Origin: Anaerolineae bacterium | Lineage (GTDB): Bacteria; Chloroflexota; Anaerolineae; CG2-30-64-16 | Assembly: GCA_040772005.1 (NCBI GenBank) | Contig: JAXGYZ010000002.1 | Span: 573,061-637,060, forward strand | Length of the DNA: 64,000 nucleotides | Direction: 5' to 3' | In this document: positions 1-64,000 of the stretch, piece after piece | Position numbering within the stretch: position 1 is the first letter of the stretch | Layout of the letters: every line of letters begins with the position of its first letter | Program-made: the position numbers and the translations under genes | The notes under the pieces: model-generated | The model's input: the letters and a program-made list of their open reading frames with translations, nothing else | Told to the model about the DNA's origin: nothing | Databases searched by the model: none

Positions 1-1
1 C

Positions 2-1783
2 CTGCCTCCGCCGGGCGCAGCCGTCACCTATCAGTACACCTGGACCAACACCGGCGAGACCTACCTGGGCGACGTGACCATCACCGACGACAACGGTACG
101 CCGGCCGACATGACCGATGACGTTGTCGTGTGCACGGTGCCCGGCCCCCTGGCGCCGGGCGCAGCGGGCACCTGTCTGTGGCCCGCGTTCATCGGCGCAG
201 ACCGGACCAATGTTGCCATCGCTGTGAGTGCGGCGGTGGATGCCGATGGCAACCTGCTGCCGGGCGATCCCGTTTCCGATACCGACGATGCGGTGGTCGT
301 TATCGGGGATGTGCAACCGTCGCCCAGCCCGACCGCTACCGCGACGGCCACGCCGTCACCTACGGTGACTTACACGCCTACGGCGACTTACACGCCGACG
401 CCGTCGCCTACCGATGTGCCCGGCGCGACGGCCACGCCGTCACCTACGGCCACACCGTCACCCACGGTGACGCCGTCACCTACGGCCACGCCTTCACCTT
501 CGGTGACTTACACGGCAACGCCAACGCAAACCATGACGTCTACGCCGACCGCAACGGGGACATCGGTGGCTACCGCAACTTCCACGTCGTCGCCTACGGT
601 GACTTACACGCCTACGCCGTCACCTTCGGTGACTTACACGCCCTCGCCCACTGCGACTGTTGAGGAGTTGCTGTCGCCCACGCCGACGTCGTCGCCTGCG
701 GCGACTTACACGCCGGGGCCGGTCTATCTGCCCATCGTCATGCTGCCGCCACCGACGCCCACGCCGACGGCGTCGCCAACGGCAACGCCGTCGGCGGTGG
801 CGACTTACACGCCGACCCGCACGCAAACACCCGTCCCGACGGCGACGGCGACCGTGCCGATCCCGGGCTACGTGCATCCGAAGTCGATCGCCGTGGATCC
901 GCGGTCGCAGCGGGTCTACTCGACCTCGCACGACACCAATCGCCTGTATGTGTTCGATGCTGCGACTTTGGCGACGCTGGGGTATGCGGACGTGGGGCGG
1001 GAGCCGTGGGGTGTGGCCGTCAATAGCGCGACGAACAAGGTCTACGTGGCGAATTTCGCGAGCGGCGACCTCTACGTGCTGGATGCAACCACGCTCGAAC
1101 GCCGCGCGGTCATCTCGGTGGGGCCGAAGCCGACCTACGTCGAAATCAACCCTGTCACGAACCGGGTCTTCGTCGTGACCTACGGCAACAGCCGCGTGGC
1201 CATCGTCAACGGCGTGACCGATCTGCTGGAGGCGACCGTGCCTTCGGGCGGCGTGGCGGCCTGGGGCATCGCGGTGAACACCGGCGCGAACCATGTGTAT
1301 GTCAGCAACCGGGATTCGGGCGATGTCACCGTGTTGGACGGCCAGAACGGCTACCAGGTGTTGCAGGGGTGGACGGTCAAGCCGTGCGGCGGCGCGGGTG
1401 CGTCGCCCTACGAACTGGACTTCAACCCGCTCAATAGCCGGCTTTATATCGCGTGCTCGCCCTATCACAACGTCAACCGGGCCGCGATCTACCAGGCGGA
1501 TGCGTACGGGCTGACCAAGCGGGCGTTTGTGGCTATCGGGGATGGCGGTGAGGATGCGGGCGGCGGCGTGGCCGTGGACACGGCGACATCGAACGTCTTC
1601 ATCACCAACAGCCGCGCCAACACGGTCAGCGTCATCAGCGGACTGACGGATACGGTGATTGCCACCCTGCCCACCGGCCGCGACCCGTTCGGCGTGGCAG
1701 TCGATCCGCTCACGCGGCGGGTGTACATCGTCAACCGGCGGAGCAGCGACCTGACGGTGCTGCAAGACAGCTTCGCGCCCTGA
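2..1783 (+). CDS. 5'-truncated cell-surface protein: DUF11-like N-terminal piece, Thr/Pro/Ser-rich linker, C-terminal YVTN-family beta-propeller repeats
   Basis: The frame is open from position 2 (LPPPGAAVTYQYTWTNTGETYLGDVTITDDNG resembles the DUF11 'conserved repeat domain'). A long TPSPTATYTPT low-complexity linker follows, then repeated 'NKVYVANFASGDLYVLDATT'-type YVTN beta-propeller units. Stop at 1783. Confidence 0.6.
   Translation: MPPPGAAVTYQYTWTNTGETYLGDVTITDDNGTPADMTDDVVVCTVPGPLAPGAAGTCLWPAFIGADRTNVAIAVSAAVDADGNLLPGDPVSDTDDAVVVIGDVQPSPSPTATATATPSPTVTYTPTATYTPTPSPTDVPGATATPSPTATPSPTVTPSPTATPSPSVTYTATPTQTMTSTPTATGTSVATATSTSSPTVTYTPTPSPSVTYTPSPTATVEELLSPTPTSSPAATYTPGPVYLPIVMLPPPTPTPTASPTATPSAVATYTPTRTQTPVPTATATVPIPGYVHPKSIAVDPRSQRVYSTSHDTNRLYVFDAATLATLGYADVGREPWGVAVNSATNKVYVANFASGDLYVLDATTLERRAVISVGPKPTYVEINPVTNRVFVVTYGNSRVAIVNGVTDLLEATVPSGGVAAWGIAVNTGANHVYVSNRDSGDVTVLDGQNGYQVLQGWTVKPCGGAGASPYELDFNPLNSRLYIACSPYHNVNRAAIYQADAYGLTKRAFVAIGDGGEDAGGGVAVDTATSNVFITNSRANTVSVISGLTDTVIATLPTGRDPFGVAVDPLTRRVYIVNRRSSDLTVLQDSFAP
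323..884 (+). repeat. Intragenic tandem low-complexity repeats encoding the TP-rich linker (PSPTVTYTPTATYTPT...)
   Basis: Reiterated ~30-60-nt units (acgccgtcacctacggc... / gtgacttacacgcc...) visible directly in the nucleotide sequence. Confidence 0.6.
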
Positions 1784-2066
1784 GGCGGGACGCCGGTGTT
1801 CTGCATGCGGGCAGGCTCCAGCCGGCTGATGCAGGCTGACCCAATACCCCGGCAATGAACGAGAGGAGTTTGCATCCTCAGATGCAAACGGCGGCGCCCG
1901 TGATGCGGGCCGTTCCGCATCTGAGGATGCGGAACTCCTCATGCTGGTTGCCAGGATACAGAGCCAATCTTCATAAGCCTCGACTCCAGGCGGCAGTGTC
2001 CTGGCGGTCGCTGGCAATACAAAGGCCCGGAGGTGTGTCCGGGCCTCTATATTATCCAGCTTCCGG

Positions 2067-2247
2067 CGGGCGCGTTTCATACTGGGGGCGCGGCCAGCGC
2101 GAATACGCGAATGGCGCTGCGGCGCTGGGCACGGATACACGAATATCCCGCCGCGGCGCACACGATTCGCGTATTCGTGGCGCGCCAGCGCATTCGTTTA
2201 TCCGCGATGGCCGCGCCCCCAACGTGAGACGCACCCGTTTCCGGCTT
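2067..2247 (+). repeat. Family-A structured palindromic repeat, copy 1 (~181 bp), flanked by 11-bp direct repeat CCAGCTTCCGG (2056-2066 / 2248-2258)
   Basis: About 95% identical to 29624-29798 and, in reverse orientation with an internal deletion, to 38497-38625. Nested inverted repeats (gcgtttcatactgggggcgcggcca...tggccgcgcccccaacgtgagacgc; gcgaatacgcgaat...attcgcgtattcg). Confidence 0.6.
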
Positions 2248-2259
2248 CCAGCTTCCGGT

Positions 2260-3318
2260 CTACAGCTTCGCCATCACGTCTTCCAGCGCGGCGCGGCTGG
2301 GGCGGAGCTTGTCCTCCGTCAGGTGGACGAGCGGAGTTTCCGGCACGTGCAGCAGCTCGTGCAGGTCGGGCCGCTCCTGCTGGTTGATGTAGATGAGGCC
2401 GGTGATGAACTGCTGGTTCTGCCGCGCCTCTTCGAGCGTGCGGAACGCGTTCATCTTGTCGGTCGGGTCATAGTCCGGGTCCAGCTTCTTGAGCAGGATG
2501 CGCGAGCCATCGTGCATCGCGACTTCCATCTCGCCCTCGTAGTAGCCGATGCTGATTTCCTCGTAGTGCGGGATGAAGTTCAGCTCGTTGAGCGCGGTCT
2601 CCTTCTGCTTGCCCCAGGTGTAGCTCTTGCTCGAATCGTCGTGGTTGTTGAAGGTGACGCACGGGCTGATGATGTCGAGCACGGCGATGCCGCGATGGCT
2701 GAACGCGGCCTTGAGCAGCGTCTCCACCTGGCGCGGGTCGCCCGCGAAGCTGCGCGCAACGAACGTCGCGTTGGCGGCCAAGGCCTCCAGGCAGATGTCG
2801 AGCGGGGGCAGGTTGTTGACCCCCGCGTACTTGAGCCGTTGGCCCAGGTCCGCGGTCGCGCTGAACTGGCCCTTGGTCAGCCCGTAGACGCCGTTGTTCT
2901 CCACGATGTAGAGCATCGGGACGTTGCGGCGCACCGCATGCTTGAACTGGCCGGTGCCGATGGAGGCCGTGTCGCCGTCGCCGCTGACGCCGATCACGGT
3001 CAGGTTGCGGTTGGCAATGGCCGCGCCGGTTGCCACGGCAGGCATACGGCCGTGCACGCCGTTGAACGCGTGGCTCCAGCCCAGGAAGTAGGCGGGCGAC
3101 TTGCTGCTGCAGCCGATGCCGCTCATCTTGACGACCTGCGTCTGGTCCAGGCCCAGCTCCCAGGCGACGTTGATGATGCGCTGGCTGATGGTATCGTGGC
3201 CGCAGCCCTTGCACAGGGTGGACGGCGCGCCCTTATACGCGTTCCGATCCAGGCCCAGGCTATTGACTTTAATCGCCGCCGCTGCCGGGCGGGCGGGTGC
3301 TTCAGTCGTGGTTCCCAT
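2260..3318 (-). CDS. korB: 2-oxoacid:ferredoxin oxidoreductase beta subunit (TPP-binding)
   Basis: MGTTTEAP...LCKGCGHDTI...GIGCSSK...GDGD motifs. Start at 3318 has a GGAGCA/AAGGAG-type RBS. An upstream TTG extension was rejected. Confidence 0.85.
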   Translation of the reverse strand: MGTTTEAPARPAAAAIKVNSLGLDRNAYKGAPSTLCKGCGHDTISQRIINVAWELGLDQTQVVKMSGIGCSSKSPAYFLGWSHAFNGVHGRMPAVATGAAIANRNLTVIGVSGDGDTASIGTGQFKHAVRRNVPMLYIVENNGVYGLTKGQFSATADLGQRLKYAGVNNLPPLDICLEALAANATFVARSFAGDPRQVETLLKAAFSHRGIAVLDIISPCVTFNNHDDSSKSYTWGKQKETALNELNFIPHYEEISIGYYEGEMEVAMHDGSRILLKKLDPDYDPTDKMNAFRTLEEARQNQQFITGLIYINQQERPDLHELLHVPETPLVHLTEDKLRPSRAALEDVMAKL

Positions 3319-3329
3319 GATGTGCTCCT

Positions 3330-5201
3330 TTACTGCAAACCCTTCTGGACCTGTTCGGCAATCCACGCCGCAGTCAACGACAGGCCGTTGCTGCGCGCGA
3401 CCGAAACCATCTTGCCCGCGCACCCCAGCATCTCCGACCGGAGGATCTGGTGCAACTGGCCTTCGTAGTTATTCTCCACGACGAAGATGCGGCTGTACTT
3501 CTCGGTGAAGGCCCGGACCGCATCGTTGATCGGCAGCGCCCGCAGCCGCAGATAGCTCGTCTCGATGCCGGCCGCCCGCAGCAGGTCGCGCGCCTCCATG
3601 ATGGCCGGGTGGTTCGAGCCGACGCTGATGATCGCAACATCCGTGCCCGCAACCTCGTCGACGTACGGCCCGGGGACAAGATTGCGCGTCGTTTCCCACT
3701 TGCGCGCCAGCCGGTCCATGTTGGCTTCCCAGTCTTCGGGCCGCTCGCTGTAGGTGGCGTACTCGGTGTGGCCGGTGCCGCGGGTGAAGTAGGCCGCCGC
3801 GCGGTGTCGCGTGCCGGGCAGCGTGCGCCAGCCGACGCCGTCGCCATCCACGTCCTTGTAGCGGCCCCATGAGTTGCCCAGCTCGTTGAGCTGTTCCACC
3901 GTGAGCACCTTGCCGCGGTCCAGCGGGCGCTCCGGATACTTGAACTGGTCGCTGATCCAGACATTCATGCCGAGGTCCAGGTCGCTCAGCACCATGACCA
4001 GGGTTTGCAGGCGCTCCGCCAGATCCAATGCGACGTGGCCGAACTCGAACGCCTCCGCGGGGTCAGCCGGGAAGAGCAGCGGATGGCGCGTGTCGCCGTG
4101 GCTGAGATAGTAGGCTGCGGAGATGTCGCCCTGGCTGGTGCGCGTCGGCAGGCCGGTGCTGGGGCCGATGCGCTGGATGTCCCAGACGACCGCGGGCACC
4201 TCCGCGAAATAGGCCAGGCCGGCGAACTCGCCCATCAGGTCGATGCCGGGGCCGGAAGTCGCGGTCATGGCGCGCGCCCCCGCCCAGCCCGCGCCGATGA
4301 CCATGCCGAGCGCGGCCAGCTCATCCTCCGCCTGGATGATGGCGAAGTTGCCGCGGCCGGTCTCGGGATCGGTGCGCAGCTTGGGCAGGTACTTGTTGAG
4401 CGCGTCGGGCAGGCTGGACGCGGGGGTGATCGGGTACCACGAGACGACGGTCACGCCGCCGAAGATGCTGCCGAGCGCGGCCGCGGTGTTGCCATCCACG
4501 AGCATCTTGTCCTCGTTGAAGCCGGTCATGCGCTCGACGCGGTAGGGATCGGTTTTGACCAGGTTGGCCTGCGCCCACTCGTAGGCGCGGCGCACCATGT
4601 CCATGTTGAGCTCGATGGGCTTGCGCTTGCCGTCGAAGTTCCACTCGACCGCGGCCTCGATTTCGGCCATGTCCAGGTCGAGGATGTGGACGAGCACGCC
4701 GACGTAGACCATGTTGGCAATGTAGTCACGCAGCTCGAAGGGCAGGCTGGCTTCCTTGACCAGCTTGCCGACCGGCATCGGGTAGTAGGTGACGTCGGGC
4801 CGCCGCGCGGCGACCGGCAGCGAGTCGTCGTAGAGCACGATGCCGCCCTCCGCGACCTGCGCCATGTCTTCCGCGGCCGTGCGGCCGTTCATGCACACCG
4901 CAATTTCGTAGGGGTCACGGCGGCCGAGGTAGCCGTCCTTGCTGAGACGGATGATGTACCAGGTAGGCAGGCCCTGGATGTTGCTGGGGAAGAGGTTCTT
5001 GCCGGTGACGGGGATGCCCATCTTGAAGAACGCCCGCAGCAATACACCGTTGCTCGTCTGGCTGCCCGAGCCGTTGACCGTTGCGATGTTGAGCGAGAAG
5101 TTATTCACCCGCACGCCATCGCTTTGCGCCGCCGGCTGTGGCTGTGCTGCCACAGCGGACGAGACTTCGTCGGGACGGACTCTGTCCGACATGAGGCTCA
5201 T
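3330..5201 (-). CDS. korA: 2-oxoacid (2-oxoglutarate):ferredoxin oxidoreductase alpha subunit
   Basis: 623 aa, typical KorA length. AAGGAGA RBS before the ATG at 5201. Stop 11 nt before the korB start. Confidence 0.85.
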   Translation of the reverse strand: MSLMSDRVRPDEVSSAVAAQPQPAAQSDGVRVNNFSLNIATVNGSGSQTSNGVLLRAFFKMGIPVTGKNLFPSNIQGLPTWYIIRLSKDGYLGRRDPYEIAVCMNGRTAAEDMAQVAEGGIVLYDDSLPVAARRPDVTYYPMPVGKLVKEASLPFELRDYIANMVYVGVLVHILDLDMAEIEAAVEWNFDGKRKPIELNMDMVRRAYEWAQANLVKTDPYRVERMTGFNEDKMLVDGNTAAALGSIFGGVTVVSWYPITPASSLPDALNKYLPKLRTDPETGRGNFAIIQAEDELAALGMVIGAGWAGARAMTATSGPGIDLMGEFAGLAYFAEVPAVVWDIQRIGPSTGLPTRTSQGDISAAYYLSHGDTRHPLLFPADPAEAFEFGHVALDLAERLQTLVMVLSDLDLGMNVWISDQFKYPERPLDRGKVLTVEQLNELGNSWGRYKDVDGDGVGWRTLPGTRHRAAAYFTRGTGHTEYATYSERPEDWEANMDRLARKWETTRNLVPGPYVDEVAGTDVAIISVGSNHPAIMEARDLLRAAGIETSYLRLRALPINDAVRAFTEKYSRIFVVENNYEGQLHQILRSEMLGCAGKMVSVARSNGLSLTAAWIAEQVQKGLQ

Positions 5202-5911
5202 ACTGCTTCTCCTTGAAGTTCGGTGACAGAAACCGAGAGTTCATGGGCCACGCCCATTCTGTCAAGCAAGCGCATGTGCTGAATCAAAAGTTCCTTGCCG
5301 TGCGCGTATTCTCCGTTGTGGATGGCCCCGGCGATGCGCGCATGGTAGCCCCAGACTTCCTGCAAATAGCTGTAATCGGCATAGGTGTTCAGTTCGACTG
5401 CTTCGTAGGCGTCCCAATAGGCTTCCAGCAGGCCCAGGACGAAGGGGTTTGCGATGCGCCGGAAGATGCCCAGGTGAAACGCCCGGTGTTCCTCGTATGG
5501 AATCTGGATGCGCGATTCGCCCAGCTTGGCGTGCGCCCGCTCGACGAGCTGGCACAGGTCCGCCTTGTCCTCGTCGGTCAGGAGCACGACGGCCTCGTCC
5601 CAGAAGGCCGTTTCCAGGTGGATGCGCAGGGTGCTGTACGCGCGGAAGGCCTCAGGGTCCAGCCCCAGCGCGATCATCAGGCCGAGACGCACGGCAGGGC
5701 GGAAGTCGTAGGGCAGGCAGCGGATCCCGCGGCGCGGGCTCGCCTCCACCAGGCCCAGGACCCGCGCGACCTCGAACTGCTCGCGCAGCTTGCCGACGCT
5801 GATGCCCACCTCCGTGCTGATTTCGTCGAGCGACGGCAGCCGCTCGCCGGGCTGGCAGCCGTGTGCCAGCAAGTAACGGAGGAATTCTGAGTCGAGATGC
5901 GAAAGAATCAT
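5198..5911 (-). CDS. GntR-family transcriptional regulator (FadR/FCD-type C-terminal domain)
   Basis: HTH 'LPSLDEISTEVGISVGKLREQFEVARVLGLV' near the N-terminus. Stop overlaps the korA start (ATGA). Start chosen at 5911 (MILSHL); a longer alternative start at 5971 would run through the divergent promoter. Confidence 0.55.
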   Translation of the reverse strand: MILSHLDSEFLRYLLAHGCQPGERLPSLDEISTEVGISVGKLREQFEVARVLGLVEASPRRGIRCLPYDFRPAVRLGLMIALGLDPEAFRAYSTLRIHLETAFWDEAVVLLTDEDKADLCQLVERAHAKLGESRIQIPYEEHRAFHLGIFRRIANPFVLGLLEAYWDAYEAVELNTYADYSYLQEVWGYHARIAGAIHNGEYAHGKELLIQHMRLLDRMGVAHELSVSVTELQGEAV

Positions 5912-5938
5912 GTATGCTGCTCTCAATCCTCCGATTGA

Positions 5939-5968
5939 TTGGAACAATCGGATTGATTGCATTATAAT
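5939..5968 (+). promoter_or_regulatory. Putative sigma70-like promoter TTGGAA-18-TATAAT for the 6004 gene, overlapped by direct repeats GATTGATTG (5934-5942, 5952-5960)
   Basis: Hexamers read directly from the sequence. The direct repeats are a candidate GntR operator in the divergent intergenic region. Confidence 0.35.
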
Positions 5969-6003
5969 CATGCCTGAGCGGATTGCAAGTCAGGAGGAAT
6001 ACT

Positions 6004-6312
6004 ATGCTCGTCGTGCGTGATGTCTTTCAGGCGAAGTACGGCCGTGGCGATGAGCTGGTGGCCCTGTTCCAGGAACTGGACGGCTACTGGCACCAGTCCA
6101 TGCGCAGAGTGCCATTTCGCAACTTCCGGATTCTCACGGACGCCAGCGGTCCGTTTTTTACCGTCGTGACCGAGATGGAAGTGGATACTATGGCGGCCTG
6201 GGAAGAGGTTGTGGCCAAAGAGCTTGCGCTGCCGCAGTTCGGGGATTGGTTTGCGCGCATGGCGCCGCTCGTCGAGACGGGCCGCCGCGAGTTTTATCAC
6301 CTGGTTGGATAG
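6004..6312 (+). CDS. Small hypothetical protein (about 102 aa; possibly dimeric alpha/beta-barrel, ABM/Dabb-like)
   Basis: AGGAGG RBS 7 nt upstream of the ATG at 6004. Fold assignment is a weak guess from sequence character. Confidence 0.5.
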   Translation: MLVVRDVFQAKYGRGDELVALFQELDGYWHQSMRRVPFRNFRILTDASGPFFTVVTEMEVDTMAAWEEVVAKELALPQFGDWFARMAPLVETGRREFYHLVG

Positions 6313-6435
6313 ATCGCTTCACGATTGTGCGCGGGCCACATCCTTCGACTGGTGACTGTGGGCCGGCGAGGTTGAGCCGTACACCCGCTCAGGATGCTCC
6401 GCGCATCTGGATTTGCTGATAGTGCGGGGTTGAGA

Positions 6436-6464
6436 TTGGCCCCTGCATCCGGGGGGTGCTATAA
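6436..6464 (+). promoter_or_regulatory. Putative promoter TTGGCC-17-TGcTATAAT (extended -10) for gdh
   Basis: Read from the sequence. Implies a ~130-nt leader containing a 12-bp hairpin (6524-6562). Confidence 0.45.
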
Positions 6465-6596
6465 TTTGTCCTACCAGCGATGGTGCAATCAGCATAGGCT
6501 TCGCCCAAATGCTGAATATAAACGCGGAGTGCGGCCGCCTCCCCTGGCAGCCGCACTCCCGCAAATCCCTGCAATGGAGCAAGGAAGGAGTCACTC

Positions 6597-7919
6597 ATGC
6601 GCAACCCAATTCTCGAGGCACCCACACACCTCAAGCCCGAACCCTCCGCTGCCGCGCTGCACCCTGAACAGGACCTTTGGGACACCGTTTTGGCCTCCCT
6701 GGATGACGTCGCCGCGCGCCTGAACCTGGATCCCGGCCTCCACGCGATCCTGCGCGAGCCTGAACGCGAGCTGACTGTGGCCGTGCCGGTCAGCATGGAT
6801 GACGGCTCGACGAAGGTGTTCAAGGGCTACCGCGTGCAGCATTCATCGGTGCGCGGCCCCTGTAAAGGGGGGATTCGCTATCATCCGGATGTCAACCTGA
6901 ACGAAGTCAAGGGCCTGGCCGCGATGATGACGTGGAAGTGCGCGGTCGTCGATATCCCGTTCGGCGGCGCGAAGGGCGGCATCCAGGTCGATCCCACGGG
7001 CATGTCACAGGGCGAACTTGCCCGCATGACCCGGCGCTTTACCTCGATGATCCTGCCCATCCTGGGCGGCAAGCGCGACATCCCCGCGCCCGACGTGAAC
7101 ACCAACGCACAGGTCATGGCCTGGATCGTGGACACGGCGAACATGATCGAGGGCGTCCATATCCCCGAGATCGTCACCGGCAAGCCGTTGTCGTTGGGCG
7201 GCTCGCTGGGCCGCAAGGAGGCCACCGGCCGCGGGGTCGCCATCGTCACCGGCGAGCTGCTCAAGCGGGAGGGCCGGGCCCTGTCCGACACGACGGTTGC
7301 GGTGCAGGGGTTCGGCAATGTCGGCTCCTGGGCCGCGCGCATCCTGCGCGACATGGGCTGCAAGATCGTGGCCATCAGCGACGTAAGCGGCGGGCTGTAC
7401 AACGCGAACGGGCTGGACCTGGCCGCAATCGACAAGGCCGTCGCCCAGCACCCGCGACACCTGCTCGAAGGGTATGCTGCGTCGGATGTCGATCGCATCA
7501 ACAACGAGGAACTGCTCGAGACGCAGGCCGATGTGCTGATTCCTGCGGCCCTGGAGCACCAGATTCGCGAGGACAATGCCGACCACATCCACGCGCGCTA
7601 CATCGTCGAGGGCGCCAACGGCCCGACGACGCGCGAGGCCGACGAGATCCTGGAGGGCAAGGGCGTCATCGTGGTGCCCGACATCCTGGCGAATGCGGGC
7701 GGCGTCGCGACCAGCTACCTGGAATGGGTCCAGAATCTCCAGAATTTCTATTGGGAAGAAGACGAGGTCAACCAGCGGCTGACGAGCATCATGAAGCGGA
7801 GCTTCGCAGGTGTGTGGGACTTCTCGCGGGCCCAGCCTGTGCCTATGCGCCTCGGCGCGATGATGCTGGCGGTGTCGAAGGTCGCGGAGACGGCGCAGCA
7901 GCGCGGCATCTGGCCTTGA
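6597..7919 (+). CDS. gdhA: Glutamate dehydrogenase (Glu/Leu/Phe/Val dehydrogenase family)
   Basis: Hallmark motif KGGIRYHPDVNLNEVKGLAAMMTWKCAVVDIPFGGAKGG; Rossmann GFGNVG. AAGGAGG-like RBS. Confidence 0.9.
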   Translation: MRNPILEAPTHLKPEPSAAALHPEQDLWDTVLASLDDVAARLNLDPGLHAILREPERELTVAVPVSMDDGSTKVFKGYRVQHSSVRGPCKGGIRYHPDVNLNEVKGLAAMMTWKCAVVDIPFGGAKGGIQVDPTGMSQGELARMTRRFTSMILPILGGKRDIPAPDVNTNAQVMAWIVDTANMIEGVHIPEIVTGKPLSLGGSLGRKEATGRGVAIVTGELLKREGRALSDTTVAVQGFGNVGSWAARILRDMGCKIVAISDVSGGLYNANGLDLAAIDKAVAQHPRHLLEGYAASDVDRINNEELLETQADVLIPAALEHQIREDNADHIHARYIVEGANGPTTREADEILEGKGVIVVPDILANAGGVATSYLEWVQNLQNFYWEEDEVNQRLTSIMKRSFAGVWDFSRAQPVPMRLGAMMLAVSKVAETAQQRGIWP

Positions 7920-7923
7920 GGAC

Positions 7924-8013
7924 GATTGAAGATTGAAAATTGAAGATTGAAGATTACAGACGAGGCGGCCATGTTTTGGCAATCTTCAATCTGTAATCTT
8001 CAATCTTCAATCC
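7924..8013. repeat. GATTGAA heptamer-repeat element forming a long perfect hairpin (gattgaagattacaga...tctgtaatcttcaatc)
   Basis: Tandem GATTGAA units in both arms; begins immediately after the gdh stop codon. Related copies at 12033-12106, 42848-42877 and 34635-34690. Confidence 0.7.
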
Positions 8014-8031
8014 GTAATCGTGGAGGGTGTG

Positions 8032-8517
8032 ATGGCGAAGAAGGAGACACCGGAGGGCGTGCCGGCGGTCGGTGAGATGGCGCCGGACTTCGAGCTGCCG
8101 GCGGACGACGGGACGACGGTGCGGTTGAGCGACCTGCGCGGGCAGCGGGTGATCATCTATTTCTACCCCAAGGATGACACGCCCGGCTGCACGACCCAGG
8201 CCTGCGGATTCCGCGATTCCTTCGTGGAAATCACCGAGAAGAACGGGGTGGTGCTGGGCATCAGCCCGGACGGGGTCAAGAGCCACGTCAAGTTCAAGAC
8301 GAAGTTCGACCTGCCGTTCCGGCTGCTGGCGGACGAGGAGCGCAAGGTGGCGGAGCTATACGGAGTGTGGCGCGAGAAGACCAACTATGGCAAGACCTAT
8401 ATGGGGATTGTCCGCTCACACTTCGTGGTCGACGAGGAAGGCAAGCTGGCGGACGTGCAGTACGACGTCAGCCCGACCGTGAGCGTGGAGAGCGCGCTGG
8501 CAAGCCTGCGGCTGTAG
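8032..8517 (+). CDS. bcp: Peroxiredoxin Bcp (thiol peroxidase, bacterioferritin comigratory protein)
   Basis: YFYPKDDTPGCTTQACGFRD motif. GGAGGG RBS before the ATG at 8032. Confidence 0.85.
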   Translation: MAKKETPEGVPAVGEMAPDFELPADDGTTVRLSDLRGQRVIIYFYPKDDTPGCTTQACGFRDSFVEITEKNGVVLGISPDGVKSHVKFKTKFDLPFRLLADEERKVAELYGVWREKTNYGKTYMGIVRSHFVVDEEGKLADVQYDVSPTVSVESALASLRL

Positions 8518-8568
8518 TTCTGTTTTAACCGCAAAGGCGCGAAGGACGCGAAGCGACCATTTCCCCCC

Positions 8569-8612
8569 AACCCGTTTCCTGGGCCAACTCGCGGCCTGGG
8601 AAACGGGTTTTC
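8569..8612 (+). terminator. Putative rho-independent terminator after bcp
   Basis: GC-rich ~15-bp stem (aacccgtttcctgggcc / ggcctgggaaacgggtt) followed by TTTTCC. Confidence 0.5.
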
Positions 8613-8690
8613 CAAAGCAGCCCGAACGCATGACGGATCGGGCGCGCGATAGAGCCTGAATACATCTTGACTACCAGCGGAGGGCGAACC

Positions 8691-10001
8691 ATGGCATCTC
8701 GTCTCATCACATGGCTCGAACCGCTGTATCTGCTTGCGATTGCTCCGCTGCTCCTCTTTCCTACGGTACGACCGATCTGGACCGCAGCGGCGCTTGCCCT
8801 CTTAGCCCTGGTTTGGCTGTTGCGGGCGTTCCTCCGCCGGGAGGTCTGGCCCGTCACGCCGTTCAACCCGGCGCTGCTGCTGTTCTGCCTGGCGGTTCCT
8901 CCGGCCGTATGGGCGTCCGCCTTTCCCGAACTGACCCTTCCCAAGCTCACCGGCCTGATCCTGGGGCTGGCAGCCTTTCGCGCGACGGGCTTTTTGGCTG
9001 CCACGCCGCGGGGACTTACGGTTATCCTCACGGTGTTCGGTCTCCTCGGCGCGGGCATGTGGGCGGTGGGATTGCTCGGCATCCAACTGCCAATCCTCGC
9101 GCCCCTGGTCCACCGCCTGCCATCTGCGTTGGTCAGCCTGCCCGGCGCACCCGAACAGGGCATCAACCCGAACCAGTTGGCCGGCGTCCTGGCGCTGTAT
9201 CTGCCCTTCGTTCTTACATGGCTGCTCGTCTGCTTGCGGCGACGGCAGATCGTCTGGGCCGTCTTGCTTGGACTGGTCGCGCTCGCAGGCGCGGCAACCC
9301 TGCTCGTCACGCGTTCGCGCGCCGGCATAGTGGGCATTGCCGCAGCAGTCACGGCACTCGTCATCGTGTCCGTCTACCGGGAAGGCAGCTTGCGGCAGAA
9401 GCGGTGGGTCTCGGTTGCGGCCCTGGTCACCGTGACGGCAGGGGTGGTCGCGGGGGGAGTGTTCCTTCCGACATGGTTTGCCGGGACCGTTGCGAGCAGT
9501 CAGGTGGAGGCGCCGCTCGGAGATGCATTGCGGCAGCTATCGCTGGAAGGGCGGGTCGAAATCTGGTCGCGCGCACTGTACGCGCTGCAGGACTTCCCAT
9601 TCACCGGCGTCGGGCTGGGCACGTTTCGCCGGGTGGTCAACCTGCTTTACCCGCTGTTCCTCATCCCCGCCGACATCGACATCGCGCACGCGCACAACAT
9701 CTTCCTGCAGGTGGGCGTGGACCTCGGGCTCGGGGGACTGGTGGCGTACGGCGCGTTATTACTGGTTGCAGGGGCGGTGGCGTGGCAGGCCATACGGGGA
9801 GAAGACAGGATGCGGGGCCACATCGCGCTGGGGTTGCTGGCGGCGCTGATCGGGCTGCACGTCTACGGGTTGGCCGATGCGCTGGCCCTGGGTTCGAAGC
9901 CCGGGCTGGCGTTCTGGCTGGCGTTGGGGGTGCTCGGAGCCTTGGCGCAATTGCCGAGCGAGCAGCATAGGGACAAGGCGCCTAATTCGGGGGTTTTCTG
10001 A
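8691..10001 (+). CDS. O-antigen ligase family membrane protein (WaaL/Wzy_C-like)
   Basis: Polytopic membrane protein with a periplasmic loop containing RxxxxW...GVGLGTF and HAHNIFLQ motifs. GGAGGG RBS before the ATG at 8691. Confidence 0.7.
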   Translation: MASRLITWLEPLYLLAIAPLLLFPTVRPIWTAAALALLALVWLLRAFLRREVWPVTPFNPALLLFCLAVPPAVWASAFPELTLPKLTGLILGLAAFRATGFLAATPRGLTVILTVFGLLGAGMWAVGLLGIQLPILAPLVHRLPSALVSLPGAPEQGINPNQLAGVLALYLPFVLTWLLVCLRRRQIVWAVLLGLVALAGAATLLVTRSRAGIVGIAAAVTALVIVSVYREGSLRQKRWVSVAALVTVTAGVVAGGVFLPTWFAGTVASSQVEAPLGDALRQLSLEGRVEIWSRALYALQDFPFTGVGLGTFRRVVNLLYPLFLIPADIDIAHAHNIFLQVGVDLGLGGLVAYGALLLVAGAVAWQAIRGEDRMRGHIALGLLAALIGLHVYGLADALALGSKPGLAFWLALGVLGALAQLPSEQHRDKAPNSGVF

Positions 10002-10006
10002 CCGCG

Positions 10007-11167
10007 TCATATCCGGCCCCGCACGGCGGCCAGGAGGTGCGCGGCGCGGGTGCGCCAGCCGGCGCGGCCGTAGCGCGCGGCCAGCCACGCATCCTCCGGC
10101 CAGAGCGCGCGGGCGAGCAGCCGCGCAGCATCGCGGGGCCGGTCCGCGAGCAATAACTGGTAGATGAAGCGGGCCGGGCCGCCCGTGATATCCCGGCCCG
10201 CGAGCACGGAGGCGGGCGTGACGAAGCGCGCGAGCAGGCGGCGGCGTAAGCGGGAGGGCTGTAAGGCTGTCAGCGCGGCAGCGGCCCCCGGCAACCCCAG
10301 CAGCGCGTCAGCCAGGCTCAACACCTGCCAGACCGCAGTGCGCACCCGCCAGGCGCGCGCCCGCCGGCTGACCGCGGCCCAATCCAGCGGGCGGCTGCGC
10401 GCCACGAGACAGACGTCCAGCAGGCCGCGCACGCCCGGATAGGCCATCTGGTGATTCACGGCCAGGTGGACGGCCAGTTGGATGACCGCGTCCTCGGGCG
10501 CGAGGGTAGCTGCGCGGCGGCCGGCGACCGTCACGGGCTCGGCGCGGCCCGCGACGCCGGCACTGTCCACCGCGGCGGTGCGATGGAGCCATTCGCCCGC
10601 AAAGACGCCGTAGTGCAGCTCGACCAGTCCTTGGCCGGGCTGCGCGCCGGCGAGTTGAATCTCGCCCTCCCGGTCCGCCTGCAGCTCGACGGGCCGCGTA
10701 TCCTTGACGTGGCGGCGGTAGCCCGCGGCCTGGAGCGCGACGACCGCCGCGGGCATCTCCGCGGCGGCCAGCCAGAGGTCGAGGTCGCCCATCGGGCGAC
10801 AGGCCGGGTCAGGGTACACGAGATGGGCGAGGGCCGCGCCCTTGAACAGGATGGGGATGATGCCCGCGGCGACCAGCGCATTGAGCACCGCGGCCAGCTC
10901 GCGCGTGTGAAGCTCGGCATCGGCTGCCGCGCGGTAGTAGGCCGCGGCCAGCGGCTGCGCGAGGGCCGGCGGCAGGCGGTCGAACGCGCCGGCCCGGCGG
11001 AGGCGATGGCAGGCGTACGCGGCGAGGCCCTGGCCGATCAGCCAGTCCGCCCATGAGGGGGCGGGCCGGCCGGCGGCCCACTCCGCCAGCGCTTCATCGT
11101 CTGCCAGGGCGTGCAGGAACGTCGTTGCGTCGGGGGGCACGGCGGCGGACGGCTGCCAGACGGGCAT
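10007..11167 (-). CDS. Putative nucleotidyltransferase (PF14907-like 'uncharacterised nucleotidyltransferase')
   Basis: GDLDLWL motif (hG[GS]/DxD Pol-beta-like). Last gene of the minus-strand polysaccharide operon, 3 nt after the capD-like stop. Confidence 0.55.
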   Translation of the reverse strand: MPVWQPSAAVPPDATTFLHALADDEALAEWAAGRPAPSWADWLIGQGLAAYACHRLRRAGAFDRLPPALAQPLAAAYYRAAADAELHTRELAAVLNALVAAGIIPILFKGAALAHLVYPDPACRPMGDLDLWLAAAEMPAAVVALQAAGYRRHVKDTRPVELQADREGEIQLAGAQPGQGLVELHYGVFAGEWLHRTAAVDSAGVAGRAEPVTVAGRRAATLAPEDAVIQLAVHLAVNHQMAYPGVRGLLDVCLVARSRPLDWAAVSRRARAWRVRTAVWQVLSLADALLGLPGAAAALTALQPSRLRRRLLARFVTPASVLAGRDITGGPARFIYQLLLADRPRDAARLLARALWPEDAWLAARYGRAGWRTRAAHLLAAVRGRI

Positions 11168-11170
11168 CGG

Positions 11171-13135
11171 TCAGCCTGCTGCAGGGGGCGTGTGCTGGGG
11201 AGGTGCACCGTCGTGCTGATAGGCGGGCACGAGGATGCGGAAGGAGGCCTCGAGTGCGGCCGTGTCGCCGCGATAGGCGGCCTCGATCAGCCGCGCGACC
11301 TCCGGCTCCAGGAGGTCCTGCCGGCCGTTCTGCGCGACGAAAATCTTCTCGTGCCGGGTACGGCCATACTCCTCATCGGCTGCGAACAGCTCCTCGAACA
11401 GCTTCTCGCCGGGGCGCAGGCCCGTGAAGCGAATCTCGATGTCGTGCTCCGGCTCCAGGCCCGACAGCCGGATCAGGTCGCGCGCCAGGTCGACGATGCG
11501 GACGGGCTGGCCCATGTCGAGCACGAAGACCTCGCCGCCGTGGCCGAGCGCCGCGGCCTGGAGCACGAGCTGGACCGCCTCGGGGATGGTCATGAAGTAG
11601 CGGCGCACGTCGGGGTGCGTCACGGTGACGGGCCCGCCCGCGGCAATCTGGCGCTGGAAGAAGGGCACGACACTGCCGCGACTGCCGAGCACGTTGCCGA
11701 AGCGCACGGCGACGTAGCTGCAGCCGGTCTGCCGCGCGGCGGCCTCGACGAGCAGCTCCGCGATCCGCTTCGTGACGCCCATGACGTTGGTCGGGTTGAC
11801 GGCCTTATCGGTGGAGATGAGGACGAAGCGCTCGACCCCGGCAGCAATGCTGGCCTCGACCACGCGCTGCGTGCCCAAGATGTTGTTGAGCACCGCGTCG
11901 ACCGCGTTGTCTTCCATCAGCGGGACATGCTTGTGCGCGGCCGCATGGAAGACGATCTCGGGACGGTGCTCCGCAAAGACCGCGGCCAGGCGTTCGGGGA
12001 AGCGGATGTCGGCGATCACGGGTTGCAGATGCGATTGAAGATTGAAGATTGAAGATTGGAGGTCTGCGGGGTTCGTCTTCAATCTGGAATCTTCAATCTT
12101 CAATTCGTTATGGATGTCGAAGATGCTGTTTTCGCCGTGGCCGAGGAGGATGAGGCTGGCGGGGCTGCAGCGGAGAATCTGGCGGCAGAGCTCGGAGCCG
12201 ATGGAGCCGCCCGCGCCGGTGACGAGGACGCGCTTGCCGCGGAGCAGCGCGGCCACCTGGGCCGTGTCGGTCTGGATGGGGGCGCGGCGCAGGAGGTCCT
12301 CGATCTGGACATCGCGCAGTTGCTGGAGGCGGACGGCGCCGCCCAGCAGCTCGTAGATGCCCGGCACGGTGCGGGCGCGCACGCCCGCGGCCTCGCAGAT
12401 CTCCACGATATCGCGGATGGCCGCGCCGGGTGCGCTTGGCATGGCGATGATGACCTGCTCGATATGGTGTTCGCGGGCCAGGTCGGGGATGCGCTCGCGG
12501 CCGCCCAGGACGCGCACGCGCTGGAGCAGCATTCCGTGTTTGAGCGGGTCGTCGTCCACGAACCCGAGGGGCACCAGGCCGGTCTGCGGGTTCTGGCGCA
12601 GCTCCCGCAGCACCATTGCGCCCGCCTCGCCCGCACCGGCTATGAGGACATGCTGGAGCGGGCCGCCGGGAGCGCCGGCCTTGCGCGCGCGCTGTGCACC
12701 GAGCGCCCCGGCGCGCAGCGCGAAGCGTGACCCGGCAATGACCGCGAAGGTCACGAGCACGTCGATCAATGGGATGGAGCGCGGGACGCCGGGGGAGAGC
12801 AGCGCAGGGAAAATCGCCTGCGTGCCGAGGAAGAGCGCCCCCTGGGCCAGCGCACCGAGTGCCGCAGACCAGACGAGCAGCATCATCTCGTCCGGCCCCG
12901 CGTACTGCCAGTAGCGCGTGTAGAGGCCGAGCACGCTGAAGATGGGTATCTTGATGAATGGGGCCGCGATTACAAAGATCAACATCGTCCGCACGTAAGG
13001 CTGGAGCTGCGCGGTGTCCAGGCGCAGGGCGAACGCGAGCACCGCAGCCATCGGCACGAGCAGCATATCAGCTGCCAGCAGGTGCCGGTTGCGCACGCGC
13101 AGCAGGAGCTGCGTAAGGCCATATGAGTGTGTCAT
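11171..13135 (-). CDS. Membrane-anchored nucleoside-diphosphate-sugar 4,6-dehydratase/epimerase (CapD/WbpM/PglF family)
   Basis: N-terminal TM helices, then LVTGAGGSIGSEL Rossmann, then the catalytic STDKAVNPTNVMGVTKR. Start (13135) overlaps the upstream stop (ATGA). Contains an in-frame heptamer-repeat insertion. Confidence 0.8.
   Translation of the reverse strand: MTHSYGLTQLLLRVRNRHLLAADMLLVPMAAVLAFALRLDTAQLQPYVRTMLIFVIAAPFIKIPIFSVLGLYTRYWQYAGPDEMMLLVWSAALGALAQGALFLGTQAIFPALLSPGVPRSIPLIDVLVTFAVIAGSRFALRAGALGAQRARKAGAPGGPLQHVLIAGAGEAGAMVLRELRQNPQTGLVPLGFVDDDPLKHGMLLQRVRVLGGRERIPDLAREHHIEQVIIAMPSAPGAAIRDIVEICEAAGVRARTVPGIYELLGGAVRLQQLRDVQIEDLLRRAPIQTDTAQVAALLRGKRVLVTGAGGSIGSELCRQILRCSPASLILLGHGENSIFDIHNELKIEDSRLKTNPADLQSSIFNLQSHLQPVIADIRFPERLAAVFAEHRPEIVFHAAAHKHVPLMEDNAVDAVLNNILGTQRVVEASIAAGVERFVLISTDKAVNPTNVMGVTKRIAELLVEAAARQTGCSYVAVRFGNVLGSRGSVVPFFQRQIAAGGPVTVTHPDVRRYFMTIPEAVQLVLQAAALGHGGEVFVLDMGQPVRIVDLARDLIRLSGLEPEHDIEIRFTGLRPGEKLFEELFAADEEYGRTRHEKIFVAQNGRQDLLEPEVARLIEAAYRGDTAALEASFRILVPAYQHDGAPPQHTPPAAG
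12033..12106. repeat. GATTGAA heptamer-repeat hairpin element lying in-frame inside the capD-like CDS (encodes ...ELKIEDSRLKTNPADLQSSIFNLQS...)
   Basis: Same element as 7924-8013. The reading frame of the host gene is maintained across it. Confidence 0.65.
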
Positions 13136-14211
13136 GGATTGGATATGCCTTTTGTCGGGCCGCGCTGCTGCTCGTGAGAGCGAACAAAGTACCAGAGACT
13201 GAATGCCGCTACTGGGATCACGATTGCGATTGATAGAGATACTCCTGGCACAGACTGTACCCATGCAACAGCCAGCACTCCACCAAGAGCAGCAAGGGAT
13301 GCGTAGAGTATTGTGACGCTCTTGTGTGAATGGTCGAGGATTATCAGGCGCTGGTATAGATGTGATCGGTGTGCTGCAAAGACATTCTCATGGCGCACAA
13401 GTCTTCGCAGAAATGTGAAACTCGCATCGAAAACGAATGGCCATACAGCCAGTAGGCCTACTAGTGCCATTCGATGATCTTGTTGGTGTGCGGCAATTGT
13501 CAGTGTTGCGAGGACCGATCCAATGAAAGCACTGCCCACGTCGCCCATGAAAATGCGGGCTGGGGGCCAGTTGTCAGCAAGGAAAGCCGCACTTGCTCCG
13601 GCCAATACCAACCCTGTCAATCCGACACCCGTTAATCCGCTGGTGAACCCTACCACTGCCCAGGTGATTCCAGCGATAACGGCTTGGCTTCCCGCAATGC
13701 CGTCAATCCCGTCCATAAAGTTATAGGCATTGGTCAAGCCGACTAACCACATAAGTGTCAACGGCACACCCATCCATGCAAGGTGGATCTCTCCAATCAG
13801 AGGAAGCGTGATCAAATCCCAGTAGTCGACGCCGAGCATTATCGTAAGGGCGGCTAGAATGTGAGCAATCAGTCGGACTAAATTAGGTAGTGAACGAAGG
13901 TCGTCTATCAAGCTCACCAAGGCGACGAGAGTCCATGCGGCCGTGACTAGCAGTAGAGCAGTCCAGTAGGCTGAGGCGAAGGCGACGTTGGCGGATACAG
14001 TCAGAGCAATTGTAACAACTACAATGGCGAGACCTCCACCGCGCGGGATTGGTCGGCTATGGGAACTGCGTTCGTTTGGGATATCCAGGATCATATGATC
14101 CTCTGCAAATTGCCTGATCGCACGCACGCCCAGCCGCGACAGCAGGTAAGCACATGCGGCTATGATGCCGAGGGCCAGTGGGGCGATTTGAGGGGTCTCT
14201 TCACTCAGCAC
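13132..14211 (-). CDS. Undecaprenyl-phosphate sugar-1-phosphate transferase (WecA/WbpL-like; MraY/GT4 family)
   Basis: DIPNERSSHSRPIPRGGG and NAYNFMDGIDGI motifs; 10-11 TM helices. GTG start at 14211 chosen (overlaps the upstream stop by 11 nt). The TTG at 14319 would overlap 118 nt. Confidence 0.7.
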   Translation of the reverse strand: MLSEETPQIAPLALGIIAACAYLLSRLGVRAIRQFAEDHMILDIPNERSSHSRPIPRGGGLAIVVVTIALTVSANVAFASAYWTALLLVTAAWTLVALVSLIDDLRSLPNLVRLIAHILAALTIMLGVDYWDLITLPLIGEIHLAWMGVPLTLMWLVGLTNAYNFMDGIDGIAGSQAVIAGITWAVVGFTSGLTGVGLTGLVLAGASAAFLADNWPPARIFMGDVGSAFIGSVLATLTIAAHQQDHRMALVGLLAVWPFVFDASFTFLRRLVRHENVFAAHRSHLYQRLIILDHSHKSVTILYASLAALGGVLAVAWVQSVPGVSLSIAIVIPVAAFSLWYFVRSHEQQRGPTKGISNP

Positions 14212-15214
14212 TTGGGAGAACCCCGGAACGGCGCATTTCTGCGATGGTATCTTGCCAACCGAAAGATAAGTTATAGGCAGGCATGAAGTTGAGCTCCTGC
14301 ATGATCTTTGACCCGTCAACTGCTACGTTTTCAAGATACCTTTGCAGCATAGTACTGCTGACAGGCAACGGGTGTTTGATGATGCGTGAGAAGCCATCCG
14401 CAATCCGAAGCCCAAGCCGAATAGGCGCGACAGGCAACGCAATGTGCGGCGGTGGACGGCCTAGCCCATCGCAGATCGCTTCGATGATCTCGTGCAGCGA
14501 GTGGGTCTCGCCATCCGTCACATTATATATCTGCCCTGCTGCGCGAGGATGCTCGATGGCCGCCTGCACCGCGTTCGCCATGTCTTTATCGTAAATCAGC
14601 GTGCGCCGATTCCCACCGCTACCGATGGGCACAAAGCGCCTTTGCGATAGTGCGTACACGAGTCGGCTATAGTTGCCTTTGACGCGGCTGCCATACACTG
14701 ACGCAAGCCGGAGCACCACACCTAGCGGACCACCGTCCGGGCCTGCTGCAGATAACACGATGCGTTCGGCGGCGAACTTCGTTTTTGCATAGTACGTATC
14801 TGGCATGACCGATGATGACTCGTTAAGGAGGCCACCCATTCCAGCACCGTAGACGGCGATCGTGCTCAGGAAGACCAATCGCCGTACGCCAGCGCACCGG
14901 GCAGCTTCCACAACGGTGGCCGTCCCTTGCACGTTGACCCGCTCATACTCGGCATATAGATGCTGCGCTGGATTGCTGATGTGAAGAAGAGCGGCCATAT
15001 GAACAACATGAGTTACGTCTCGCATGGCCGCATCAATGAGATACTGGTCACAGATATCCCCAGTTAACCAGTCGTTGAGTTTTGCCTTAAGGGCTGCGGG
15101 TGGTTCCTGCAAGGCTAAACCACGGACGCGGTAGCCACTGGCGGCCAACTGATTGACAACCGTGGGTCCCAACGCGCCGGTGGCACCGGTAACAAGGATC
15201 AGCCGCTCATCCAT
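14201..15214 (-). CDS. NAD-dependent epimerase/dehydratase (SDR family; UDP-sugar 4-epimerase-like)
   Basis: LVTGATGALG Rossmann motif, YAKTK catalytic motif. ATG overlaps the upstream stop (ATGGATGA). Confidence 0.8.
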   Translation of the reverse strand: MDERLILVTGATGALGPTVVNQLAASGYRVRGLALQEPPAALKAKLNDWLTGDICDQYLIDAAMRDVTHVVHMAALLHISNPAQHLYAEYERVNVQGTATVVEAARCAGVRRLVFLSTIAVYGAGMGGLLNESSSVMPDTYYAKTKFAAERIVLSAAGPDGGPLGVVLRLASVYGSRVKGNYSRLVYALSQRRFVPIGSGGNRRTLIYDKDMANAVQAAIEHPRAAGQIYNVTDGETHSLHEIIEAICDGLGRPPPHIALPVAPIRLGLRIADGFSRIIKHPLPVSSTMLQRYLENVAVDGSKIMQELNFMPAYNLSFGWQDTIAEMRRSGVLPSAE

Positions 15215-16472
15215 GATTGTCCGGTGAAGCGTTCGTTACTTCTGCAATCACCCGATCATACGCCCCGATCACCGCGCTCTTGCTGTAGCGTTCTACAACC
15301 CATTTGCGCGCGTTTGCACTCATCGTCCGGGCCAAGTCCGGTGAATCATGTAAGCGTCGAATCGCTGCGATCATCTGGGGGGCAGACTCTGGCTCTACGA
15401 CGATTCCGCTATTTGAGCTAAGAAGTAGCTCCGCTGTCTCCGTTCCAGGTTCGCAAGCCGCTACAATCGGCCGTCCAGCCGCCATCGCGGTGTAAATTTT
15501 GGAGGGAACTGTGTCATACGAAAAACCCGATTGCATGGGAGAAACACAGATATCGGCTGTCGCATAGGTCTCTGGGATGCGGTTATAGGGCTGGAAGGGC
15601 AGTAATCGAATGTTGTTGAGCCCAGAAGCAGCGATCGCGTGTTCGAGCTTTGGCCTTGCTGCGCCGTCGCCAATAATCAACACGACAATATCGGTATCCA
15701 TCGCAAGTGCGTGTGCAACATCGACCAGTATCTCCAAACCTTGCGAAAGCCCGATATTGCCAGCGTAAAACACGACAAACTTGTCCTCCAGTCCGAATTC
15801 CTTAGCAAAGCTATTGTCTTTTGGCGTGGGGGATAGCCAATCGGTATCAACAAAGTTCGGTGTGAAGTGCAACTTGCTGTCCGGTACCCCGCGTGATACC
15901 AGGCTGCGGTTGAAGCTTTGAGCAATGGAGGTAATCGCAGCAGAATGATTGTACACAAACCGTTCGATAGCGTAAGCGAGCGCGATCAGAGCCTTGTTCT
16001 TTAGCAACCCCATGCGAATAGGTGCGTCTGGCCACAACTCCCGAACATCATAGATCATCTGGCCCCGCAGAAACACCTTCAATAAGAATCCATTGAGACC
16101 TAAGGTAATCGGCGGAGAAGGAACAAAAATGATATCCTGCCGCCCCAGTCTGGTCAATCCCACCACTAGAGTCAACACCTGAAACCACAGGTAGTCGAGT
16201 GCCCGACGCCAAATGCGTTGTCGCTTGAGCGGCATATACACGCGTACGACCTGCACACCTTTCTCGCTCGTTTCCGTATAGAGGGTGGGAAGTCGGCGGC
16301 GATAGATCGGGTTCTTGAGCACCTCGGGTGAGGGATTGTAGTGCGGCATCGAAGTCAGCACCGTGACCGTATGCCCGCGTTCCTGCAGACCGTGAGCCAG
16401 GTCAGTCATCAAGTTCGCAGTGGAAACCGTGTCCGGTCCGAAGACCAGGGAAAGCATCAGGACCCGGCTCAT
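15207..16472 (-). CDS. Glycosyltransferase family 4 (WbuB/WcaI-like)
   Basis: GT-B C-terminal motif SGFSYDTVPSKIYTAMAAGRPIV. Start at 16472 overlaps the upstream stop (ATGA). Confidence 0.75.
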   Translation of the reverse strand: MSRVLMLSLVFGPDTVSTANLMTDLAHGLQERGHTVTVLTSMPHYNPSPEVLKNPIYRRRLPTLYTETSEKGVQVVRVYMPLKRQRIWRRALDYLWFQVLTLVVGLTRLGRQDIIFVPSPPITLGLNGFLLKVFLRGQMIYDVRELWPDAPIRMGLLKNKALIALAYAIERFVYNHSAAITSIAQSFNRSLVSRGVPDSKLHFTPNFVDTDWLSPTPKDNSFAKEFGLEDKFVVFYAGNIGLSQGLEILVDVAHALAMDTDIVVLIIGDGAARPKLEHAIAASGLNNIRLLPFQPYNRIPETYATADICVSPMQSGFSYDTVPSKIYTAMAAGRPIVAACEPGTETAELLLSSNSGIVVEPESAPQMIAAIRRLHDSPDLARTMSANARKWVVERYSKSAVIGAYDRVIAEVTNASPDNHG

Positions 16473-17332
16473 TTGGAACCTCGCCCCTTGCGCAGCTCGA
16501 AGTAGCAGGCGTCCACATAGAATCTGAACCACAGGCCGTGCAGACCATGATAAATCAAGCCTTCGGGACCATCCAGGAAACCGCCTCGCACGATATAGCG
16601 GATGAGAAAGTAAAGCACTGCGCGCAGGAAGAGCGGACCGCGTTCATATACGGATGCCCTGAGCCAGCGGCGGCGCTGAATCGGTGAGCCCATCAGCTTG
16701 GCTTCAAGGAGTCCATTGCCTGTTTCGCCTGCCCGTTTCAGAAGATGCTGGGCTTCCATCTGCGCCCAGCGGTTGTGTCGGGCTGTCCAGGACGAGAGCG
16801 ACGTAGCCGTGACTTCGATCAGGTCGGCTTCGAGCTGTTCCACTTTGCCGTGGACGAGAAAGTGTTGGTCGTATTCCCGTTCTTCGCAGCGCCCCGCACT
16901 GCGTTGAAAGATGCGGCAATGATAAGTAGGATAAATGCCGCCATGAAGCATGTAGCGGCCGAGGAACTCGATGCGACGGCGGATGAGCAGCCCTGCAACC
17001 GACGCATATGACGGATCGCTGAAGAAATGTGTAAGCGCCGAGACCAACTCCGGAGTCGCTCGTTCATCCGCGTCAACATGAAATACCCAGTCGAAGCTTA
17101 ACGGAAGGTGTTCCTGCGCCCAGTTGCGCTGTCGCGAGTAATTCTCGAAGGGGTGAGATACGATCTTGTCGGTAAAGCTCCTAGCAATGCTGAGAGTTGC
17201 ATCGGTGCTGCCGGAATCGACGACGAACATCTCGCCGGCCCAGCCTGCCAACGATTGCAGACAGGCCTGGATGTTAGATTCCTCGTTGAGGGTCAGGACG
17301 ATGACGGAGATGGGCAGTGTATTTGCGTTCAT
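16469..17332 (-). CDS. Glycosyltransferase family 2
   Basis: ISVIVLTLNEE...VVDSGSTD...HVDADE (DXD) motifs. Confidence 0.8.
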   Translation of the reverse strand: MNANTLPISVIVLTLNEESNIQACLQSLAGWAGEMFVVDSGSTDATLSIARSFTDKIVSHPFENYSRQRNWAQEHLPLSFDWVFHVDADERATPELVSALTHFFSDPSYASVAGLLIRRRIEFLGRYMLHGGIYPTYHCRIFQRSAGRCEEREYDQHFLVHGKVEQLEADLIEVTATSLSSWTARHNRWAQMEAQHLLKRAGETGNGLLEAKLMGSPIQRRRWLRASVYERGPLFLRAVLYFLIRYIVRGGFLDGPEGLIYHGLHGLWFRFYVDACYFELRKGRGSK

Positions 17333-18460
17333 CTATGGTCTGATGATTTCTCCGTACGCTTCGATGGTCTGCATCGCGGTCTTACGCCACGAAAACCGGC
17401 CGACATGCTCTCGCCCACGCTGCCGCAACTCCATTTGGAGCGCCTCGCTATTAGCAACGGACGCGATCTTAGCGGTCATATCATCGATCGAGAAAGGATC
17501 GAAAAAGACAGCGGCATCACCGCCGACTTCAGGCAACGATGCCACGTTGGAGCAGAGCACCGGGACATCGGCCGCCATAGCTTCAAGCACCGGCAATCCA
17601 AACCCTTCGTAAGTCGACGCAACGATAAAGGCAGCTGCATGGTGCAATAACACCTGCAAAGTGCGATCCTCAAGGTAGCCAGTCAGGATCAAGCTTCCAG
17701 CTTCAAGGCCTGCCGTGTAGGCAGCAATGTCATCCGGGGTCAGGCGTCCCACGATCACCAATTGCTGCCTGACGTTGTGCTGTTCGTGCGCCTGCCGAAA
17801 GGCTTGAATCAGTGCAGGGATGTTCTTGTTGGGGCCGAGATTGCCGAACGCCATCAGATAGGGTTGTCTGATGCCGAAACGTTCAAGCTCAGCCTTCATC
17901 TCCTCGCGGGACATTTGCAGCGGCGGGCGCTTGCGGGCTGCATCCTCAATCACTACGACGCGGTCAGCCCGGATGTTTGGATAGGCATCCAGGATTTGCC
18001 TCTTTGAGAAGTGTGATGGAGTAATGATGCGGTCGGAGCGTGAAGCAGATTGATGAACAAAGAAGGCCAAGGCTGCGCGTTTCCTGGCGGGCATCTGTGC
18101 GCCGAAGGCCTGGTAGTTCAGATCGTGAATCGTGACTATAGACGGGATGGGCAAGCAAAGGGGAGCTACATAGCCGAGAGAATGCAGCAGACTTAGTCTG
18201 TACGGTCGAACAAGAAAGGGCAGATAGAGCTGTTCAAAAATGTAGCGGCGAACCCGATGCACTGCCGATATGGGGCACACAATTCGGTGGAAATTGGGTT
18301 TAGCGGGCAGAGGCCACTCTCGCGATTCGCGATTGACAAAGACAAAGAATTCACATCGCTCGCCGGTTTCAGCGAACCCATCAAGCAAGCCGGCGGCATA
18401 TGTCTCGGTTCCGCCGACAATACCTGGCAAAAGATAGGCCAGATTCAGGCCGATCCGCAT
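17333..18460 (-). CDS. Glycosyltransferase family 4
   Basis: STYEGFGLPVLEAMA motif. Start chosen at MRIGLNLAYLLPG (18460), 5 nt after the upstream stop. The upstream in-frame extension is AT-poor filler. Confidence 0.7.
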   Translation of the reverse strand: MRIGLNLAYLLPGIVGGTETYAAGLLDGFAETGERCEFFVFVNRESREWPLPAKPNFHRIVCPISAVHRVRRYIFEQLYLPFLVRPYRLSLLHSLGYVAPLCLPIPSIVTIHDLNYQAFGAQMPARKRAALAFFVHQSASRSDRIITPSHFSKRQILDAYPNIRADRVVVIEDAARKRPPLQMSREEMKAELERFGIRQPYLMAFGNLGPNKNIPALIQAFRQAHEQHNVRQQLVIVGRLTPDDIAAYTAGLEAGSLILTGYLEDRTLQVLLHHAAAFIVASTYEGFGLPVLEAMAADVPVLCSNVASLPEVGGDAAVFFDPFSIDDMTAKIASVANSEALQMELRQRGREHVGRFSWRKTAMQTIEAYGEIIRP

Positions 18461-18465
18461 ATCTG

Positions 18466-19989
18466 TCAGTTCTGCGAAAGGCTTGTCTGCACTAACTTCT
18501 TCATCCACTGTTGTTTTCTCTGTGGTAGTCGCTTGCTCAATGCCACGATTCCTGCGGCGAATAGGACAGGATACAAGAACCCTGGGCTTAGATAGCGATA
18601 GGTCACAAGGAGCCAAACGGCCAGCATCGCGCCGACCGCAAATTGGTAAGGGTCCTCGGCATAAGACACACGGGAGAGGAATCTGTCACACCTTACTGAA
18701 ATGAAGGCAAGGATAACGCCAATCATGATGGGCCCTAGCCAGCCCCAACTCATGTAATATTGACCCACAATGCCTGGGAAGGTATTACCAGATTCTGTAT
18801 AGATATCAATTCCCCAACGCATCAGGGTGTAGAACCACGCCACCTCGGTGGCGGGCTTATTTTCCCACAGGAAACGCGGGATGGGGGAGACTGCGAATTG
18901 AAGCAGGGCACTCTCCCGAAAATAGTCATGATAGCTTGGTACTATTGCTACTGCGAGGGCAGTTTCAGAGAAGTAGTCGGTTGTACCGCTGAGTGTTGCC
19001 CAGTTGTCCAAAAGCAGATCGGCCGTCTCATATCGAGTGTAGCTGTATCGGAAGAGGAGTTGAAACTGCAACGCAAAAAACAACACTATGGTAAGGATCA
19101 ATAAAACCGTAGTTGCATAAAACTTTGAGCGAGTCCAGGCTCTAGTGAATAGGAGAACAATGGCCGGGAGTAACATCATGGCTGTTAGTGAGCGTGTTCC
19201 CTGATCAAAGAAGAGAAGAACGGTAACGATCGATGCTACGAATGCACCTGCGATGCGCAGGCCGATTTTCACTCTTTTATCTTGTAGAACAACAAGAAGT
19301 AGACCTGCACCGGCTGTCATGGCACTTCTGGTCAGGTATAGGACTGCGCTGATGCGATTGCCCAGATTCTCCGTATACGTCCACGGTTTATCAACGGCTC
19401 GACTTTCCAAAATGCTACCAACAATGTCCCGAAAAGACATGCCTGATAGCAGATATGGAAGGAAGCCTATCGCACAGGCCAAAAGGGCTATCGTTACCAG
19501 CACAGCAGGGTTGCTAGATGACACTGGTTGCTGCTCGGGGCTGTTGCGGCTCTGACGCCCGAATAATCGCGATGCTAGTACCCAGACGAAGAGAAACAGG
19601 GCAAGGTAAAGTATTGTAAGAAGGAGGGTTTCTTCGTGGATGAATATCGGTAGTTCATCACTGAATCCGCTTGATGTCGTCCACAGGTTGAGTAGTCCGG
19701 GCAATGAATACCATCCCACGAAGCCAAGCATAATCATCAGTCTGCCCCATCGACGTGACTGGATACTCGGCATTGCGTGCTTTAGCAGGAGAGAAAGAGA
19801 AGCAGAAAAAAGCACAGCAGTGAGGAGACGAAGTGTAGTGTCGCCATGCGCTTGTAATACTACGGATATCAGTGCAGCAATGAGGGGCAGGGCAGCTAAC
19901 CAAAAATCGAAGAGCATCTGACGAAAACCGCTCTTCCTGTCGGCACTCAATCGGCGCTTAGATGGCACTGCACGCACCAGAGGAGTCAT
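18466..19989 (-). CDS. O-antigen/EPS polymerase-like polytopic membrane protein (Wzy-like)
   Basis: About 12 predicted TM segments with a large loop; position within the glycan operon; low GC. No diagnostic motif, so the call is by context. Confidence 0.5.
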   Translation of the reverse strand: MTPLVRAVPSKRRLSADRKSGFRQMLFDFWLAALPLIAALISVVLQAHGDTTLRLLTAVLFSASLSLLLKHAMPSIQSRRWGRLMIMLGFVGWYSLPGLLNLWTTSSGFSDELPIFIHEETLLLTILYLALFLFVWVLASRLFGRQSRNSPEQQPVSSSNPAVLVTIALLACAIGFLPYLLSGMSFRDIVGSILESRAVDKPWTYTENLGNRISAVLYLTRSAMTAGAGLLLVVLQDKRVKIGLRIAGAFVASIVTVLLFFDQGTRSLTAMMLLPAIVLLFTRAWTRSKFYATTVLLILTIVLFFALQFQLLFRYSYTRYETADLLLDNWATLSGTTDYFSETALAVAIVPSYHDYFRESALLQFAVSPIPRFLWENKPATEVAWFYTLMRWGIDIYTESGNTFPGIVGQYYMSWGWLGPIMIGVILAFISVRCDRFLSRVSYAEDPYQFAVGAMLAVWLLVTYRYLSPGFLYPVLFAAGIVALSKRLPQRKQQWMKKLVQTSLSQN

Positions 19990-19995
19990 GCTGGC

Positions 19996-21021
19996 CTACT
20001 CACAGTCAACTTCTGTGTTCTCTCGACTACTAGTAGCATCGAGCAAGGATTCTACTTCATGTATGATGGAGGGCTCCTCAGTGGTTGATATGGTTTTCAG
20101 CCTGCTATGAGCAGATCGATAACAGCCTTTCATGATCTCTAGGCGAGCCAGTTCTAGTTCAAGCGGGGCATACTTGGTTGCCAGTTGACTTCCTGCCTTA
20201 AGAATCTGCCAGGCTCGTGCTACATCTCCATTCTCTAGTAAAGCCTTAGCAGTCCAAAAGTAGGTTGCTGGCTGACTATCATCTAGCTCCAGCGCGTGAA
20301 GAAAATGTATGATAGCCTTCTCAGTTTCGCCATGAAGAAGTTCTTTCTGTCCGAGCAGTGACTCAGAGGTCACGCTATGCTCGACCGCTTCAAAACTCTC
20401 ACACGGATCTAGAATAATGCTGCTCTCACCGGTGCGAATAGCTTCCATGCACAGATACATATACATATGAGACTTGCGAGCATCCAGTGTGGGGTCGATG
20501 TCTTGTGCAATTTGAAAGTATTGTTTGGCAGCATCTTCATCATGATCGAGTTCGATCTTAAGCCTCCCTTGCCCGACGTACCAAAGAGCTGAATCAGGGG
20601 TGAACTGTCGGAGTGTCAAGGCTTCTTCTGCCTTGCCCTGAGCTTCTAGAACTTGGCTGAAGTAAATGATGTCGGCTTCGTCTGGTGTTAGTCCACGTGA
20701 AAGGGCAAAGCGAAGCCAATTTGCCAGCACTTCACTACTCTCACATGACAGGAATAGGTAGCGCGTCAGCCGATACTTGCTAGTCGGCTGTGTCTCCATT
20801 GGTGGGGTCCTCAAAGAGGCTTCGTTGGATGGACAGAGTAATCGCTTGGACTCCTGAGATAGGAGCGGCCATATCCCGGGTACATGATGGGGCAAACTGG
20901 AGCGCATTACAGACAAAGTTCGGAATGAAAGACGCAGAGTGTCCCAGGGAAAGCCAAGGACGGTAATACTGCATGCAACGAATATCGCGACGAGCGAAAT
21001 GAAGAACCGGCGATCAGTCAT
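19996..21021 (-). CDS. Hypothetical membrane-anchored protein with TPR-like repeats
   Basis: Single N-terminal TM (FFISLVAIFVACSITVLGF), then helical repeat region. Start ambiguous (21021, 21033 or 21057). Confidence 0.45.
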   Translation of the reverse strand: MTDRRFFISLVAIFVACSITVLGFPWDTLRLSFRTLSVMRSSLPHHVPGIWPLLSQESKRLLCPSNEASLRTPPMETQPTSKYRLTRYLFLSCESSEVLANWLRFALSRGLTPDEADIIYFSQVLEAQGKAEEALTLRQFTPDSALWYVGQGRLKIELDHDEDAAKQYFQIAQDIDPTLDARKSHMYMYLCMEAIRTGESSIILDPCESFEAVEHSVTSESLLGQKELLHGETEKAIIHFLHALELDDSQPATYFWTAKALLENGDVARAWQILKAGSQLATKYAPLELELARLEIMKGCYRSAHSRLKTISTTEEPSIIHEVESLLDATSSRENTEVDCE

Positions 21022-22216
21022 TGCGCAGTCCATCTTTGTTGCTGATGCTAGTTGCATCGATGATCTGCCTGACAGCTTCTCGAAAGCTTCGGCGGAAGGT
21101 TTCGGGTGAGTAGCGAGTGTCGGTTGCGTGCAGCACCTTTTCTGCGCGCCGACGGCAGTCGTCTGGGCTGGCGGTACTAGTCTCAACGATCACTGAGCGA
21201 ACAGCCGCGACTGTCAGTGATTCGATGCGGTAGCCCCAGTCTTCCAGGTCGATATTTGCTGTGACCGGCAGGATGGGTATCAGCCCATGCGCCATGCACT
21301 CGATGACAGAGCCGGGCTGTCCTTCCGCACAGGTCGGCAGAATCACCCAATTGCACATCGCGGCCAGTTTTCTGAACTCCGGCGACCGCATCTTCACGTA
21401 ACCATGGACATGAACATTTCTGTTCCCGCTGAGTTCAGCAGCAAAGGCACGAGCGAACTCGGGCTGAATGTGCTGGCAGACGTGAAGGTGGAGGTCGGTG
21501 TCGTGAAAGGCCTGGAGCAGCAGGTCAAGCCCCTTGTGAACATTCCCGAGACCACTGAAGAACAAGAAATGCTTCCGCCCTGCCTCAAAATCCTTTTCAG
21601 CCAAGTTGATGCCATCGAGGGGATAAGCTGCGTTGCATACGGATACTACATTCTTGAGATGAGCAAAAGTCTGCGCCGCAGCTTCGTTCCCCAGGCAGAT
21701 CGTGCCATCTGACAGCCGGTGTGCCTCCTCTTCTATCGGTGAGCTGACACGCTCCGGGGGCAGCAGCACGCCCTTGCTAAGCGCGATATCAAAGAGACGT
21801 TGTGCGGCGCGAGTGTTTTGTTCGCGCCAATACAAGCCGGTTGCAAAGTAGACCGTGACGGGTCGATGGCTGAGTAAGCCGACTAGACGGGTAAAATTGA
21901 AGTTCGCATGCCCGATGAAAAGGTCGTAAGCGCGCGTAGGAATCCAACTCTGGTTGGTACAATCCACGATATCGACTTCGAACCCTAGTTCGTTCAGCGC
22001 ACGAGGTATTTCCCTGGCGAGTCCCTGATTGCTGAACTGCGCGGGATCGCGAAATTTTGCTGGCAAGAGGAGAGGATGGACAAGATACGATACGAGCGCT
22101 CTGCGACTGGGAGTGCCCATACAGTATTCGCGGTAACCGCGGACTGTTCGGCGCTTAAGAAGCGCATAGAGGTATTCAAGGACTGCCGCACGCGGCTTTT
22201 GAGTACCTTCTTTCAC
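21014..22216 (-). CDS. Glycosyltransferase (GT-B fold, GT1/GT4-like)
   Basis: C-terminal EGQPGSVIECMAHGLIPI motif. GTG start overlapping the upstream stop (GTGA); an ATG at 22120 is an alternative start. Confidence 0.55.
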   Translation of the reverse strand: MKEGTQKPRAAVLEYLYALLKRRTVRGYREYCMGTPSRRALVSYLVHPLLLPAKFRDPAQFSNQGLAREIPRALNELGFEVDIVDCTNQSWIPTRAYDLFIGHANFNFTRLVGLLSHRPVTVYFATGLYWREQNTRAAQRLFDIALSKGVLLPPERVSSPIEEEAHRLSDGTICLGNEAAAQTFAHLKNVVSVCNAAYPLDGINLAEKDFEAGRKHFLFFSGLGNVHKGLDLLLQAFHDTDLHLHVCQHIQPEFARAFAAELSGNRNVHVHGYVKMRSPEFRKLAAMCNWVILPTCAEGQPGSVIECMAHGLIPILPVTANIDLEDWGYRIESLTVAAVRSVIVETSTASPDDCRRRAEKVLHATDTRYSPETFRRSFREAVRQIIDATSISNKDGLRND

Positions 22217-23580
22217 GACTTCAAGTCCAAGTCGGATAAAATCTGCGCGCGTGTTGCGGATTCACTATTATCATTGCTCGAGGCATGCCAGCGCGCTCGT
22301 GAACGTTGGAATATCCACACAGTAATCGGCAGTTCGAGGAGTACAAGCACGCCTAGATATCCAGCACCTACACCTGTGGCTCCGTATGAGGGAGCCAATA
22401 ACAAAGCGAGAGCGGCGATCACCATACTTCCTACCAGAAACACACCCATCAGTGGTTCGCGCTTGTGGGCCCTCAAGTAGGTGGATAGGCCAGAAAGCAC
22501 AGAACTCACCACCCCCGCGATGAGGAAGACGCCGGCGGGGCCGGGCGGCAATACTCTGCTCGCCAATGGATGCTGCAAGCCCTCCAGAAGCAAGATGAGT
22601 CCCCAGGCGCCCAGCGCCAGGACTAGACCTATTACAAGGGACATGAACAACGAGCGAAAAAACGAACTATCCAGCTCACGCCACTTCCGCTCGGCTACAA
22701 GAACACCATAGCGTGGCGCCTTTGTCACGACCCAGTTCGATGACATAGCCATTACGACGTTGGCGAGGGTGTTTGTCATTCCCATTTGACCAGCCACAGC
22801 CGGGCCGGCGCTCCGGAAGAGCACGGGGGTAAAGAGCTGGCTGGTAAAATATGTGCTGATCCAACTGACCGCAATACGCCATTGTATGGGCCAAACATCC
22901 TGCCGCCAAGCAATCCTGGGCCCATCGGGTGATATCAAGAAAGCCCGGCAGAATGCTGCGTAGCGATGGAGAAAGAAGACACTCCAGACCAACCCACACG
23001 CAGAAGCCAGTGGCAAAGTCCACAGCTTCGCGCCGGAGATAATCGCGGCCCACAGCGCCAGGCCGTTAACGACTTGTTGAACCAACCTATAAAACCAGAA
23101 TGGTGCGACCTCATTGCAGCCCTGCAATAGGTAAAAGAGGGGAGTCAGACATAAGTTCAGCCCTAAACCCAAACACAGGGCCAGCCACGGCAGTTGCCAT
23201 TCGATGCCAGGAGTCGGCGTGCGAGAAAAAAACGCGTAACCACCTGCACCGAGTCCCAGAACGACCAGAACCGCGGCGACACTATACCACTTCATGGATA
23301 GGCGACCCAGACTAATGAGTCGTGAACGCGCTGCTGCGTCTCCCTCAATGCGGAAGCCCGGTGCGAACTTCAGGCGTGCCCACTCATGACTTGCAAACTG
23401 AATGATAGCCTGACCAAGGCCCAGCTCGACAAGAAACTGTAACGCTGTAAGGCTGCCAAAGGTATAGTAATATCCTTGAAGTTCGGGCGTGAAACGCATT
23501 GCGATGAGCAGGGCAGTTATCGGGCCCAGAACAAGGGAAACCAGATTGCCGAGCAGCGCGAACGCCACTGCGCGATCCAT
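22213..23580 (-). CDS. Polysaccharide/O-antigen flippase (Wzx; MOP/MATE-like exporter superfamily)
   Basis: 14-TM topology typical of PF01943 family. First gene of the low-GC island. ATG at 23580 chosen over the TTG at 23607. Confidence 0.7.
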   Translation of the reverse strand: MDRAVAFALLGNLVSLVLGPITALLIAMRFTPELQGYYYTFGSLTALQFLVELGLGQAIIQFASHEWARLKFAPGFRIEGDAAARSRLISLGRLSMKWYSVAAVLVVLGLGAGGYAFFSRTPTPGIEWQLPWLALCLGLGLNLCLTPLFYLLQGCNEVAPFWFYRLVQQVVNGLALWAAIISGAKLWTLPLASACGLVWSVFFLHRYAAFCRAFLISPDGPRIAWRQDVWPIQWRIAVSWISTYFTSQLFTPVLFRSAGPAVAGQMGMTNTLANVVMAMSSNWVVTKAPRYGVLVAERKWRELDSSFFRSLFMSLVIGLVLALGAWGLILLLEGLQHPLASRVLPPGPAGVFLIAGVVSSVLSGLSTYLRAHKREPLMGVFLVGSMVIAALALLLAPSYGATGVGAGYLGVLVLLELPITVWIFQRSRARWHASSNDNSESATRAQILSDLDLKS

Positions 23581-23654
23581 GTCCGCGCGACGGAGGAGAT
23601 TCAGCAATCGGGCACACCGATCAATTCACAAGGAGTTGCTGGTTCCACGGGTTC

Positions 23655-24530
23655 TCACCCCAGCCCCGTCTCCGCCAGCCGGATCAAATACTGGCCGTAC
23701 TCGTTGCCGCGCATCAACTGCCCCTGGGCGAGCAGCGCGTCGCGCGTGATGTAGCCCATCCGGTAGGCGATTTCCTCGGGGCAGGAGATCATCATGCCCT
23801 GCCGCTCCTGGACGGCCTGGACGAAGCCGCTGGCCTGCAGGAGCGTCTCGTGCGTGCCGGCGTCCAGCCAGGCGACGCCCCGGCCCATCTGGTCGACGCG
23901 CAACTGGCCGCGCTCCAGGTAGGTGCGGTTGATGTCGGTGATCTCGATCTCGCCGCGCGCGGAGGGGCGCAGGTTGGCCGCGATGTCGCTCACCTGGTCG
24001 TCGTAGAAGTAGAGGCCGGGCACGGCATAGTGCGACTTGGGGGCCTGCGGCTTCTCCTCGATGCTGATGGCGCGGCCGGACGCGTCGAACTCGACGACGC
24101 CGTAGCGCTGCGGGTCCCTGACCGGATACGCGAAGACGAGCGCGCCCTCGGTCAGGCCGGCCGCCGCGCGCAGTTGGGCGGGCAGGCCGTGGCCGTAGAA
24201 GATGTTGTCGCCGAGGATGAGGCAGGCCGGCTGGCCGGCGACGAACTCGCGGCCGATGATGAAGGCGTCGGCCAGGCCGCGGGGGGTGGGCTGCTCGGCA
24301 TACGCGAAGTGCAGGCCCCACTGGTCGCCCCCGCGCAGGAGCGTGCGGAACGCGGGCAGGGCCTCCGGTGAGCTGATGATGAGGATGTCGCGGATGCCCG
24401 CCAGCATGAGCATGGAGAGCGGGTAGTAGATCATCGGCTTGTCGTAGACCGGCAGCATCTGCTTGCTGACGGCCATCGTCAGGGGATAGAGCCGCGTCCC
24501 CGCCCCGCCGGCCAGGATGATACCTTTCAT
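23655..24530 (-). CDS. rfbA: Glucose-1-phosphate thymidylyltransferase
   Basis: [18 protein letters not shown]...; the C-terminal region matches RmlA throughout. Confidence 0.9.
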
Positions 24531-24539
24531 GACGCCTCC

Positions 24540-25104
24540 CCGAATAGGACACTGATTGAACTGATTGGACTGATCTTCATGTTCTTTTCAGATTCGGCTT
24601 CAGGTGATTCTCGAAGATCTTGCGCACAACGCGAGGCTTGGGACCGAAGTTGACGACCAGTCCGACCTCATAGGGCGTGGCTTTCAGATAGTTCAGCAGC
24701 TGCGCCGCATGGTCCGGTGATATCTCGCTGGCAGCCTTGAGCTCCAACAACACGAGGTCGTTCACGACGAGGTCGGCAAAGTACTCACCCACGATACAAC
24801 CGTCGAAGAACACCGAGATCGGCCGCTGCTGCTGAACCTGCAGGCCATGCGCCCGGAGCCGCATGGCGAAGGCATTCTCATAGACCTTCTCCAGGAAGCC
24901 ATAGCCCAGGGCGTTGTAGACGTCGTAGAATATCTGGATTATCTGCCGGGTCAGCGCACTGTGCTTGTAAGTGGAGACCTCGTACGAACCCCGTTCCTCG
25001 TCCAGTTCGATCATGGTCACATCACTCATAAGACTGATGACGCTAACTTATCAGAATCAGATCAGGTAAATCAGCGTCATCAGTTCAATCAGCGTCCTAT
25101 TCGG
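24540..25104. mobile_element. 565-bp cassette bounded by 24-bp inverted repeats CCGAATAGGAC(A/G)CTGATTGAACTG, carrying a GxxExxY-family gene
   Basis: Left repeat at 24540-24563; right repeat at 25081-25104 is its reverse complement (23/24 identical). The interior is AT-richer than the flanking rfbA and sat. Confidence 0.5.
24577..25029 (-). CDS. GxxExxY protein (PD-(D/E)XK nuclease-like superfamily, TIGR04256-type)
   Basis: [13 protein letters not shown]... and [14 protein letters not shown] core. About 150 aa, typical of the family. Confidence 0.65.
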
Positions 25105-25114
25105 CGTTCTATTA

Positions 25115-26920
<1,806 letters not shown>

Positions 26921-27679
26921 TTACAGAGACAGGATGAGCGTGCGCACGTTCAGCACGACGATCACCAGGCCGACCAGCAGCATGAACGGCTTGTGCGGCA
27001 GCCTCTTCGCCACAATGGCGGCGAGCGGTGCAGCCAGCGCGCCGCCGATCAGCAGGCCCAGGATAATCTGGCCGTACTGCAGAAACTCGCCGGAGCCCAG
27101 CGCCAGGATGAACGTCAGGGACTGGGCCGTGGTCACGAAGAACTCGGTCATGTTGACCGAGCCGACGGTGAAGCGGGGCGAGTTTCCGCGTGCTACCAGG
27201 GTCGATGTGACGATCGGCCCCCAGCCGCCGCCGCCGATGGCATCCATGAAGCCGCCGAACAGGGCCAGCGGCGCCAGCCAGGACCGGACCGTGCGCGGGG
27301 CCAACGCGCGGAAGGCCCGATAGATGATGACCAGGCCCATGACGGCCAGATACACGGCCACATAGGGTTTGATGATAGCGCCGTCGATTTCGGTCAGCAG
27401 GTACGCGCCTATCACGCCGCCGAGCATGCCGGGCAGCATCAACTGCTTCGCCAGGTCCAGATGGACATTGCCAAGCCGCCAGTGCGAGAAGCCCGAGATG
27501 CCCGTGGTCACGACTTCCGAGGCGTGGACTGCGGCGCTGGCGAAGCGCTGCGGGACGCCCAGGCTGTTCAGGATGGTGGTCGAGCTGACGCCGTAGGCCA
27601 TGCCCAGAGCGCCGTCGATCATCTGTGCCACGAAACCGACGACGACGAAGGCCCAGATCGGGATATCCTGAATGTCCAT
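26921..27679 (-). CDS. Sulfite/anion exporter TauE/SafE family membrane protein
   Basis: DUF81-type duplicated 4-TM halves with G-rich motifs. Next to the sulfate activation gene. Confidence 0.75.
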   Translation of the reverse strand: MDIQDIPIWAFVVVGFVAQMIDGALGMAYGVSSTTILNSLGVPQRFASAAVHASEVVTTGISGFSHWRLGNVHLDLAKQLMLPGMLGGVIGAYLLTEIDGAIIKPYVAVYLAVMGLVIIYRAFRALAPRTVRSWLAPLALFGGFMDAIGGGGWGPIVTSTLVARGNSPRFTVGSVNMTEFFVTTAQSLTFILALGSGEFLQYGQIILGLLIGGALAAPLAAIVAKRLPHKPFMLLVGLVIVVLNVRTLILSL

Positions 27680-27754
27680 CGCCGTGCCTTCCTTCCCACC
27701 GTATCAAGCTGCACAGCGTAGGGCTTTCTGCCCGTCCTGACGCTCACGAGGGGG

Positions 27755-29056
27755 CTAGGCTACATTGCCCACAACGTGCCGGGTATCCACCACGAGGGCG
27801 GCACGGCGCAGGACGTCCGGCCAGTCGTAGGTCGAATGGTCCGTGACGATGACCACGCAGTCGGCTGCAGCGAGCGCCTGAAGGAGGTCGGGCTCCGCGC
27901 TCAGCCCGCGGCCGTTGTGGGTCAGCGCGTGGACGTAGGGATCGTGATAGCTGACCGCCGCGCCCTTGGCGCGCAGCAGCTCGATGATATCCAGCGCAGG
28001 CGACTCGCGCACGTCATCGATGTCCCGCTTGTAGGCGACGCCCAGCACCAGCACGCGGCTGCCCTTGAGCGCCTTGCCCGCGCTGTTGAGGGCATCCTGC
28101 ACCTTGTCCACCCAGTAGCGCGGCATGTCGGTGTTGATTTCGCCGGCCAATTGGATGAAGCGCGCGTTATAGTTCAGGGTCTTGAGCTTCCAGGAGAGAT
28201 AGTGCGGGTCGAGCGGGATGCAGTGGCCGCCGACGCCGGGGCCGGGGGTGAATTTCATGAACCCGTAGGGCTTGGTTGCGGCCGCGTCGATGACCTCCCA
28301 GACGTCGATGCCCAGCTTGTCGCACATGATGGCGACTTCGTTGACCAGGGCGATGTTGACCGCGCGGAAGGTGTTTTCCAGCAGCTTGACCATTTCCGCG
28401 GTCTGGGTGGAGGAGACGGGCACAATCTGCTCGATGGCCTCGGCATACAGCGCAACAGCCACCTCGCGGCAGGCCGGGGTCATGCCGCCCACGACCTTCG
28501 GCGTGGTCTCGACCACGAACTTCTTGTTGCCGGGGTCGATGCGCTCAGGGGAGAAGGCCAGGAAGAAGTCCTGACCGACCGTGAAGGCAGGCGTCTGCAA
28601 CCGTTCGAGCGTGGCCGGGCCGGTCAGCATCGGCAGGAGCAGCTCCTCGGTCGTGCCCGGGTAGGTGGTGGATTCGAGCACGACCAGCATGCCCGGGTGG
28701 ATGTACCGGGCGGTCGATTCGCCCGCCGCGATCAGATAGCGCACATCGGGGTCGCGGGTCTTGTTGAGGGGCGTGGGGACACAGATGATCGCGGCATCGC
28801 ACTCGGCCAGCGCGGCGTAGCTGGTCGTCGCCCGGAAGTTGGGGCGGATGGCCTGCAGCCGCGATGAGGGGATATCCTGGACGTAGGATTCGCCCCGGTT
28901 CAGCGCATCGACCTTCTGCGCATCGACGTCGATCCCAACGACAGGGAACCCATGCTCGGCAAAGGCGACGACGAGCGGCAGCCCCACGTAACCCAGCCCC
29001 ACCACGGCGACCACCGCCCGGTGATCGCGAATCTTATCAAGGAGCGCTTCTTTCAT
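27755..29056 (-). CDS. Nucleotide-sugar dehydrogenase (UDP-glucose/UDP-ManNAc/UDP-GlcNAc 6-dehydrogenase family)
   Basis: VVGLGYVGLP NAD-binding motif, catalytic Cys region GGHCIPLDP. Start at MKEAL (29056). Confidence 0.8.
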   Translation of the reverse strand: MKEALLDKIRDHRAVVAVVGLGYVGLPLVVAFAEHGFPVVGIDVDAQKVDALNRGESYVQDIPSSRLQAIRPNFRATTSYAALAECDAAIICVPTPLNKTRDPDVRYLIAAGESTARYIHPGMLVVLESTTYPGTTEELLLPMLTGPATLERLQTPAFTVGQDFFLAFSPERIDPGNKKFVVETTPKVVGGMTPACREVAVALYAEAIEQIVPVSSTQTAEMVKLLENTFRAVNIALVNEVAIMCDKLGIDVWEVIDAAATKPYGFMKFTPGPGVGGHCIPLDPHYLSWKLKTLNYNARFIQLAGEINTDMPRYWVDKVQDALNSAGKALKGSRVLVLGVAYKRDIDDVRESPALDIIELLRAKGAAVSYHDPYVHALTHNGRGLSAEPDLLQALAAADCVVIVTDHSTYDWPDVLRRAALVVDTRHVVGNVA

Positions 29057-29485
29057 ACACTGGCATCCTGTTCTACTGCACAGATTAAGCCCATGCTCCG
29101 CGGGCCCGGGCCGGTCGCGCCGGCCTGGGATGCGGTGCGTGACATACGCAGGCACGCTGGCCTGTCGCCTCGGTGCGGTCATGACAGTTACCCTGCCACA
29201 GCCACACGCGCAGACAGGCGGCAGATATGGAGCCACCCGGAGCACCCGAATCGATGCGGCACGCTCACGGCTCGGTGCGCCCTCAAGCCAGGGGGTGTCG
29301 CGGCGGGTCAGCGTATCCGAAGCTGCTACGACGGCGTGGCTCGCTATGGCTGCTTGCCTCGCTTCTCACGGCGAGGCACAGCTCCCCTTACAAAAAAAAG
29401 CGGCCCTCCGGAGCAGAACCCCAGCCAGGCCGTCTTGGTATGCGTTCGCATATGTTCCCAAAGAAAAAGAGGAGCGTTTCAGAAA

Positions 29486-29568
29486 TGCCCCCGGCCCGAC
29501 TCGAACGGGCACGCCCTTATGGGCACAGGCCCTCAACCTGCCGTGTATGCCAATTCCACCACGGGGGC
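29486..29568 (-). tRNA. tRNA-Leu (anticodon GAG), 83 nt, long variable arm, no encoded CCA
   Basis: The reverse complement folds as a cloverleaf. The acceptor stem is GCCCCCG/CGGGGGC with discriminator A. The D-arm is GUGGAAUUGGCAUACAC, as in E. coli tRNA-Leu. The anticodon stem is GCAGG/CCUGU with loop UUGAGGG. The variable arm is GCCCAUAAGGGC. The T-arm is GCCCG-UUCGAGU-CGGGC. Confidence 0.85.
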
Positions 29569-29623
29569 ATTGTGACCGTATTATACCGCTTCTCTGTTGC
29601 CTGTCAATAACAGACCCCTTGCT

Positions 29624-29798
29624 CGGCGCGTTTCATACTGGGGGCGAACGCGGCCAGCGCGAATACGCGAATGGTGCTGCGGCGCCGGGCACGGATACAC
29701 GAATATCCCGCCGCGGCGCACACGATTCGCGTATTCGTGGCGCGCCAGCGCATTCGTTTATCCGCGATGGCCGCGCCCCCAACGTGAAACGCACCCAC
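29624..29798 (+). repeat. Family-A structured palindromic repeat, copy 2
   Basis: About 95% identical to 2067-2247. Confidence 0.6.
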
Positions 29799-29895
29799 GA
29801 TTGCCATGCATTGTGCCGCACGGTGCGGGCCGCACGGTGTGGGCCGCACCGTGCGGATATATTAGCATTGCGGGCAAAGGGTGTCAAATCCTCTG

Positions 29896-30276
29896 GCCGA
29901 TTGGGGGTGGGCGAAGTCATGTTGCAATCGGGCCTTCCACCTGGCAGTTGAAACTGCGGCTACCCCTACGAAACCGGCCTACGCCGGTTAGTTCCAGTCT
30001 GCGTAGGCAGACTTCGCAAGGGTAGCCGCAACTTCAGTTGCCAGGCGGGTTCACCTGGCGCACTATGAAACCGCCCTGCCGATTGGAGGACAGGGCGAAG
30101 TCATGTTGCAATCGGGCCTTCCACCTGGCAGTTGAAACTGCGGCTACCCCTACGAAACCGGCCTACGCCGGTTAGTTCCAGTCTGCGTAGGCAGACTTCG
30201 CAAGGGTAGCCGCAACTTCAGTTGCCAGGCGGGTTCACCTGGCGCACTATGAAACCGCCCTGCCGATTGGGGGACA
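29896..30276 (+). repeat. Tandem array (about 2.1 copies, period 184 bp) of the family-D highly structured element
   Basis: Units start at 29912 and 30096, with a partial unit end at 29896-29911. Each unit has a ~26-bp outer stem (cctggcagttgaaactgcggctaccc / gggtagccgcaacttcagttgccagg) with G·U wobbles. Each also has two perfect 7-bp hairpins (aaccggc-CTAC-gccggtt; agtctgc-GTAG-gcagact). Confidence 0.7.
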
Positions 30277-30340
30277 GGGCGCTAAAGCGCCTACTACGAA
30301 CGGGAGCAAGCTATTGGTTTGTAGCAGGCGCAGGTGCGCC
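30277..30340. repeat. Family-E hairpin repeat (GGCGCTAAAGCGCC-TACTACGAAC ... GTTTGTAGCA-GGCGCAGGTGCGCC)
   Basis: Related copies at 40634-40715 and 54720-54781. Confidence 0.5.
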
Positions 30341-30365
30341 GGATGCACGCGAATCCAGGAAGGTT

Positions 30366-30394
30366 TTGTCAAGGCGGGAGAGGTAAAGTATACT
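30366..30394 (+). promoter_or_regulatory. Putative promoter TTGTCA-17-TATACT for degV-plsX
   Basis: Hexamers and spacing read from the sequence, about 75 nt upstream of the degV ATG. Confidence 0.45.
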
Positions 30395-30467
30395 GGGGTG
30401 GTCCACTGTGGGGCAGTCTGTCCTGGCATCGTTCGATGCTATGCCACCTACCGATAAAGGATCACGC

Positions 30468-31343
30468 ATGAGCCTCAAGATCGTCACCGATTCGAGCACC
30501 AGCGTTCCTCCCGAGTATCTGGCCCGGCTCGGCATCATCGAGGTGCAGGCGAGCGTCAATTTCGGGGAAGAGAGCTTCCTTCGCTCGGAGCTGTCCCTGG
30601 AGGAGTTCTACGCGCGGCTGGCGACGGCGGACCGGCTGCCGACGACATCGCAGCCCGTGCCCGGCGCCTTCCTGAGCGCGTATGCGCAGGCGGCCGAGGC
30701 AGGCGCGGATGAGGTCATCGCGGTGTGCGTGTCGGGCCGGCTCAGCGGCACGTTGAGCAGCGCAGTCATCGCGGCAGAAGAAGCGCCCGTCACCGTGCAT
30801 CCGTGGGATTCAGAGCACGTCTCCATCGCGGCGGGCTGGCAGGCGCTCGCGGCCGGCGAACTGGCCCAGGCCGGCTGGCCGGCGGATGCGGTCCTGGCGC
30901 GGCTGGCCGACATCCGCCAGCGCACGTTCCTGGCCTTCGTGCCTGCCAGCCTGAAGCACCTGGTGGCCAGCGGCCGCGTGCCCAAGCTGCGGGGCGCGGT
31001 GGGCGACCTCCTGAGCATCAAGCCCATCATCAGTGCGGGGGGCGGGCTGCTGGAGCCGACCGGCCAGGTGCGCGGGCAGCGTCGCGCACTGGAGACCCTG
31101 CTCGATCGCGCGGTCACTGCCCTGGGCGACCGGCCCGTCCGCATGGCCGTCGCGCATGCAAATGTGCCTGCGCAGGCGGGCGAACTGGCCGTCGTGGCGC
31201 GTCGCGCCCTTAACGTGGCCGAAGAGTTTACCTATGACGTGGGGCCTGTCCTGGCGGCGCTGGCCGGGCCGGGCGTCCTGGGGTTGAGTGCCTATGCCTT
31301 GCGGGAAGATGAGCCGCACGGGCTTGTGGGAGGCCGAGCATGA
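30468..31343 (+). CDS. DegV family fatty-acid-binding protein
   Basis: MSLKIVTDSS... typical DegV N-terminus. AAAGGA RBS. ATGA overlap with plsX. Confidence 0.8.
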   Translation: MSLKIVTDSSTSVPPEYLARLGIIEVQASVNFGEESFLRSELSLEEFYARLATADRLPTTSQPVPGAFLSAYAQAAEAGADEVIAVCVSGRLSGTLSSAVIAAEEAPVTVHPWDSEHVSIAAGWQALAAGELAQAGWPADAVLARLADIRQRTFLAFVPASLKHLVASGRVPKLRGAVGDLLSIKPIISAGGGLLEPTGQVRGQRRALETLLDRAVTALGDRPVRMAVAHANVPAQAGELAVVARRALNVAEEFTYDVGPVLAALAGPGVLGLSAYALREDEPHGLVGGRA

Positions 31344-32377
31344 AGATTGTCGTTGACGCCATGGGCGGTGACCACGCGCCGGGCGTCGTGGTGGCAGGCG
31401 CGGTGGCCGAAGCGCGCGAGCGCGGCACGGCCCTGATCCTGGTAGGCATCGAGGAGCAGGTGCGCGCGGAGCTGGCGAAGCACGGCGACACGAGCGGGCT
31501 GCCCATCGAGGTGGTCCACGCTTCCGAGGTGGTCGCGATGGACGAGCACACGATGGCCGTGCGCGCGAAGCGGGACTCGTCGCTCATGGTCGGGATGCGA
31601 CTCGTCAAGGAGGGCCGAGCGGATGCCTTTGCCTCCGCGGGCAACTCCGGCGCGGTCATGGCTGCGGCGCTGTTCGCCCTGGGGCGCATCGCCGGCGTCG
31701 AGCGGCCCGCGCTGGGCAGCATCTACCCTGCCTCGCCTGAGCCATGCCTGGTCATCGACATCGGGGCCAATGCAGACTGCAAGCCGGAGTATCTCGTCCA
31801 GTTTGCGCACATGGGCCACCTGTATGCCCGGAAGATGTTCGGGCTGGCGCAGCCGAAGGTCGGCATCATCTCGAACGGCGAGGAAGCCGACAAGGGCAGC
31901 ATGCTCATCCGCGAGACCTATCCCCTGCTGAAAGCCAGCGGGCTCAACTTCGTGGGCAATGTCGAGGGCAAGGATATCGGCCGCGGCGCGGCCAATGTCG
32001 TCGTCACCGACGGGCTGACGGGCAATGTCATCGTGAAGCTGAGCGAGGGGCTGTTCTCGTTCATGCTCAAGTTTCTCAAACGGCAGTTCACCGCGGGCGT
32101 GCGCAACAAGGTGGGCCTGCTGCTGCTGCTGCCCGCGCTCGTTGCGGCGCTGCCGGGCCTGGCCGTGCTGTGGCCGACCGTGAAGGGGCTGAAGCGGCGG
32201 GTGGACTGGCGGGAGATCGGCGGCGCGCCGCTGCTCGGCGTGAACGGGGTCGTGGTCATCGGCCACGGCCGGAGCGATGCCCGCGCCATCCAGACCATGA
32301 TCCAGATGGCCGAGAAGAGCGCGCAGCAGGAGCTGGTGCAGGCCATCCGCGCTGAGTTTGCGCGCACGAGACCGTAG
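31340..32377 (+). CDS. plsX: Phosphate acyltransferase PlsX
   Basis: MKIVVDAMGGDHAPGVVV...; similarity to PlsX along the full length. Confidence 0.9.
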   Translation: MKIVVDAMGGDHAPGVVVAGAVAEARERGTALILVGIEEQVRAELAKHGDTSGLPIEVVHASEVVAMDEHTMAVRAKRDSSLMVGMRLVKEGRADAFASAGNSGAVMAAALFALGRIAGVERPALGSIYPASPEPCLVIDIGANADCKPEYLVQFAHMGHLYARKMFGLAQPKVGIISNGEEADKGSMLIRETYPLLKASGLNFVGNVEGKDIGRGAANVVVTDGLTGNVIVKLSEGLFSFMLKFLKRQFTAGVRNKVGLLLLLPALVAALPGLAVLWPTVKGLKRRVDWREIGGAPLLGVNGVVVIGHGRSDARAIQTMIQMAEKSAQQELVQAIRAEFARTRP

Positions 32378-32398
32378 CTGGTTAATTCCAGCCGATCT

Positions 32399-32580
32399 GT
32401 AATAACCTGGCTCCGGCGCATCCTGAGCGGAGAGCGTCAAGGGCAGGCGTAGCCTGATCCATGGACGCTCGCAGCCGAAGGAGCGCCGCCCGGATGCCAG
32501 CCCGGCTCCTTCGACTACGCCTCGCCCTGGGGGCAAGGCTCCGCTCAGGCTGCCTGGCTGGCCGAACTATCAAAGACTCG
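32399..32580. repeat. Family-F nested-palindrome repeat, copy 1
   Basis: Shares the catcctgagcggag...gtcgaaggagcgcc...ccggctccttcgac...ctccgctcagg architecture with 36822-36992 and 51975-52155. Confidence 0.55.
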
Positions 32581-32641
32581 CAGGTGTCTCAAACCGTAGC
32601 CGCCTGAGCCGGCAGCGGAATCCAGAGAGCTGGCAGGAGTT

Positions 32642-33928
32642 ATGACGATCACTGAGGATAAGCAGGCCCGCCGCGCGAATGGCCCAGGGGCGCGGCGGGT
32701 GGTCATCACAGGGTTGGGTGCAATCACGCCGGTCGGCCATACGGCCCCGGACACCTGGGCGGCCTTCGTGGCCGGACGCTCCGGCGTCGACCGAGTCACC
32801 AGCTTCGATGTCTCCCAGTATCCCGCGCAGATCGCGGCGGAGGTCAAGGGGTTCGACCCGACCGCATATATCCCGGCCAAGGAAGCGCGGCGCATGGCGC
32901 GCTGCAGCCAGCTTGCAGTCGTGGCGGCGCGCGAGGCCGTGGCGGATGCCGGCATCGACTGGGCGCAGGAGGACCGCGAGCGTGCGGGCGTCATCCTGGG
33001 CACGGGCATGGGCGGCACGGATATCCTCATCGAGCCGATTGGCCGCTACGGCAGAGACGGCATGGTGCGCGTCACGCCGTACGTGGCGCTGGAACACCTG
33101 GCAAACATGCCGGCGTTTCACGTGGGCATCGAGCACGGCTGCCTGGGCACCCTCTCGACCATCGTGACCGCGTGCGCGGCGGGGACGCAGGCCATCGGCG
33201 AGGGGCTGGAACTCATCCGCCGCGGGAAGACGGACATCGTGCTGGCCGGCGGCACGGAGTCGCAGGTCAACATGCTCTTCTTCACCGGCTTCAGCGCCAT
33301 GCGGGTGCTCTCCACGCGCAACGGCGACCCGCAGGCCGCGAGCCGCCCCTTCGACGCACAGCGCGACGGCTTCGTCATCGGTGAGGGCGCGGGCGTGTTC
33401 GTGCTGGAGGAGCTGGAACACGCACGGCGTCGCGGCGCGCGCATCTATGCCGAACTGCTCGGCCAGGCCGCGGGCGCGGATGCCTATCACGTCGCGCAAC
33501 CGGAAGCGACCGGCGTCGGTCCCGCGCGCACGATGCGCTGGGCGCTGGAAGACGCGGGGGTCGCGCCGGAGGCGGTGGACTACATCAACGCGCACGGCAG
33601 CGCCACGGTGCAGAATGACCTGGCAGAGACCGCGGCCATCAAACGCGTGTTCGGGGAGCACGCGTACCGGCTGGCGGTCAACAGCACCAAGAGCATGATC
33701 GGCCACTGCTTCGGCGCAGCGGGCGCAGTCGAGGGGCTGGCGACGGTCATGGCAGTCTACACGGATACGATCCACCCGACCATCAACCTCCAGGAGCCGG
33801 ACCCCGGCTGTGACCTGGATTATGTACCGAACGTCGCGCGGCAGCGCCGCGTGAATGTCGCCATTTCGAATTCTTTCGGCCTGGGCGGTCAAAACGCCTG
33901 CATCGTTCTCGGGAAATGCACGGAGTAA
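32642..33928 (+). CDS. fabF: 3-oxoacyl-[ACP] synthase II
   Basis: Active-site region ...ACAAGT... with HGSAT and NSFGLGGQNA motifs; 428 aa. Confidence 0.9.
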   Translation: MTITEDKQARRANGPGARRVVITGLGAITPVGHTAPDTWAAFVAGRSGVDRVTSFDVSQYPAQIAAEVKGFDPTAYIPAKEARRMARCSQLAVVAAREAVADAGIDWAQEDRERAGVILGTGMGGTDILIEPIGRYGRDGMVRVTPYVALEHLANMPAFHVGIEHGCLGTLSTIVTACAAGTQAIGEGLELIRRGKTDIVLAGGTESQVNMLFFTGFSAMRVLSTRNGDPQAASRPFDAQRDGFVIGEGAGVFVLEELEHARRRGARIYAELLGQAAGADAYHVAQPEATGVGPARTMRWALEDAGVAPEAVDYINAHGSATVQNDLAETAAIKRVFGEHAYRLAVNSTKSMIGHCFGAAGAVEGLATVMAVYTDTIHPTINLQEPDPGCDLDYVPNVARQRRVNVAISNSFGLGGQNACIVLGKCTE

Positions 33929-33939
33929 GGAACTGATCT

Positions 33940-34632
33940 ATGCGCGTCACCTCCAACACCAAGCTCATCAAGCGCCGCAGCAAGCTGGGGCTGATCACCA
34001 GCCTGGCCGGCATCGGCGTGCTGGCCGTCGGCATGGCCGCCTCGTTCCGGCCCCAAATCGCGTGGGTCTCGCTGATCGCCCTGGTGCTCGGCTTCATGCT
34101 GGCGCAGTTCGGCAGCTACAACCTGCGCCGGTGGGGCCGGACGCCCCGGCCGGACCAGGTCATCGAAGAGTCCATGAAGGGCTTCGACGACCGGTACCAC
34201 TTCTATGCCTGGACGCTGCCTGTGCCGTATGTGCTGCTGTCGCCCCAGGGCCTGTATACCTTCGTCACGCGCGACCAGACGGGCAAGATTTCGTCCGACG
34301 GGAAGACGTGGAAGAGCAAGTTCAGCCTCAGCCGCATGTTCATGCTTTTTGCACAGGAGGGCCTGGGCAACCCGACCGAGGAGGCCCGGCTGCACGCGGC
34401 CAAGCTGACGGAGTGGATCCGCACGAAGCTGCCGGAAGTGACGGTGAACGTCCAGCCGGCCATCGTGTTCATCGACGCGCGCGCGGAGCTGGATGTGACC
34501 GATGCGCCCGTGCCCGTGCTGGAGCCGAAGAACATCAAGAAGTGGCTGCGGGGGGGCGGCAAGGGGGACACCATCCGGCCCGCGGACCTGCGGGCGCTGG
34601 AGGCGTTGTTCGACGGGGCGTCGGCGGGGTGA
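33940..34632 (+). CDS. Membrane-anchored NERD (nuclease-related) domain-like protein
   Basis: Two N-terminal TM helices, then the YHFYAWTLPVPYVLLSPQGLYTFVTRD core resembling PF08378. Tentative. Confidence 0.45.
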   Translation: MRVTSNTKLIKRRSKLGLITSLAGIGVLAVGMAASFRPQIAWVSLIALVLGFMLAQFGSYNLRRWGRTPRPDQVIEESMKGFDDRYHFYAWTLPVPYVLLSPQGLYTFVTRDQTGKISSDGKTWKSKFSLSRMFMLFAQEGLGNPTEEARLHAAKLTEWIRTKLPEVTVNVQPAIVFIDARAELDVTDAPVPVLEPKNIKKWLRGGGKGDTIRPADLRALEALFDGASAG

Positions 34633-34634
34633 CG

Positions 34635-34690
34635 GATTTCAGATTGAAGATGTGCGCAGCGAAGCTGCGCCAAGATTGAAGATTATGGGC
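34635..34690. repeat. Degenerate GATTGAA-family element (agattgaagat-hairpin-aagattgaagatt)
   Basis: Two partial heptamer-repeat arms flank a small gcgcagc/gctgcgc hairpin. Confidence 0.4.
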
Positions 34691-34722
34691 GCCTGTCTCC
34701 ACCGGAGGCAGGCGCCGTTTTT
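34689..34722 (+). terminator. Rho-independent terminator after the NERD gene
   Basis: 12-bp GC-rich stem (gcgcctgtctcc / ggaggcaggcgc), 3-nt loop, followed by GTTTTT. Confidence 0.7.
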
Positions 34723-34769
34723 CCGCTGATCCCGAAGTCACATGGCCTTATGCGGACTCCGTACAGGCG

Positions 34770-35648
34770 TCAGGCCGCGTGTTCGGGACGGCCCGCGAGC
34801 CAGTCTTCCAGCGTTGCAACCCGCTCCGGGTGTGCGCGGCTGCGGGCCAGGAAGCCCGCGCCGTGCTGGGGCATGGGGTCCTGGTCTGTGGGCTGGTAGC
34901 GCAGGTCCACGCTCCAACGGACCTGCCCCGAGTTGTTCGCGGTCGAGGAGTGAATGAGGCGGTCGTTGAAGATGATCGCGCCGCCTGCGTTGATGGGCAG
35001 CGGGACGATCTCCGCCCGCCGCGACTCGATATGCTCCTCATCCACCTCGGTGTAACCCGTGCCGGTGTATGTCTCCTTGTGGTGGCGCAGCGCACGTGAG
35101 AGATGCGTCCGCGGGAGGACGTGCAGGCAGCCGTTCTCGTGCGTGGCGTCCACCAGCGGAATCCATATCGTGAAGACCGGGCTGGCCTTGGCATCCGGCC
35201 AGTAGCTTTTGTCCTGGTGCCATGGCACGATGCCGGCGGCTACCTTTGGCACCTTGGGCCGCACGTTGTACACAGGATTGGCGAAGATCTCCGGACCGAT
35301 CAGGCTTTCGACCACATCGAGGATCTTCGGGTTGCTCATCAGGTGGAAATAGCCGGGCAGCCGGTCGCGCCAGGAGCGGCCATAGCGCAGAAACTCCCGG
35401 TCGGTCAGCTGCTCGAACAGGCGGGCCAGCCGGGTCTCAAACCCCTCGGCCTCCAGCTTATCGGTAATCAGCCCATCGGCGTACAGATCGTCCGCGATCA
35501 TGCTCACTTTTTGCATCATCGCTTCGCGCGCGGGTGCCATGTCCGCGGCATCCAGCAGGCCGGGCAGCACGAGGTAACCCTCCCGCTCGTACAAATCCAG
35601 CTGTTCCCGCGTCAGGCCCCCGTGAGGCGCCTTGGGTCCGGTTTGCAT
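34770..35648 (-). CDS. Phytanoyl-CoA dioxygenase (PhyH) family Fe(II)/2-oxoglutarate-dependent oxygenase
   Basis: HxD...H facial triad context (WHQDKSYW...HENGCLHVLPRTH). GGAGG RBS. Confidence 0.75.
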   Translation of the reverse strand: MQTGPKAPHGGLTREQLDLYEREGYLVLPGLLDAADMAPAREAMMQKVSMIADDLYADGLITDKLEAEGFETRLARLFEQLTDREFLRYGRSWRDRLPGYFHLMSNPKILDVVESLIGPEIFANPVYNVRPKVPKVAAGIVPWHQDKSYWPDAKASPVFTIWIPLVDATHENGCLHVLPRTHLSRALRHHKETYTGTGYTEVDEEHIESRRAEIVPLPINAGGAIIFNDRLIHSSTANNSGQVRWSVDLRYQPTDQDPMPQHGAGFLARSRAHPERVATLEDWLAGRPEHAA

Positions 35649-35659
35649 GATTCCTCCGT

Positions 35660-36121
35660 TTACTTGGTCTTACCCCGTTGTTGCTGTGCTGCTTCGTAGA
35701 TGCGGATGTAGGCGTCGGGGTCGGTGCTGGCAATCGTCTGACCGATGACGTCGAGCGGCAGGTCTTCCAGCTTCTTGAAGCGCAGGCAAGACTTGCCCAT
35801 ATCGAGCTTCTTGCCCGCGTCAGCGAACCCCTGCGCCAGGGATTGCTCCGCAGCCGGGTCGCCGTAGACGCACATGAGGTAGAGCGCGTAGTGGTTCTTC
35901 TGCGCGGCCAGGCCCAGGTAGGTCAGCGGCTGCTTGTTGTAGGTCCTGGGGTAGCGTTCGAGCGGGATCTCGTAGCTGATCATCCCATAGTTCATGGTCT
36001 CCCGGTAGCCGGCGGGCAGGTTGGCGAGGATGACCGCGCGTACCCGCTCGATGACCGCGCGGCGGTCCGGCGGCAGTTCGTTCAGGTAGTCCTGTACGGT
36101 TGTGGCTTTGCTCTGCACCAT
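35660..36121 (-). CDS. DUF1801 (YdhG-like) domain protein
   Basis: ATG at 36121 preceded by GGAGAAAGA. Length about 153 aa, typical of the family. Confidence 0.55.
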   Translation of the reverse strand: MVQSKATTVQDYLNELPPDRRAVIERVRAVILANLPAGYRETMNYGMISYEIPLERYPRTYNKQPLTYLGLAAQKNHYALYLMCVYGDPAAEQSLAQGFADAGKKLDMGKSCLRFKKLEDLPLDVIGQTIASTDPDAYIRIYEAAQQQRGKTK

Positions 36122-36202
36122 GTTCTTTCTCCGATACAAACGCGCACCGCGGGATACACGGATCACGCGGAAGCCGGTTTGCTGTTTTGCCGTTGGCGGT
36201 CC

Positions 36203-36235
36203 GCCCGCATTTGAGAATGCGGGCTCCTCCTTTTT
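36203..36235 (+). terminator. Orphan intrinsic-terminator-like hairpin + T5 on the plus strand (gcccgcat-ttgaga-atgcgggc tcctccTTTTT)
   Basis: No annotated plus-strand gene ends here. Possibly the 3' end of a small RNA transcribed from 36125-36235. Confidence 0.4.
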
Positions 36236-36274
36236 CGCTCGAAAGATGCGGAACGGCCCCGGACGCGTCCGCCG

Positions 36275-36754
36275 TTACGCGGGTTTGGCGAAATCGCCTA
36301 TTGCCACATCGCCCAGCGCGGCCAGCAGGTCCGCAGTGCGCAGGATGACGGCGGTGCCGCGGACGCCCGAACCCATCGAGACTTCCTCATGTTCTAACAC
36401 GCTGCGGTCCAGCAGGACGCGCATGGGTGCAGGCAGGCCAAATGGCGCAACCGCGCCGCGCTCGTAGCCCGTCACGGCCAGCAGTTCCTCCTCCGTTGCG
36501 GTCGTCAGGCGCGACTGGCCCAGGAACGCGCGCAGCGCGGGCCAGGCCACCTGGCCGCGGCCCGCGACCAGCACCATCGCGTAGCTGTCTGCGCCGAGGC
36601 GAAACACGATGCTGCGGATGACCTGCGACGGCTGCTGGCCGCGTTCGCCGGCGGCCTGCTCGATGGTGTGCACCGGCCCCGCATGGCGGAACACGCGATG
36701 GGGGATGCCCAGTTCGGTCAACGCGCGGGAGACGGGCGGGACATTCTCAGACAT
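36275..36754 (-). CDS. ybaK: YbaK/EbsC-type aminoacyl-tRNA editing (deacylase) domain protein
   Basis: About 159 aa, with a Gly-rich editing-domain core GYERGAVAPFG. Confidence 0.6.
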   Translation of the reverse strand: MSENVPPVSRALTELGIPHRVFRHAGPVHTIEQAAGERGQQPSQVIRSIVFRLGADSYAMVLVAGRGQVAWPALRAFLGQSRLTTATEEELLAVTGYERGAVAPFGLPAPMRVLLDRSVLEHEEVSMGSGVRGTAVILRTADLLAALGDVAIGDFAKPA

Positions 36755-36821
36755 CAGATTCACCCCAAGATTACGATGGGCTCACGCCAAGACGCCAAGG
36801 ACTGTAATGCCAACCCATCTT

Positions 36822-36992
36822 TGATAACCTGGTTGCGGCGCATCCTGAGCGGAGGGCGTCAGGGCCAGGCGCAGCCGGGCCCCGACGCCCGCAGTCGAAG
36901 GAGCGCCGTCAGTCCGGCTCCTTCGACTCCGCCTCACCCTGCGGGTGAGGCTCCGCTCAGGATGCCTGGCTGGCTGAATTATCAAGGATTCG
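36822..36992. repeat. Family-F nested-palindrome repeat, copy 2
   Basis: About 85% identical to 32399-32580, including the flanking ataacctggyt...gcctggctggcygaaytatcaa segments. Confidence 0.55.
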
Positions 36993-37165
36993 TTGGAATT
37001 ACAACGCAAAGAGCGCAAAGCAATTGACTTATAAACTGACGCCAGGGTGAGACCCCCAGAGCCGAGTTGGTGCTCGGCGGTCCGACGGGCTGTGGATTCC
37101 ACCCTTGAAAGAACTAAAGTGTTTCTTTGCGTCCTTGGCGTCTTTGCGCGAGACCGCTCTTTCAA

Positions 37166-38486
37166 TCACACAGCCCCGAAGCCCAGGCAGAAATACTCGT
37201 TCGGGTTGTTGTGCAGCCAGTCCGCAGCGATCCGCTCGGCCTCGCCCGTGTCGATCCAGCCGGCGTCCACCCGCTCTGCCAGCGCGGCGGCAACGACATC
37301 GCGCGCGATGCTGAGATGCGCGACCGCATGCAGGATCGAGTCGAAGTAGTCGCCGCCGAACGCGTGGAACTTGCTGTGCGGGATCGCGGTCAGCCCCTCG
37401 CTGAGCAGGTTCGTCGCGTAGACCGGGTCGATGATCGGCAGCCAGCACAGGTTCAGGTGGACGTTCGGGTAGTTCTTGCCGAGATACAGGTACTCGCCCA
37501 TGTACGGCCAGTTGCCGTGGAACAGGTCGAAGCGAACGTCGCGGTGCAGCTCCAGCAGGGGAATCAGATGGACCGCGTTCGTCTTGGCGATGTCGTTGCG
37601 GATGCCGGCCATGTGGCCCGTATGGAGCTGGACCGGCATGTCCAGCTCGCGGGCTATCTCCATGAAGCGGTGGAACAGGTAGTCCTGCAGCGGCTTCGCT
37701 TCGGGCCAGCCGAGCGCCGCGCGCGGGTCGGCGGCGATCCGGTTGAAAAGCGCCTCCGCCTCTGCGCGGGACGGGTTGCCGAAGGCCAGCGTTCGCTCGT
37801 AGGCCGACTGATCCTTCATGCCTGCGGCCCCGCGCTCCTTCATGCGGCGGAAGGTCTCGCGGCACGCAGCCACGTAGTCGTCCAGGGAGGTGACGGGCGC
37901 GGCGACGAGCTGCGCGTTCTCCCACACCTGCGCCCAGGTGCGCACGCTGTGAAAGCCGGGCAGCGGAATCATGAAGCGGTCACGCTCGTAGGTGCGGTGC
38001 GTGCCCGCGAGATAGGCCTTCAGGTCCGGCCAGGTATTGACGAGGCGGCAGCGGATGTTGGCCCGGTCGAGCACGCCCGCATAGACGGCCGGGTCGCGCA
38101 GGTTGGGCAGGCGGCTGCGGATGCGCTGGAGCGCGGGCAGCGTGAGCTGCGGCTCGTCGAACTGCTCGGCCAGGATGCGCTTGGTGACGCGGGCATAGGC
38201 CGTGTGCTCCGTCAGCCGCCAGATGCGCTCGAACAGGGGCCATTTCTGCTCGGTCGGGATCTCGTGGTTGTTGAGGTCGTCCCAGATGCCGGGTGCGTCG
38301 CCGGACCAGCCGGGCCAGACCGCGGATAAGAGATCGGATTGCATGTAGCCCTGGATGAGATAAGCGATGGGCTCGCCGCCCGCGGGCGCGGCGTCCGGGC
38401 CGAGCGTGTGTTCATGGCAGTCGATGACCGGCAGCTGCTCGATGTAGGCGCGCAGGCCGGTGTAGGTGGCGGTATGGGGGGACATA
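37166..38486 (-). CDS. Amidohydrolase-family metal-dependent hydrolase (TIM barrel, PF04909-like)
   Basis: N-terminal IDCHEHT metal-binding motif; CAGGAG RBS before the ATG at 38486. The TTG at 38491 was rejected. Confidence 0.65.
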
Positions 38487-38496
38487 GACAACTCCT

Positions 38497-38625
38497 GTGT
38501 TAGAAAAGGACGCGCTTCATGTTGGGAACGCGGCCATCTCGGATAAGCGAATGCGCTTGCGCGCCACGAATACGCGAACCGCGTGCGTCGTGGAGGGGAT
38601 ATTCGCGATGGCCGCGTTCGCCCTC
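38497..38625 (-). repeat. Family-A repeat, copy 3 (reverse orientation, internal about 35-bp deletion)
   Basis: Its reverse complement aligns with 2067-2247 and 29624-29798. Confidence 0.5.
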
Positions 38626-38653
38626 AGAATGGAACAAACCCGTCTTCTTGGTT

Positions 38654-40576
38654 CTATAGAGCGGCGGCGCGCAGCCAGACGCGCATCTCGCCGGGCGCGC
38701 GGTTGGCCCAGGCGTAATACGGGACCGCCAGCAGCTCGACCGCGCGCGTGGCGGGCGGCTCGGTGCGATAGAGGTCCCCCTCCGGCCAATCCGCTGCGTC
38801 GACCACGCGGGCCGGCCCGCGCAGCACGACCACGCCGCCCAACAGGTCGGGGTGGTCCTCGTGGACGAATTGCCCGCCGGTCACGGCCGCGGGGTCGACC
38901 GAGAGGCGGTCCAGCGCGCCATCCGCGGCGCCGTGGTCCGCGGCCTCGAGGCAGTAGACGAGCGGCCCGCGCTGGAGCGCGACGCGGCCCTGGAGCTGGC
39001 GGATGGCCGGGTGCGGGTAGACGGTGCGGATGGGCATCGCCATGTCGAACTCCACGACGTCGCCCGGCTGCCACTCGCACGTGAGCGCGAGATAGCCGTT
39101 TGCGGCGGGCGCGGCGTCGGGCAGCGGCTCGCCGTTGATGTGCACCTGCCAGTCCGTGCACCAGCCCGGCACGCGCAGGTGCAGGGTGAACCGCTGCGCG
39201 GCCGCCGGCTCGACCGTGATGCGCACCGCGCCGTCCCACGGATAGCGCGTGACCTGGCGCAGCGTCACGGGACGGCCTGCGACGTCGAGTGTCGCGGTGG
39301 AGCTGCCGTAGAGGTGGACCCACGCGGCACCCGGGCCGGTCGAGTAGAAGTAGCCGCCGAGGCCGGCAAGGACACGCGCGATGTTCGGCGGGCAGCAGGG
39401 ACAGAGGAACCACGGCTCGCGCTGGCGGTCGCCCGCGCTGGCGAGCGGGTTCTCGTAGAAGAAGGCGTCGCCGGCGAGCGAGACGCCGCTGAGGAAGCCG
39501 TTGTACAGCCCGCGCTCCAACACGTCCGTGTAGCGGCGGTCGCCCTCGAACTGGGCCAGGCGGTGCGCCCACAGCATCAGGCCGATGGTGGCGCAGGTCT
39601 CCGCGTAGGCGGTCTCGTCGGGCAGGTCGTAGTCGAGGGTGAAGCCCTCGTTGTGGCGCGACGGGCCGATGCCGCCGGTCAGGTACATGCGGCGGCCGAT
39701 CAGGTTGTCCCACAGGCGGCCGGCGGTGGCGAGCAGCGTGGCGTCGCGGTTCTCGTGCGCCAGGTCGGTCGCGGCGCTGAGCAGGTACACCGCGCGCACC
39801 GCGTGGCCCACGACCTTCTCCTGCTCGCGCAGCGGCACGTGCGCCTGGCAGTACTCGTAGGTCTTGGCCCAGAAGGCCGCGGGGTCCTCCCCGCGCGCCC
39901 GCGCCTCGATGTCGTAGTAGTGCGGCTGGGTCCCCCGCTCGTCCACGAAGTAGGTCGCCAGGCGGAGATAGCGGTCGTTGCCGGTCGCGCGGTAGAGGCG
40001 GACGAGGGCCAGCTCGATCTCGGGGTGGCCGGGATAGCCGGCCAGCTTGCCCGGCCCGCGTCCGAAGGTGGCGTCGATGTGGTCGGCATAGCGACAGAGG
40101 GCATCCAGCAGCTTGCGGTCGCCGGTGGCCTCGGCGTGTGCAACCGCGGCCTCCATCCAGTGCCCGGCGCAGTAAAGCTCGTGCCAGTCGCGCAGGTTCT
40201 TCCAGCGCATGTCGGGCTGCGTGCGGATGAAGTGGGTGTTCAGGTAGCCGTCGGGCTGCTGTGCGGCGACGACCTTATCCACCACGGCATTGACGATGCC
40301 CGCAAGCGCGGGATCGGGATGCACGGCGAGGGAATAGCTGGCGGCCTCCACCCACTTCGCAGGGTCGGAGTCACCGAAAATCAGGACGATGGGCGACGGG
40401 ACCGGGCGCTCGAACTCGAGGTCGAACGCGGCGATGCGGCCGGTCTCCTCCAGCTTGCGGTAGATGTGGGGGAGGGTGACGGTGCGGTTCGTCTCGATGC
40501 GGGGCGACCAGAAGCCATCCCCGAAGCGGACGCTCTTGTAGGACACGGGAGTGAGCTGTTGTTGCGGCGCGGACAT
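38654..40576 (-). CDS. Glycoside hydrolase family 127 (beta-L-arabinofuranosidase-like, DUF1680)
   Basis: 640 aa. Cys-rich zinc/catalytic motif [10 protein letters not shown], as in HypBA1. AAGGAGAG RBS. Confidence 0.8.
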
Positions 40577-40633
40577 GGTTCTCTCCTTGCGCGATTCCCG
40601 CCGGGCGGGACCTGTGTTGGCATTGTAACGCAG

Positions 40634-40715
40634 GGGCGCTAAAGCGCCTACTACGAACCGGGTTGAGGGCGTGGGCGAGAGTTTGTAGTGGGCGCTTCAG
40701 CGCCTGCTACGAACC
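40634..40715. repeat. Family-E hairpin repeats (two adjacent units)
   Basis: ggcgctaaagcgcctactacgaacc ... gtttgtagtgggcgcttcagcgcctgctacgaacc. Confidence 0.45.
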
Positions 40716-40722
40716 ACCAGGG

Positions 40723-40894
40723 CGAAATCATGTTGCACTCGTGCCTTCTGCCTGGCAGTTGAAACTGCGGCTACCACTGCAAAACCGACCTGCGTCGGTT
40801 AGTTTCCAGTCTGCGAAGGCAGACTTCGCAACGGTAGCCGCAACTTCAGTTGCCGGGTGGGTTCACCTGATGCACTCTGAAACCGCCCTGACGA
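40723..40894 (+). repeat. Family-D structured element, diverged single copy (about 88% to array units)
   Basis: Stems are preserved by compensatory changes (aaccgac...gtcggtt versus aaccggc...gccggtt). Confidence 0.6.
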
Positions 40895-41009
40895 ACCACC
40901 TGGAGGGCTTGAGCAACCGCCGGTTGGATGGTAAGATGCCAGGGCACGGGCCGCGCAACGGGCGCCAGGTTCGGGCGTAATAGTGAAGAGGATGTAAGCG
41001 AGCGGCCGC

Positions 41010-41489
41010 TCAGTCCGGGGGCAGTTCGATCAGCCGGGGATGCAGCACGCCCTCGATCACGTCGATGACCGCGACGGTGACGGGCAGGGTAAAGCGCCGC
41101 GGCCCGGCGCTGCCGGGGTTCAGCCAGAGGACCCCGTCGCGCAGGGCGATCGACGGGCGGTGCGTGTGGCCGCTGATGATCGCGGCGTAGCCCGGCGCAG
41201 CAGCGTTCACGCCGAAGTGGCCGAGGTAATTGGCGTCGTGCAGGACACAGAACCGGGCGGGGCCGGCCGCGACGACCTGCCATTCGGGGAGCGCGCCGGC
41301 CCACGCGCCGCGGTCGACGTTGCCGCGCACGGCCATGACCGGCGCGAGCTCATGCAGCGCGTTGAGAATCTCGGGCCGGCCCACGTCACCCGCGTGGATG
41401 ATGAGCTCCGACCCGGCCAGCGCGTCGAGCGCCTCCGGCCGCAGGAGGCCGTGCGTGTCCGAGATGACGCCGATGCGGTGGGTAGACAT
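41010..41489 (-). CDS. Metallophosphoesterase (YfcE/MJ0936-type phosphodiesterase)
   Basis: IGVISDTHG ... GDV ... GNVD ... GHTH motif series. Confidence 0.7.
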   Translation of the reverse strand: MSTHRIGVISDTHGLLRPEALDALAGSELIIHAGDVGRPEILNALHELAPVMAVRGNVDRGAWAGALPEWQVVAAGPARFCVLHDANYLGHFGVNAAAPGYAAIISGHTHRPSIALRDGVLWLNPGSAGPRRFTLPVTVAVIDVIEGVLHPRLIELPPD

Positions 41490-41538
41490 GGATTGCACTC
41501 TAAACCGATTCTGGAGTGAGTATCGCGGTCAGAACTGA

Positions 41539-41596
41539 GACAGGATTGACAGGATTGACGGGATTATTCCTGTAAATCCTGTCAATCCTGTCCAGT
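41539..41596. promoter_or_regulatory. Long imperfect palindrome of CAGGATTGA units in the divergent promoter region (operator candidate)
   Basis: gacaggattgacaggattgacgggatta / ttcctgtaaatcctgtcaatcctgtc, with 17 bp of exact complementarity. Lies between the divergently transcribed 41489 and 41686 genes. Confidence 0.4.
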
Positions 41597-41685
41597 ATCG
41601 CCTCTGGTTTTCACATGGGACTGAGTATAGCTGGCAGAAACCGCGCGTGTCAATGCCCGTATGTATCTGGTGAGGATGGAGTGGT

Positions 41686-42867
41686 ATGCCCGAACCATCG
41701 GTCCTGGGGGTCTTCGGTGCGGTGATTCTCGCGCGGCTGCTCCTGCCGCTGCTGATCCCGAAATATCCGCTGCCCGCGATCCTCCTCTGCCTCCTCGTGG
41801 ACGGGGTGGACCAGACCGTCTTCCAGACTTTCACGAACGTGCCGCTCGACGGCTATCAGAGCTTCGACAAGGCGCTCGACATCTATTACCTGGTCATCGC
41901 ATATCTCTCGACGCTGCGCAACTGGCGGAACAGCCATGCATTCGGCATCAGCCGTTTTCTGCTCTATTACCGGCTCGTCGGCGTCGTGCTGTTCGAGCTG
42001 TCGGAGTGGCGGCCTCTGCTGCTCATCTTCCCGAACACTTTCGAGTACTTTTTTATTTACTACGAGGCTGCGCGCAGCGGGTGGCACGCGTCGCGGCTCT
42101 CGCGCCGGACACTGCTCCTGGTAGCCGGGGGCATCTGGGTGTTCATCAAGCTGCCGCAGGAGTGGTGGATCCACATCGCGCAACTCGACGTGACCGACCT
42201 GGTCAAGACCAAGCTGTTCGGCGCAGCGGCCAATGCATCCTGGGGCGAGGCCGTCGCAGCCGCGCCACTCGTCCTGGCCGCGCTGCTCGCTACGGTGCTG
42301 CTGCTGGCGTTCGCCGCCTGGCGGCTGGTCATTCCCCGGCTGCCGCGGCCGGAGCACTCGTTCAGGCTGTCGGCGGGCCCGCCGCCCGCGGCCGCGGACA
42401 CCGCGGAGGAACGCCGCACCATCTTCGCCTACACGCGGCGGCCGTTGGACCGCATCGCGCTGGAGAAGGTCGTGCTCGTGACCCTGGTCACGCTGATTTT
42501 TGCGCAAATCCTGCCCGACTTGCAGTCGAGCAACCTGCGGCTGGCGCTGGGCGTGACAGTCATCGCGCTCATCAATTCGGTGGCGAGTTACGGACTGGCG
42601 CACCGCGGCTACGGCTGGCAGAACGCGCTCGTGCATTTCGCCGTACTTGGCACGGTGAACGCCGGTGTCGCGGCTGTCGCTTACCTGCTGTTCGACCTCG
42701 GCCGGCCCATCAACCTGGGGGATGCGTTGTTCCTGTTGCTGCTGCTTACATTGCTGGTCACGCTCCACGACTACTACCAGCCGATGCACGCGGTGCGGTT
42801 CGACGCAGAGGCGCGGGCGGCGAGCGCGATGGTGGGCGAGGGCGGACGATTGAAGATTGAAGATTGA
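41686..42867 (+). CDS. Hypothetical polytopic membrane protein (393 aa)
   Basis: GGAGTGG RBS. About 9 predicted TM segments. The C-terminal ...GGRLKIED* and stop codon are supplied by the GATTGAA repeat. Confidence 0.55.
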   Translation: MPEPSVLGVFGAVILARLLLPLLIPKYPLPAILLCLLVDGVDQTVFQTFTNVPLDGYQSFDKALDIYYLVIAYLSTLRNWRNSHAFGISRFLLYYRLVGVVLFELSEWRPLLLIFPNTFEYFFIYYEAARSGWHASRLSRRTLLLVAGGIWVFIKLPQEWWIHIAQLDVTDLVKTKLFGAAANASWGEAVAAAPLVLAALLATVLLLAFAAWRLVIPRLPRPEHSFRLSAGPPPAAADTAEERRTIFAYTRRPLDRIALEKVVLVTLVTLIFAQILPDLQSSNLRLALGVTVIALINSVASYGLAHRGYGWQNALVHFAVLGTVNAGVAAVAYLLFDLGRPINLGDALFLLLLLTLLVTLHDYYQPMHAVRFDAEARAASAMVGEGGRLKIED

Positions 42868-42877
42868 AGATTGGAGA
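42848..42877. repeat. GATTGAA heptamer repeat (4.3 units) spanning the stop of the upstream gene and the RBS of the next
   Basis: gattgaagattgaagattgaagattggaga. Confidence 0.6.
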
Positions 42878-43537
42878 ATGGAAACGAACATGAGCCGGTT
42901 AGATTTGTTGGCACAGATTCGGGAGCAGGTGGGGGAGCGGCTGGAGGATGGTCGGGTGCAGGGGCGCATGACTTTCTGCATCGAGGACGGCGCGCGGCTC
43001 GGCCCGGAGGCGCGGGAGCCTGCCGGTTACCGCCACGGTTCGCACTTTCACCCGCGCGCGTTCATCTTCGACCCCGTCACGCGGTTCGAGTTCCGGCCCG
43101 ACGGCGAGCTGCTACACTTTGCGGTGGGCGGGCTGCTGTGGCGGGAGGAAGGGGACGGGCCGCGCTACTGCCTGTTCCGGCGGCGGATGCACCCGACGGG
43201 CTATTACACGCTGCCGGCGGGCCACCTGGAACTCGGTGAGACGCCGGACCTGACGCTGCGCCGCGAGGTGTACGAGGAGACCGGCCTGGCAGTGCTCTCC
43301 GCGGAGCTGCTGTTCGAGGGCGAGCTGCCGGACGACTGCCGCCGCGGGGCAGATTACCACTACTGGCACGCGTACCTGTGCCGCTGCATCGGGGAGCCGG
43401 CGCTCTGCAACGAGTCGGACATCGTCGGGTGGTACACGCGTGCAGAGATCCTGCGCGACCTGCCGCTGACCTACCCGACCGGCGTGATTTGCGAGCGGCT
43501 GTTCGGTGAGTGGCCGGGCCGCGTGCGGGGGAGATAA
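42878..43537 (+). CDS. NUDIX hydrolase
   Basis: Nudix box GHLELGETPDLTLRREVYEETGL. Start at 42878 (GGAGA RBS) or 42890. Confidence 0.65.
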   Translation: METNMSRLDLLAQIREQVGERLEDGRVQGRMTFCIEDGARLGPEAREPAGYRHGSHFHPRAFIFDPVTRFEFRPDGELLHFAVGGLLWREEGDGPRYCLFRRRMHPTGYYTLPAGHLELGETPDLTLRREVYEETGLAVLSAELLFEGELPDDCRRGADYHYWHAYLCRCIGEPALCNESDIVGWYTRAEILRDLPLTYPTGVICERLFGEWPGRVRGR

Positions 43538-43626
43538 CCACGGAAGACGCGGAGCACACGGAATGACAAAATAATCTATCTGTTCCGCGTGCTCCGCGTC
43601 TTCCGCGGTTCCTATGGAGCAATCCG

Positions 43627-46600
43627 ATGGCTGATCCGCTTGACAGTTTTTCGCCGCCGGTGGCGCGGTGGTTCCGCGGGGCGTTCGGGCAGCCGACCGC
43701 GCCGCAGGCCGCGGGCTGGCCGCCCATCCAGCGCGGAGAGCACACGCTCATCCTCGCGCCGACCGGCTCAGGCAAGACGCTGGCCGCGTTCCTGTGGAGC
43801 ATCGACGAGATTTACCGGGAGCTGGCCGAAGACCGGGATCGCACCGGCGTGCGCCTGCTCTACGTCTCGCCGCTGAAGGCGCTCAACAACGACATCGAGC
43901 GCAACCTGCGCGCGCCGCTGGCGGGCATCCGCGCAACCGCAGAGGCCTTAGGTCAGCCGCTTCCGCCGCTGCACGTCTCCGTGCGCACGGGCGACACCCC
44001 GGCCGCGGCCCGCCAGGCGATGGTGCGCAAGCCGCCGCACATCCTCATCACCACGCCGGAATCGCTCTACCTGATCCTGTCCAGCCCGCGCGCCCGCGAT
44101 ATGCTCAAGACCGTGCGGACGGTCATCGTGGACGAAATCCACACCCTCGTCGGGGAGAAGCGCGGGGTCCACCTGACGCTCAGCCTCGAACGGCTCGAAC
44201 ACCTCGCCGGGCGACGCATCCAGCGCATCGGGCTGTCCGCGACCGTGCGCCCGCTGGAGGAGGCCGCGCGGTTCCTGGGGGGTCAGACGTTCGACGCGCT
44301 GCCGGACGGCGAATCGACAAACGCAGCCGGGACTCCGCGGTCCGGGGAGGCTGAGGCTGCGCCAACACCCCGGCCCGTGACCATCGTGGACACGGGTTAC
44401 CGGAAGCCGCTCGACCTGGAGGTCGTGACGCCGGTGGAGGACTTCCGCAACCTGCCCGGCACGACCATCTGGCCGACCGTCATCCCGCAGGTGCTGGGCG
44501 ACGTGATGCGCCACCGCTCCACGCTCATCTTCGCCAACAACCGCCGGCTGGCGGAGCGGACCGCGGACCGGCTCAACGCGCAGATTGCCGCGGAACGGTC
44601 GGAGGAAATTCCGCCGGGCAGCACCGAGGCGCTGGCGCCGGGCGGCATCGCGCGCGACCGCGGCATGTTCGCGATCGGCGCGGAGGGGCCTATCCGCGCG
44701 CACCACGGCAGTATGTCGCGCGAGGCGCGGCGCGATATGGAAGAAGACCTCAAGGCAGGGCGGCTTCCCGCGCTGGTCAGCACGGGCACGCTGGAACTGG
44801 GCATCGACATCGGCATGGTGGACCTGGTCATCCAGCTCCAGTCGCCCAAGAGCGTGAGCCAGGGGCTCCAGCGCGTCGGGCGGTCGGGCCACATGGTAGG
44901 GCAGACGAGCCGCGGGCGCATCTACGCGACGCACCGCGAGGACCTCGTGGAGGCGGCAGCCGTCGCGGCCGGGATGCGCGCGGGGGATGTCGAGGAGACG
45001 AGCACCCCGCGCAACGCGCTGGACGTGCTGGCCCAGCAAGTGCTCGCGGCCGTCTCGGTGGAGCCGTGGGACGCCGATGCGCTCTACCGGCTCGTCCGGC
45101 AGGCGTATCCGTACGCAGACCTGGCCCCGCGCGCATGGGAATCCGTGCTGGCGATGCTGTCGGGCCGCTTCCAGGGGGTCAGCGGCGTCGGCCACCCGTC
45201 GCTGCGCGCGCGCATCTCCTGGGATCGCATCAACAACGGGCTGGCGACGCTGCCCGGCGCGCGGCTGCTGGCACTCAATAACCCCGGCACCATCCCCGAC
45301 ACCGGCGCGTATGATGTCTACCTCGCTGACGGGAAGACGCGCGTCGGCACGCTGGATGAGGAGTTTATCTTCGAGACGCGGCCGGGCGACACCTTCCTCC
45401 TGGGGTCGAGCGTCTGGCGCGTCATGGCAATCGAGAACGACCGGGTAGTCGTCTCCGATGCCGCAGGGCATTTGCCGCGGATGCCGTTCTGGCACGGCGA
45501 TTATCCGTGGCGGCCCTACGAACTGGGCGTGCGCATCGGGCGGCTGCGCCGCGAGGTGGCGACGCAGGTCCGGCTGTACCAGAACGAACCGGAGAAGGTC
45601 ATTGCGTCGCTGCGCGAGGCTTACCTGCTGGACCGTAACTCCGCGGTCAATCTGTATGATTACGTCAACCGCCAGCTCGATGTGCTCGGCAGCATCTCGT
45701 CGGACGAGGAAATCATCATCGAGACGTTTGCGGATGCCGTGGGCGAGGCGCGCGCGGTCGTGCACTCACCGTTCGGCGGGCGCATCAACGGCGCGTGGGC
45801 GCTGGCGCTGGCGGACGCGCTGCGCGAACGGACGGGCGTGGACGTGGAGACGCAGGTCAACGACGACGGCATCCTGCTGCGCTTCCCCGGCGCCGCGCTC
45901 AGTGAGCTTAGCCTCGCGCCGGGCATTGCGACCGAGGCGGAGTCGCTCCATGCGCTGCGCGAGGCGGCGGGCGAGGGAGAGGTGACGCAGCCAGGCATCA
46001 TTTCGCCCGCGCACATCATCCGCCGGATGGGCGTGGACGAGGCGCGGCGGCGCATCCTGCGCGAGCTGCCCAACTCCGCGGTGTTCGGCGCGCGGTTCCG
46101 CATGAACGCGGCGCGAGCGCTGCTGCTGCCGCGGTCACGCGGGCACAAACGCACCCCGTTCTGGCTGCAGCGGCTCAAGGCGCGTGACCTGCTGGCCGCG
46201 GTGCGCAACCAGCCCGACTTCCCGATCATCGCGGAGACGTACCGCGACTGCCTGCGCGATGTGCTGGACCTGGAGCATCTCAACGAGGTGCTGCAGGGCA
46301 TCGAGGAGGGGCGCATCCGGGTGACCGCGGTCGAGACTGCTACACCGTCGCCGCTGGCCGCGGGCCTGCTGTATGCGTTCGCCAGCGTGTATATGTATGA
46401 GTGGGACACGCCGCAGGCTGAACGGCAGTTGCAGGAGCTGGCGCTCAGTCGCGAGCTGGTGGATGACCTGCTGGCGGGTGCGGGCTCGGGGCGGCTGCCG
46501 CTCAGGCCGGAGGCCGTGGCCGAGGTCACGGACGGGACCGCGCGGCCCGCGCGCACCGCGGATGAGCTGGCCGTGCTGCTGCTCCAGATGGGCGACCTGA

Positions 46601-48612
46601 CGGCAGCCGAGGTCGCCGCGCGGGCGGGCGAGGACGCCGTGCCGTGGCTGGCGGAACTGGCTGCGGCGGGCCGTGCGGTGGAGCTGGACCTGCGCACCGC
46701 GCACGGCAGCGAGCGGCGGTGGGTGGCCGCGGAACTGGCCGGGGAGTATGCGGGGCTGCTGGCGGACGCATCCGCCGGCGAGACCGACGCAGCCGAGGGC
46801 CTGACAGCCGTCCTGCAGCGCTACCTGCGCTCCGCCGGGCCGGTGACGCGCGAGGAGATCCTCGGCCGGTACGGGTTTGGGGAGGACTGGCTCACCGCGA
46901 CGCTGGACCGGCTCGTCGCCGCGCGCGAGCTGGTGCGCGGGCGGTTTGCATCCGAACGTTCGGCTGGGGACCAGTACTGCGACCGGCTCCTGTTCGAGCG
47001 GCTGTATCGCCGCACGCTGACGCTCCTGCGGCGGGAGGTTGCGCCCGTACCGCTGGAGGCATTTGCCGCGTTCCTCCTGCGCTGGCAGGGGACCGGGCCG
47101 GCGCGGCGCACGGAGCCTGACGCGACCGCCGCGGCGGTCGGGCAGTTGCGCGGTCTGGCGTTGCCGATGGCCGTGTGGGAGCGCGAGGTGCTGCCCGCGC
47201 GCGCGGCCCGCTACCGTGCGGCCGCGCTCGACGAGCTGCTGCGCAGCGGCGCGCGCGCATGGGTCTGCGCAGGCGGCGACGCCAAGCGCGCTGGTGGCGC
47301 CGCGCAGCGCGCCAACGTGCGCTTCGTCGGTCGCGGGGAGGGCGGGCTGTTCCTGCGCGACTTCCCCGTGGCGCTGCCCGATGCTGGGCTGGCGGACCCG
47401 GCCGACCGCGCCGCGGCCGCGATCTTCGGCTACCTCAAGGCGGAAGGCGCGTCGTTCGTGGCGGACCTCGCAGCGGGGCTGGGCCTGACGCCGGCCGCGC
47501 TGCGCGGCGGGCTCACGCGGCTGGCGCTGGCCGGGCTGGTCACCGGCGACAGCCTCGCGGCGTTGAGCGCGGTCCTGGATGAACCGGGAGCGTCGCGCGA
47601 GCGGCAGACCGGCGAGGGAATGCTCAGCGGGCTGGCCGCAGAACTGGCTGCCCGGCGACCGGGCCGCGGCAGGCGGGGGATGACGCGGCCCACACGCGAG
47701 AGCCTGTACGCGGCACAGCGCCGCGTGGAGGCGCGGCTGGCCCCGGATGAGCCGCGCGAGGGCGAAGGGTGGAGCGGGCGCTGGTCGGTCGTGAGCCGGG
47801 CCGCGGTGTTCGGGCCGCCGCGCAGCGCCGAAGACCGGGCGGCCGCGCTGGCGCCGCTGCTGCTGGCGCGCTACGGCGTGCTCACGTCCGAGCTGGTCGC
47901 ACGAAGCGAGAGCGCGTGGGCCTGGCTGGCGGGCGGGGAGGACAGCCCTGTCCTCCCGCAGCCGGCCGAGGCCGCGCTCGACTGGAATCCGCTGTACATG
48001 CAGTTGCAGCGGATGGAGCTGCGCGGGGAGGTGCGCCGGGGGTACTTCGTGCAGGGGCTGTCGGGCGTGCAGTTCGCACTGCCCGAGGCGGTGGAGGGGC
48101 TGCGCGCGAGCCGCGACACGCTGTACGGCGACGAGAGCGTGACCTGCCTGGTGAGCCTGGACCCGGCGAACCTGTATGGCGGGGAGGCGGGCGGGATAGG
48201 GCGCGGGCAGGGCGATCCTGCGACTGGAAGCTGGGGTCCTTCGACTGGAAGCTGGGGTCCTTTTGCTGCGGACGAGGCTTCAGCTTGGGCACGGTCAGAA
48301 ACTGGCCCCAGCGAGTTGTCCAATGGGCTGTATCGTTTCGCAAGGGTGCCTTCGACGCATGTGGTGTTGTGGCGGGGGAGGCCGGTGCTGCTGGCGGAGG
48401 ACAACGGCGCGCGGCTGACTGCGGCGGGGGTCGGGGAGGGCGTGCTCAGGGCTGCGCTGCGGGCGTACCTGCAGCGCCCCGGTGCGCCGAAGCGCACGAG
48501 CATTGCGATGTGGAACGGCGCGGACGTGCTCGGCAGCGCGGGCGAACCGCTGCTGCGCGGGCTGGGCGGCTCGCGCACGCCGGTGGGGATCGATGTGTGG
48601 TTGGAGGCGTGA
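43627..48612 (+). CDS. lhr: ATP-dependent helicase Lhr (large helicase-related, superfamily 2 DEAH)
   Basis: LAPTGSGKT Walker A; VIVDEIHTL DEAH box; 1661 aa with a long Lhr-type C-terminal extension. Confidence 0.85.
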   Translation: MADPLDSFSPPVARWFRGAFGQPTAPQAAGWPPIQRGEHTLILAPTGSGKTLAAFLWSIDEIYRELAEDRDRTGVRLLYVSPLKALNNDIERNLRAPLAGIRATAEALGQPLPPLHVSVRTGDTPAAARQAMVRKPPHILITTPESLYLILSSPRARDMLKTVRTVIVDEIHTLVGEKRGVHLTLSLERLEHLAGRRIQRIGLSATVRPLEEAARFLGGQTFDALPDGESTNAAGTPRSGEAEAAPTPRPVTIVDTGYRKPLDLEVVTPVEDFRNLPGTTIWPTVIPQVLGDVMRHRSTLIFANNRRLAERTADRLNAQIAAERSEEIPPGSTEALAPGGIARDRGMFAIGAEGPIRAHHGSMSREARRDMEEDLKAGRLPALVSTGTLELGIDIGMVDLVIQLQSPKSVSQGLQRVGRSGHMVGQTSRGRIYATHREDLVEAAAVAAGMRAGDVEETSTPRNALDVLAQQVLAAVSVEPWDADALYRLVRQAYPYADLAPRAWESVLAMLSGRFQGVSGVGHPSLRARISWDRINNGLATLPGARLLALNNPGTIPDTGAYDVYLADGKTRVGTLDEEFIFETRPGDTFLLGSSVWRVMAIENDRVVVSDAAGHLPRMPFWHGDYPWRPYELGVRIGRLRREVATQVRLYQNEPEKVIASLREAYLLDRNSAVNLYDYVNRQLDVLGSISSDEEIIIETFADAVGEARAVVHSPFGGRINGAWALALADALRERTGVDVETQVNDDGILLRFPGAALSELSLAPGIATEAESLHALREAAGEGEVTQPGIISPAHIIRRMGVDEARRRILRELPNSAVFGARFRMNAARALLLPRSRGHKRTPFWLQRLKARDLLAAVRNQPDFPIIAETYRDCLRDVLDLEHLNEVLQGIEEGRIRVTAVETATPSPLAAGLLYAFASVYMYEWDTPQAERQLQELALSRELVDDLLAGAGSGRLPLRPEAVAEVTDGTARPARTADELAVLLLQMGDLTAAEVAARAGEDAVPWLAELAAAGRAVELDLRTAHGSERRWVAAELAGEYAGLLADASAGETDAAEGLTAVLQRYLRSAGPVTREEILGRYGFGEDWLTATLDRLVAARELVRGRFASERSAGDQYCDRLLFERLYRRTLTLLRREVAPVPLEAFAAFLLRWQGTGPARRTEPDATAAAVGQLRGLALPMAVWEREVLPARAARYRAAALDELLRSGARAWVCAGGDAKRAGGAAQRANVRFVGRGEGGLFLRDFPVALPDAGLADPADRAAAAIFGYLKAEGASFVADLAAGLGLTPAALRGGLTRLALAGLVTGDSLAALSAVLDEPGASRERQTGEGMLSGLAAELAARRPGRGRRGMTRPTRESLYAAQRRVEARLAPDEPREGEGWSGRWSVVSRAAVFGPPRSAEDRAAALAPLLLARYGVLTSELVARSESAWAWLAGGEDSPVLPQPAEAALDWNPLYMQLQRMELRGEVRRGYFVQGLSGVQFALPEAVEGLRASRDTLYGDESVTCLVSLDPANLYGGEAGGIGRGQGDPATGSWGPSTGSWGPFAADEASAWARSETGPSELSNGLYRFARVPSTHVVLWRGRPVLLAEDNGARLTAAGVGEGVLRAALRAYLQRPGAPKRTSIAMWNGADVLGSAGEPLLRGLGGSRTPVGIDVWLEA
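48221..48262 (+). repeat. Perfect 21-bp tandem duplication inside lhr (encodes TGSWGPS-TGSWGPF)
   Basis: cgactggaagctggggtcctt occurs twice in tandem. Confidence 0.6.
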
Positions 48613-48626
48613 GAATTCCGTCTCCG

Positions 48627-49418
48627 TCAGCCGGCGGCGCGGGCGAGCCGCTGGCGCAGCACCTGGGGTGACTGTGCGCCGACAATCTGGTCCACGAGTT
48701 GTCCGTTGCGGAAGATGAGCAGGGTCGGGATGCCCTGGATGCTGAAGCGCGCGGGCGTGCGCGGGTTCTCGTCCACGTTGAGCTTGGCGACGACCGCACG
48801 GCCCGCGAATTCCGCGGCCAACTGCGACACCGCGGGGGCAATCATCTTGCACGGCCCGCACCACTCGGCCCAGAAGTCTACGAGGACCGGCAGCGACGTG
48901 CCGCGCAGCGTGGCGTCGAATGTGGCGTCAGTGAGGGTGATGGGCCGGCCTTCCCCGCGGGGCGCGCCCGCAGGCTCGCGGCGCGGCTCAGCGGGGCGCG
49001 GCGGTTCAGCGGGCCGCGCCGGTCCGCCGGATGCGCCGGCGGGCTGCAACGCAATGCTCGGCCCCGTCGGGGCAGGGGGGCGCGTGCCGCCGCGGGCCAG
49101 GTAATCCAGCCAGGCGGCCAGCTCCCGCTCGCCCGCCGTGCCCGTCCCGCGCTCGACGGTCCTGCCGTCGCGCACGAACACCAGTGCGGGCAGGTGGGTG
49201 ATGCCGTACTGCCGCGCAACCGCCGGCTCCTCATCCACGTTGACCCGCGCAATGAGCGCCTTCCCTGAATAGGTCTTCGCCAGCCGCTCCAACACCGGCG
49301 CAAGCTGGTCGCACGGCGGGCAGTCGCGGCGCCACAACACCAACAACACCGGCAGCCCGGCGTTCAGCACGCGGCCCAGGTTCGCTTCGTTCGTATGAAT
49401 CGGCGCATCAATCGCCAT
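48627..49418 (-). CDS. Thioredoxin with two tandem Trx domains (CPPC and CGPC active sites) joined by a Pro/Ala-rich linker
   Basis: WRRDCPPCDQ and WAEWCGPCKM motifs. GGAGGG RBS. Confidence 0.75.
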   Translation of the reverse strand: MAIDAPIHTNEANLGRVLNAGLPVLLVLWRRDCPPCDQLAPVLERLAKTYSGKALIARVNVDEEPAVARQYGITHLPALVFVRDGRTVERGTGTAGERELAAWLDYLARGGTRPPAPTGPSIALQPAGASGGPARPAEPPRPAEPRREPAGAPRGEGRPITLTDATFDATLRGTSLPVLVDFWAEWCGPCKMIAPAVSQLAAEFAGRAVVAKLNVDENPRTPARFSIQGIPTLLIFRNGQLVDQIVGAQSPQVLRQRLARAAG

Positions 49419-49520
49419 ACCATCCCTCCGTTCGACTTGCGGCTAGTTTGACGCAGCGGATTTCGCTGCGCTCAGATCGGATAAACGGATGGCCGTTCCT
49501 CGTCCACATCCTTCATCCGT

Positions 49521-51890
49521 TTATCCGTTGCGTCGCCGTGCCCACACCGCCAGCCCCACAATGCCCAACAGACCGATCGCTGCGGCCACCCATCCGACGC
49601 GCCACGGCGCGGGGCTGAAGGTCAATTCGACCTGGTGCTGGCCCGCGGGCACGGCCACGCCCTGAAACAGGTAGTTCGTGCGCCACGGCTCGCCCGCAGG
49701 CGCGCCGTCGATCGTCACGCGCCAGCCAGGATACCAGACCTGGCTTACGAAGATCAGTGCCGGAGCATCCGCATTGACCGAGAATGACAGGCGGTTGCGG
49801 CCTTGCCGGATGTCGCTGACCATGCCGCTGCCGCCCGCGGGGATCGCCGCGGTGGACGGCGCCTGGATGACCGCGGTCACCGTCGGGTCGAACCCGGCCG
49901 CGGTGACCGCCTGGAGCGCGGCGTCGGGCGACGGCTGGAACACGATGTCACGGACGATGAACGCGCGGGGGAGCGCCTGCCGGTTCTCGTAGACGTTCAG
50001 ATCGGGGTCGCCGTCGAAGGCCAGCGCGAACTTGCCCCAGTCCAGCTCGACATTCTTCTTCGCGATGACGTAGCGCACGTTCAGCAGATCGTAGAGCCGC
50101 GTGGAGCGCGAGCCGAGGCTGTTCCAGTAGCGCTCGAAGTCGGCCAGCACGAGCGGGTTCGCGACCCCGGCCACGTCCTCCAGCCCGTAGAGCAGCGCGG
50201 TGTCCGGCTGCCAGAGGGACTCGATCTGCGTCCGGCTGTCGATGCGGAACGGACCGGGCTGCGCCGCCAGGTAGGCCGCAATCGGCCCCTGTTCGAAGCT
50301 CTGCGAGGGGTCCTGGGTGCCGAGGTCCTGGTAAGCGGCGAGGCTGGCGACATCGAGGAAGATCAGCCCCGCAGCCAGCCAGCCGAGCGTGTTGGCGCGC
50401 GGCCAGCCGGAGCGCCACGCGGTCAGCCAAAGCCAGGACGCCGCGAGCAACCCCGCGAAGGTGATCACCGCGATGAGCGTGATGGAGATGCGGATGACGA
50501 TGGCCGGGTCGCGGTCCTGGACGAGCAGCAGCGCGAGGTAGGCCAGCGGGACTGCAACGGCCCAGGCCGCGGCGGTCGCGCGGCCCACCAGCCGCCAGGC
50601 GCGGTTGAAGACGGCTGCCGCGGGGCCGCTCAGCGGGCGGAGCAGGATGTCCAGCCCGAGCGCGGCCAGCCCGGCCAGCGCGAAGTCGGTCAGCAGGACG
50701 AACCGGGCCGGCGCGCGGAGCTGGCCGAACCCGGGCAGCAGCGTCAGCCAGCCGTGCGGGATGGCGTAGATGCCGAGCGCGAGGAGGAAGCTGCCCGCCG
50801 CAAGCGCGGCGAGCGCCCAGGTCCGCCGCTCACGGCGCAGCGCCAGCGCCAGCCCGGCCAGGATCAGCGGCAGGATGCCCAGGTAGCCGATCTCGACGCG
50901 CGGCCACGCGCCCCAGTGGAACTGCGGCCCGCGGCCGAAGAAACCGGGGATCAGCCAGCCGATCCACTGCGCGGGCGACAGGGAATAGCCCGCGGTCTCC
51001 GCATAGCTCCAATCCGCGCGGGCCGTCTCGCCCGCGAGCTGGAGCGAAGGCAGGAGGACCGGCGCGGCCAGCAGCACCGCAACGAGGAAACAGACAGCCA
51101 GCGTCAGCAGCGCGGCCGCGCCGCGCGCCTTGACGTCCGGCTCTGCGCGCGCCAGCCACACCTCGCACGCAGCATAGCAGGCCAGGGCAAGCGCGATGAA
51201 CAGCGTGGCCTGGATGTGGCCGGCGAGCGTCGCGACGGCCAGCAGCACGCCGGCGAGCGCAGCCCGGATAAGACGCCGGGTGCCCGGCAACGCTGCGCTG
51301 CCGGGCGCGAAGCCAAATGCCCAGAAGACCCAGGGCAGCCAACTGGCGACCGCGTTGAAATTGAGGTTGCCGAAGTGGGTCACGAACACATCGGAGAACA
51401 TGAAGGCCAGCGCACCCGCCAGGGCCGCAATGCGCCGCGTGCGGAGTCCGCGCGCCAGCCAGAGGTACATGCCTGCGCCCGCAAACCAGATGTGCGCGAT
51501 GCTCAACCCCTGCAGCGCGCTGTAGGGGAACGCGGGCCGGAGCAGGAAGAGCAGGAGGTTGGGCGGATAGAGGAAGCCGGCCTGGATGTCGCCCACATGG
51601 GGCGCGCCGCCGTACAGGTGCGGGTTCCACAGGGGCAGCGCGCCGTCGGCCAGCGCGGCAGCCGTGAAGCGATACGTTGGATAGAGGAAGGAGACCAGGT
51701 CACCGCCATCCGCCGGCATCCAGTTCTGACCGGCCAGGACGCGCCAGAAGAAGCCCAGCGTGGCGAGGGCCAGCACGCCCACCGCCAGCAGGTCCCGGTG
51801 CCAGGGGGTTGCCAGCCGGCCGCGGCGGTAGGCCGTCCAGACGCCTGCCAGCACCGCCAGCCAGAGCACAATCACGAAGAGCCAGCCCAT
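49521..51890 (-). CDS. YfhO-family large polytopic membrane protein (putative glycosyltransferase-like)
   Basis: 789 aa from MGWLFVIV (AAGGA RBS). Many TM helices, then a C-terminal extracytoplasmic domain. The upstream in-frame extension crosses a MITE and was rejected. Confidence 0.6.
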   Translation of the reverse strand: MGWLFVIVLWLAVLAGVWTAYRRGRLATPWHRDLLAVGVLALATLGFFWRVLAGQNWMPADGGDLVSFLYPTYRFTAAALADGALPLWNPHLYGGAPHVGDIQAGFLYPPNLLLFLLRPAFPYSALQGLSIAHIWFAGAGMYLWLARGLRTRRIAALAGALAFMFSDVFVTHFGNLNFNAVASWLPWVFWAFGFAPGSAALPGTRRLIRAALAGVLLAVATLAGHIQATLFIALALACYAACEVWLARAEPDVKARGAAALLTLAVCFLVAVLLAAPVLLPSLQLAGETARADWSYAETAGYSLSPAQWIGWLIPGFFGRGPQFHWGAWPRVEIGYLGILPLILAGLALALRRERRTWALAALAAGSFLLALGIYAIPHGWLTLLPGFGQLRAPARFVLLTDFALAGLAALGLDILLRPLSGPAAAVFNRAWRLVGRATAAAWAVAVPLAYLALLLVQDRDPAIVIRISITLIAVITFAGLLAASWLWLTAWRSGWPRANTLGWLAAGLIFLDVASLAAYQDLGTQDPSQSFEQGPIAAYLAAQPGPFRIDSRTQIESLWQPDTALLYGLEDVAGVANPLVLADFERYWNSLGSRSTRLYDLLNVRYVIAKKNVELDWGKFALAFDGDPDLNVYENRQALPRAFIVRDIVFQPSPDAALQAVTAAGFDPTVTAVIQAPSTAAIPAGGSGMVSDIRQGRNRLSFSVNADAPALIFVSQVWYPGWRVTIDGAPAGEPWRTNYLFQGVAVPAGQHQVELTFSPAPWRVGWVAAAIGLLGIVGLAVWARRRNG

Positions 51891-51974
51891 GTGCTGCTCA
51901 TCCTTTCGGGGGTCAGGGGTGCGATCTGAGCGGATGATACCACAGCCGCGGGGAAAAGCGGAATGGGTTACGGG

Positions 51975-52155
51975 CAGGAATTCCAAATGTAGGCGCACGG
52001 CGTCGGTGCAGCCGACGCACGGCATCCTGAGCGGAGGCCCGCAGGGCCGCAGTCGAAGGATCGCCACGGTGCAGGCGTGCTTCGACTACGTGCGCCGCTG
52101 CGCGGCGTCCATCCGCTCAGCATGCTTGCACCCTCGCGCACATTTGGAATTCCTG
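51975..52155. mobile_element. 181-bp MITE (family-F core) with perfect 16-bp TIRs CAGGAATTCCAAATGT and 9-bp target-site duplication GGTTACGGG (51966-51974 / 52156-52164)
   Basis: The inverted and direct repeats are exact in the sequence. No ORF inside. Sits in the yfhO promoter region. Confidence 0.65.
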
Positions 52156-52198
52156 GGTTACGGGACCGCGGTGTTTGTGAGTCCGCGGCATTTCAGGT

Positions 52199-52888
52199 AT
52201 GATGCCAGTCACTCAGATACACGAGGTTCTCCGATTGAAGCTTGATATCCGCCGCCTCTTCTGGCCGCTCATCGCACTCTGTGCAGCCCTTACGCTCATC
52301 GTGCTGGCCGTCATGCCCGCGGAAAAGACCATCGGCCAGGTCATTAAGATCGTCTATCTGCACGGCGCGCTGAGCCGCGCGGGGATGGTGGGGCTGGTGG
52401 CTGCGGGTGTGGCCGCGCTGATCTATTTCGTGGCACGGCGTCCTGCTGCAGGGGCGTGGGTGGAAGGGCTGCTCTTCAGCGGCTGGGCCTTCTGGACCGC
52501 GCATTTCATCGTCAGCATGCCGGCCACCCGGCTGACCTGGGGACCGTGGATCGCCTGGGGCGAGCCGCGCGTCACGATGACGCTGCAGGTCATCGGCGCG
52601 GGCCTGGTCATCATCGTGGTCACGCGCTTGATCGGCAGCCGGCTGTTCACGGCTGCGGCGGCGCTGCTGTTGGCCGTGGCAGTCGCCTTCATTGCCGGGC
52701 AGACGGGCGTCATCCGTCATCCGTTGGACCCCATCGGCGGCTCACCCTCGACGACGCTGCGCCTGGTGTACCTGTTATTGTTGATTCCCGTCATCGCAGC
52801 GATGTTTATGGTGGCCTGGCGACTCAGCGCGAATGTGGCCGAGCCGCTGGCGGCAGCGTCTCATAAGGAGACCGGGAGGACAGCATGA
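52199..52888 (+). CDS. Cytochrome c assembly family membrane protein (CcmC/CcsA-like, W-rich motif)
   Basis: WGPWIAWGEPRV resembles the WGxxWxWDPKE tryptophan-rich heme-handling motif. About 6 TM helices; 229 aa. Tentative. Confidence 0.45.
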   Translation: MMPVTQIHEVLRLKLDIRRLFWPLIALCAALTLIVLAVMPAEKTIGQVIKIVYLHGALSRAGMVGLVAAGVAALIYFVARRPAAGAWVEGLLFSGWAFWTAHFIVSMPATRLTWGPWIAWGEPRVTMTLQVIGAGLVIIVVTRLIGSRLFTAAAALLLAVAVAFIAGQTGVIRHPLDPIGGSPSTTLRLVYLLLLIPVIAAMFMVAWRLSANVAEPLAAASHKETGRTA

Positions 52889-54705
52889 AACTCGTCAACG
52901 TGGCGGAGATGCGCGAGCTGGAGCAGGTCACAGACGCCCGCGGCCATTCCTACAGCGCGATGATGGCGATGGCCGGGCAGTCCGTGGCCGGCCTTGCCAT
53001 TACACTGCGCTTGCTCGAACCCGACGAGCATGTGCTCGTGCTCGTCGGGCCGGGCAACAACGGCGGCGATGGTCTCGTGGCCGCGCGCGCGCTGCTCGAC
53101 GCAGGCGCGGAGGTGACGGTCTACATCTGGAAGCGCGACGTCAAGGGGGACGAGAATTTCCGCGTCCTGAAGCGCCGCCGCCGCCGGATCGCCATCCTCT
53201 GGGCCGACAATGATCCCGGCTTCGCGAAACTGCGCGAGGAACTCCGCCAGGTCGAGCTGGTGATCGATGCGCTGCTCGGCACGGGCGTCACGCGGCCCAT
53301 CGAGGCGCAACTGGCCGAGCTGCTTGCGGTGGTCAAGGAGGAGATCGCGGCACAGCGAAACATGGATGAGCTGCCTATGCCGGCGGGGCTATTTGCCGTG
53401 CCGCGCTTTCCGCTCATCGAGGCACAGACCTACGGCATGCCGCTGCCGCGGACCCGCGGGCCGTCGCTCGCAGGGCTGTCCGATGCGCTGTTCGATGAAG
53501 ACGAGCTGGGCGACGATGGTGAGTATGAGGACGAGGCCGGGTTCGACGATCCCGACTGGGACCAGCCGTGGGCGGACGACGATGAGATGCTTCCGCCGTG
53601 GCCGGAATTGCCGGTCCTGGCCGTGGACTGTCCGAGCGGGCTCAACTGCGACACCGGCGAGCTCGACCCGGCCGCGCTGGATGCAACGGTGACCGCCACC
53701 TTCGGGCTGCCGAAGTGGGGCCAGCTTGAGTATCCGGGCGCGGGGGCGTGCGGCCTCCTGTCGGTCGTAGACATCGGCATCCCGCCCGAGCCGGTCGAAG
53801 CATTGCCTGTTGAGGTGATCGAACCTGCGTATGTGCGGCAGTGGCTCCCGCAGCGGCTGGCGGATGCGCACAAGGGCACGTTCGGCAAGGCGCTCATCGT
53901 GGGCGGCTCGCTGAATTATACGGGCGCGGTCGGGCTGAGCGCGCGGGCGGCCGGTCGCGCGGGCGCGGGCCTGGTCACGCTGGCAATTCCTCTGCCGCTG
54001 CACGCGGCGCTGGCCGGCTGGCTGCCGGAGGCGACGTGGCTGCCGCTGCCGGGGCCGGAGGGCTGCCACACGGCAGAGGGTGCAGCCAGCCTGCTCGCCC
54101 AGGTCCAGGGCTACAGCGCGCTGCTGGTCGGCCCGGGGCTGACGACGAGCGACGGCGCACGCGCCTTTCTAGACAGGCTGTTCGCAGCCGACGGACTGGA
54201 TCGGGAAGCCTGGGCCGGCCGGGTGGTGGTCGACGCGGATGCGCTCAATCTGCTGGCGCAGGCGGCAGATTGGCCGGCGCGCCTGCCGCACGGCAGCATC
54301 CTGACGCCGCATCCGGGCGAGATGGGCCGGCTGACCGGACTGACGGCGAGCGAGGTGAACGCGCAACGCATCGAGCACGCCCGGCGCTATGCGGCGGAAT
54401 GGGGCCATATCGTGCTGCTCAAGGGGCCGCATACGGTGATTGCGTCACCGGACGGGCGGACGGCGGTCCTGCCGTTTGCGACGGCAGTGCTGGCAACCGC
54501 GGGCAGTGGGGATGTGCTGGCGGGGGCGATTGTGGCGATGCTGGCCCAGGGCCTGCCTGCGTTCGAAGCGGCCGTGGTGGGGGCCTATCTGCACGGTCAC
54601 GCAGGGATGATCATCGAGCGTTCGACCGGCCCCGCGGGGACAGTGGCCGGTGATCTGCCGGGGCGCTTCCCGGAGGCGCTGGGGCAGCTCCTGGGAGGAC
54701 GCTAG
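52885..54705 (+). CDS. nnr: Bifunctional NAD(P)H-hydrate epimerase / ADP-dependent (S)-NAD(P)H-hydrate dehydratase (YjeF N+C domains)
   Basis: N-terminal GPGNNGGDGL motif; C-terminal carbohydrate-kinase-like GGSLNYTGA...GSGDVLAG motif; acidic insert between the domains. ATGA overlap with the upstream gene. Confidence 0.8.
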   Translation: MKLVNVAEMRELEQVTDARGHSYSAMMAMAGQSVAGLAITLRLLEPDEHVLVLVGPGNNGGDGLVAARALLDAGAEVTVYIWKRDVKGDENFRVLKRRRRRIAILWADNDPGFAKLREELRQVELVIDALLGTGVTRPIEAQLAELLAVVKEEIAAQRNMDELPMPAGLFAVPRFPLIEAQTYGMPLPRTRGPSLAGLSDALFDEDELGDDGEYEDEAGFDDPDWDQPWADDDEMLPPWPELPVLAVDCPSGLNCDTGELDPAALDATVTATFGLPKWGQLEYPGAGACGLLSVVDIGIPPEPVEALPVEVIEPAYVRQWLPQRLADAHKGTFGKALIVGGSLNYTGAVGLSARAAGRAGAGLVTLAIPLPLHAALAGWLPEATWLPLPGPEGCHTAEGAASLLAQVQGYSALLVGPGLTTSDGARAFLDRLFAADGLDREAWAGRVVVDADALNLLAQAADWPARLPHGSILTPHPGEMGRLTGLTASEVNAQRIEHARRYAAEWGHIVLLKGPHTVIASPDGRTAVLPFATAVLATAGSGDVLAGAIVAMLAQGLPAFEAAVVGAYLHGHAGMIIERSTGPAGTVAGDLPGRFPEALGQLLGGR

Positions 54706-54719
54706 AACCGCATTGGGAA

Positions 54720-54781
54720 GGTTCGTAGTAGGCGCAGGTGCGCCAAATCAGGCACGGGCGCTAAAGCGCCTACTACAAACC
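54720..54781. repeat. Family-E hairpin element with 16-bp inverted termini GGTTCGTAGTAGGCGC / GCGCCTACTACAAACC
   Basis: Lies between convergent nnr and ytxH-like genes, so it may serve as a bidirectional terminator. Confidence 0.5.
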
Positions 54782-54797
54782 GATGGATCAGTTCTCC

Positions 54798-55172
54798 TCA
54801 GGGTAAGGGTGCGGAAGGTCCCTCGCCGGCCTGGGCGATCTTGCTCTGCACTTCCTGGACGGCCTGCTGCGCCTTCTTGACGTTATCCGCCAGTACGATC
54901 CGGCCACGCTCCTGCACATACTCCACCTGGTCGCGTGTCTGTCCCGCGAGGTGTTGCGCCTGCAGCCGCGCCTCGCGGGCTGCGTCTTCGGCCTGGCGCT
55001 TGGCATCCAGCGCAATCTGCTCGGCCTGGGACTTCAGCCCGGTGGCCTTCTCCTGCAACTGCCGCCGCGTCTCCTCGCCTGGTGTCGGGGCCAGCAACAA
55101 CGCTGCAGCCGCACCCGCCAGCGCACCCAACAGGAACCCCAGGACGAATCCACCATCCTCATTTTCGCTCAT
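54798..55172 (-). CDS. YtxH-domain protein (small stress/membrane-associated coiled-coil protein)
   Basis: GFVLGFLLGALAGAAAALLLAP N-terminal helix, then Q/A/E-rich coiled coil. GGGAGAG RBS. Confidence 0.55.
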   Translation of the reverse strand: MSENEDGGFVLGFLLGALAGAAAALLLAPTPGEETRRQLQEKATGLKSQAEQIALDAKRQAEDAAREARLQAQHLAGQTRDQVEYVQERGRIVLADNVKKAQQAVQEVQSKIAQAGEGPSAPLP

Positions 55173-55230
55173 GGTTGCTCTCCCTTCGTGAACATGCATC
55201 GATCAGGAATCAGACCGGCAGGCACGCAGC

Positions 55231-55518
55231 CTATTTGCGGTGGTTGCGTCCGCCGAACAGGGTGTTGACAGCTTGCCGCGCGCCCGCCGCATAGCTGGAT
55301 ACCTTCACGACCGGTTGAACCAGGTGGTCGCTCATAAAGGTGGCAGTCCCGCGCACCGTGCCGACGGTCTCTTGCGTTGACCGCAAGATGGGAATGACCT
55401 CCTCACGCAACAACTTGACCAGGCGAATAACCTGGATAACGAGTACGATGAGCGTTATCCCGATAATGATCGATTCAAGCGCTAACAAGATAATCGCGAT
55501 ATCACGTGCTGTAGCCAT
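55231..55518 (-). CDS. DUF948-family small membrane protein
   Basis: MATARDIAIILLALESIIIGITLIVLV TM helix, then coiled coil. GGAGG RBS. Confidence 0.55.
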   Translation of the reverse strand: MATARDIAIILLALESIIIGITLIVLVIQVIRLVKLLREEVIPILRSTQETVGTVRGTATFMSDHLVQPVVKVSSYAAGARQAVNTLFGGRNHRK

Positions 55519-55590
55519 TAATCCACCTCCCTCCCATGGCAACAAGTATAGCATAAGAGCCGCAGCGCGTAAAGGTGCTTTCTTTCCCTT

Positions 55591-55908
55591 TCAGGGCACA
55601 GGCAGGTCATCCTGGCGCGGCTGCCATAGGCGCCGGCCCAGGAACAGGGCGGCGAGCGCACCGAGCGAGCCCCAGAGCAGTTGTACATCGCCGATGCGGA
55701 GCCAGCTCAAGCCGGCGAGCAGCCCCAGCAGGTGGCCGACCCCAAACCCCACCAGCCCCACCACCAGGTCGCGAAGCCACTGGCCCCAACTGCCGCCCCG
55801 CCAGAGCGTGAACAGGATGCTGTAGATGAATGCCAGCAGCACGCTCAACCACAGCGCGGGGCTGAGGGCGAGATTCAACAGCCGGTCGAGTGTGCTGCTC
55901 GGAATCAT
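55591..55908 (-). CDS. Hypothetical small membrane protein (105 aa, 3 TM)
   Basis: ATG overlaps the mnmA stop (ATGA). Hydrophobic helices. The long upstream extension was rejected because it overlaps mnmA. Confidence 0.45.
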
Positions 55909-57008
55909 CGTTGCTCCGCCCGTTCGATGATGCCGCCGCCCAGGCAGATGGGGCCGTCGTAGATGACAGCGGCCTGGCCCGGCGTGACCCCGCGCTGAGG
56001 GTCCTCGAACACGACCTCGCACGTGCCAGCGGGCAGCGGCACGACTCGCGCGGGCGCAGGCCGGGCATGGTAGCGAATCTGCACTTCCGCATGGAACGGT
56101 GCGGGCGGCGCCTCGCCGCTGACCCAGTTCACCGGGCCTGTCCACAGCTGCTGCCGACCCAGCTCACCCGCAGGACCGACGACCAGGGCATTGCGGGCCA
56201 CGTCCAGTTCCAGGACATAGAGGGGCTGGCTGGCCGCGATGCCCAGTCCGCTGCGCTGGCCGATGGTGTAGAAGGGCAGCCCGCGGTGACGCCCCAGCTC
56301 GCGGCCGGCGCGGTCGAGAATGGGGCCGGGCTGCACGGCCTCCGCCGCATGGTCGGCCAGGAAGCGGCGGTAGTCGCCGTCCGCGATAAAGCAGAGGTCC
56401 TGGCTGTCGACGCGCGAGGCGGTGGGCAGGCCGCGCGCCGCGGCCAGCTCGCGCACCTCCGGCTTGGTGTAGCCGCCCACTGGAAAGAGTACCTGGGCGA
56501 GGTCGGCCTGGCCGAGCACGCTGAGGACATACGACTGGTCCTTGGCCCGGTCCGCGCCCCGGCGCAACTGGTAGCGGCCCTCTCTGTCCAGGCCGATTTG
56601 TGCATAGTGGCCGGTCGCCAGGTACGCCGCGCCGAGCGAGCGCGCGTAGCGCAGCAGGTGGCCGAAACGGATGTGCCGGTTGCAGGCGAGGCAGGGGTTG
56701 GGCGTCTGGCCGGCGGTGTAGCCCGCGATGAACAGGTCTACGACCTGTGTCTTGAACGTCTCCTCGACGTTGATGACGTAGAACGGGATGCCCAGCCGGT
56801 CGGCCACCCCGCGCGCATCGTGGACCGCCTCCACCGTACAGCAGCGGTTTGTGGCGGCCTCGACAGTGCCGCCCAACGTGGGCGCGACCGGCTCGGACCA
56901 GAGGCGCATCATCACCCCGATGACCTCGTAGCCCTGTTCGAGCAACAGCGCGGCCGCCACGGAGCTGTCTACCCCGCCGCTCATCGCGACAACGACGCGT
57001 TCGGTCAT
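55905..57008 (-). CDS. mnmA: tRNA-specific 2-thiouridylase (tRNA s2U34 synthase)
   Basis: [17 protein letters not shown]-loop; catalytic Cys region NPCLACN. Confidence 0.9.
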
Positions 57009-57010
57009 GC

Positions 57011-57898
57011 TTACCCCAGCTCACCCGGTGGATTGAAGCGCGCGTCATCCAACGACCGGCGGTGGAGCGCGATGACCAGCGCCCCGACCGTTGCGCAGTC
57101 AGGTTCGTCGGGCAGGGTGGTGACGGCCTCCGCTCTCATCAGGTCGGCCTGCAACCCCGCCACCAGATCCATCAACTCAGGATAGGAGTAGCGCCCGCAC
57201 AGAATCTCCTTGAGCCAGTCTGCATCCGGCCGTCGCACCTGCACGATGCCCTCGCCCAGTATCTCGATGCCCATCCGATAGAGGCGCACGAGGTGCATGG
57301 CATGCTTGGTGTCGTAGCCGTGCTGTGCCTCACGCTCGGCGCGTTCGGGGTTTCGGTTCGCGCGCCAGGCTTGATAATCCTGCCAGTGGCGTAGCGCCGC
57401 GCGGTAGCCTCGCTCCTGCCGGGTATCGGCGAAGCGGTAGCCGCCGCGCGGGTTTTCCTTGGCCCCGAATTCCGGGGGGGTGGGCTGGTGGTCCGGCGGA
57501 TTATTGAGCCACCGGTAATGCGTCTCCATCCGCTTGAGCTGGGCCGCGGCATAGCCGGCATACGTCTGGGCCACGCGGCGGGACAGGAATGCCCGCCGGA
57601 TGTCGCGCAACGCCTGCCCATACTCATCGGTGTACAGCACATCCTCATCCGCGGCCCAGAGGATATCAAGCATGTTGGGATTGTTTGCCAGGGCGAGCGA
57701 GACGAACTTGCCGAGGCTGTAGATAACGATCTCTTCGGCGCGGTTCTCATCTTGTTCGAAGCTGTCGAGGCCCAGCAGATAGCGCGCGGGCGGGATGCAC
57801 ACGCCCCGAATGTCCACATCGCTGTGCGGGCCGGCGGTGCCGAACGCCTGGCTGCCCCACACGGCCTTGAAGATGGTGTTGCGCTCAATCCAGTTCAT
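57011..57898 (-). CDS. Pol-beta-superfamily nucleotidyltransferase (predicted nucleotidyltransferase family, PF10127/DUF4037-like)
   Basis: [20 protein letters not shown] (GS-x10-DxD). Stop 3 nt before the mnmA start. Start overlaps its paralogue (ATGA). Confidence 0.6.
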
Positions 57899-58656
57899 GC
57901 TGCAAATCCCCAGCGTACCCGCACGACGAAATCGTCGAGGGCCGCGTAGTTGGTGGGCTCATCCGGCAGCGGGCTGTTGTCGTAAGCAGCCTGTAGTTTC
58001 TCCTGCAACCCGGCCAGCGCACGATCATGTTCGTCAATCGCCAACGAGATCACGGCCTTCTCGGTCGTCTTCGCGGCCACGATGTCCAGCAGATGCGGGT
58101 AACCGTACTCCGGCGCCAGCTCCACCAGGCTTGCGTTGACCTGGCCGGTCCGTAACAGGTGGATGCCCGTCAGACTGACACGATATGCGTACAACAGCGG
58201 CTTCAACCGGCCCATCCCACACAACGCTTCCTTGCGCCACTCCTGCCATTGCGTTCGGGCATAGCCGGCATAGGCCTGGTAGACATGGCGGGCAATGCCC
58301 CCCGCTTGCGTCAGGGCGCGCAGCTCTTCTGCCCAGACGGTATCTAGTACGACCAGCGGCGAAAAAAGCTGTTCCAGGTAGTTGCCGTTCTGGCGCAGCA
58401 GAAGCGTTACGAACTTAACGAGATCGTGGCTCACGAGGTCCACCTCGATGCCATCGAGCAACCACATGCGGTTGACAGTGACGATTGTTTCGCGCAATCC
58501 GATGAACTCGTTGACCGGCAGCACATGGCATGCACGCAGGTCCACATCACTATCAGGCGAAGGGAAGCCATACAGGTGCGCACCGCTGATTGTAGCAAAC
58601 AGGAATGGGTGAGGCAGCGCGCCGGTCAGTGCGCTGCGGTAATCTGTCGGATTCAT
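57895..58656 (-). CDS. Pol-beta-superfamily nucleotidyltransferase, paralogue of the downstream gene
   Basis: ISGAHLYGFPSPDSDVDLRA (SG-x10-DxD). Shares YAGYA...W and C-terminal helical regions with 57011-57898. Confidence 0.6.
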   Translation of the reverse strand: MNPTDYRSALTGALPHPFLFATISGAHLYGFPSPDSDVDLRACHVLPVNEFIGLRETIVTVNRMWLLDGIEVDLVSHDLVKFVTLLLRQNGNYLEQLFSPLVVLDTVWAEELRALTQAGGIARHVYQAYAGYARTQWQEWRKEALCGMGRLKPLLYAYRVSLTGIHLLRTGQVNASLVELAPEYGYPHLLDIVAAKTTEKAVISLAIDEHDRALAGLQEKLQAAYDNSPLPDEPTNYAALDDFVVRVRWGFAA

Positions 58657-58671
58657 GCTGCGGCCGCCTTT

Positions 58672-59814
58672 TCACCCCTCCCGGACTGCCTGGACGATGC
58701 CCGGCAGCTTCGCGAGCACAGCCTCAACATCGGACTCAGTGCTGGCACGGCCCAGGGTCAGCCGCAGCGCGCCGAGCGCGACCGTCGCATCATAGCCCAT
58801 GCCCGTCAGCACGGGGCTGGCCGTCGGTGTGCCGACCGCGCATGCGGACCCGGAGGAGGCGGCGATGCCCGCGAGGTCCAGCGCGATGAGCAGGGATTGT
58901 GCATCGGCGCCGTGGACCAGGAAACTGGCGTGGCCGGGCATGCGCCGGGTCGGATGGCCCGTCAATTCGACGTCGGGGATGGCGGCCAGGATGCCGCTGA
59001 CCAGCCGCTCGCGCAGCGCCAGCAGCCGGGCGGATTCTGCCTCCCGCTCGCCCTGGGCCAGTTCCAGCGCGGTCGCCAGCCCCACGATGTAGGGCACGTT
59101 CTCGGTGCCGGCGCGGCGTCCGCGTTCCTGGCTGCCGCCGGTCTGCGTGGGCAGCAGCCGCGTCCCCTTGCGCACGTAGAGCAGGCCGACGCCCTTCGGC
59201 CCGTAGAATTTGTGCGCGGAAAGCGCCAGCAGGTCCACGTTGAGCGCCTGCACGTCGAGCGGCAGGATGCCGCCCGCCTGCACCGCGTCCGTGTGGAACG
59301 GGACGCCGTGACGCTGCGCGATGGCCCCGAGCTCCGCGATGGGCTCCACCGTGCCCACCTCGTTGTTGGCGTACATCACGCTGATGAGCGCGGTGTCGGG
59401 CCGGATGGCCGCTTCAATCGCCGCAGGGTCCACGAGGCCGGTGTGATCCACCGGCACGACCGTCACGTCGAAATCGAAGTGCTCGGCCAGGTCGGTCAGG
59501 GTATGCAGCACGGCATGGTGCTCGATGGGCGTGGTGATGAGATGGCGGCGGCCCTTCGGGGCCGCGGCCAGCGCGACCCCGCGCAGGGCCAGGTTATCGC
59601 TCTCCGTGCCGCAACTCGTGAAGACGATTTCGGCGGGTTGGCAGCGCAGGATCGCGGCCACGCGCGCGCGCGCATCTTCCAGCGCGGCGGCCGCGCGGCG
59701 GCCCTGTCTGTAAATGCTGGATGCGTTACCGAAGACCTCGGTCCAATATGGTAACATCGCCTCAACGACGCGCGGGTCCACCGGCGTCGTGGCGGAGTGG
59801 TCAAGGTAAATCAT
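58672..59814 (-). CDS. iscS: Cysteine desulfurase (IscS/NifS family, class V aminotransferase)
   Basis: MIYLDHSATTP..., PLP-Lys region SAHKFYGPKG, active-site SSGSACAVG. AGGAG RBS. Confidence 0.85.
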   Translation of the reverse strand: MIYLDHSATTPVDPRVVEAMLPYWTEVFGNASSIYRQGRRAAAALEDARARVAAILRCQPAEIVFTSCGTESDNLALRGVALAAAPKGRRHLITTPIEHHAVLHTLTDLAEHFDFDVTVVPVDHTGLVDPAAIEAAIRPDTALISVMYANNEVGTVEPIAELGAIAQRHGVPFHTDAVQAGGILPLDVQALNVDLLALSAHKFYGPKGVGLLYVRKGTRLLPTQTGGSQERGRRAGTENVPYIVGLATALELAQGEREAESARLLALRERLVSGILAAIPDVELTGHPTRRMPGHASFLVHGADAQSLLIALDLAGIAASSGSACAVGTPTASPVLTGMGYDATVALGALRLTLGRASTESDVEAVLAKLPGIVQAVREG

Positions 59815-60055
59815 AGAGCGCTCCTGTGCTCTTATTGTACCCTGTCTCGGTGTTCCGACCAAACGGCCTGCGACATGACCTGCATCATGGACTCTGTGCC
59901 GTGGTTGCGTCATAATGAACGCGGCCTGTGCGCTGAGTGCCTGTGAGCAACAGGATGCCTCATCGCGCGCAGGCTGACGCTTGTCTTTACCCGGTCGATG
60001 GCGTGCAGTCTATATGCCTGATGCCTGACCGAACCCTCGAAAGGGAAGTCTGCCG

Positions 60056-62146
60056 ATGCTTGAAATGTTTACTGAAGCGCGTGGCGTCGCCGTCGTCGGC
60101 GCGTCCACCAGCCCGGAGAAGCTGGGCTACCAGGTTCTCCACAACATCATGCGATACGGTTATGCCGGCGGCATCTACCCCGTCAACCCGACTGCGCCGG
60201 AGATCCTGGGGCTGAAGGCCTATCCCACTGTGCTGGAATGCCCGGATCCTGTCGACCTCGCCGTCGTCCTCGTGCCTAACAAGGCAGTGCCCGGCGTCAT
60301 GGAGCAGTGCGGCCAGCGCGGGCTCAAGGGCGCAGTGGTCATCACTGCGGGGTTCCGCGAGGTGGGGCCGCAGGGCAAGGCGCTCGAACAGCAGGTGCTC
60401 GACATCTGCCACCGCTACAACATGCGGATGATCGGCCCCAACGTCCTCGGCATCATCGACACGGTGCTCAAGCTCAACGCCTCGTTTGCGGCGGGGATGC
60501 CTGACCACGGTCACATCGCCTTCATGTCGCAGTCGGGCGCGCTCTGCACGTCCATCCTCGACATGGCGCTGGGCCAGGGCATCGGCTTCTCCCGCTTCTA
60601 CAGCATCGGGAACAAGGCCGACATCAACGAGTTGGACCTCATCAAGACCTGGGCCGAAGATTCCGAAACCCGCGCTATCATGGCCTATCTGGAGGGCATC
60701 ACCAACGGGCCGGAGTTCATCCAGGTCGCCAGCGAAGTCACGCGCCACAAGCCCATCATCGCCATCAAATCGGGCACGACGAGCGCCGGCTCGCAGGCCG
60801 TGTCCTCGCACACGGGCACGCTGGCCGGCTCGGAGGCCGCCTATGACGCAGCCTTCAAGCAGGCCGGCATCATCCGCGCCGGCTCGGTGCAGGACCTGTT
60901 CGATTACGCCCGCGCCTTTGCCCGCCAGCCGCTGCTGACCGGCCCTGCGATTGCCGTCATCACCAACGCCGGCGGCCCGGGCATCATGGCCTCGGACGCC
61001 ATCGAGCACGCGGGGCTGCGTCTGGCCTCTCTCGCGCCGGAAACCAAGCAAGCCCTCCAGCCGCAACTGCCCGCCGCGGCGAGCGTGGCGAACCCGATCG
61101 ATGTCCTGGGCGATGCGCCTGCGGCGCGCTATGCCATCGCCATCGAAGCAGCGCTCAATGATCCGCATGTGAATGCCGTGCTGGTGGTGTTGACCCCGCA
61201 GACCTCGACGGAGATTCCGGAGACGGCAGAGGCGCTGGGCCGGCTGTCGAAGCAATACGGTAAGCCGTGTTTCGGCGCTTTCATGGGCGACTTCGCCATT
61301 CGCGATGGCGTGCAGGTCCTGCGCTCCTACGACGTGCCCAACTACCAGGTGCCGGAACGCGCCGTGTCTGCGATTGCCGCCATGTGGCATCAGCGCATGT
61401 GGCTGGACACCCCGCCGCTGGCGGTGGAGGACATGCCGGCCGACCGTGAGACGGTCAAGGAGCTCTTTGCCAAAGTGCGTGCCGAAGGCCGGGTCACGAT
61501 GGGTGACGCCGAAGCCCGCATGGTGCAGGAAGCCTACGGCATCCCGCTGCCCAAGTCGGTCATTGCCGCGACCGCGGATGACGCTGTCACCGCGGCCGAG
61601 GAAATCGGCTATCCGGTCGTCATGAAGATCGCGTCGCCCGACATCCTGCACAAGTCCGATATCGGCGGCATCAAGCTCAACATCACGTCCGCGAGCGAGG
61701 TCCGTGACGCTTTCGACCTGCTGGTATACCGCGGCCGGCGCTTCATGCCGGATGCCACCATCTGGGGCTGCCAGGTTCAGCAAATGGTCAAGGGCGGGCG
61801 GGAGATCATCATCGGCGTCAGTCGCGATCCGCAGTTCGGCCCGCTCATCATGTTCGGCCTGGGCGGCATCTACGTCGAGGCGCTCAAGGATGTCACGTTC
61901 CGTGTGGCCCCCATCGACCGCCGCAACGCGACCGAGATGCTGAACGAAATCCGGTCCTACAAGTTGCTGCGCGGCGTGCGCGGCGAGAAGCCGTCCGACA
62001 TGAAGGCCATCGTAGACACCCTCTTGCGCATCTCGCAACTGGTGACTGACTTCCCTGAAATCGTCGAGCTCGATATCAACCCGCTGTTGGTGTTCGAAGA
62101 AGGCCGCGGCGTAATGGGGATTGACATGCGGCTCGCTTTGAAGTAG
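60056..62146 (+). CDS. Acetate--CoA ligase (ADP-forming), fused alpha-beta (NDP-forming acyl-CoA synthetase)
   Basis: CoA-binding N-terminus VAVVGAS...; His-loop SGTTSAGSQAVSSHTGTLAG; C-terminal ATP-grasp. AAGGGAAG RBS. Confidence 0.85.
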   Translation: MLEMFTEARGVAVVGASTSPEKLGYQVLHNIMRYGYAGGIYPVNPTAPEILGLKAYPTVLECPDPVDLAVVLVPNKAVPGVMEQCGQRGLKGAVVITAGFREVGPQGKALEQQVLDICHRYNMRMIGPNVLGIIDTVLKLNASFAAGMPDHGHIAFMSQSGALCTSILDMALGQGIGFSRFYSIGNKADINELDLIKTWAEDSETRAIMAYLEGITNGPEFIQVASEVTRHKPIIAIKSGTTSAGSQAVSSHTGTLAGSEAAYDAAFKQAGIIRAGSVQDLFDYARAFARQPLLTGPAIAVITNAGGPGIMASDAIEHAGLRLASLAPETKQALQPQLPAAASVANPIDVLGDAPAARYAIAIEAALNDPHVNAVLVVLTPQTSTEIPETAEALGRLSKQYGKPCFGAFMGDFAIRDGVQVLRSYDVPNYQVPERAVSAIAAMWHQRMWLDTPPLAVEDMPADRETVKELFAKVRAEGRVTMGDAEARMVQEAYGIPLPKSVIAATADDAVTAAEEIGYPVVMKIASPDILHKSDIGGIKLNITSASEVRDAFDLLVYRGRRFMPDATIWGCQVQQMVKGGREIIIGVSRDPQFGPLIMFGLGGIYVEALKDVTFRVAPIDRRNATEMLNEIRSYKLLRGVRGEKPSDMKAIVDTLLRISQLVTDFPEIVELDINPLLVFEEGRGVMGIDMRLALK

Positions 62147-62179
62147 TCTGTGATTTGATCCCTTTAGGAGCTAAGCATT

Positions 62180-63250
62180 ATGAAGACTCTTTACATTACG
62201 TCTGCCGAGACCTTCTCCGGGAAGTCCGCCCTCTGCGTCGGGTTGGGGATGCAATTCCGCAAGGATGGGCTGAAGGTCGCGTACATGAAGCCCGTCAACG
62301 TCAACGCGCAGGTGCGGGATGGCGTGCCCTATGACGAGGATGTCTACTTCGCCAAGCAGGTCTACGGGATGACCGAGCCGGTTGACCTGATGTCGCCGGT
62401 GGCGTTGACCCCAGCCAAGCTGGAGCAGCAGTTGCGCGGGCCGGAAGTGGACTACGCGCCGAAGCTGATGGAAGCCATCAAGCGGCTGTCCGAGGGCCGC
62501 GATGTGCTGGTGATGGAGGGTGGCCGCAGTCTGCGTGAAGGTTACGTCGCAGGCCTGCCCCCCAAGCGGGTCGTCGAGCTGGCGAACGCCCAGGTAGTCG
62601 AGGTCATTCGCTACGATGACACGCTGCTGTATGACCGGGCGATGACGGGCCAGAACTACTTCGGTTCGGCCATGGTGGGGGTGGTCCTGAACGAAGTGCC
62701 GCGCACGCAGATGGAATTCGTGACGGACGTTGTGAAGCCCTTCCTGGCGCGCAAGGGCATCCACACCTTCGGCGTATTGCCGAACGAACAGATGCTGTCG
62801 GCGCCGAGCGTGCTCGAACTGGCTGAAGGACTGGGCGCGGAAATCCTGTGCGCGTCGGAATGCAGCGAAGAACTGGTGGAGCACATGCTGGTGGGCGCGA
62901 TGAGCGTCGAGAGTGCGCTGGCCTACTTCCGCCGCAAGCCGAATAAGGCCGTCATCACCGGCGGCGACCGGGCCGACATCCAACTGGCGGCGCTGGAAAC
63001 GTCGACCCGCTGCCTCATCCTGACGGGCAATCTCTATCCCAGCCCCTCCGTGCTCAACCGGGCTGAGGAACTGTGCGTGCCCGTGCTGCTGACCAAGCTG
63101 GACACCCTGACGACCATCGAAATCATCGAACGCTACTTCGGACGCAGCCGCTTCCAGCAGCCTCAGAAGATGGAACGCTTTGCCCACATTCTGCACGAGC
63201 ATTTCGACTATGCCACGCTGTACAAGTTGTTGGGCCTGACTGCCAAGTAA
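62180..63250 (+). CDS. Stand-alone phosphotransacetylase N-terminal-like protein (P-loop AAA_26 + DRTGG domains)
   Basis: ITSAETFSGKSALCVGL P-loop, DRTGG-type C-terminus (AVITGGDRADIQ). TAGGAG RBS. 33 nt after the acd stop. Confidence 0.7.
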   Translation: MKTLYITSAETFSGKSALCVGLGMQFRKDGLKVAYMKPVNVNAQVRDGVPYDEDVYFAKQVYGMTEPVDLMSPVALTPAKLEQQLRGPEVDYAPKLMEAIKRLSEGRDVLVMEGGRSLREGYVAGLPPKRVVELANAQVVEVIRYDDTLLYDRAMTGQNYFGSAMVGVVLNEVPRTQMEFVTDVVKPFLARKGIHTFGVLPNEQMLSAPSVLELAEGLGAEILCASECSEELVEHMLVGAMSVESALAYFRRKPNKAVITGGDRADIQLAALETSTRCLILTGNLYPSPSVLNRAEELCVPVLLTKLDTLTTIEIIERYFGRSRFQQPQKMERFAHILHEHFDYATLYKLLGLTAK

Positions 63251-63274
63251 CGTCTGCTGCCCGGCACACAAAGA

Positions 63275-63316
63275 ACGGGGCGGGTGCATCCTGTGATGTA
63301 CCGCCCCGTATTTTAT
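63275..63316 (+). terminator. Possible terminator hairpin (acggggcgg...ccgccccgt) + ATTTTAT between convergent genes
   Basis: 9-bp GC stem but a long (17-nt) loop and a weak U-tract. Confidence 0.35.
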
Positions 63317-63350
63317 GGGCCATGACCGCGTGACGCCTGACCTCTCGCTC

Positions 63351-64000
63351 TCAGGCCGCTTTCCGCTGCCAGGGGAGCTTGAGCCGGGCGCTGACCCCCC
63401 GGCGTGCGACGGTTTGTTTGCGCCGCTCCCCGGTTTCCTCGTCCTGGTAATAGTAGTAGTAGTAATAATATCCGTTGCGGCGCATGTCGAGCCGGTTGAG
63501 CGCGACGCCCAGGATGTTCGCGCCGGTCTTCTGCAACTCCGCGACTGCGTTGACCAGGGCCTGCTCGCGCGTCGCGCCTGCATCCGTAACCAGCAGCACA
63601 CCGTCCATCTGCCGGCCCAGCACTGCCGCGTCGGTCACCGCCAGCACGGGCGGGCTGTCGAAGATGATGACATCCGCATCTGCGGCTAACACCTCGACCA
63701 GGTGGGCCATGCGATGCGAGCCGAGCAGCTCGGAGGGGTTCGGCGGGATGGGACCGCTCGTCAACACCTGCAGACAGGACACTTCGGTCGGCTGAAGTTG
63801 TTCCTCGATCGCCATATCCTGACCGGCCAGCAGCGCAGTCGTCAAGCCGGTGTTGTTCGGTATGCCGAAGATTTTGTGCAGCATAGGCCGGCGCAGGTCG
63901 GTGTCGACCAGTATGACGCGCTGTCCCGTCTGGGCCATGACCACGGCCAGGTTGGCTGCGGTCGTGCTTTTGCCCTCGCCCGGGCTGGAGCTGGTGACAA
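63351..64000 (-). CDS. Tyrosine-protein kinase (BY-kinase / chain-length determinant) C-terminal part; gene continues beyond the window end
   Basis: The Walker A PGEGKSTTAANLAV sits at the window edge. Walker A'/B DTDLRRP...VIIFDSPP. C-terminal tyrosine cluster YYYYYYYY. Confidence 0.75.
   Translation of the reverse strand, partial: VTSSSPGEGKSTTAANLAVVMAQTGQRVILVDTDLRRPMLHKIFGIPNNTGLTTALLAGQDMAIEEQLQPTEVSCLQVLTSGPIPPNPSELLGSHRMAHLVEVLAADADVIIFDSPPVLAVTDAAVLGRQMDGVLLVTDAGATREQALVNAVAELQKTGANILGVALNRLDMRRNGYYYYYYYYQDEETGERRKQTVARRGVSARLKLPWQRKAA

Follow-up and report, generated by a model that had tools for sequence, protein, structure and literature searches.

A GATTGAA heptamer array at the 3' end of a membrane-protein gene is an ordinary member of the bacterial heptamer simple-repeat class

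The GATTGAA array between a membrane-protein gene and a NUDIX hydrolase gene, at 42848-42877 of the 64,000-nt stretch analysed here (the window), is a true but fairly ordinary member of the known bacterial class of heptamer simple repeats. All features of the heptameric SSR class were found: tandem units, dispersed loci, whole-unit copy variation and a mainly intergenic position at 3' ends. We put the probability at about 70% that the array is an old, slippage-prone dispersed simple repeat, whose position yields the stop codon and the tail of the membrane protein as by-products, and that this tail is near-neutral. The array would then be one locus of a GATTGAA family dispersed in a Chloroflexota (Anaerolineae-like) genome, probably present at this junction already in the common ancestor of a genus-level clade, and whole 7-nt units would be gained and lost via replication slippage or unequal exchange, with point mutation in addition.

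The array between the membrane-protein and NUDIX genes

Coordinates of all arrays and arms refer to the forward strand. The junction array consists of (GATTGAA)x3 followed by GATTGGA and GA, and TRF describes it as 4.3 copies of period 7 with 95% matches. By sequence, TRF and a 14-mer search it is a lone forward array without an inverted partner. The membrane-protein gene (41686-42867, forward strand) encodes a multi-pass protein of 393 aa for which no family was matched in Pfam or NCBIfam. Its ORF ends in ...VGEGGRLKIED with the codons CGA TTG AAG ATT GAA GAT TGA, and the stop TGA (42865-42867) lies within the third unit of the array. Part of the arginine codon, the last five residues (LKIED) and the stop are therefore array-encoded, in agreement with the initial annotation, which had the repeat supply the stop and the tail of this gene.

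As 7 is not divisible by 3 and each unit includes a TGA, 21 nt of forward array are enough to give a TGA in all three frames. Where the array sits thus yields the stop codon and the KIED tail automatically. Any ORF entering a forward array would be closed within at most six codons, with D, IED or LKIED as possible tails.

The NUDIX hydrolase gene (42890-43537, forward strand; 215 aa, with a NUDIX domain) starts 22 nt 3' of the membrane-gene stop. In-frame ATGs are present at 42878 and 42890, and gene callers choose the equivalent of 42890 in relatives. The variant last unit GATTGGA creates a Shine-Dalgarno-like GGAGA (42873-42877, forward strand), 13 nt before the ATG at 42890, and this had been proposed as the ribosome-binding site region of the NUDIX gene. 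The proposal is weak because GGAG is not conserved: the relatives L001-3 and L131 have GATTGAAGAATGG where the window has the GGAG-containing stretch before the NUDIX ATG. At its 3' end the array is rich in purines (GGAG or GAAG), which may aid ribosome loading on the NUDIX gene but would not be required for it.

An exact look-up of the window's own membrane protein gave no record, and relatives served for comparison. The junction was compared in L001-L005 and L131, with lengths measured between conserved anchors. An array is present at the same junction in every close relative examined (L001-3, L004, L005 and L131; five other assemblies), and the junction lengths of 93, 86 and 79 nt and of 97 and 90 nt differ in steps of 7. 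Because the arrays of all close relatives differ only by whole units and point changes, we infer that the array is ancestral at this junction and evolves by slippage; the insertion that had been suggested here is not what the comparison shows. In strain L131, which like L130 comes from an indel-rich assembly, the array is 14 nt shorter, so that the 22-nt spacer becomes an ATGA stop/start overlap, and this could change the translational coupling of the NUDIX gene.

The suggestion that the repeat reshapes the C-terminus of the membrane protein was confirmed. Relatives with at least 90% identity have seven tails (RLKIED, GLKIED, GLRIED, RLTIED, RWKMED, RLKIEEWKRT and DDGR, the latter 5 aa shorter), each readable from a variant array, and orthologues with at most 60% identity end quite differently, soon after a conserved ...RF motif. 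The tail lies in a non-conserved cytoplasmic part of the protein and is most likely selectively near-neutral; the spacer is presumably neutral as well. Little is at stake at this locus, where a simple repeat trivially rewrites a C-terminus and the spacing to the next gene.

Several other readings of the junction array were rejected. It is not a plausible phase-variable contingency locus: repeats of that kind switch a gene on and off from its promoter or from the 5' part of its coding sequence, whereas this array sits at the extreme 3' end, where a change of units affects no more than the last 0-10 residues and the distance to the NUDIX gene. As RNA it folds no better than shuffles (z = -0.8), and a promoter and terminator scan around it returned no promoter-like or terminator-like site, which argues against an intrinsic terminator or a REP-like 3' hairpin. 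A G-quadruplex requires a G-tract of at least 3 per unit in at least 4 units, and no G-run here is longer than 2. The CRISPR reading was rejected on the sequence, as constant-length spacers are absent. A search of the whole window against Rfam gave 0 matches at gathering score.

GATTGAA loci in the window

The 14-mer GATTGAAGATTGAA, allowing at most one mismatch, has 11 matches in the window against 0 in 100 shuffles. The heptamer GATTGAA itself is found 14 times on the forward and 8 times on the reverse strand (22 in total), where about 1.25 per strand (about 2.5) are expected. As the initial annotation had listed, four loci are present (7924, 12033, 34641 and 42848), some of them hairpin-forming and one intragenic.

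At the first locus, a forward arm of 4.6 units (7924-7955) starts 4 nt after the gdh stop (7917-7919) and not exactly at it, as had been stated, and an inverted arm of TTCAATC units (7980-8019) lies just before the SD/start of an AhpC/TSA gene. These arms are 91% complementary, with an RNA fold of -46 kcal/mol (z = -6.4). At the corresponding gdh/AhpC junction of L126, the GATTGAA hairpin has a GCTGGAA-type array within its spacer. The intragenic hairpin (forward arm 12033-12060, inverted arm 12076-12105) lies inside a CapD-like gene (11171-13264, minus strand) and has a fold z of about -6 on each strand. Its arms together encode ...NELKIEDSRLKTNPADLQSSIFNLQSH... in frame, in the loop between GHGENSIFDIHNEL and PVIADIR of the CapD-like protein. 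Both hairpins fold (z about -6) but have no U-tract. The array at 34641-34686 begins 9 nt beyond the stop codon of a NERD-like gene and is broken at 34653-34672 by a GC hairpin, GTGCGCAGCGAAGCTGCGCC; the array of strain L131 is uninterrupted.

The loci have more in common than the bare heptamer. Over 30 nt, 12031-12060 matches 42846-42875 exactly, and 7983-8018 is 92% identical to 12076-12111, non-canonical units included; across loci the identity is 86-92%, and this covers the odd units ATTACAG and ATTCCAG. All five GATTGAA arms in the window begin with CGA(T/A)T at the outer end, and different loci have both the boundary CGATTGAAG on the outside and the succession of variant units in common. 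Slippage alone gives no account of the shared unit, of the CGATTGAAG boundary or of the variant-unit order across loci. For the spread of the family, such idiosyncrasies common to several loci point to copying between loci.

These shared features speak for the strongest alternative, in which the arrays are arms of a MITE- or REPIN-like hairpin copied to new sites and the junction array is a solo arm, half of such an element, that has slipped later. We regard this as possible and the less likely reading. It is favoured by the CapD-like loop, where a relative with a 90% identical protein has a GCTGGAA hairpin in place of the GATTGAA hairpin, one orthologous coding loop thus bearing different heptamer units in different lineages, and by the nested array of L126. 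A related 9-mer hairpin, (GACAGGATT)x3 plus its inverse (41539-41592; fold z = -10.3), shares the GATTGA core and sits between the divergent metallophosphoesterase and membrane genes. L001 and L004 lack it, the difference being a 123-nt indel with ACATGG on either side; this presence/absence polymorphism would fit a mobile element, but it is equally explicable as a deletion between the ACATGG direct repeats. Against a mobile element, the loop or spacer is not conserved, the spacers of the two window hairpins being unrelated and only the arms common. Furthermore, no target-site duplication was seen at the GATTGAA loci, paired arms are often very unequal (54 vs 22 and 17 vs 85 nt), and no transposase or RAYT-type gene was identified in the 64-kb window. 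At 42848 itself an insertion event is not visible, the array being present in every relative.

Two groups of palindromic elements invite comparison. REPINs were reportedly defined by Bertels and Rainey in 2011 as inverted REP doublets that form hairpins. Each REP arm is itself an imperfect palindrome, about 20-35 nt long and conserved in sequence, and owes its mobility to a RAYT transposase. GATTGAA loci resemble them as dispersed intergenic inverted doublets of fixed polarity, with long hairpins and many copies per genome. They differ in that their arms are tandem heptamers of variable copy number, their loops are unconserved and a RAYT gene was not found in the 64-kb window. Rickettsia palindromic elements are said to lie in frame within protein-coding genes (Ogata and co-workers, 2000). 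The palindrome at 12033-12105 likewise keeps the reading frame and lies in a surface loop of an enzyme that is conserved elsewhere, whereas its sequence is unrelated, its arms are heptamer arrays and the loop units differ by lineage.

The window has a further pair of inverted repeats. A left arm of 46 nt with (ACTGATTGA)x2.7 (24540-24585) and a right arm of ATCAG-type units (25059-25104), 80% complementary to each other, flank a GxxExxY gene (24580-25029, minus strand). The idea that GATTGAA arrays travel with GxxExxY genes was discarded as a general association, as about 1 Mb of array-bearing loci contains only 2 more of these genes. All three GxxExxY genes stand between inverted short-repeat arrays.

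Relation to described heptamer repeats

The initial annotation was not aware of a described GATTGAA repeat family. This stands for the unit and for the Chloroflexota host lineage, which look undescribed and are the only new elements; the kind of repeat is known (PMC4679880, PMC4692102). No description of the GATTGAA unit or of a Chloroflexota host was found in the searchable literature on heptamer repeats, and a literature search on the bare string GATTGAA returned primers only.

The TAACTGA repeats occur in marine Beggiatoaceae, Cyanobacteria and Bacteroidetes (MacGregor 2015, PMC4679880). The stop codons of 13 upstream ORFs are overlapped by TAACTGA arrays, which lie a few nt before the next start, and in reverse orientation they are translated in a few ORFs, mostly at protein ends (PMC4679880). 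The BOGUAY genome has 169 direct sets and only one indirect repeat (PMC4679880). Like TAACTGA, GATTGAA is a heptamer repeated in tandem that lies mostly between genes, at many loci in a genome, and is scattered across phyla; its forward orientation puts stops in all three frames and it overlaps a stop codon. It is a different family, with another unit and a GC-rich Chloroflexota host. TAACTGA repeats are almost all direct, whereas GATTGAA occurs as inverted pairs that form long hairpins at two of its four loci in the window and at many loci of other Chloroflexota.

Further described heptamer SSRs are GGGAATC of Xanthomonas and GGGGA(T/C)T of Nostoc, of which 89-93% are intergenic and 7-11% overlap ORFs (Rehm et al. 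2015, PMC4692102). Their mean distance of 28 nt from the 3' end of the preceding ORF is much smaller than that from the following ORF; they form 70-75 convergent inverted pairs per genome, and vary in length and sequence at the same intergenic sites between close species (PMC4692102). GATTGAA shares the position near upstream 3' ends, the inverted pairs and the variability at one site. In contrast to these G-tract repeats, which are G-quadruplex-capable, GATTGAA has no G-run and cannot form such structures, and it occurs in other taxa.

Cyanobacterial STRR heptamers were reportedly described by Mazel and co-workers in 1990. The STRR1-3 units of heterocystous cyanobacteria are CCCCAGT, TTGGTCA and CAACAGT. 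Identity with STRR1-3 was rejected, as the unit differs and the closest assemblies are labelled Anaerolineales or Chloroflexi. STRR heptamers are cited for Calothrix PCC 7601 in a later paper (PMC4692102), and heptamers are given as the most abundant of the LSSRs of 5-11 nt (Mrazek et al. 2007, as cited in PMC4679880 and PMC4692102). As summarised in these secondary sources, the LSSR/STRR class also consists of over-represented heptamer tandems in non-pathogens, with polymerase slippage proposed as the cause; the works cited there are class surveys. Among the long SSRs of bacteria, heptamer repeats are the most abundant class, and they lack an accepted origin or function. Strict arm polarity, the orientation bias at 3' ends and an orthologous loop with different units offer testable handles on this question.

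Polarity, orientation and alternative origins

A census took in 198 forward arrays, from the window and from 120 loci spread over many phyla. For 60% of arrays against 9% of random positions, an ORF of at least 120 codons ends in the array or at most 60 nt upstream. Calls of a stop within the array are unreliable in GC-rich DNA: of four such calls in the window, three are spurious frames to which the AT-rich array puts an end. Lone arrays abutting a 3' gene end are forward in 71 and reverse in 20 cases; ORF starts after arrays have no such bias (21 vs 21). Within 100 nt, the arm order GATTGAA-then-TTCAATC was found in 33 pairs and the opposite order in 0, with arm lengths often as unequal as those given above. 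Slippage alone gives no account of the strict arm polarity or of the 71-to-20 bias of lone arrays at gene ends.

Selection of the forward array as an RNA-level cis-element, as a three-frame backstop, a regulator-binding site or a purine-rich ribosome-loading spacer, appears unlikely. The enrichment at 3' ends of co-oriented ORFs and the forward bias there, together with the balance at ORF starts, would suit such a role, as would the retention of the array at the 42848 junction across the clade; regulator binding has been proposed for TAACTGA (PMC4679880). On the other hand, the orientation bias is partly built into the test, as a forward array closes any frame, spurious ones included. Copy number, unit sequence, tail and spacer length vary freely among close relatives, GGAG is unconserved and no binding protein is known.

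We give a small chance to the broader claim that heptamer arrays are written into genomes by a directional process at hairpin-prone sites and are not mere slippage debris, and a smaller one still to its specific form. In the latter, templated 5'-to-3' addition at DNA ends or hairpin tips would place the G-rich strand towards the centre, resembling head-to-head telomere fusion, and the same fragile sites would be rewritten repeatedly. Some chance is left by the 33-to-0 polarity, the forward lone arrays, the rewritten sites, the small, genome-specific repertoire of units (GATTGAA, GGTTGAA, GCTGGAA, ATCAC(A/G)C and others) and the occurrence of the GATTGAA unit in more than ten phyla. Among inverted pairs of other units with a perfectly matching consensus, the G-richer arm comes first in 7 against 0, with one tie, a tally that includes the 9-mer hairpin of the window and the CapD hairpin of L126. 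Xanthomonas GGGAATC pairs are 'always' convergent (PMC4692102). The unequal arms, the second-unit array nested in a hairpin spacer and the orthologous coding loop with different units would also agree with repeated writing. However, the polarity may simply follow from the orientation bias at gene ends, slippage fully explains the variation in steps of 7, a candidate enzyme was not found, and the idea is an analogy. The opposite arm order also occurs: a metagenome scan found it in 6 stretches (4 distinct), all between divergent genes, and yields no ratio, as the same strict pattern finds 0 in the local sample. Viral contigs scanned for both arm orders gave no matches. If true, directional writing would imply that Chloroflexota, Bacteroidota, Cyanobacteria, Planctomycetota and others share some enzymatic activity or mobile agent.

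A chance or assembly artefact, considered because short repeats can be mis-assembled and the L130/L131 assembly is indel-rich, is practically out of the question, as the observed count was reached in 0 of 100 shuffles, the 30-nt array is well below read length and the junction has it in six independent assemblies.

The reverse-frame peptide (FNLQSSI)x6 matched only 9 short hypothetical ORFs in a database search, and long reverse arrays are therefore rare inside real proteins. In annotating such genomes, one should be aware that protein tails of the form KIED, IED or D are repeat-derived, as are small hypothetical ORFs with FNLQSSI peptides.

Repeat array at the membrane-protein/NUDIX junction

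The array consists of three GATTGAA units followed by GATTGGA and GA (42848-42877, forward strand, by direct sequence reading), with a period of 7, 4.3 copies and 95% matches in Tandem Repeats Finder. The repeat is real, non-random and well anchored, since its 14-mer occurs 11 times in the window with at most one mismatch against 0 in 100 shuffles, and the heptamer is found in 14 and 8 copies on the two strands where about 1.25 per strand are expected. The RNA fold of the array did not exceed shuffles (z = -0.8), a scan found no promoter-like or terminator-like sites near it, and no Rfam match was found anywhere in the 64-kb window.

The upstream ORF (41686-42867, forward strand) was read as a multi-pass membrane protein of 393 aa, to which neither a Pfam nor an NCBIfam family was assigned. 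Its terminal codons are CGA TTG AAG ATT GAA GAT TGA; part of the R codon, the whole of LKIED and the stop TGA at 42865-42867 come from the array, and codon reading thus agrees with the initial annotation, in which the repeat supplied both the stop and the C-terminal tail. This tail is an automatic by-product of array position, because a forward array meets TGA in every frame. The three frames of GATTGAAGATTGAAGATTGAA read GAT TGA, ATT GAA GAT TGA and TTG AAG ATT GAA GAT TGA, so that TGA is reached within 18 nt and the possible tails are solely D, IED and LKIED; the reverse complement, (TTCAATC)n, is stop-free and gives the cyclic peptide FNLQSSI. The three-frame stop property was described for TAACTGA by MacGregor (PMC4679880, sections 9 and 15), where the repeat overlaps the stop in 13 ORFs, just upstream of the next gene.

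A database search returned thousands of membrane-protein homologues. Those with at least 90% identity end in RLKIED, GLKIED, GLRIED, RLTIED, RWKMED, RLKIEEWKRT or, with a stop five residues earlier, DDGR, and orthologues at 60% identity or less have other C-termini shortly past a conserved ...RF motif. As neither this protein region nor the tail itself is conserved, the tail is probably near-neutral.

DNA comparison placed an array at the same junction in 6/6 other assemblies. The anchor-to-anchor length is 93 nt in the window, 86 in three relatives (L001-3), 79 in a strain of the same species (L131, about 97% nucleotide identity), 97 in L004 and 90 in L005, with all differences in steps of 7. 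Because all six assemblies carry the array and the lengths move in such steps, it is ancestral to the clade and evolves by whole-unit gain or loss plus point change, a pattern that bears the signature of slippage and not of recent insertion. The proposal that the array was inserted at this gene end is therefore not supported. Orthologues without the repeat but with an identical C-terminus were sought and none was found.

In the same-species strain (L131 11142-11220 compared with window 42824-42916) the array is 14 nt shorter, corresponding to two lost units. The in-frame TGA is gone, and the membrane ORF continues as far as RLKIEEWKRT, its stop overlapping the NUDIX start as ATGA where the window has a 22-nt spacer; the overlap may alter translational coupling of the NUDIX gene. 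This assembly is indel-rich, but a sequencing error is unlikely for a clean 14-nt difference.

The 3' end of the array reads GGAGA (42873-42877, forward strand) and is followed by in-frame ATGs at 42878 and 42890, the latter being the counterpart of the start called in relatives and giving a 215-aa NUDIX protein. The GGAG lies 13 nt upstream of this accepted ATG and stems from the variant unit GATTGGA. It is missing in L001-3 and L131, which read GATTGAAGAATGG, so the array does not hold up as the RBS of the NUDIX gene; L004 has GGAGAGG 9 nt upstream of its ATG. Help with ribosome loading is possible, but the GGAG is neither conserved nor required.

Related repeats in the window

All four GATTGAA loci claimed for the window, hairpin-forming members and one intragenic member included, were recovered. 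At the gdh/AhpC locus a forward arm (7924-7955, forward strand) adjoins the gdh end as annotated, starting 4 nt past the stop and not exactly at it, and an inverted arm (7980-8019, forward strand) extends to the SD and start of the AhpC/TSA gene. From 8034 onwards the window was compared with strain L130: the two are identical through the hairpin and the first AhpC codons, and the abrupt divergence directly after these points to a recombination breakpoint in the hairpin or beside it.

The intragenic hairpin (arms 12033-12060 and 12076-12105) lies in frame in a minus-strand CapD/WbpM-like gene (11171-13264). Both inverted pairs form strong RNA folds (z = -6.4 for gdh/AhpC and about -6 here). 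Positions 12033-12105 encode KIEDSRLKTNPADLQSSIFNLQSH, which lies in the surface loop that separates GHGENSIFDIHNEL from PVIADIR in this conserved enzyme, and the odd unit GATTCCA takes out an otherwise in-frame TGA. Orthologues down to about 65% identity have the same loop with heptamer-derived peptides of different units, confirmed by DNA as GCTGGAA...TTCCAGC in L126 (1955-2064), GGTTGAA...TTCAACC in L127 (11038-11094) and (ATCACAC)x4 in L128 (11060-11087). By simple peptide patterns 39/105 orthologue loops fit one of five unit types, and further loops resemble additional units. The units in Chloroflexota lineages are GATTGAA, GCTGGAA, GGTTGAA, ATCACAC and GGAGCAG-like, mostly as inverted pairs. 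Since unit types are intermixed relative to protein identity, the sequences suggest that a single permissive site, prone to hairpins, has undergone recombination or been replaced repeatedly. The low-GC stretch at about 13400-23500 (51-58%, against about 65% elsewhere) adjoins polysaccharide-synthesis genes and probably represents a glycan gene island that was acquired horizontally or evolves fast.

The fourth locus (34641-34686, forward strand) begins 9 nt past a NERD-like gene and is split by a GC-rich 20-nt mini-hairpin, GTGCGCAGCGAAGCTGCGCC (34653-34672). In Nostoc small dispersed repeats are inserted in heptamer arrays, of which this mini-hairpin is reminiscent.

The core GATTGA is common to two 9-mer families. 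One forms a hairpin of (GACAGGATT)x3 with its inverse (41539-41592, RNA fold z = -10.3); arrays of the other, (ACTGATTGA), lie within 46-nt inverted repeats, CCGAATAGGAC...GTCCTATTCGG (region 24540-25104), around a GxxExxY/PDDEXK_3 gene (24580-25029, minus strand). Across about 1 Mb of retrieved loci just two other GxxExxY genes occur (L098 6480-6782, L068 1599-2036), both flanked by inverted short-repeat arrays, and this layout resembles a cassette carried within the loop of a hairpin.

Additionally, the window has other dispersed intergenic families of about 90-190 nt (29907-30276 and 40718-40894; 2067-2241, 29630-29796 and 38503-38635; 32383-32580 and 36805-36992), and MITE-like elements are suggested by palindromic copies and a tandem duplication of 184 nt (99% identical) among them. 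A coding region of degenerate 18-nt (6-aa) repeats, GTCACCTACGGTGACTTACACGCC-like, at 316-850 appears to encode a repetitive protein.

Distribution, arm polarity and known repeats

The junction itself is of modest interest, and the value for follow-up lies in arm polarity, the bias in array orientation and the coding loop with its several unit types. An exact (GATTGAA)x3 scan of one genome per species gave at least 120 stretches. The matches listed include Bacteroidota (many Prevotella), Chloroflexota, Planctomycetota, Verrucomicrobiota, Acidobacteriota, Desulfobacterota, Gammaproteobacteria, Cyanobacteria, Nitrospinota, Gemmatimonadota, Actinomycetota and Patescibacteria; one (L009) shares its Anaerolineales-labelled MAG with L004. 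Among them, arrays often adjoin arrays of related units, for example CATTGAA, GATTGGA, GATTGTT, GGTTGAA or CAGTGAA.

Of 198 forward arrays (window plus 120 listed loci), 60% have an ORF of 120 codons or more whose end falls in the array or up to 60 nt upstream, against 9% for random positions. This figure carries a caveat, as many of the 'stop in array' calls in GC-rich DNA come from spurious alternative frames that the AT-rich array closes. Lone arrays with a long ORF ending at them number 71 forward and 20 reverse among the matches listed, and ORF starts after lone arrays are unbiased (21 vs 21). All 33 inverted pairs within 100 nt among these matches have the order GATTGAA...TTCAATC. In pairs of other units whose arms match perfectly in consensus, the G-richer arm likewise comes first (7 vs 0, one tie). 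The opposite order, TTCAATC...GATTGAA, is rare, with 4 distinct sequences in 241 million metagenome records (a count, not a ratio); these cases (metagenome contigs L132-L137) separate divergently transcribed genes, and both start codons have a forward array directly upstream.

This kind of repeat is already known from LSSRs, STRRs, GGGAATC/GGGGAYT and TAACTGA. STRR heptamers were reportedly described by Mazel in 1990. Heptamer LSSRs were treated by Mrazek 2007 (via PMC4679880 and PMC4692102), GGGAATC and GGGGAYT repeats in PMC4692102 and TAACTGA repeats in PMC4679880. The junction array has every defining feature of the general heptamer simple-repeat class but differs from STRR, GGGAATC/GGGGAYT and TAACTGA in unit sequence or G-tract. 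For GGGAATC in Xanthomonas, Rehm et al. (PMC4692102, section 10) describe the same 'convergent' pairs, near the 3' end of the upstream ORF. In the open-access literature we came across no account of GATTGAA repeats, nor of any heptamer repeats from Chloroflexota. Readings of the junction array as a contingency locus, terminator, MITE with conserved body or Rfam RNA were each rejected.

Possible copying between loci, and turnover

Identity between loci, together with differences in spacers, indels and the mini-hairpin, argues that slippage does not account for everything and that some copying, conversion or insertion process may move arrays between sites. A stretch of 30 nt is identical between 12031-12060 and 42846-42875, and 7983-8018 is 92% identical to 12076-12111, odd units CTGTAAT and CTGGAAT included. 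The outer end is CGA(T/A)T in 5/5 arms of the window; for the GATTGAA loci we found neither a transposase nor a target-site duplication nor a loop conserved between copies. L126, from the same MAG as L001 (CapD-like protein 90% and, in L001, membrane protein 92% identical to those of the window), keeps the GATTGAA arms of the gdh/AhpC hairpin with GCTGGAA-type units in the spacer. The same-species strain has a plain 34641 array without the GC mini-hairpin. Furthermore, the 9-mer hairpin at 41539 (insert about 41504-41626) is shared by the window and this strain and absent from L001 and L004; the indel is 123 nt with an ACATGG direct repeat on its flanks, including the metallophosphoesterase start codon.

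Follow-up and report, generated by a model that had tools for sequence, protein, structure and literature searches.

The locus studied here raises the question of what kind of element lies in the spacer between two divergent genes near 52 kb of the window (the whole 64,000-nucleotide stretch of DNA that we analysed), what could have moved it, and how this copy came to its present site. Protein homologues place the window in uncultured Anaerolineae/Chloroflexota. A sequence-only reading had taken the element to be a MITE, and our follow-up supports this, since matching copies elsewhere, an insertion sequence (IS) with the same ends and an empty site were all found. We are highly confident that the sequence at 51975-52155 is a MITE of an uncultured Anaerolineae, and that it would be mobilised by a transposase acting in trans from an IS with the same ends.

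A small non-coding element between two divergent genes

The element is non-coding and 181 bp long (51975-52155), with an interior of 149 bp. Its left terminal inverted repeat, CAGGAATTCCAAATGT on the plus strand at 51975-51990, is perfect over 16 nt: the right repeat at 52140-52155 (minus strand; ACATTTGGAATTCCTG when read on the plus strand) is its exact reverse complement, with 16 of 16 nt matched, and the repeat reaches 21 nt at 90% complementarity. Directly outside these ends lies a 9-bp target-site duplication, GGTTACGGG, whose left copy at 51966-51974 is repeated exactly at 52156-52164, where it abuts the right inverted repeat. All the coordinates that the sequence-only reading had given for the terminal repeats and the 9-mer were right when we rechecked the positions in the sequence. 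In the 64-kb window, the 16-mer occurs at two sites only, even with up to three mismatches (0.15 expected from shuffles), and the 9-mer likewise occurs at two sites only, both adjoining the element (0.24 expected from shuffles). Formally, the exact direct repeat is 11 nt long (TGGGTTACGGG). Because the additional TG on the right belongs to the right inverted repeat, as its final two bases, the true duplication is 9 bp rather than 11, and this length is confirmed by other copies, which also show 9-bp duplications. The ORF listing of the region contains long overlapping frames typical of GC-rich DNA, none of them confined to the 181-bp element; the G+C content is 66% in the element and 65% in the window. 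Together with its 9-bp flanks (51966-52164), the element folds as one long hairpin (-110.8 kcal/mol, z = -5.75), and the interior alone gives a folding z of -3.8.

The spacer that received the insertion measures 344 nt when filled and 154 nt without the insertion. On its left, the minus strand of 49521-51890 encodes a YfhO-family membrane protein of 789 aa (Pfam PF09586; 46.4 bits against a cut-off of 28.5, over a C-terminal stretch only), and the orthologues of this protein are 96-97% identical. From the ATG of this gene (51890, minus strand) to the element we measured 84 nt, which agrees with the earlier statement that the element lies within 85 nt of the yfhO start. On its right, the plus strand of 52235-52888 encodes a hydrophobic membrane protein of 217 aa, the TTG start of which is 70 nt from the duplication. 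This start at TTG 52235 replaces the ATG at 52199 proposed earlier, and the length of 217 aa is also called in the orthologues of four related loci (L001-L004). The protein matched no Pfam or NCBIfam family at E <= 0.1, so the label "ccmC-like" that it had been given is unsupported.

A consensus scan points to a putative promoter-like site for the 217-aa gene, TTGTGA-17-TATGAT on the plus strand at 52175-52203. The site starts 10 nt beyond the right duplication and is left intact by the insertion, and its -10 hexamer is kept in both the filled and the empty alleles described below. On the yfhO side, our own reading of the sequence finds an extended -10-like stretch, TGGTATCAT, which lies in the 30-40 nt between gene and element; it is conserved and occurs in both the filled and the empty alleles. 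The insertion appears to separate two apparently intact putative core promoters by 190 bp, disrupting neither.

Copies with the same ends in other genomes

We scanned 185,579 species genomes with the pattern CAGGAATTCCAAATGTNNGCG, which demands NNGCG after the 16-mer; the ends of the IS described below, which read AGCTG there, fall outside this pattern. Of the 25 stretches that matched, 23 come from Anaerolineae/Chloroflexi MAGs (15 from MAG R69_164 alone), and the other two, one in Bacillus and one in Sneathiellales, are singletons, about as many as chance would give. Copies are thus present at no fewer than 15 loci of MAG R69_164 and in six other Anaerolineae/Chloroflexi MAGs, and the window itself has one copy only with CAGGAATTCCAAATGT ends. 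When the ends from the genome scan were paired, 25 elements resulted, all 122-186 bp long and in Anaerolineae/Chloroflexia MAGs; this number includes the window copy and its orthologue. An exact flanking duplication of at least 9 bp was found in 16 of these 25 pairs (window copy and orthologue counted); among the 16, four reach 10 bp and one reaches 11 bp, which is about the chance expectation. Three to four further pairs have a duplication with one mismatch or a 1-nt offset, and two pairs have none. More 9-bp duplications are carried by the metagenome copies L126, L144, L189 and L194. The 21 exact 9-bp duplications collected from genomes, metagenomes and two full IS copies are all different, and no target-site consensus is evident among them.

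These 25 paired copies and 21 distinct exact duplications bear out the expectation that other copies with the same termini exist. Overall, the copies range from 122 to 311 bp, and the terminal inverted repeats are conserved in all of them. As a chance control, we searched viral contigs with the 16-mer: 74 contigs matched, all as singletons, with no credible paired end. The extra 3-mismatch "ends" seen in L023 and L012 were set aside as chance matches or fragments.

An insertion sequence with the same ends

The partner IS is known from metagenome contigs and was not found in the 64-kb window. It is 1.64-1.66 kb long, has the same termini and 9-bp duplications, and carries one transposase ORF of 447 aa. 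Our scan of metagenomes with the 16-mer returned at least 120 loci, most of them chance matches; among the 120 listed, at least 8 have an IS-type left end, in which the 16-mer is followed by ...ATCGGTTAGAAT.... A transposase with matching IS ends, for which the sequence-only reading had proposed a search, is present in three contigs. L158 holds a complete IS of 1636 bp (positions 875-2510) with a left end matched at 16/16, a right end matched at 15/16 and the 447-aa ORF. The other two were reached through protein homologues and have 9-bp duplications: the IS in the long contig L229 is 1659 bp and is flanked on both sides by ACGACAGGC, and that in L230 is flanked on both sides by ATGCGTGAC.

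Shorter relatives of this IS also exist. The 515-bp copy in L173 has both ends and matches IS positions 1-170 and 1317-1384, and it is a classic internal-deletion derivative of the IS; the 152-bp copy in L131, also a deletion derivative, matches positions 1-143. The window element has roughly 16-20 terminal bases in common with the IS, and no more.

Some apparent ends and partners were rejected. Of the loci considered as IS ends, L009 is a truncated copy and L010 is a copy cut by the locus edge. In L163, the ends lie 2053 bp apart and enclose a 603-aa transposase, and the locus proved to be a MITE into which an IS1182-family IS, with inverted repeats of its own and a 4-bp duplication (CATT), has inserted. 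In L155, the ends lie 3280 bp apart and enclose ordinary genes and no IS.

The partner transposase and its predicted fold

The 447-aa transposase has at least 7,997 homologues, mostly on contigs of 1.5-2.5 kb, as would be expected because the repeat breaks assemblies. None of the homologues carries a precomputed Pfam domain. One is named "ISNCY family transposase" by NCBI, that is, not classified, and the single organism label among the homologue clusters is a "Nitrososphaerales archaeon" MAG. Searched with the transposase, NCBIfam gave no family of any kind at E <= 0.01 and no IS4 match, and Pfam gave no match that passed a curated threshold. Sub-threshold matches were found to DDE_Tnp_1_assoc in 14 of 20 homologues (weak, 16.7 bits against a cut-off of 32.3) and to DDE_Tnp_1 in 3 of 20 (weak, E = 0.0013 at best). 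A profile of the transposase found no match among PDB sequences even at E = 10.

An AlphaFold model built from 19 homologues (mean pLDDT 82.8, pTM 0.83) was compared with the PDB by Foldseek. The model matched Tn5 transposase (4dm0/1muh) with E = 1e-9 to 3e-8, probability 1.0 and a TM of about 0.5 over 406-442 columns; the best match was 4dm0_A (E = 1.4e-9, TM 0.50/0.48 over 406 columns), and the next matches other than Tn5 had E >= 0.01. The partner transposase is predicted to be a DDE transposase with an RNase-H-like core and a Tn5-like architecture, a family assignment that rests on the predicted structure. Since Tn5 and Tn10 also make 9-bp duplications, the predicted fold agrees with the 9-bp duplications seen here.

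Filled and empty alleles of the site

Exact-match look-ups with the 229-aa and 606-aa ORFs of the window gave nothing; we retrieved orthologous loci through YfhO homologues and aligned them. The closest relatives, L001 and L002 (two Logan samples, about 96% DNA identity, with 96-100% around this locus), lack exactly 190 bp (181 + 9) and keep a single equivalent of the 9-mer: the empty allele reads ...GGTTCTGCAACC|CATTCC..., and the window on the same strand reads ...GGTCCCGTAACC[181 bp]CCCGTAACC|CATTCC.... An empty site in related strains, which the earlier reading had named as a sign to look for, is therefore at hand. The element is also absent from the more distant L004 (about 86% identity). 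It is present in L003 (NCBI MAG "Anaerolineae bacterium R69_164") at the same site and with the same duplication, with 3 internal substitutions. Because this independent MAG assembly has the element at the same site, misassembly is an unlikely source of the element here. The distribution is odd, in that the closest relative is empty and a more distant one (about 91%) is filled.

A nested palindrome inside the element

In our own reading of the sequence, the non-coding 149-bp interior (51991-52139) is a nested palindrome. It consists of a side hairpin at about 51997-52021, an outer stem that pairs 52022-52037 with 52110-52125 (GCATCCTGAGCGGAGG/CATCCGCTCAGCATGC), a small hairpin at about 52036-52048, an inner stem that pairs 52049-52061 with 52080-52090 (GCAGTCGAAGGAT/CTTCGACTACG), and a hairpin at 52091-52109. 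The same order of blocks is found in 20 other copies, whose side hairpins differ in sequence. The plan common to the 21 oriented copies runs through left end, optional hairpin, GCATCCTGAGCGGAG, hairpin, GCAGTCGAAGGAT and loop in the first half, and through YCTTCGACTRCG, hairpin, CTCCGCTCAGNATGC, spacer and right end in the second. From copy to copy, the sequences of the stems CTGAGCGGAG/CTCCGCTCAG and GTCGAAGGA/TCCTTCGAC are kept. The side hairpins always retain their hairpin form, but their sequences are unrelated from one subfamily to another. Between the 16-nt ends of the element are found at least three interiors that have no relation to one another, plus the transposase gene: further interior types are those of L006, L011, L029, L144 and L189, that of L017, and also the classes of 269-311 bp. 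Compared with shuffles, the short palindromic interiors are far more stably folded (z = -2.7 to -8.5), and the 269-311-bp classes and the IS derivative fold no better than shuffles. Rfam gave no match at gathering thresholds in the window, and none at E <= 1 on 51900-52250 and 32300-37100.

The interior had been called a diverged member of a palindrome family, F, with further copies in the window. For the core this is right, because an HMM of the two F-type elements matches the cores of CAGGAATTCC-type copies, and because the element at 7014-7195 of L026 is intermediate between the CAGGAATTCC type and the F type; the interior matches 32399-32580 and 36822-36992 in the conserved core blocks only, at about 70% identity (E = 1e-8 to 3e-5). 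For the termini it does not hold, as these set the 181-bp element apart as a separate subfamily. The two extents just given, which are those proposed earlier, are also too short, and the F-type elements run from 32379 to 32592 and from 36803 to 37003. The former (214 bp) has the same core with different termini and is flanked by an 8-bp direct repeat, ACCGTAGC, at 32371-32378 and 32593-32600. In the alignment, it is absent between plsX and fabF in L104, L106 and L107, which have a single ACCGTAGC-like site; L105, which lies outside the alignment and was judged by spacing only, has the same short plsX-fabF spacing as the relatives without the element. The latter (201 bp) has imperfect inverted repeats of roughly 30 nt that start TGTAAT(G/T)CCAAC, and it sits inside an older palindrome (36778-36802 / 37131-37155). 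It is absent in L104. No clear duplication flanks it, only AC being repeated, and its ends share AATTCCAA with the ends of the 181-bp element. A degenerate half of the same core, with no recognisable termini, lies at 6340-6397 (ATCCTTCGACT...CCGCTCAGGATGC). The interior does not derive from the IS; other small elements of the genome have the same module of nested palindromes.

Discussion

The element has all the sequence-level features that define a prokaryotic MITE (PMC10969869, PMC11602168), and two other accounts of its nature can be weighed against this. Its 181 bp lie well below the limit of about 500-800 bp for MITEs. In the first account, a full IS once sat at this site, decayed there and lost its interior, and the small element never moved as such; the deletion derivatives of the IS seen elsewhere (515 bp in L173, 152 bp in L131) would fit this. 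The window copy, however, shares only 16-18 terminal bases with the IS, and interiors 90-94% identical to its own recur at numerous loci elsewhere, where each copy has a separate 9-bp duplication. Since paralogous copies have duplications of their own, the small element itself must have transposed, and we consider decay in place extremely improbable. In the second, it is a structured element maintained by the host: a palindrome of the REP/BIME type, or else a small gene for a structured RNA. The terminal repeats would then be the base of the hairpin. The very stable hairpin (-110.8 kcal/mol, z = -5.75), the conserved stems, the side hairpins that keep their form despite unrelated sequences, and the occurrence of the same core with other termini would all fit such an element. 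Such a palindrome or RNA gene would not account for 21 different exact 9-bp duplications, for a precise empty site, or for the same ends on at least three unrelated interiors and on a transposase gene; moreover, the 269-311-bp copies fold no better than shuffles, Rfam gives no match even at E = 1, and REPs are 20-40 bp long and without duplication (PMC3733652). We regard this account as very unlikely, only slightly less so than decay in place.

A further alternative leaves the nature of the element unchanged and concerns the history of this copy. The element would be a MITE, yet the patch of about 330 bp that contains it (51951-52281) would have been imported by homologous recombination, or joined in from a co-occurring strain during metagenome assembly. 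From 48.7 to 54.6 kb, the identity of the window is 96-100% to the empty L001 and about 86-95% (about 91%) to the filled L003. Within 51951-52281, it differs from L003 at 5 sites only and is 98.5% identical over the 330-bp patch; in the flank at 52160-52240, it differs from L001 at 12 of 81 positions. The orthologous MITE copies of the window and L003 share 98.3% identity, where the background is about 91%. Because of this local near-identity to L003, the MITE-bearing allele looks like a patch of about 330 bp common to the distant lineage, and the statement that the element transposed into the site in the present lineage is therefore not secure. On the other side, three sequences cannot tell the direction of transfer: the empty strain could itself have gained a MITE-free patch, or precise excision between the 9-bp repeats could have removed the element from it. 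We give import or joining-in of the patch, taken together, an even chance; this copy could owe its present state to recombination between lineages, to the reverse event or precise excision in L001, or to bubble resolution by the assembler. None of these three histories changes the identification of the element as a MITE.

Based on our findings, we propose a mechanism for the mobilisation of this MITE. The 181-bp element carries no gene, and its two 16-nt ends would serve as recognition sites for a transposase supplied in trans by the 1.64-1.66-kb IS with the same ends. The transposase would excise or copy the element, cutting at the CA...TG tips; the 3' ends would then be joined to the target, whose two strands would be cut 9 bp apart, and gap repair would yield the GGTTACGGG duplication. 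By analogy with Tn5, the chemistry may be cut-and-paste through hairpin intermediates. We infer mobilisation in trans from the shared ends, and the steps proposed are ordinary for a DDE-transposase-dependent MITE, with no new principle. The landing site would be the 154-nt spacer, between the putative core promoters of the divergent genes. Here, the insertion alters the spacing of the two divergent putative promoters, and an effect of the element on the expression of the flanking genes, as suggested by the sequence-only reading, is a possibility. As judged from the two promoter-like sites, the insertion is probably near-neutral; we infer this neutrality from sequence. Filled and empty strains co-occur in public samples.

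More tentatively, the core could have a role of its own. With its two conserved stems and interchangeable side hairpins, it might be a self-contained DNA/RNA module that is swapped between at least two sets of ends (CAGGAATTCC... and TGTAATTCC...) and is maintained by a factor other than the transposase, such as a binding protein or an RNA role; together with the uncurated Tn5-like IS family, it would then form a modular MITE system specific to Anaerolineae. We consider this extension unlikely. What we document here, in uncultured Anaerolineae, is a family of MITEs together with the IS that is probably its parent. Anaerolineae are filamentous Chloroflexota that are common in sludge and sediment, and the transposase family is abundant in metagenomes (the homologues number 7,997 or more) and has no curated model. 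Since elements of this sort fragment short-read assemblies and give rise to indels at the strain level, knowledge of their ends and of the 9-bp signature helps the curation of MAGs and the tracking of strains.

The 181-bp element belongs to a well-known kind, of which it is a new case. MITEAba12 of Acinetobacter is 113 bp long with 16-bp inverted repeats, a 9-bp duplication and ISAba12 as its proposed parent (PMC6382973), and QMITE2 of Coxiella has direct repeats of 7-9 bp, inverted repeats of 23-29 bp, a core of 113-145 bp and a strongly folding transcript (PMC10969869). Like these, our element is small and non-coding, with inverted repeats of about 16 nt and a 9-bp duplication, and like these it has many copies, is polymorphic for presence and absence, has a parent IS that can be recognised because the ends are shared, and has the potential to form a long hairpin. 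Unlike these, its host is an uncultured member of the Anaerolineae (Chloroflexota), its interior is unrelated to the parent IS, and the same ends carry at least three unrelated interiors. Chloroflexota are not mentioned in two papers on MITEs (PMC10969869, PMC11602168). MITEs are typically AT-rich (PMC10969869), whereas this one is GC-rich (66%), and unlike in the cases of the MITEAba12 type, the parent IS has a predicted Tn5-like transposase without a curated family model.

The partner IS resembles Tn5/IS50 and IS4-type elements in several ways: the predicted fold of its transposase matches Tn5 transposase, its duplications are of 9 bp as in Tn5 and Tn10, its ends begin with C and finish with G, and it has one ORF of about 450 aa. 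It differs from Tn5 in the sequence of the transposase (12-14% identity) and in its ends, which are unrelated, and from IS4-type elements in that its transposase has no NCBIfam IS4 match and matches DDE_Tnp_1 only weakly, in 3 of 20 homologues. In the ISAs1 family, the inverted repeats measure 14-22 bp and begin with CAGGG, and the direct repeat is 10 bp long (PMC11946415); by comparison, the ends here are 16-21 nt and start with CAGGA (4 of 5 bases the same), and the duplication is 9 bp. ISAs1 would thus be the closest described IS family by end sequence, with membership unsupported by curated models. A likeness to ISAs1 also extends to the N-terminal domain DDE_Tnp_1_assoc, matched weakly in 14 of 20 homologues, which we take to be typical of ISAs1-type transposases. 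Unlike ISAs1, for which NCBIfam presumably includes a family model, the partner transposase has no NCBIfam match at E <= 0.01, and its Pfam matches are below curated cut-offs.

Our 181-bp unit differs from REP/BIME in its DDE-type inverted repeats and its 9-bp duplication. REPs are 20-40 bp long, carry GTAG/CGTC tags, are linked to tyrosine (RAYT) transposases and make no duplications (PMC3733652, PMC2817692), and the unit lacks the characters by which a REP is recognised (PMC3733652). With REP/BIME, ERIC, Correia/NEMIS and RUP it nevertheless has in common an intergenic position, GC-rich nested palindromes and a modular mosaic of hairpins.

Sequence around the MITE

Comparison of the locus with its relatives suggests that the MITE lies in a mosaic patch at 51951-52281, produced either by recombination between lineages or by chimeric assembly. 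Across the locus, the window is 96-100% identical to L001, the closest relative, which has an empty site; within 52160-52240, the two differ at 12 sites. Against L003, a more distant genome (MAG R69_164) carrying the MITE at the same position, only 5 differences are found across 51951-52281, that is, the MITE and about 120 nt, and the near-identity is confined to this interval.

In the flank of the MITE, CTGAGCGGATG (51926-51936) repeats the conserved core motif and is the exact complement of 52110-52120 in the core. The empty-site alleles carry this flank motif as well. Coincidence, a remnant of an earlier element or some preference for such targets could each account for it. The nested-palindrome core also occurs in degenerate or partial form, with no recognisable terminal repeats, at 6340-6397 in the window and in two fetched loci, L005 (5640-5790) and L023 (1703-1760); the L023 copy directly adjoins an intact MITE.

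The gene at 52199-52888 had been read from sequence alone as ccmC-like. Searches of Pfam and NCBIfam gave it no match, and every relative is called from the equivalent of TTG 52235, giving 217 aa, rather than of ATG 52199. Farther downstream, at 57011-58656, two genes for RlaP-family nucleotidyltransferases (PF10127; 295 and 253 aa) stand side by side, flanked by mnmA-like and cysteine-desulfurase-like genes; L001 has neither RlaP-family gene, and the two flanking genes abut there.

Insertions within and possibly beside the elements

Elements with the MITE/IS ends also occur head to tail, separated by exactly 9 nt in L158 (2510/2520) and L228 (3056/3066) and by 10 nt in L017 (7954/7965), as though the duplication beside a resident copy had been the target of a second insertion. 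The 16-nt ends may themselves be targeted by an IS1182-family insertion sequence: such an element, with ends TGAGTCCCCTGAAAAAAGG, occurs in two independent contigs, L163 (151-2203; 603-aa transposase) and L231 (about 250-290), at the same 4-bp AATG/CATT of the terminal repeat, interrupting a MITE in L163 and a full IS in L231.

The F-type element at 36803-37003, of related core and other termini, interrupts a pre-existing 25-nt inverted repeat (36778-36802 and 37131-37155) that forms a compact hairpin in the relative L104; the window has another stretch of additional, unrelated sequence, roughly 95 nt long, at about 37010-37110. Other small palindromic repeat families are found at 2067-2237, 7924-8012, 12034-12104, 24540-25104, 41539-41592 and 43536-43610. 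Among them are two loci with ATTGAAG heptamers in inverted arrays, GACAGGATT repeats and a near-perfect 28-nt hairpin. They also include two MITE-like structures, with inverted repeats of 46-47 nt spaced 77 and 473 nt apart.

Follow-up and report, generated by a model that had tools for sequence, protein, structure and literature searches.

Paralogous RlaP nucleotidyltransferases between iscS and mnmA in an Anaerolineae bacterium: a probable two-gene cassette for RNA 3'-end repair

Two adjacent nucleotidyltransferase genes lie between iscS and mnmA in the window, the 64,000-nt stretch of Anaerolineae contig JAXGYZ010000002.1 that was analysed here. We propose that they form an autonomous and mobile RNA 3'-end repair cassette of two RlaP paralogs which landed in a housekeeping operon, a reading to which we assign a probability of about 0.7. 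Judged by its sequence, the cassette is composed of a cellular A-type and a phage-like B-type RlaP, referred to below as RlaP-A and RlaP-B. The position in a tRNA-thiolation operon proved deflating as a lead to a new pathway, as the nucleotidyltransferases are members of a named and biochemically characterized RNA-repair family and represent a lineage-specific insertion. The analysis also revealed that RlaPs are very commonly encoded in pairs, as diverged paralogs that both have an intact active site, and that such paralogs are repeatedly fused in one polypeptide.

Gene order and family of the two nucleotidyltransferases

The ORF list and the sequence place a compact string of genes on the minus strand of the window from 59.8 kb to 54.8 kb. 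The first gene of the host operon (59814..58672) encodes a NifS/IscS-like cysteine desulfurase of 380 aa, which matched PF00266 (E 8e-82) and TIGR03402 (E 6e-144) in Pfam and NCBIfam, respectively; its start was assigned to MIYLDH, in line with homologs of 380-381 aa, rather than to that of a 413-aa ORF. RlaP-A (58656..57895; 253 aa) starts 15 nt after the iscS stop, and its own stop codon is overlapped by the ATG of RlaP-B (57898..57011; 295 aa) in a 4-nt ATGA junction, which gives an A-B cassette of 1.65 kb. A gap of 2 nt separates the RlaP-B stop from the ATG of the gene for MnmA, the tRNA 2-thiouridine(34) synthase (57008..55905; 367 aa; NF001138 in NCBIfam, E 5.9e-129). The stop of mnmA is joined by a second ATGA overlap to the gene for a small membrane protein of 105 aa without a Pfam match (55908..55591), and genes for a further membrane protein (55554..55231; 107 aa) and YtxH (55199..54798; 133 aa) follow on the same strand. 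The coordinates and the gene order given by an earlier, sequence-only reading of this DNA (desulfurase, two nucleotidyltransferases, mnmA) were right, and both the translational coupling of the nucleotidyltransferases and the overlap of a small membrane gene with mnmA were seen again. No internal terminator on the coding strand was convincing in a promoter and terminator scan, and the promoter-like matches were all weak. From this layout, the A-B pair is probably co-transcribed with iscS and mnmA.

The relationship of the two proteins to known families was examined by profile searches. Both matched PF10127 in Pfam (gathering cut-off 23), the RlaP family reportedly named by Burroughs and Aravind in 2016. 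The match of RlaP-A extended over the full length (E 1.7e-37, 129.9 bits) and that of RlaP-B over the N-terminal half (E 1.9e-20, 74.1 bits), while RlaP-B also matched phrog_388 across its full length (E 4e-61). With PF10127 found in proteins of 253 and 295 aa, the earlier description of two paralogous Pol-beta-fold nucleotidyltransferases of about 250-295 aa was confirmed; of the two family labels offered with it, PF10127 applies to both proteins, whereas DUF4037 gave no Pfam match to either. The NCBIfam scan returned no named family for RlaP-A or RlaP-B. By BLASTP, the two share 32% identity over 120 aa of the nucleotidyltransferase domain (E 2e-12), and HHalign aligned their family profiles over the whole length with 98.8% probability (E 5.9e-17). 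These comparisons indicate that A and B are real paralogs.

The Pol-beta signature, G[S/A]-x9-11-DxD with a third acidic residue, is present in both proteins. In RlaP-A it takes the form G25-A26-x10-D37-V-D39 plus E71/D73, and when 22 A-type homologs were aligned, no variation was seen at G25, A26, D37, D39, E71 and D73. In RlaP-B it takes the form G15-S16-x10-D27-V-D29 plus E57; G15, S16, D27 and D29 are invariant in 22 B-type homologs, and the position of E57 is occupied by D or E in 21 of the 22. The earlier claim of an intact GS-x10-DxD site in each protein thus holds for RlaP-B (GS-x10-DVD) but not to the letter for RlaP-A, which has GA-x10-DVD with a GA that is invariant in its subfamily. 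Neither copy looks dead, as both motifs are intact, and the partnership of A with B is conserved; the suspicion that one copy might be catalytically dead and without conserved partners was not borne out. The AF2 models (pLDDT 88.5 for A and 94.6 for B) both show an alpha/beta N-terminal nucleotidyltransferase domain followed by an all-helical C-domain, the latter with an insertion of about 60 aa that is specific to B. Searches of PDB sequences with single sequences and with profiles found no relatives of A or B, and Foldseek against the PDB retrieved only generic two-domain nucleotidyltransferases with low TM-scores.

Two Pseudomonas members of this family, PfRlaP and PaRlaP from P. fluorescens and P. 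aeruginosa, have been characterized in a December 2025 preprint (bioRxiv 10.64898/2025.12.29.696909), the sole biochemical study. Their genes lie between rtcB and rtcA. The enzymes add 1-2 NMP to the 3'-OH ends of RNA, whereas neither DNA nor protein is extended; their activity is best with Mn2+, their favourite substrate is a tRNA 5' half left by a break in the anticodon loop, and they rescue the aminoacylation of a tRNA short of one anticodon-loop nucleotide (bioRxiv 10.64898/2025.12.29.696909). The earlier statement that no substrate is known for the family is outdated by these results. RlaP is predicted to put back nucleotides lost from broken RNA ends ahead of ligation, and it has been proposed as an antidote to wobble-excising ribotoxins. 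The pair in the window shares with the Pseudomonas enzymes the PF10127 domain, the two-domain plan and the three acidic catalytic residues, and presumably the template-independent addition of 1-2 NMP to an RNA 3'-OH. It differs from them in comprising two diverged paralogs that form a conserved dyad, in having no RNA ligase in its operon and in being located inside iscS-mnmA. As a counterpoint to the dyad, the characterized RlaPs are single-gene enzymes from rtcB operons.

A lineage-specific insertion at the iscS-mnmA junction

We compared the neighbourhoods of the closest homologs of the window's MnmA. In the closest relative (L084, GCA_022707645.1), with IscS 94% and MnmA 87% identical and with identical synteny on both sides, mnmA follows iscS after 9 nt and the nucleotidyltransferases are absent. 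They are likewise absent from L086 (IscS 78% and MnmA 74% identical), where iscS and mnmA overlap, and from a JGI contig (MnmA 75% identical), where an opposite-strand aldolase gene lies between iscS and mnmA. The iscS-A-B-mnmA adjacency was seen only in the window's own species (L085, L093) and in one further related lineage (L001/L087), where the pair is at the same site and A, B, IscS and MnmA are 77%, 80%, 80% and 73% identical, respectively. When species-representative genomes were searched with an A-type profile, mnmA was found beside the A-type gene in 0 of 80 other genomes from six phyla. Other A-B pairs in Chloroflexota (64-69% identity) sit among unrelated genes, their neighbours being a methyltransferase with an FAD oxidoreductase, an epimerase, TerB, a sulfate permease, an ABC-F ATPase, a luciferase-like oxidoreductase and an ABC transporter. 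A metagenome scan with A yielded 7 loci, 2 of them informative. In one of the 80 A-type loci, an unrelated IscS-like gene is present on the opposite strand.

The pair also differs in composition from the genes around it. GC3 falls from 0.87 in iscS and in mnmA to 0.72 in A and 0.82 in B. The GC content of both A and B is below that of their flanks as well, with a value of 0.598 for A versus 0.70 in the flanking genes. Since the iscS-mnmA junction is tight in L084 and L086, which lack the pair, and since the contexts of the pair vary and its composition differs, we conclude that the A-B pair is an insertion into an ancestrally tight junction, with a patchy distribution among close relatives. 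No convincing direct or inverted repeats that would mark transposition or integration were found at the flanks of the pair. Direct repeats of 34-35 nt about 710 nt apart were considered as insertion marks and rejected, as they merely reflect the paralogy of A and B.

The genes on either side constitute a genuine desulfurase-MnmA pair for s2U34, as in the YrvO/IscS-MnmA system, and are translationally coupled in relatives. The nucleotidyltransferases do not belong to it; the closest syntenic relatives lack them, as do mnmA neighbourhoods elsewhere, and co-conservation with iscS and mnmA across genomes was not found. The sequence-only reading had connected the pair with tRNA thiolation and had held that an adjacency unique to this genome would speak against the connection. 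The neighbourhoods came very close to this outcome, with the adjacency confined to the window's species and the L001/L087 lineage, and absent from L084, from L086 and from the 80 other A-type genomes. The small membrane protein, which had been linked to the nucleotidyltransferases, fared similarly: its 105-aa gene follows mnmA in L001, L084, L085 and L086 at 53-100% identity. Because it is kept in relatives without the pair, this gene goes with mnmA and is independent of the nucleotidyltransferases.

We explored the possibility that the position of the pair is nevertheless functional, in the form of a dedicated unit for the repair and re-thiolation of the wobble uridine. In such a unit, an anticodon nuclease such as PrrC or RloC would cut or excise the modified U34 of tRNA-Lys, tRNA-Glu or tRNA-Gln, the RlaP pair would re-add a plain U, the break would be ligated and the co-expressed IscS-MnmA would restore s2U34; if true, RNA repair would here be linked genetically to re-modification for the first time. 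The preference of RlaP for the 3' end of a 5' tRNA half broken in the anticodon loop and its proposed action against wobble-excising ribotoxins would suit this role. According to three papers (PMC2610378, PMC3025547, PMC2275089), the known targets of the anticodon nucleases PrrC, RloC and gamma-toxin are xm5s2U34 tRNAs, which are thiolated by MnmA at U34, and a newly inserted U34 would need MnmA. Moreover, the pair is exactly between iscS and mnmA, with ATGA and 2-nt coupling, and has been kept there in two lineages diverged to 73-80% identity. However, the closest relative lacks the pair and has iscS directly adjoining mnmA, mnmA is adjacent in none of the 80 other A-type loci, sister A-B pairs occur in unrelated contexts, and neither a ligase nor an end-healing gene turned up in the operon or the 64-kb window with Pnkp, Hen1 and Thg1-like proteins as queries. 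We consider such a dedicated unit improbable, at odds of roughly one in eight. On the favoured reading, the A-B cassette stands outside the s2U34 pathway and would owe its place to historical accident, at most a mildly adaptive one.

Association with RNA repair genes

The neighbours of A-type genes in other genomes were examined by clustering of the adjoining ORFs. A protein of 860-900 aa was found beside the pair in 15 of 83 A-type loci, and Pfam identified it as bacterial Pnkp with its kinase, phosphatase and PF16542 ligase domains. Where adjoining ORFs were listed, the Pnkp gene is preceded by a Hen1-sized gene of about 470 aa, the L036 copy of which is Hen1 (PF12623, E 1.9e-112); one Chloroflexota locus (L038) also contains a gene for a Thg1-like 3'-5' polymerase. 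The A-type proteins that adjoin Hen1-Pnkp (L036, L038, L010) are orthologs about 48-51% identical to RlaP-A with the same GAHLYGFPSPDSDxDL motif, and their genes are always accompanied by a second RlaP paralog, as in the window. Many bacteria therefore have the A-type subfamily embedded in classical RNA healing-and-sealing operons. The arrangements differ in the partner, which in the Hen1-Pnkp operons is a shorter B'-type gene located upstream, with Hen1 and Pnkp adjacent, whereas in the window it is a 295-aa phage-like B-type gene located downstream, with the healing and sealing enzymes not nearby. In the 64-kb window, tblastn with Pnkp, Hen1 and Thg1-like queries found nothing, and we therefore assume that the cassette has its repair partner elsewhere in the genome.

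Two further explanations were weighed. The pair could be a signalling system of anti-phage defence comparable to Hailong HalB or CBASS, in which the nucleotidyltransferases make an oligonucleotide signal and the small membrane protein is the effector. Foldseek did match RlaP-A to HalB (E about 2e-4, TM 0.45-0.5), some A-B pairs are near HEPN, Eco57I, SIR2_2/nSTAND1 or transposase genes, and B-type genes are plentiful in phages. However, the similarity to HalB is that of a generic fold, with low TM-scores (0.35-0.5) and 13-16% identity, and the same search found ANT(4') and other generic two-domain nucleotidyltransferases equally well. With PADLOC (2023), nothing passed the threshold and the one marginal match was to RlaP-B (E 0.041). 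The membrane gene stays with mnmA in relatives without the nucleotidyltransferases and so is not a co-inherited effector, the surrounding synteny is of a housekeeping kind, and the association seen for A-type orthologs is with RNA repair by Hen1-Pnkp and not with effectors. A role in defence signalling is thus quite unlikely, and the same PADLOC result and the lack of a HEPN partner also weigh against the earlier suggestion of a toxin/antitoxin-like regulator. Least likely of all is a nucleotidylyltransferase for small molecules or proteins (ANT/Lnu-like or an MNT-type antitoxin, modifying an antibiotic or IscS/MnmA), for although the best structural matches by Foldseek include kanamycin nucleotidyltransferase ANT(4'), LinB and AadA, the identity to these is only 9-15% with TM 0.2-0.47, Pfam and NCBIfam gave no match to ANT, Lnu or MNT families, Pfam found no HEPN partner in an operon where both genes are nucleotidyltransferases, and the characterized RlaPs labelled RNA and not proteins (bioRxiv 10.64898/2025.12.29.696909), which also leaves the suggested nucleotidylation of a sulfur-relay component unsupported.

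The RlaP pair as a conserved unit

A second RlaP paralog is located within 5 kb of the A-type gene in 73 of the 83 A-type loci and is immediately adjacent in 63. These loci are distributed over Planctomycetota, Actinomycetota, Acidobacteriota, Cyanobacteria, Verrucomicrobiota and Chloroflexota, and the partner belongs to one of two classes. The first is the shorter B'-type gene, upstream of A in most phyla and convergent with it in Streptomyces. The second is the 295-aa B-type gene, which is downstream of A in Chloroflexota and in certain other bacteria. Three B-type homologs with about 50% identity were looked up on other contigs, and all three were preceded by an RlaP gene of about 250 aa; the genes around them differed from case to case and in part resembled defence islands or mobile elements (HEPN, Eco57I, M78/HTH and transposase genes). 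Every cellular B-type homolog examined follows an A-type gene. The conserved unit is the RlaP pair, and not the pair plus iscS and mnmA.

B-type genes are also abundant in viruses, with 379 relatives in IMG/VR and 864 GenBank phage records. RlaP-B is 30-44% identical to hundreds of viral proteins, among the phage RlaP-type nucleotidyltransferases (phrog_388) of jumbo phages and mycobacteriophages, and T4 NrdC.11 is cited as a member of the RlaP family. In contrast to the cellular B-type genes, which follow an A-type gene, the viral ones were solo in 79 of 80 loci. Their occurrence alone is a second counterpoint to the dyad, in that a heteromer is not required for B.

Fusions of RlaP domains were sought among the relatives of RlaP-A. 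An exhaustive HMMER search with A over 1.84 billion cluster representatives retrieved 2,664 relatives, the best 150 of which were examined. Among these 150, 24 are 480-725 aa long and were matched at two or more stretches, and all 10 of the long representatives that were scanned carry two PF10127 domains. A motif scan detected both signatures, the B-like GS...SDxD and the A-like GAHxYGF..DSDxDL, in 22 of the 24. The order of domains is mostly B' then A; in P0404 (642 aa), however, an A domain is followed by a true B-type domain as in the window, and this B domain is 36% identical to RlaP-B over its full length, including the B-specific insertion. An apparent B'-A fusion at L063 was discounted, because it is a read-through caused by a frameshift in a nanopore MAG. 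Because fusions recur with both active sites retained, there is good evidence at the sequence level that A and B work together and that both catalyse, and they may interact physically.

The two-active-site arrangement points to RNA 3'-end restoration by two subunits or with two specificities. Such a dyad could bear on the control over how many nucleotides are added and which ones, a question left by the RlaP preprint, and the compact cassette of the window is a suitable candidate for probing this model. Paired, dimeric or fused RlaPs are not mentioned in that study (bioRxiv 10.64898/2025.12.29.696909). The paired variant is undescribed in the literature we consulted, although the 2016 paper that named the family may already mention it.

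We propose the following for the RlaP pair as an RNA 3'-end repair cassette. By homology to the Pseudomonas enzymes, both the A-type and the B-type subfamilies would act on RNA 3' ends. Each RlaP would use its Pol-beta site, with two Asp and a third acidic residue and dependent on Mn2+, to extend a broken RNA 3'-OH by 1-2 nucleotides without a template, and the preferred target may be a tRNA 5' half produced by cleavage in the anticodon loop. The nucleotide trimmed off by a ribotoxin would be replaced, after which an RNA ligase encoded elsewhere would seal the break and yield a restored full-length RNA, most plausibly a tRNA. RlaP-A and RlaP-B most likely act together, either as a heteromer or as two enzymes of complementary specificities. 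The cassette would have entered the tight iscS/mnmA junction in an Anaerolineae-type Chloroflexota lineage and would now be co-transcribed and translationally coupled there. Since this tight coupling has been kept across a divergence to 73-80% identity, there could be selection for co-expression with mnmA.

Gene neighbourhoods of A-type RlaP

At seven cyanobacterial loci, the A-type RlaP nucleotidyltransferase gene lacks a nearby partner, whereas it is paired in almost all other phyla. These loci comprised four from Nostoc, one each from Spirulina and Pleurocapsa, and one from an uncultured Nostoc (L009, L016, L017, L023, L044, L046 and L059), and at none of these seven was a second RlaP paralog found within 5 kb of the A-type gene. 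In Streptomyces (loci L033, L040, L047, L052, L061, L068, L069, L076, L079 and L080), the A-type gene and its shorter B'-type partner are convergent, and a conserved ADP-ribosylglycohydrolase gene (PF03747) precedes the A-type gene. This arrangement may simply reflect synteny at the level of the genus.

Two other neighbourhoods contained genes of RNA repair or of defence type. A Chloroflexota metagenome-assembled genome carries an RNA-repair cluster of five genes (L038:1887-8753), encoding Hen1, Pnkp, a Thg1-like 3'-5' polymerase, a B'-type RlaP and an A-type RlaP. On a JGI metagenome contig, two defence-type genes (L002/L003:1-2854), one for SIR2_2 and one for an nSTAND1 NTPase, are located about 5 kb upstream of an A-B pair.

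Variation in B-type RlaP

The B-type homologs P0202 and P0237 (413 aa) have a JAB/JAMM metalloprotease-like domain at the C-terminal end (PF14464; HTHPGG...SQRD motif). The presence of this domain on some B-type RlaPs hints at a tie to conflict systems of the ubiquitin-like or deubiquitinase type. A 1-nt deletion (GGGCGAGG-CATCG) is present in the B gene of a different assembly of the window's species (L085:71-957) and splits B into ORFs of 241 aa and 53 aa. This deletion could be an assembly error or the beginning of decay of the cassette.

Other genes in the window

ARAGORN identified a tRNA-Leu(GAG) gene at 29485-29569 on the minus strand; an Rfam scan of the whole window at the gathering threshold returned zero matches, the tRNA model included. 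Downstream of mnmA come three minus-strand genes (54798-55908), which encode, in this order, two membrane proteins of 105 aa and 107 aa and a member of the YtxH family; the gene for the 105-aa protein overlaps mnmA by ATGA. Neither membrane protein had a Pfam match. This trio downstream of mnmA is common to the window, L085 and the related lineage L001, which have the RlaP pair, and to the relatives L084 and L086, which lack it.
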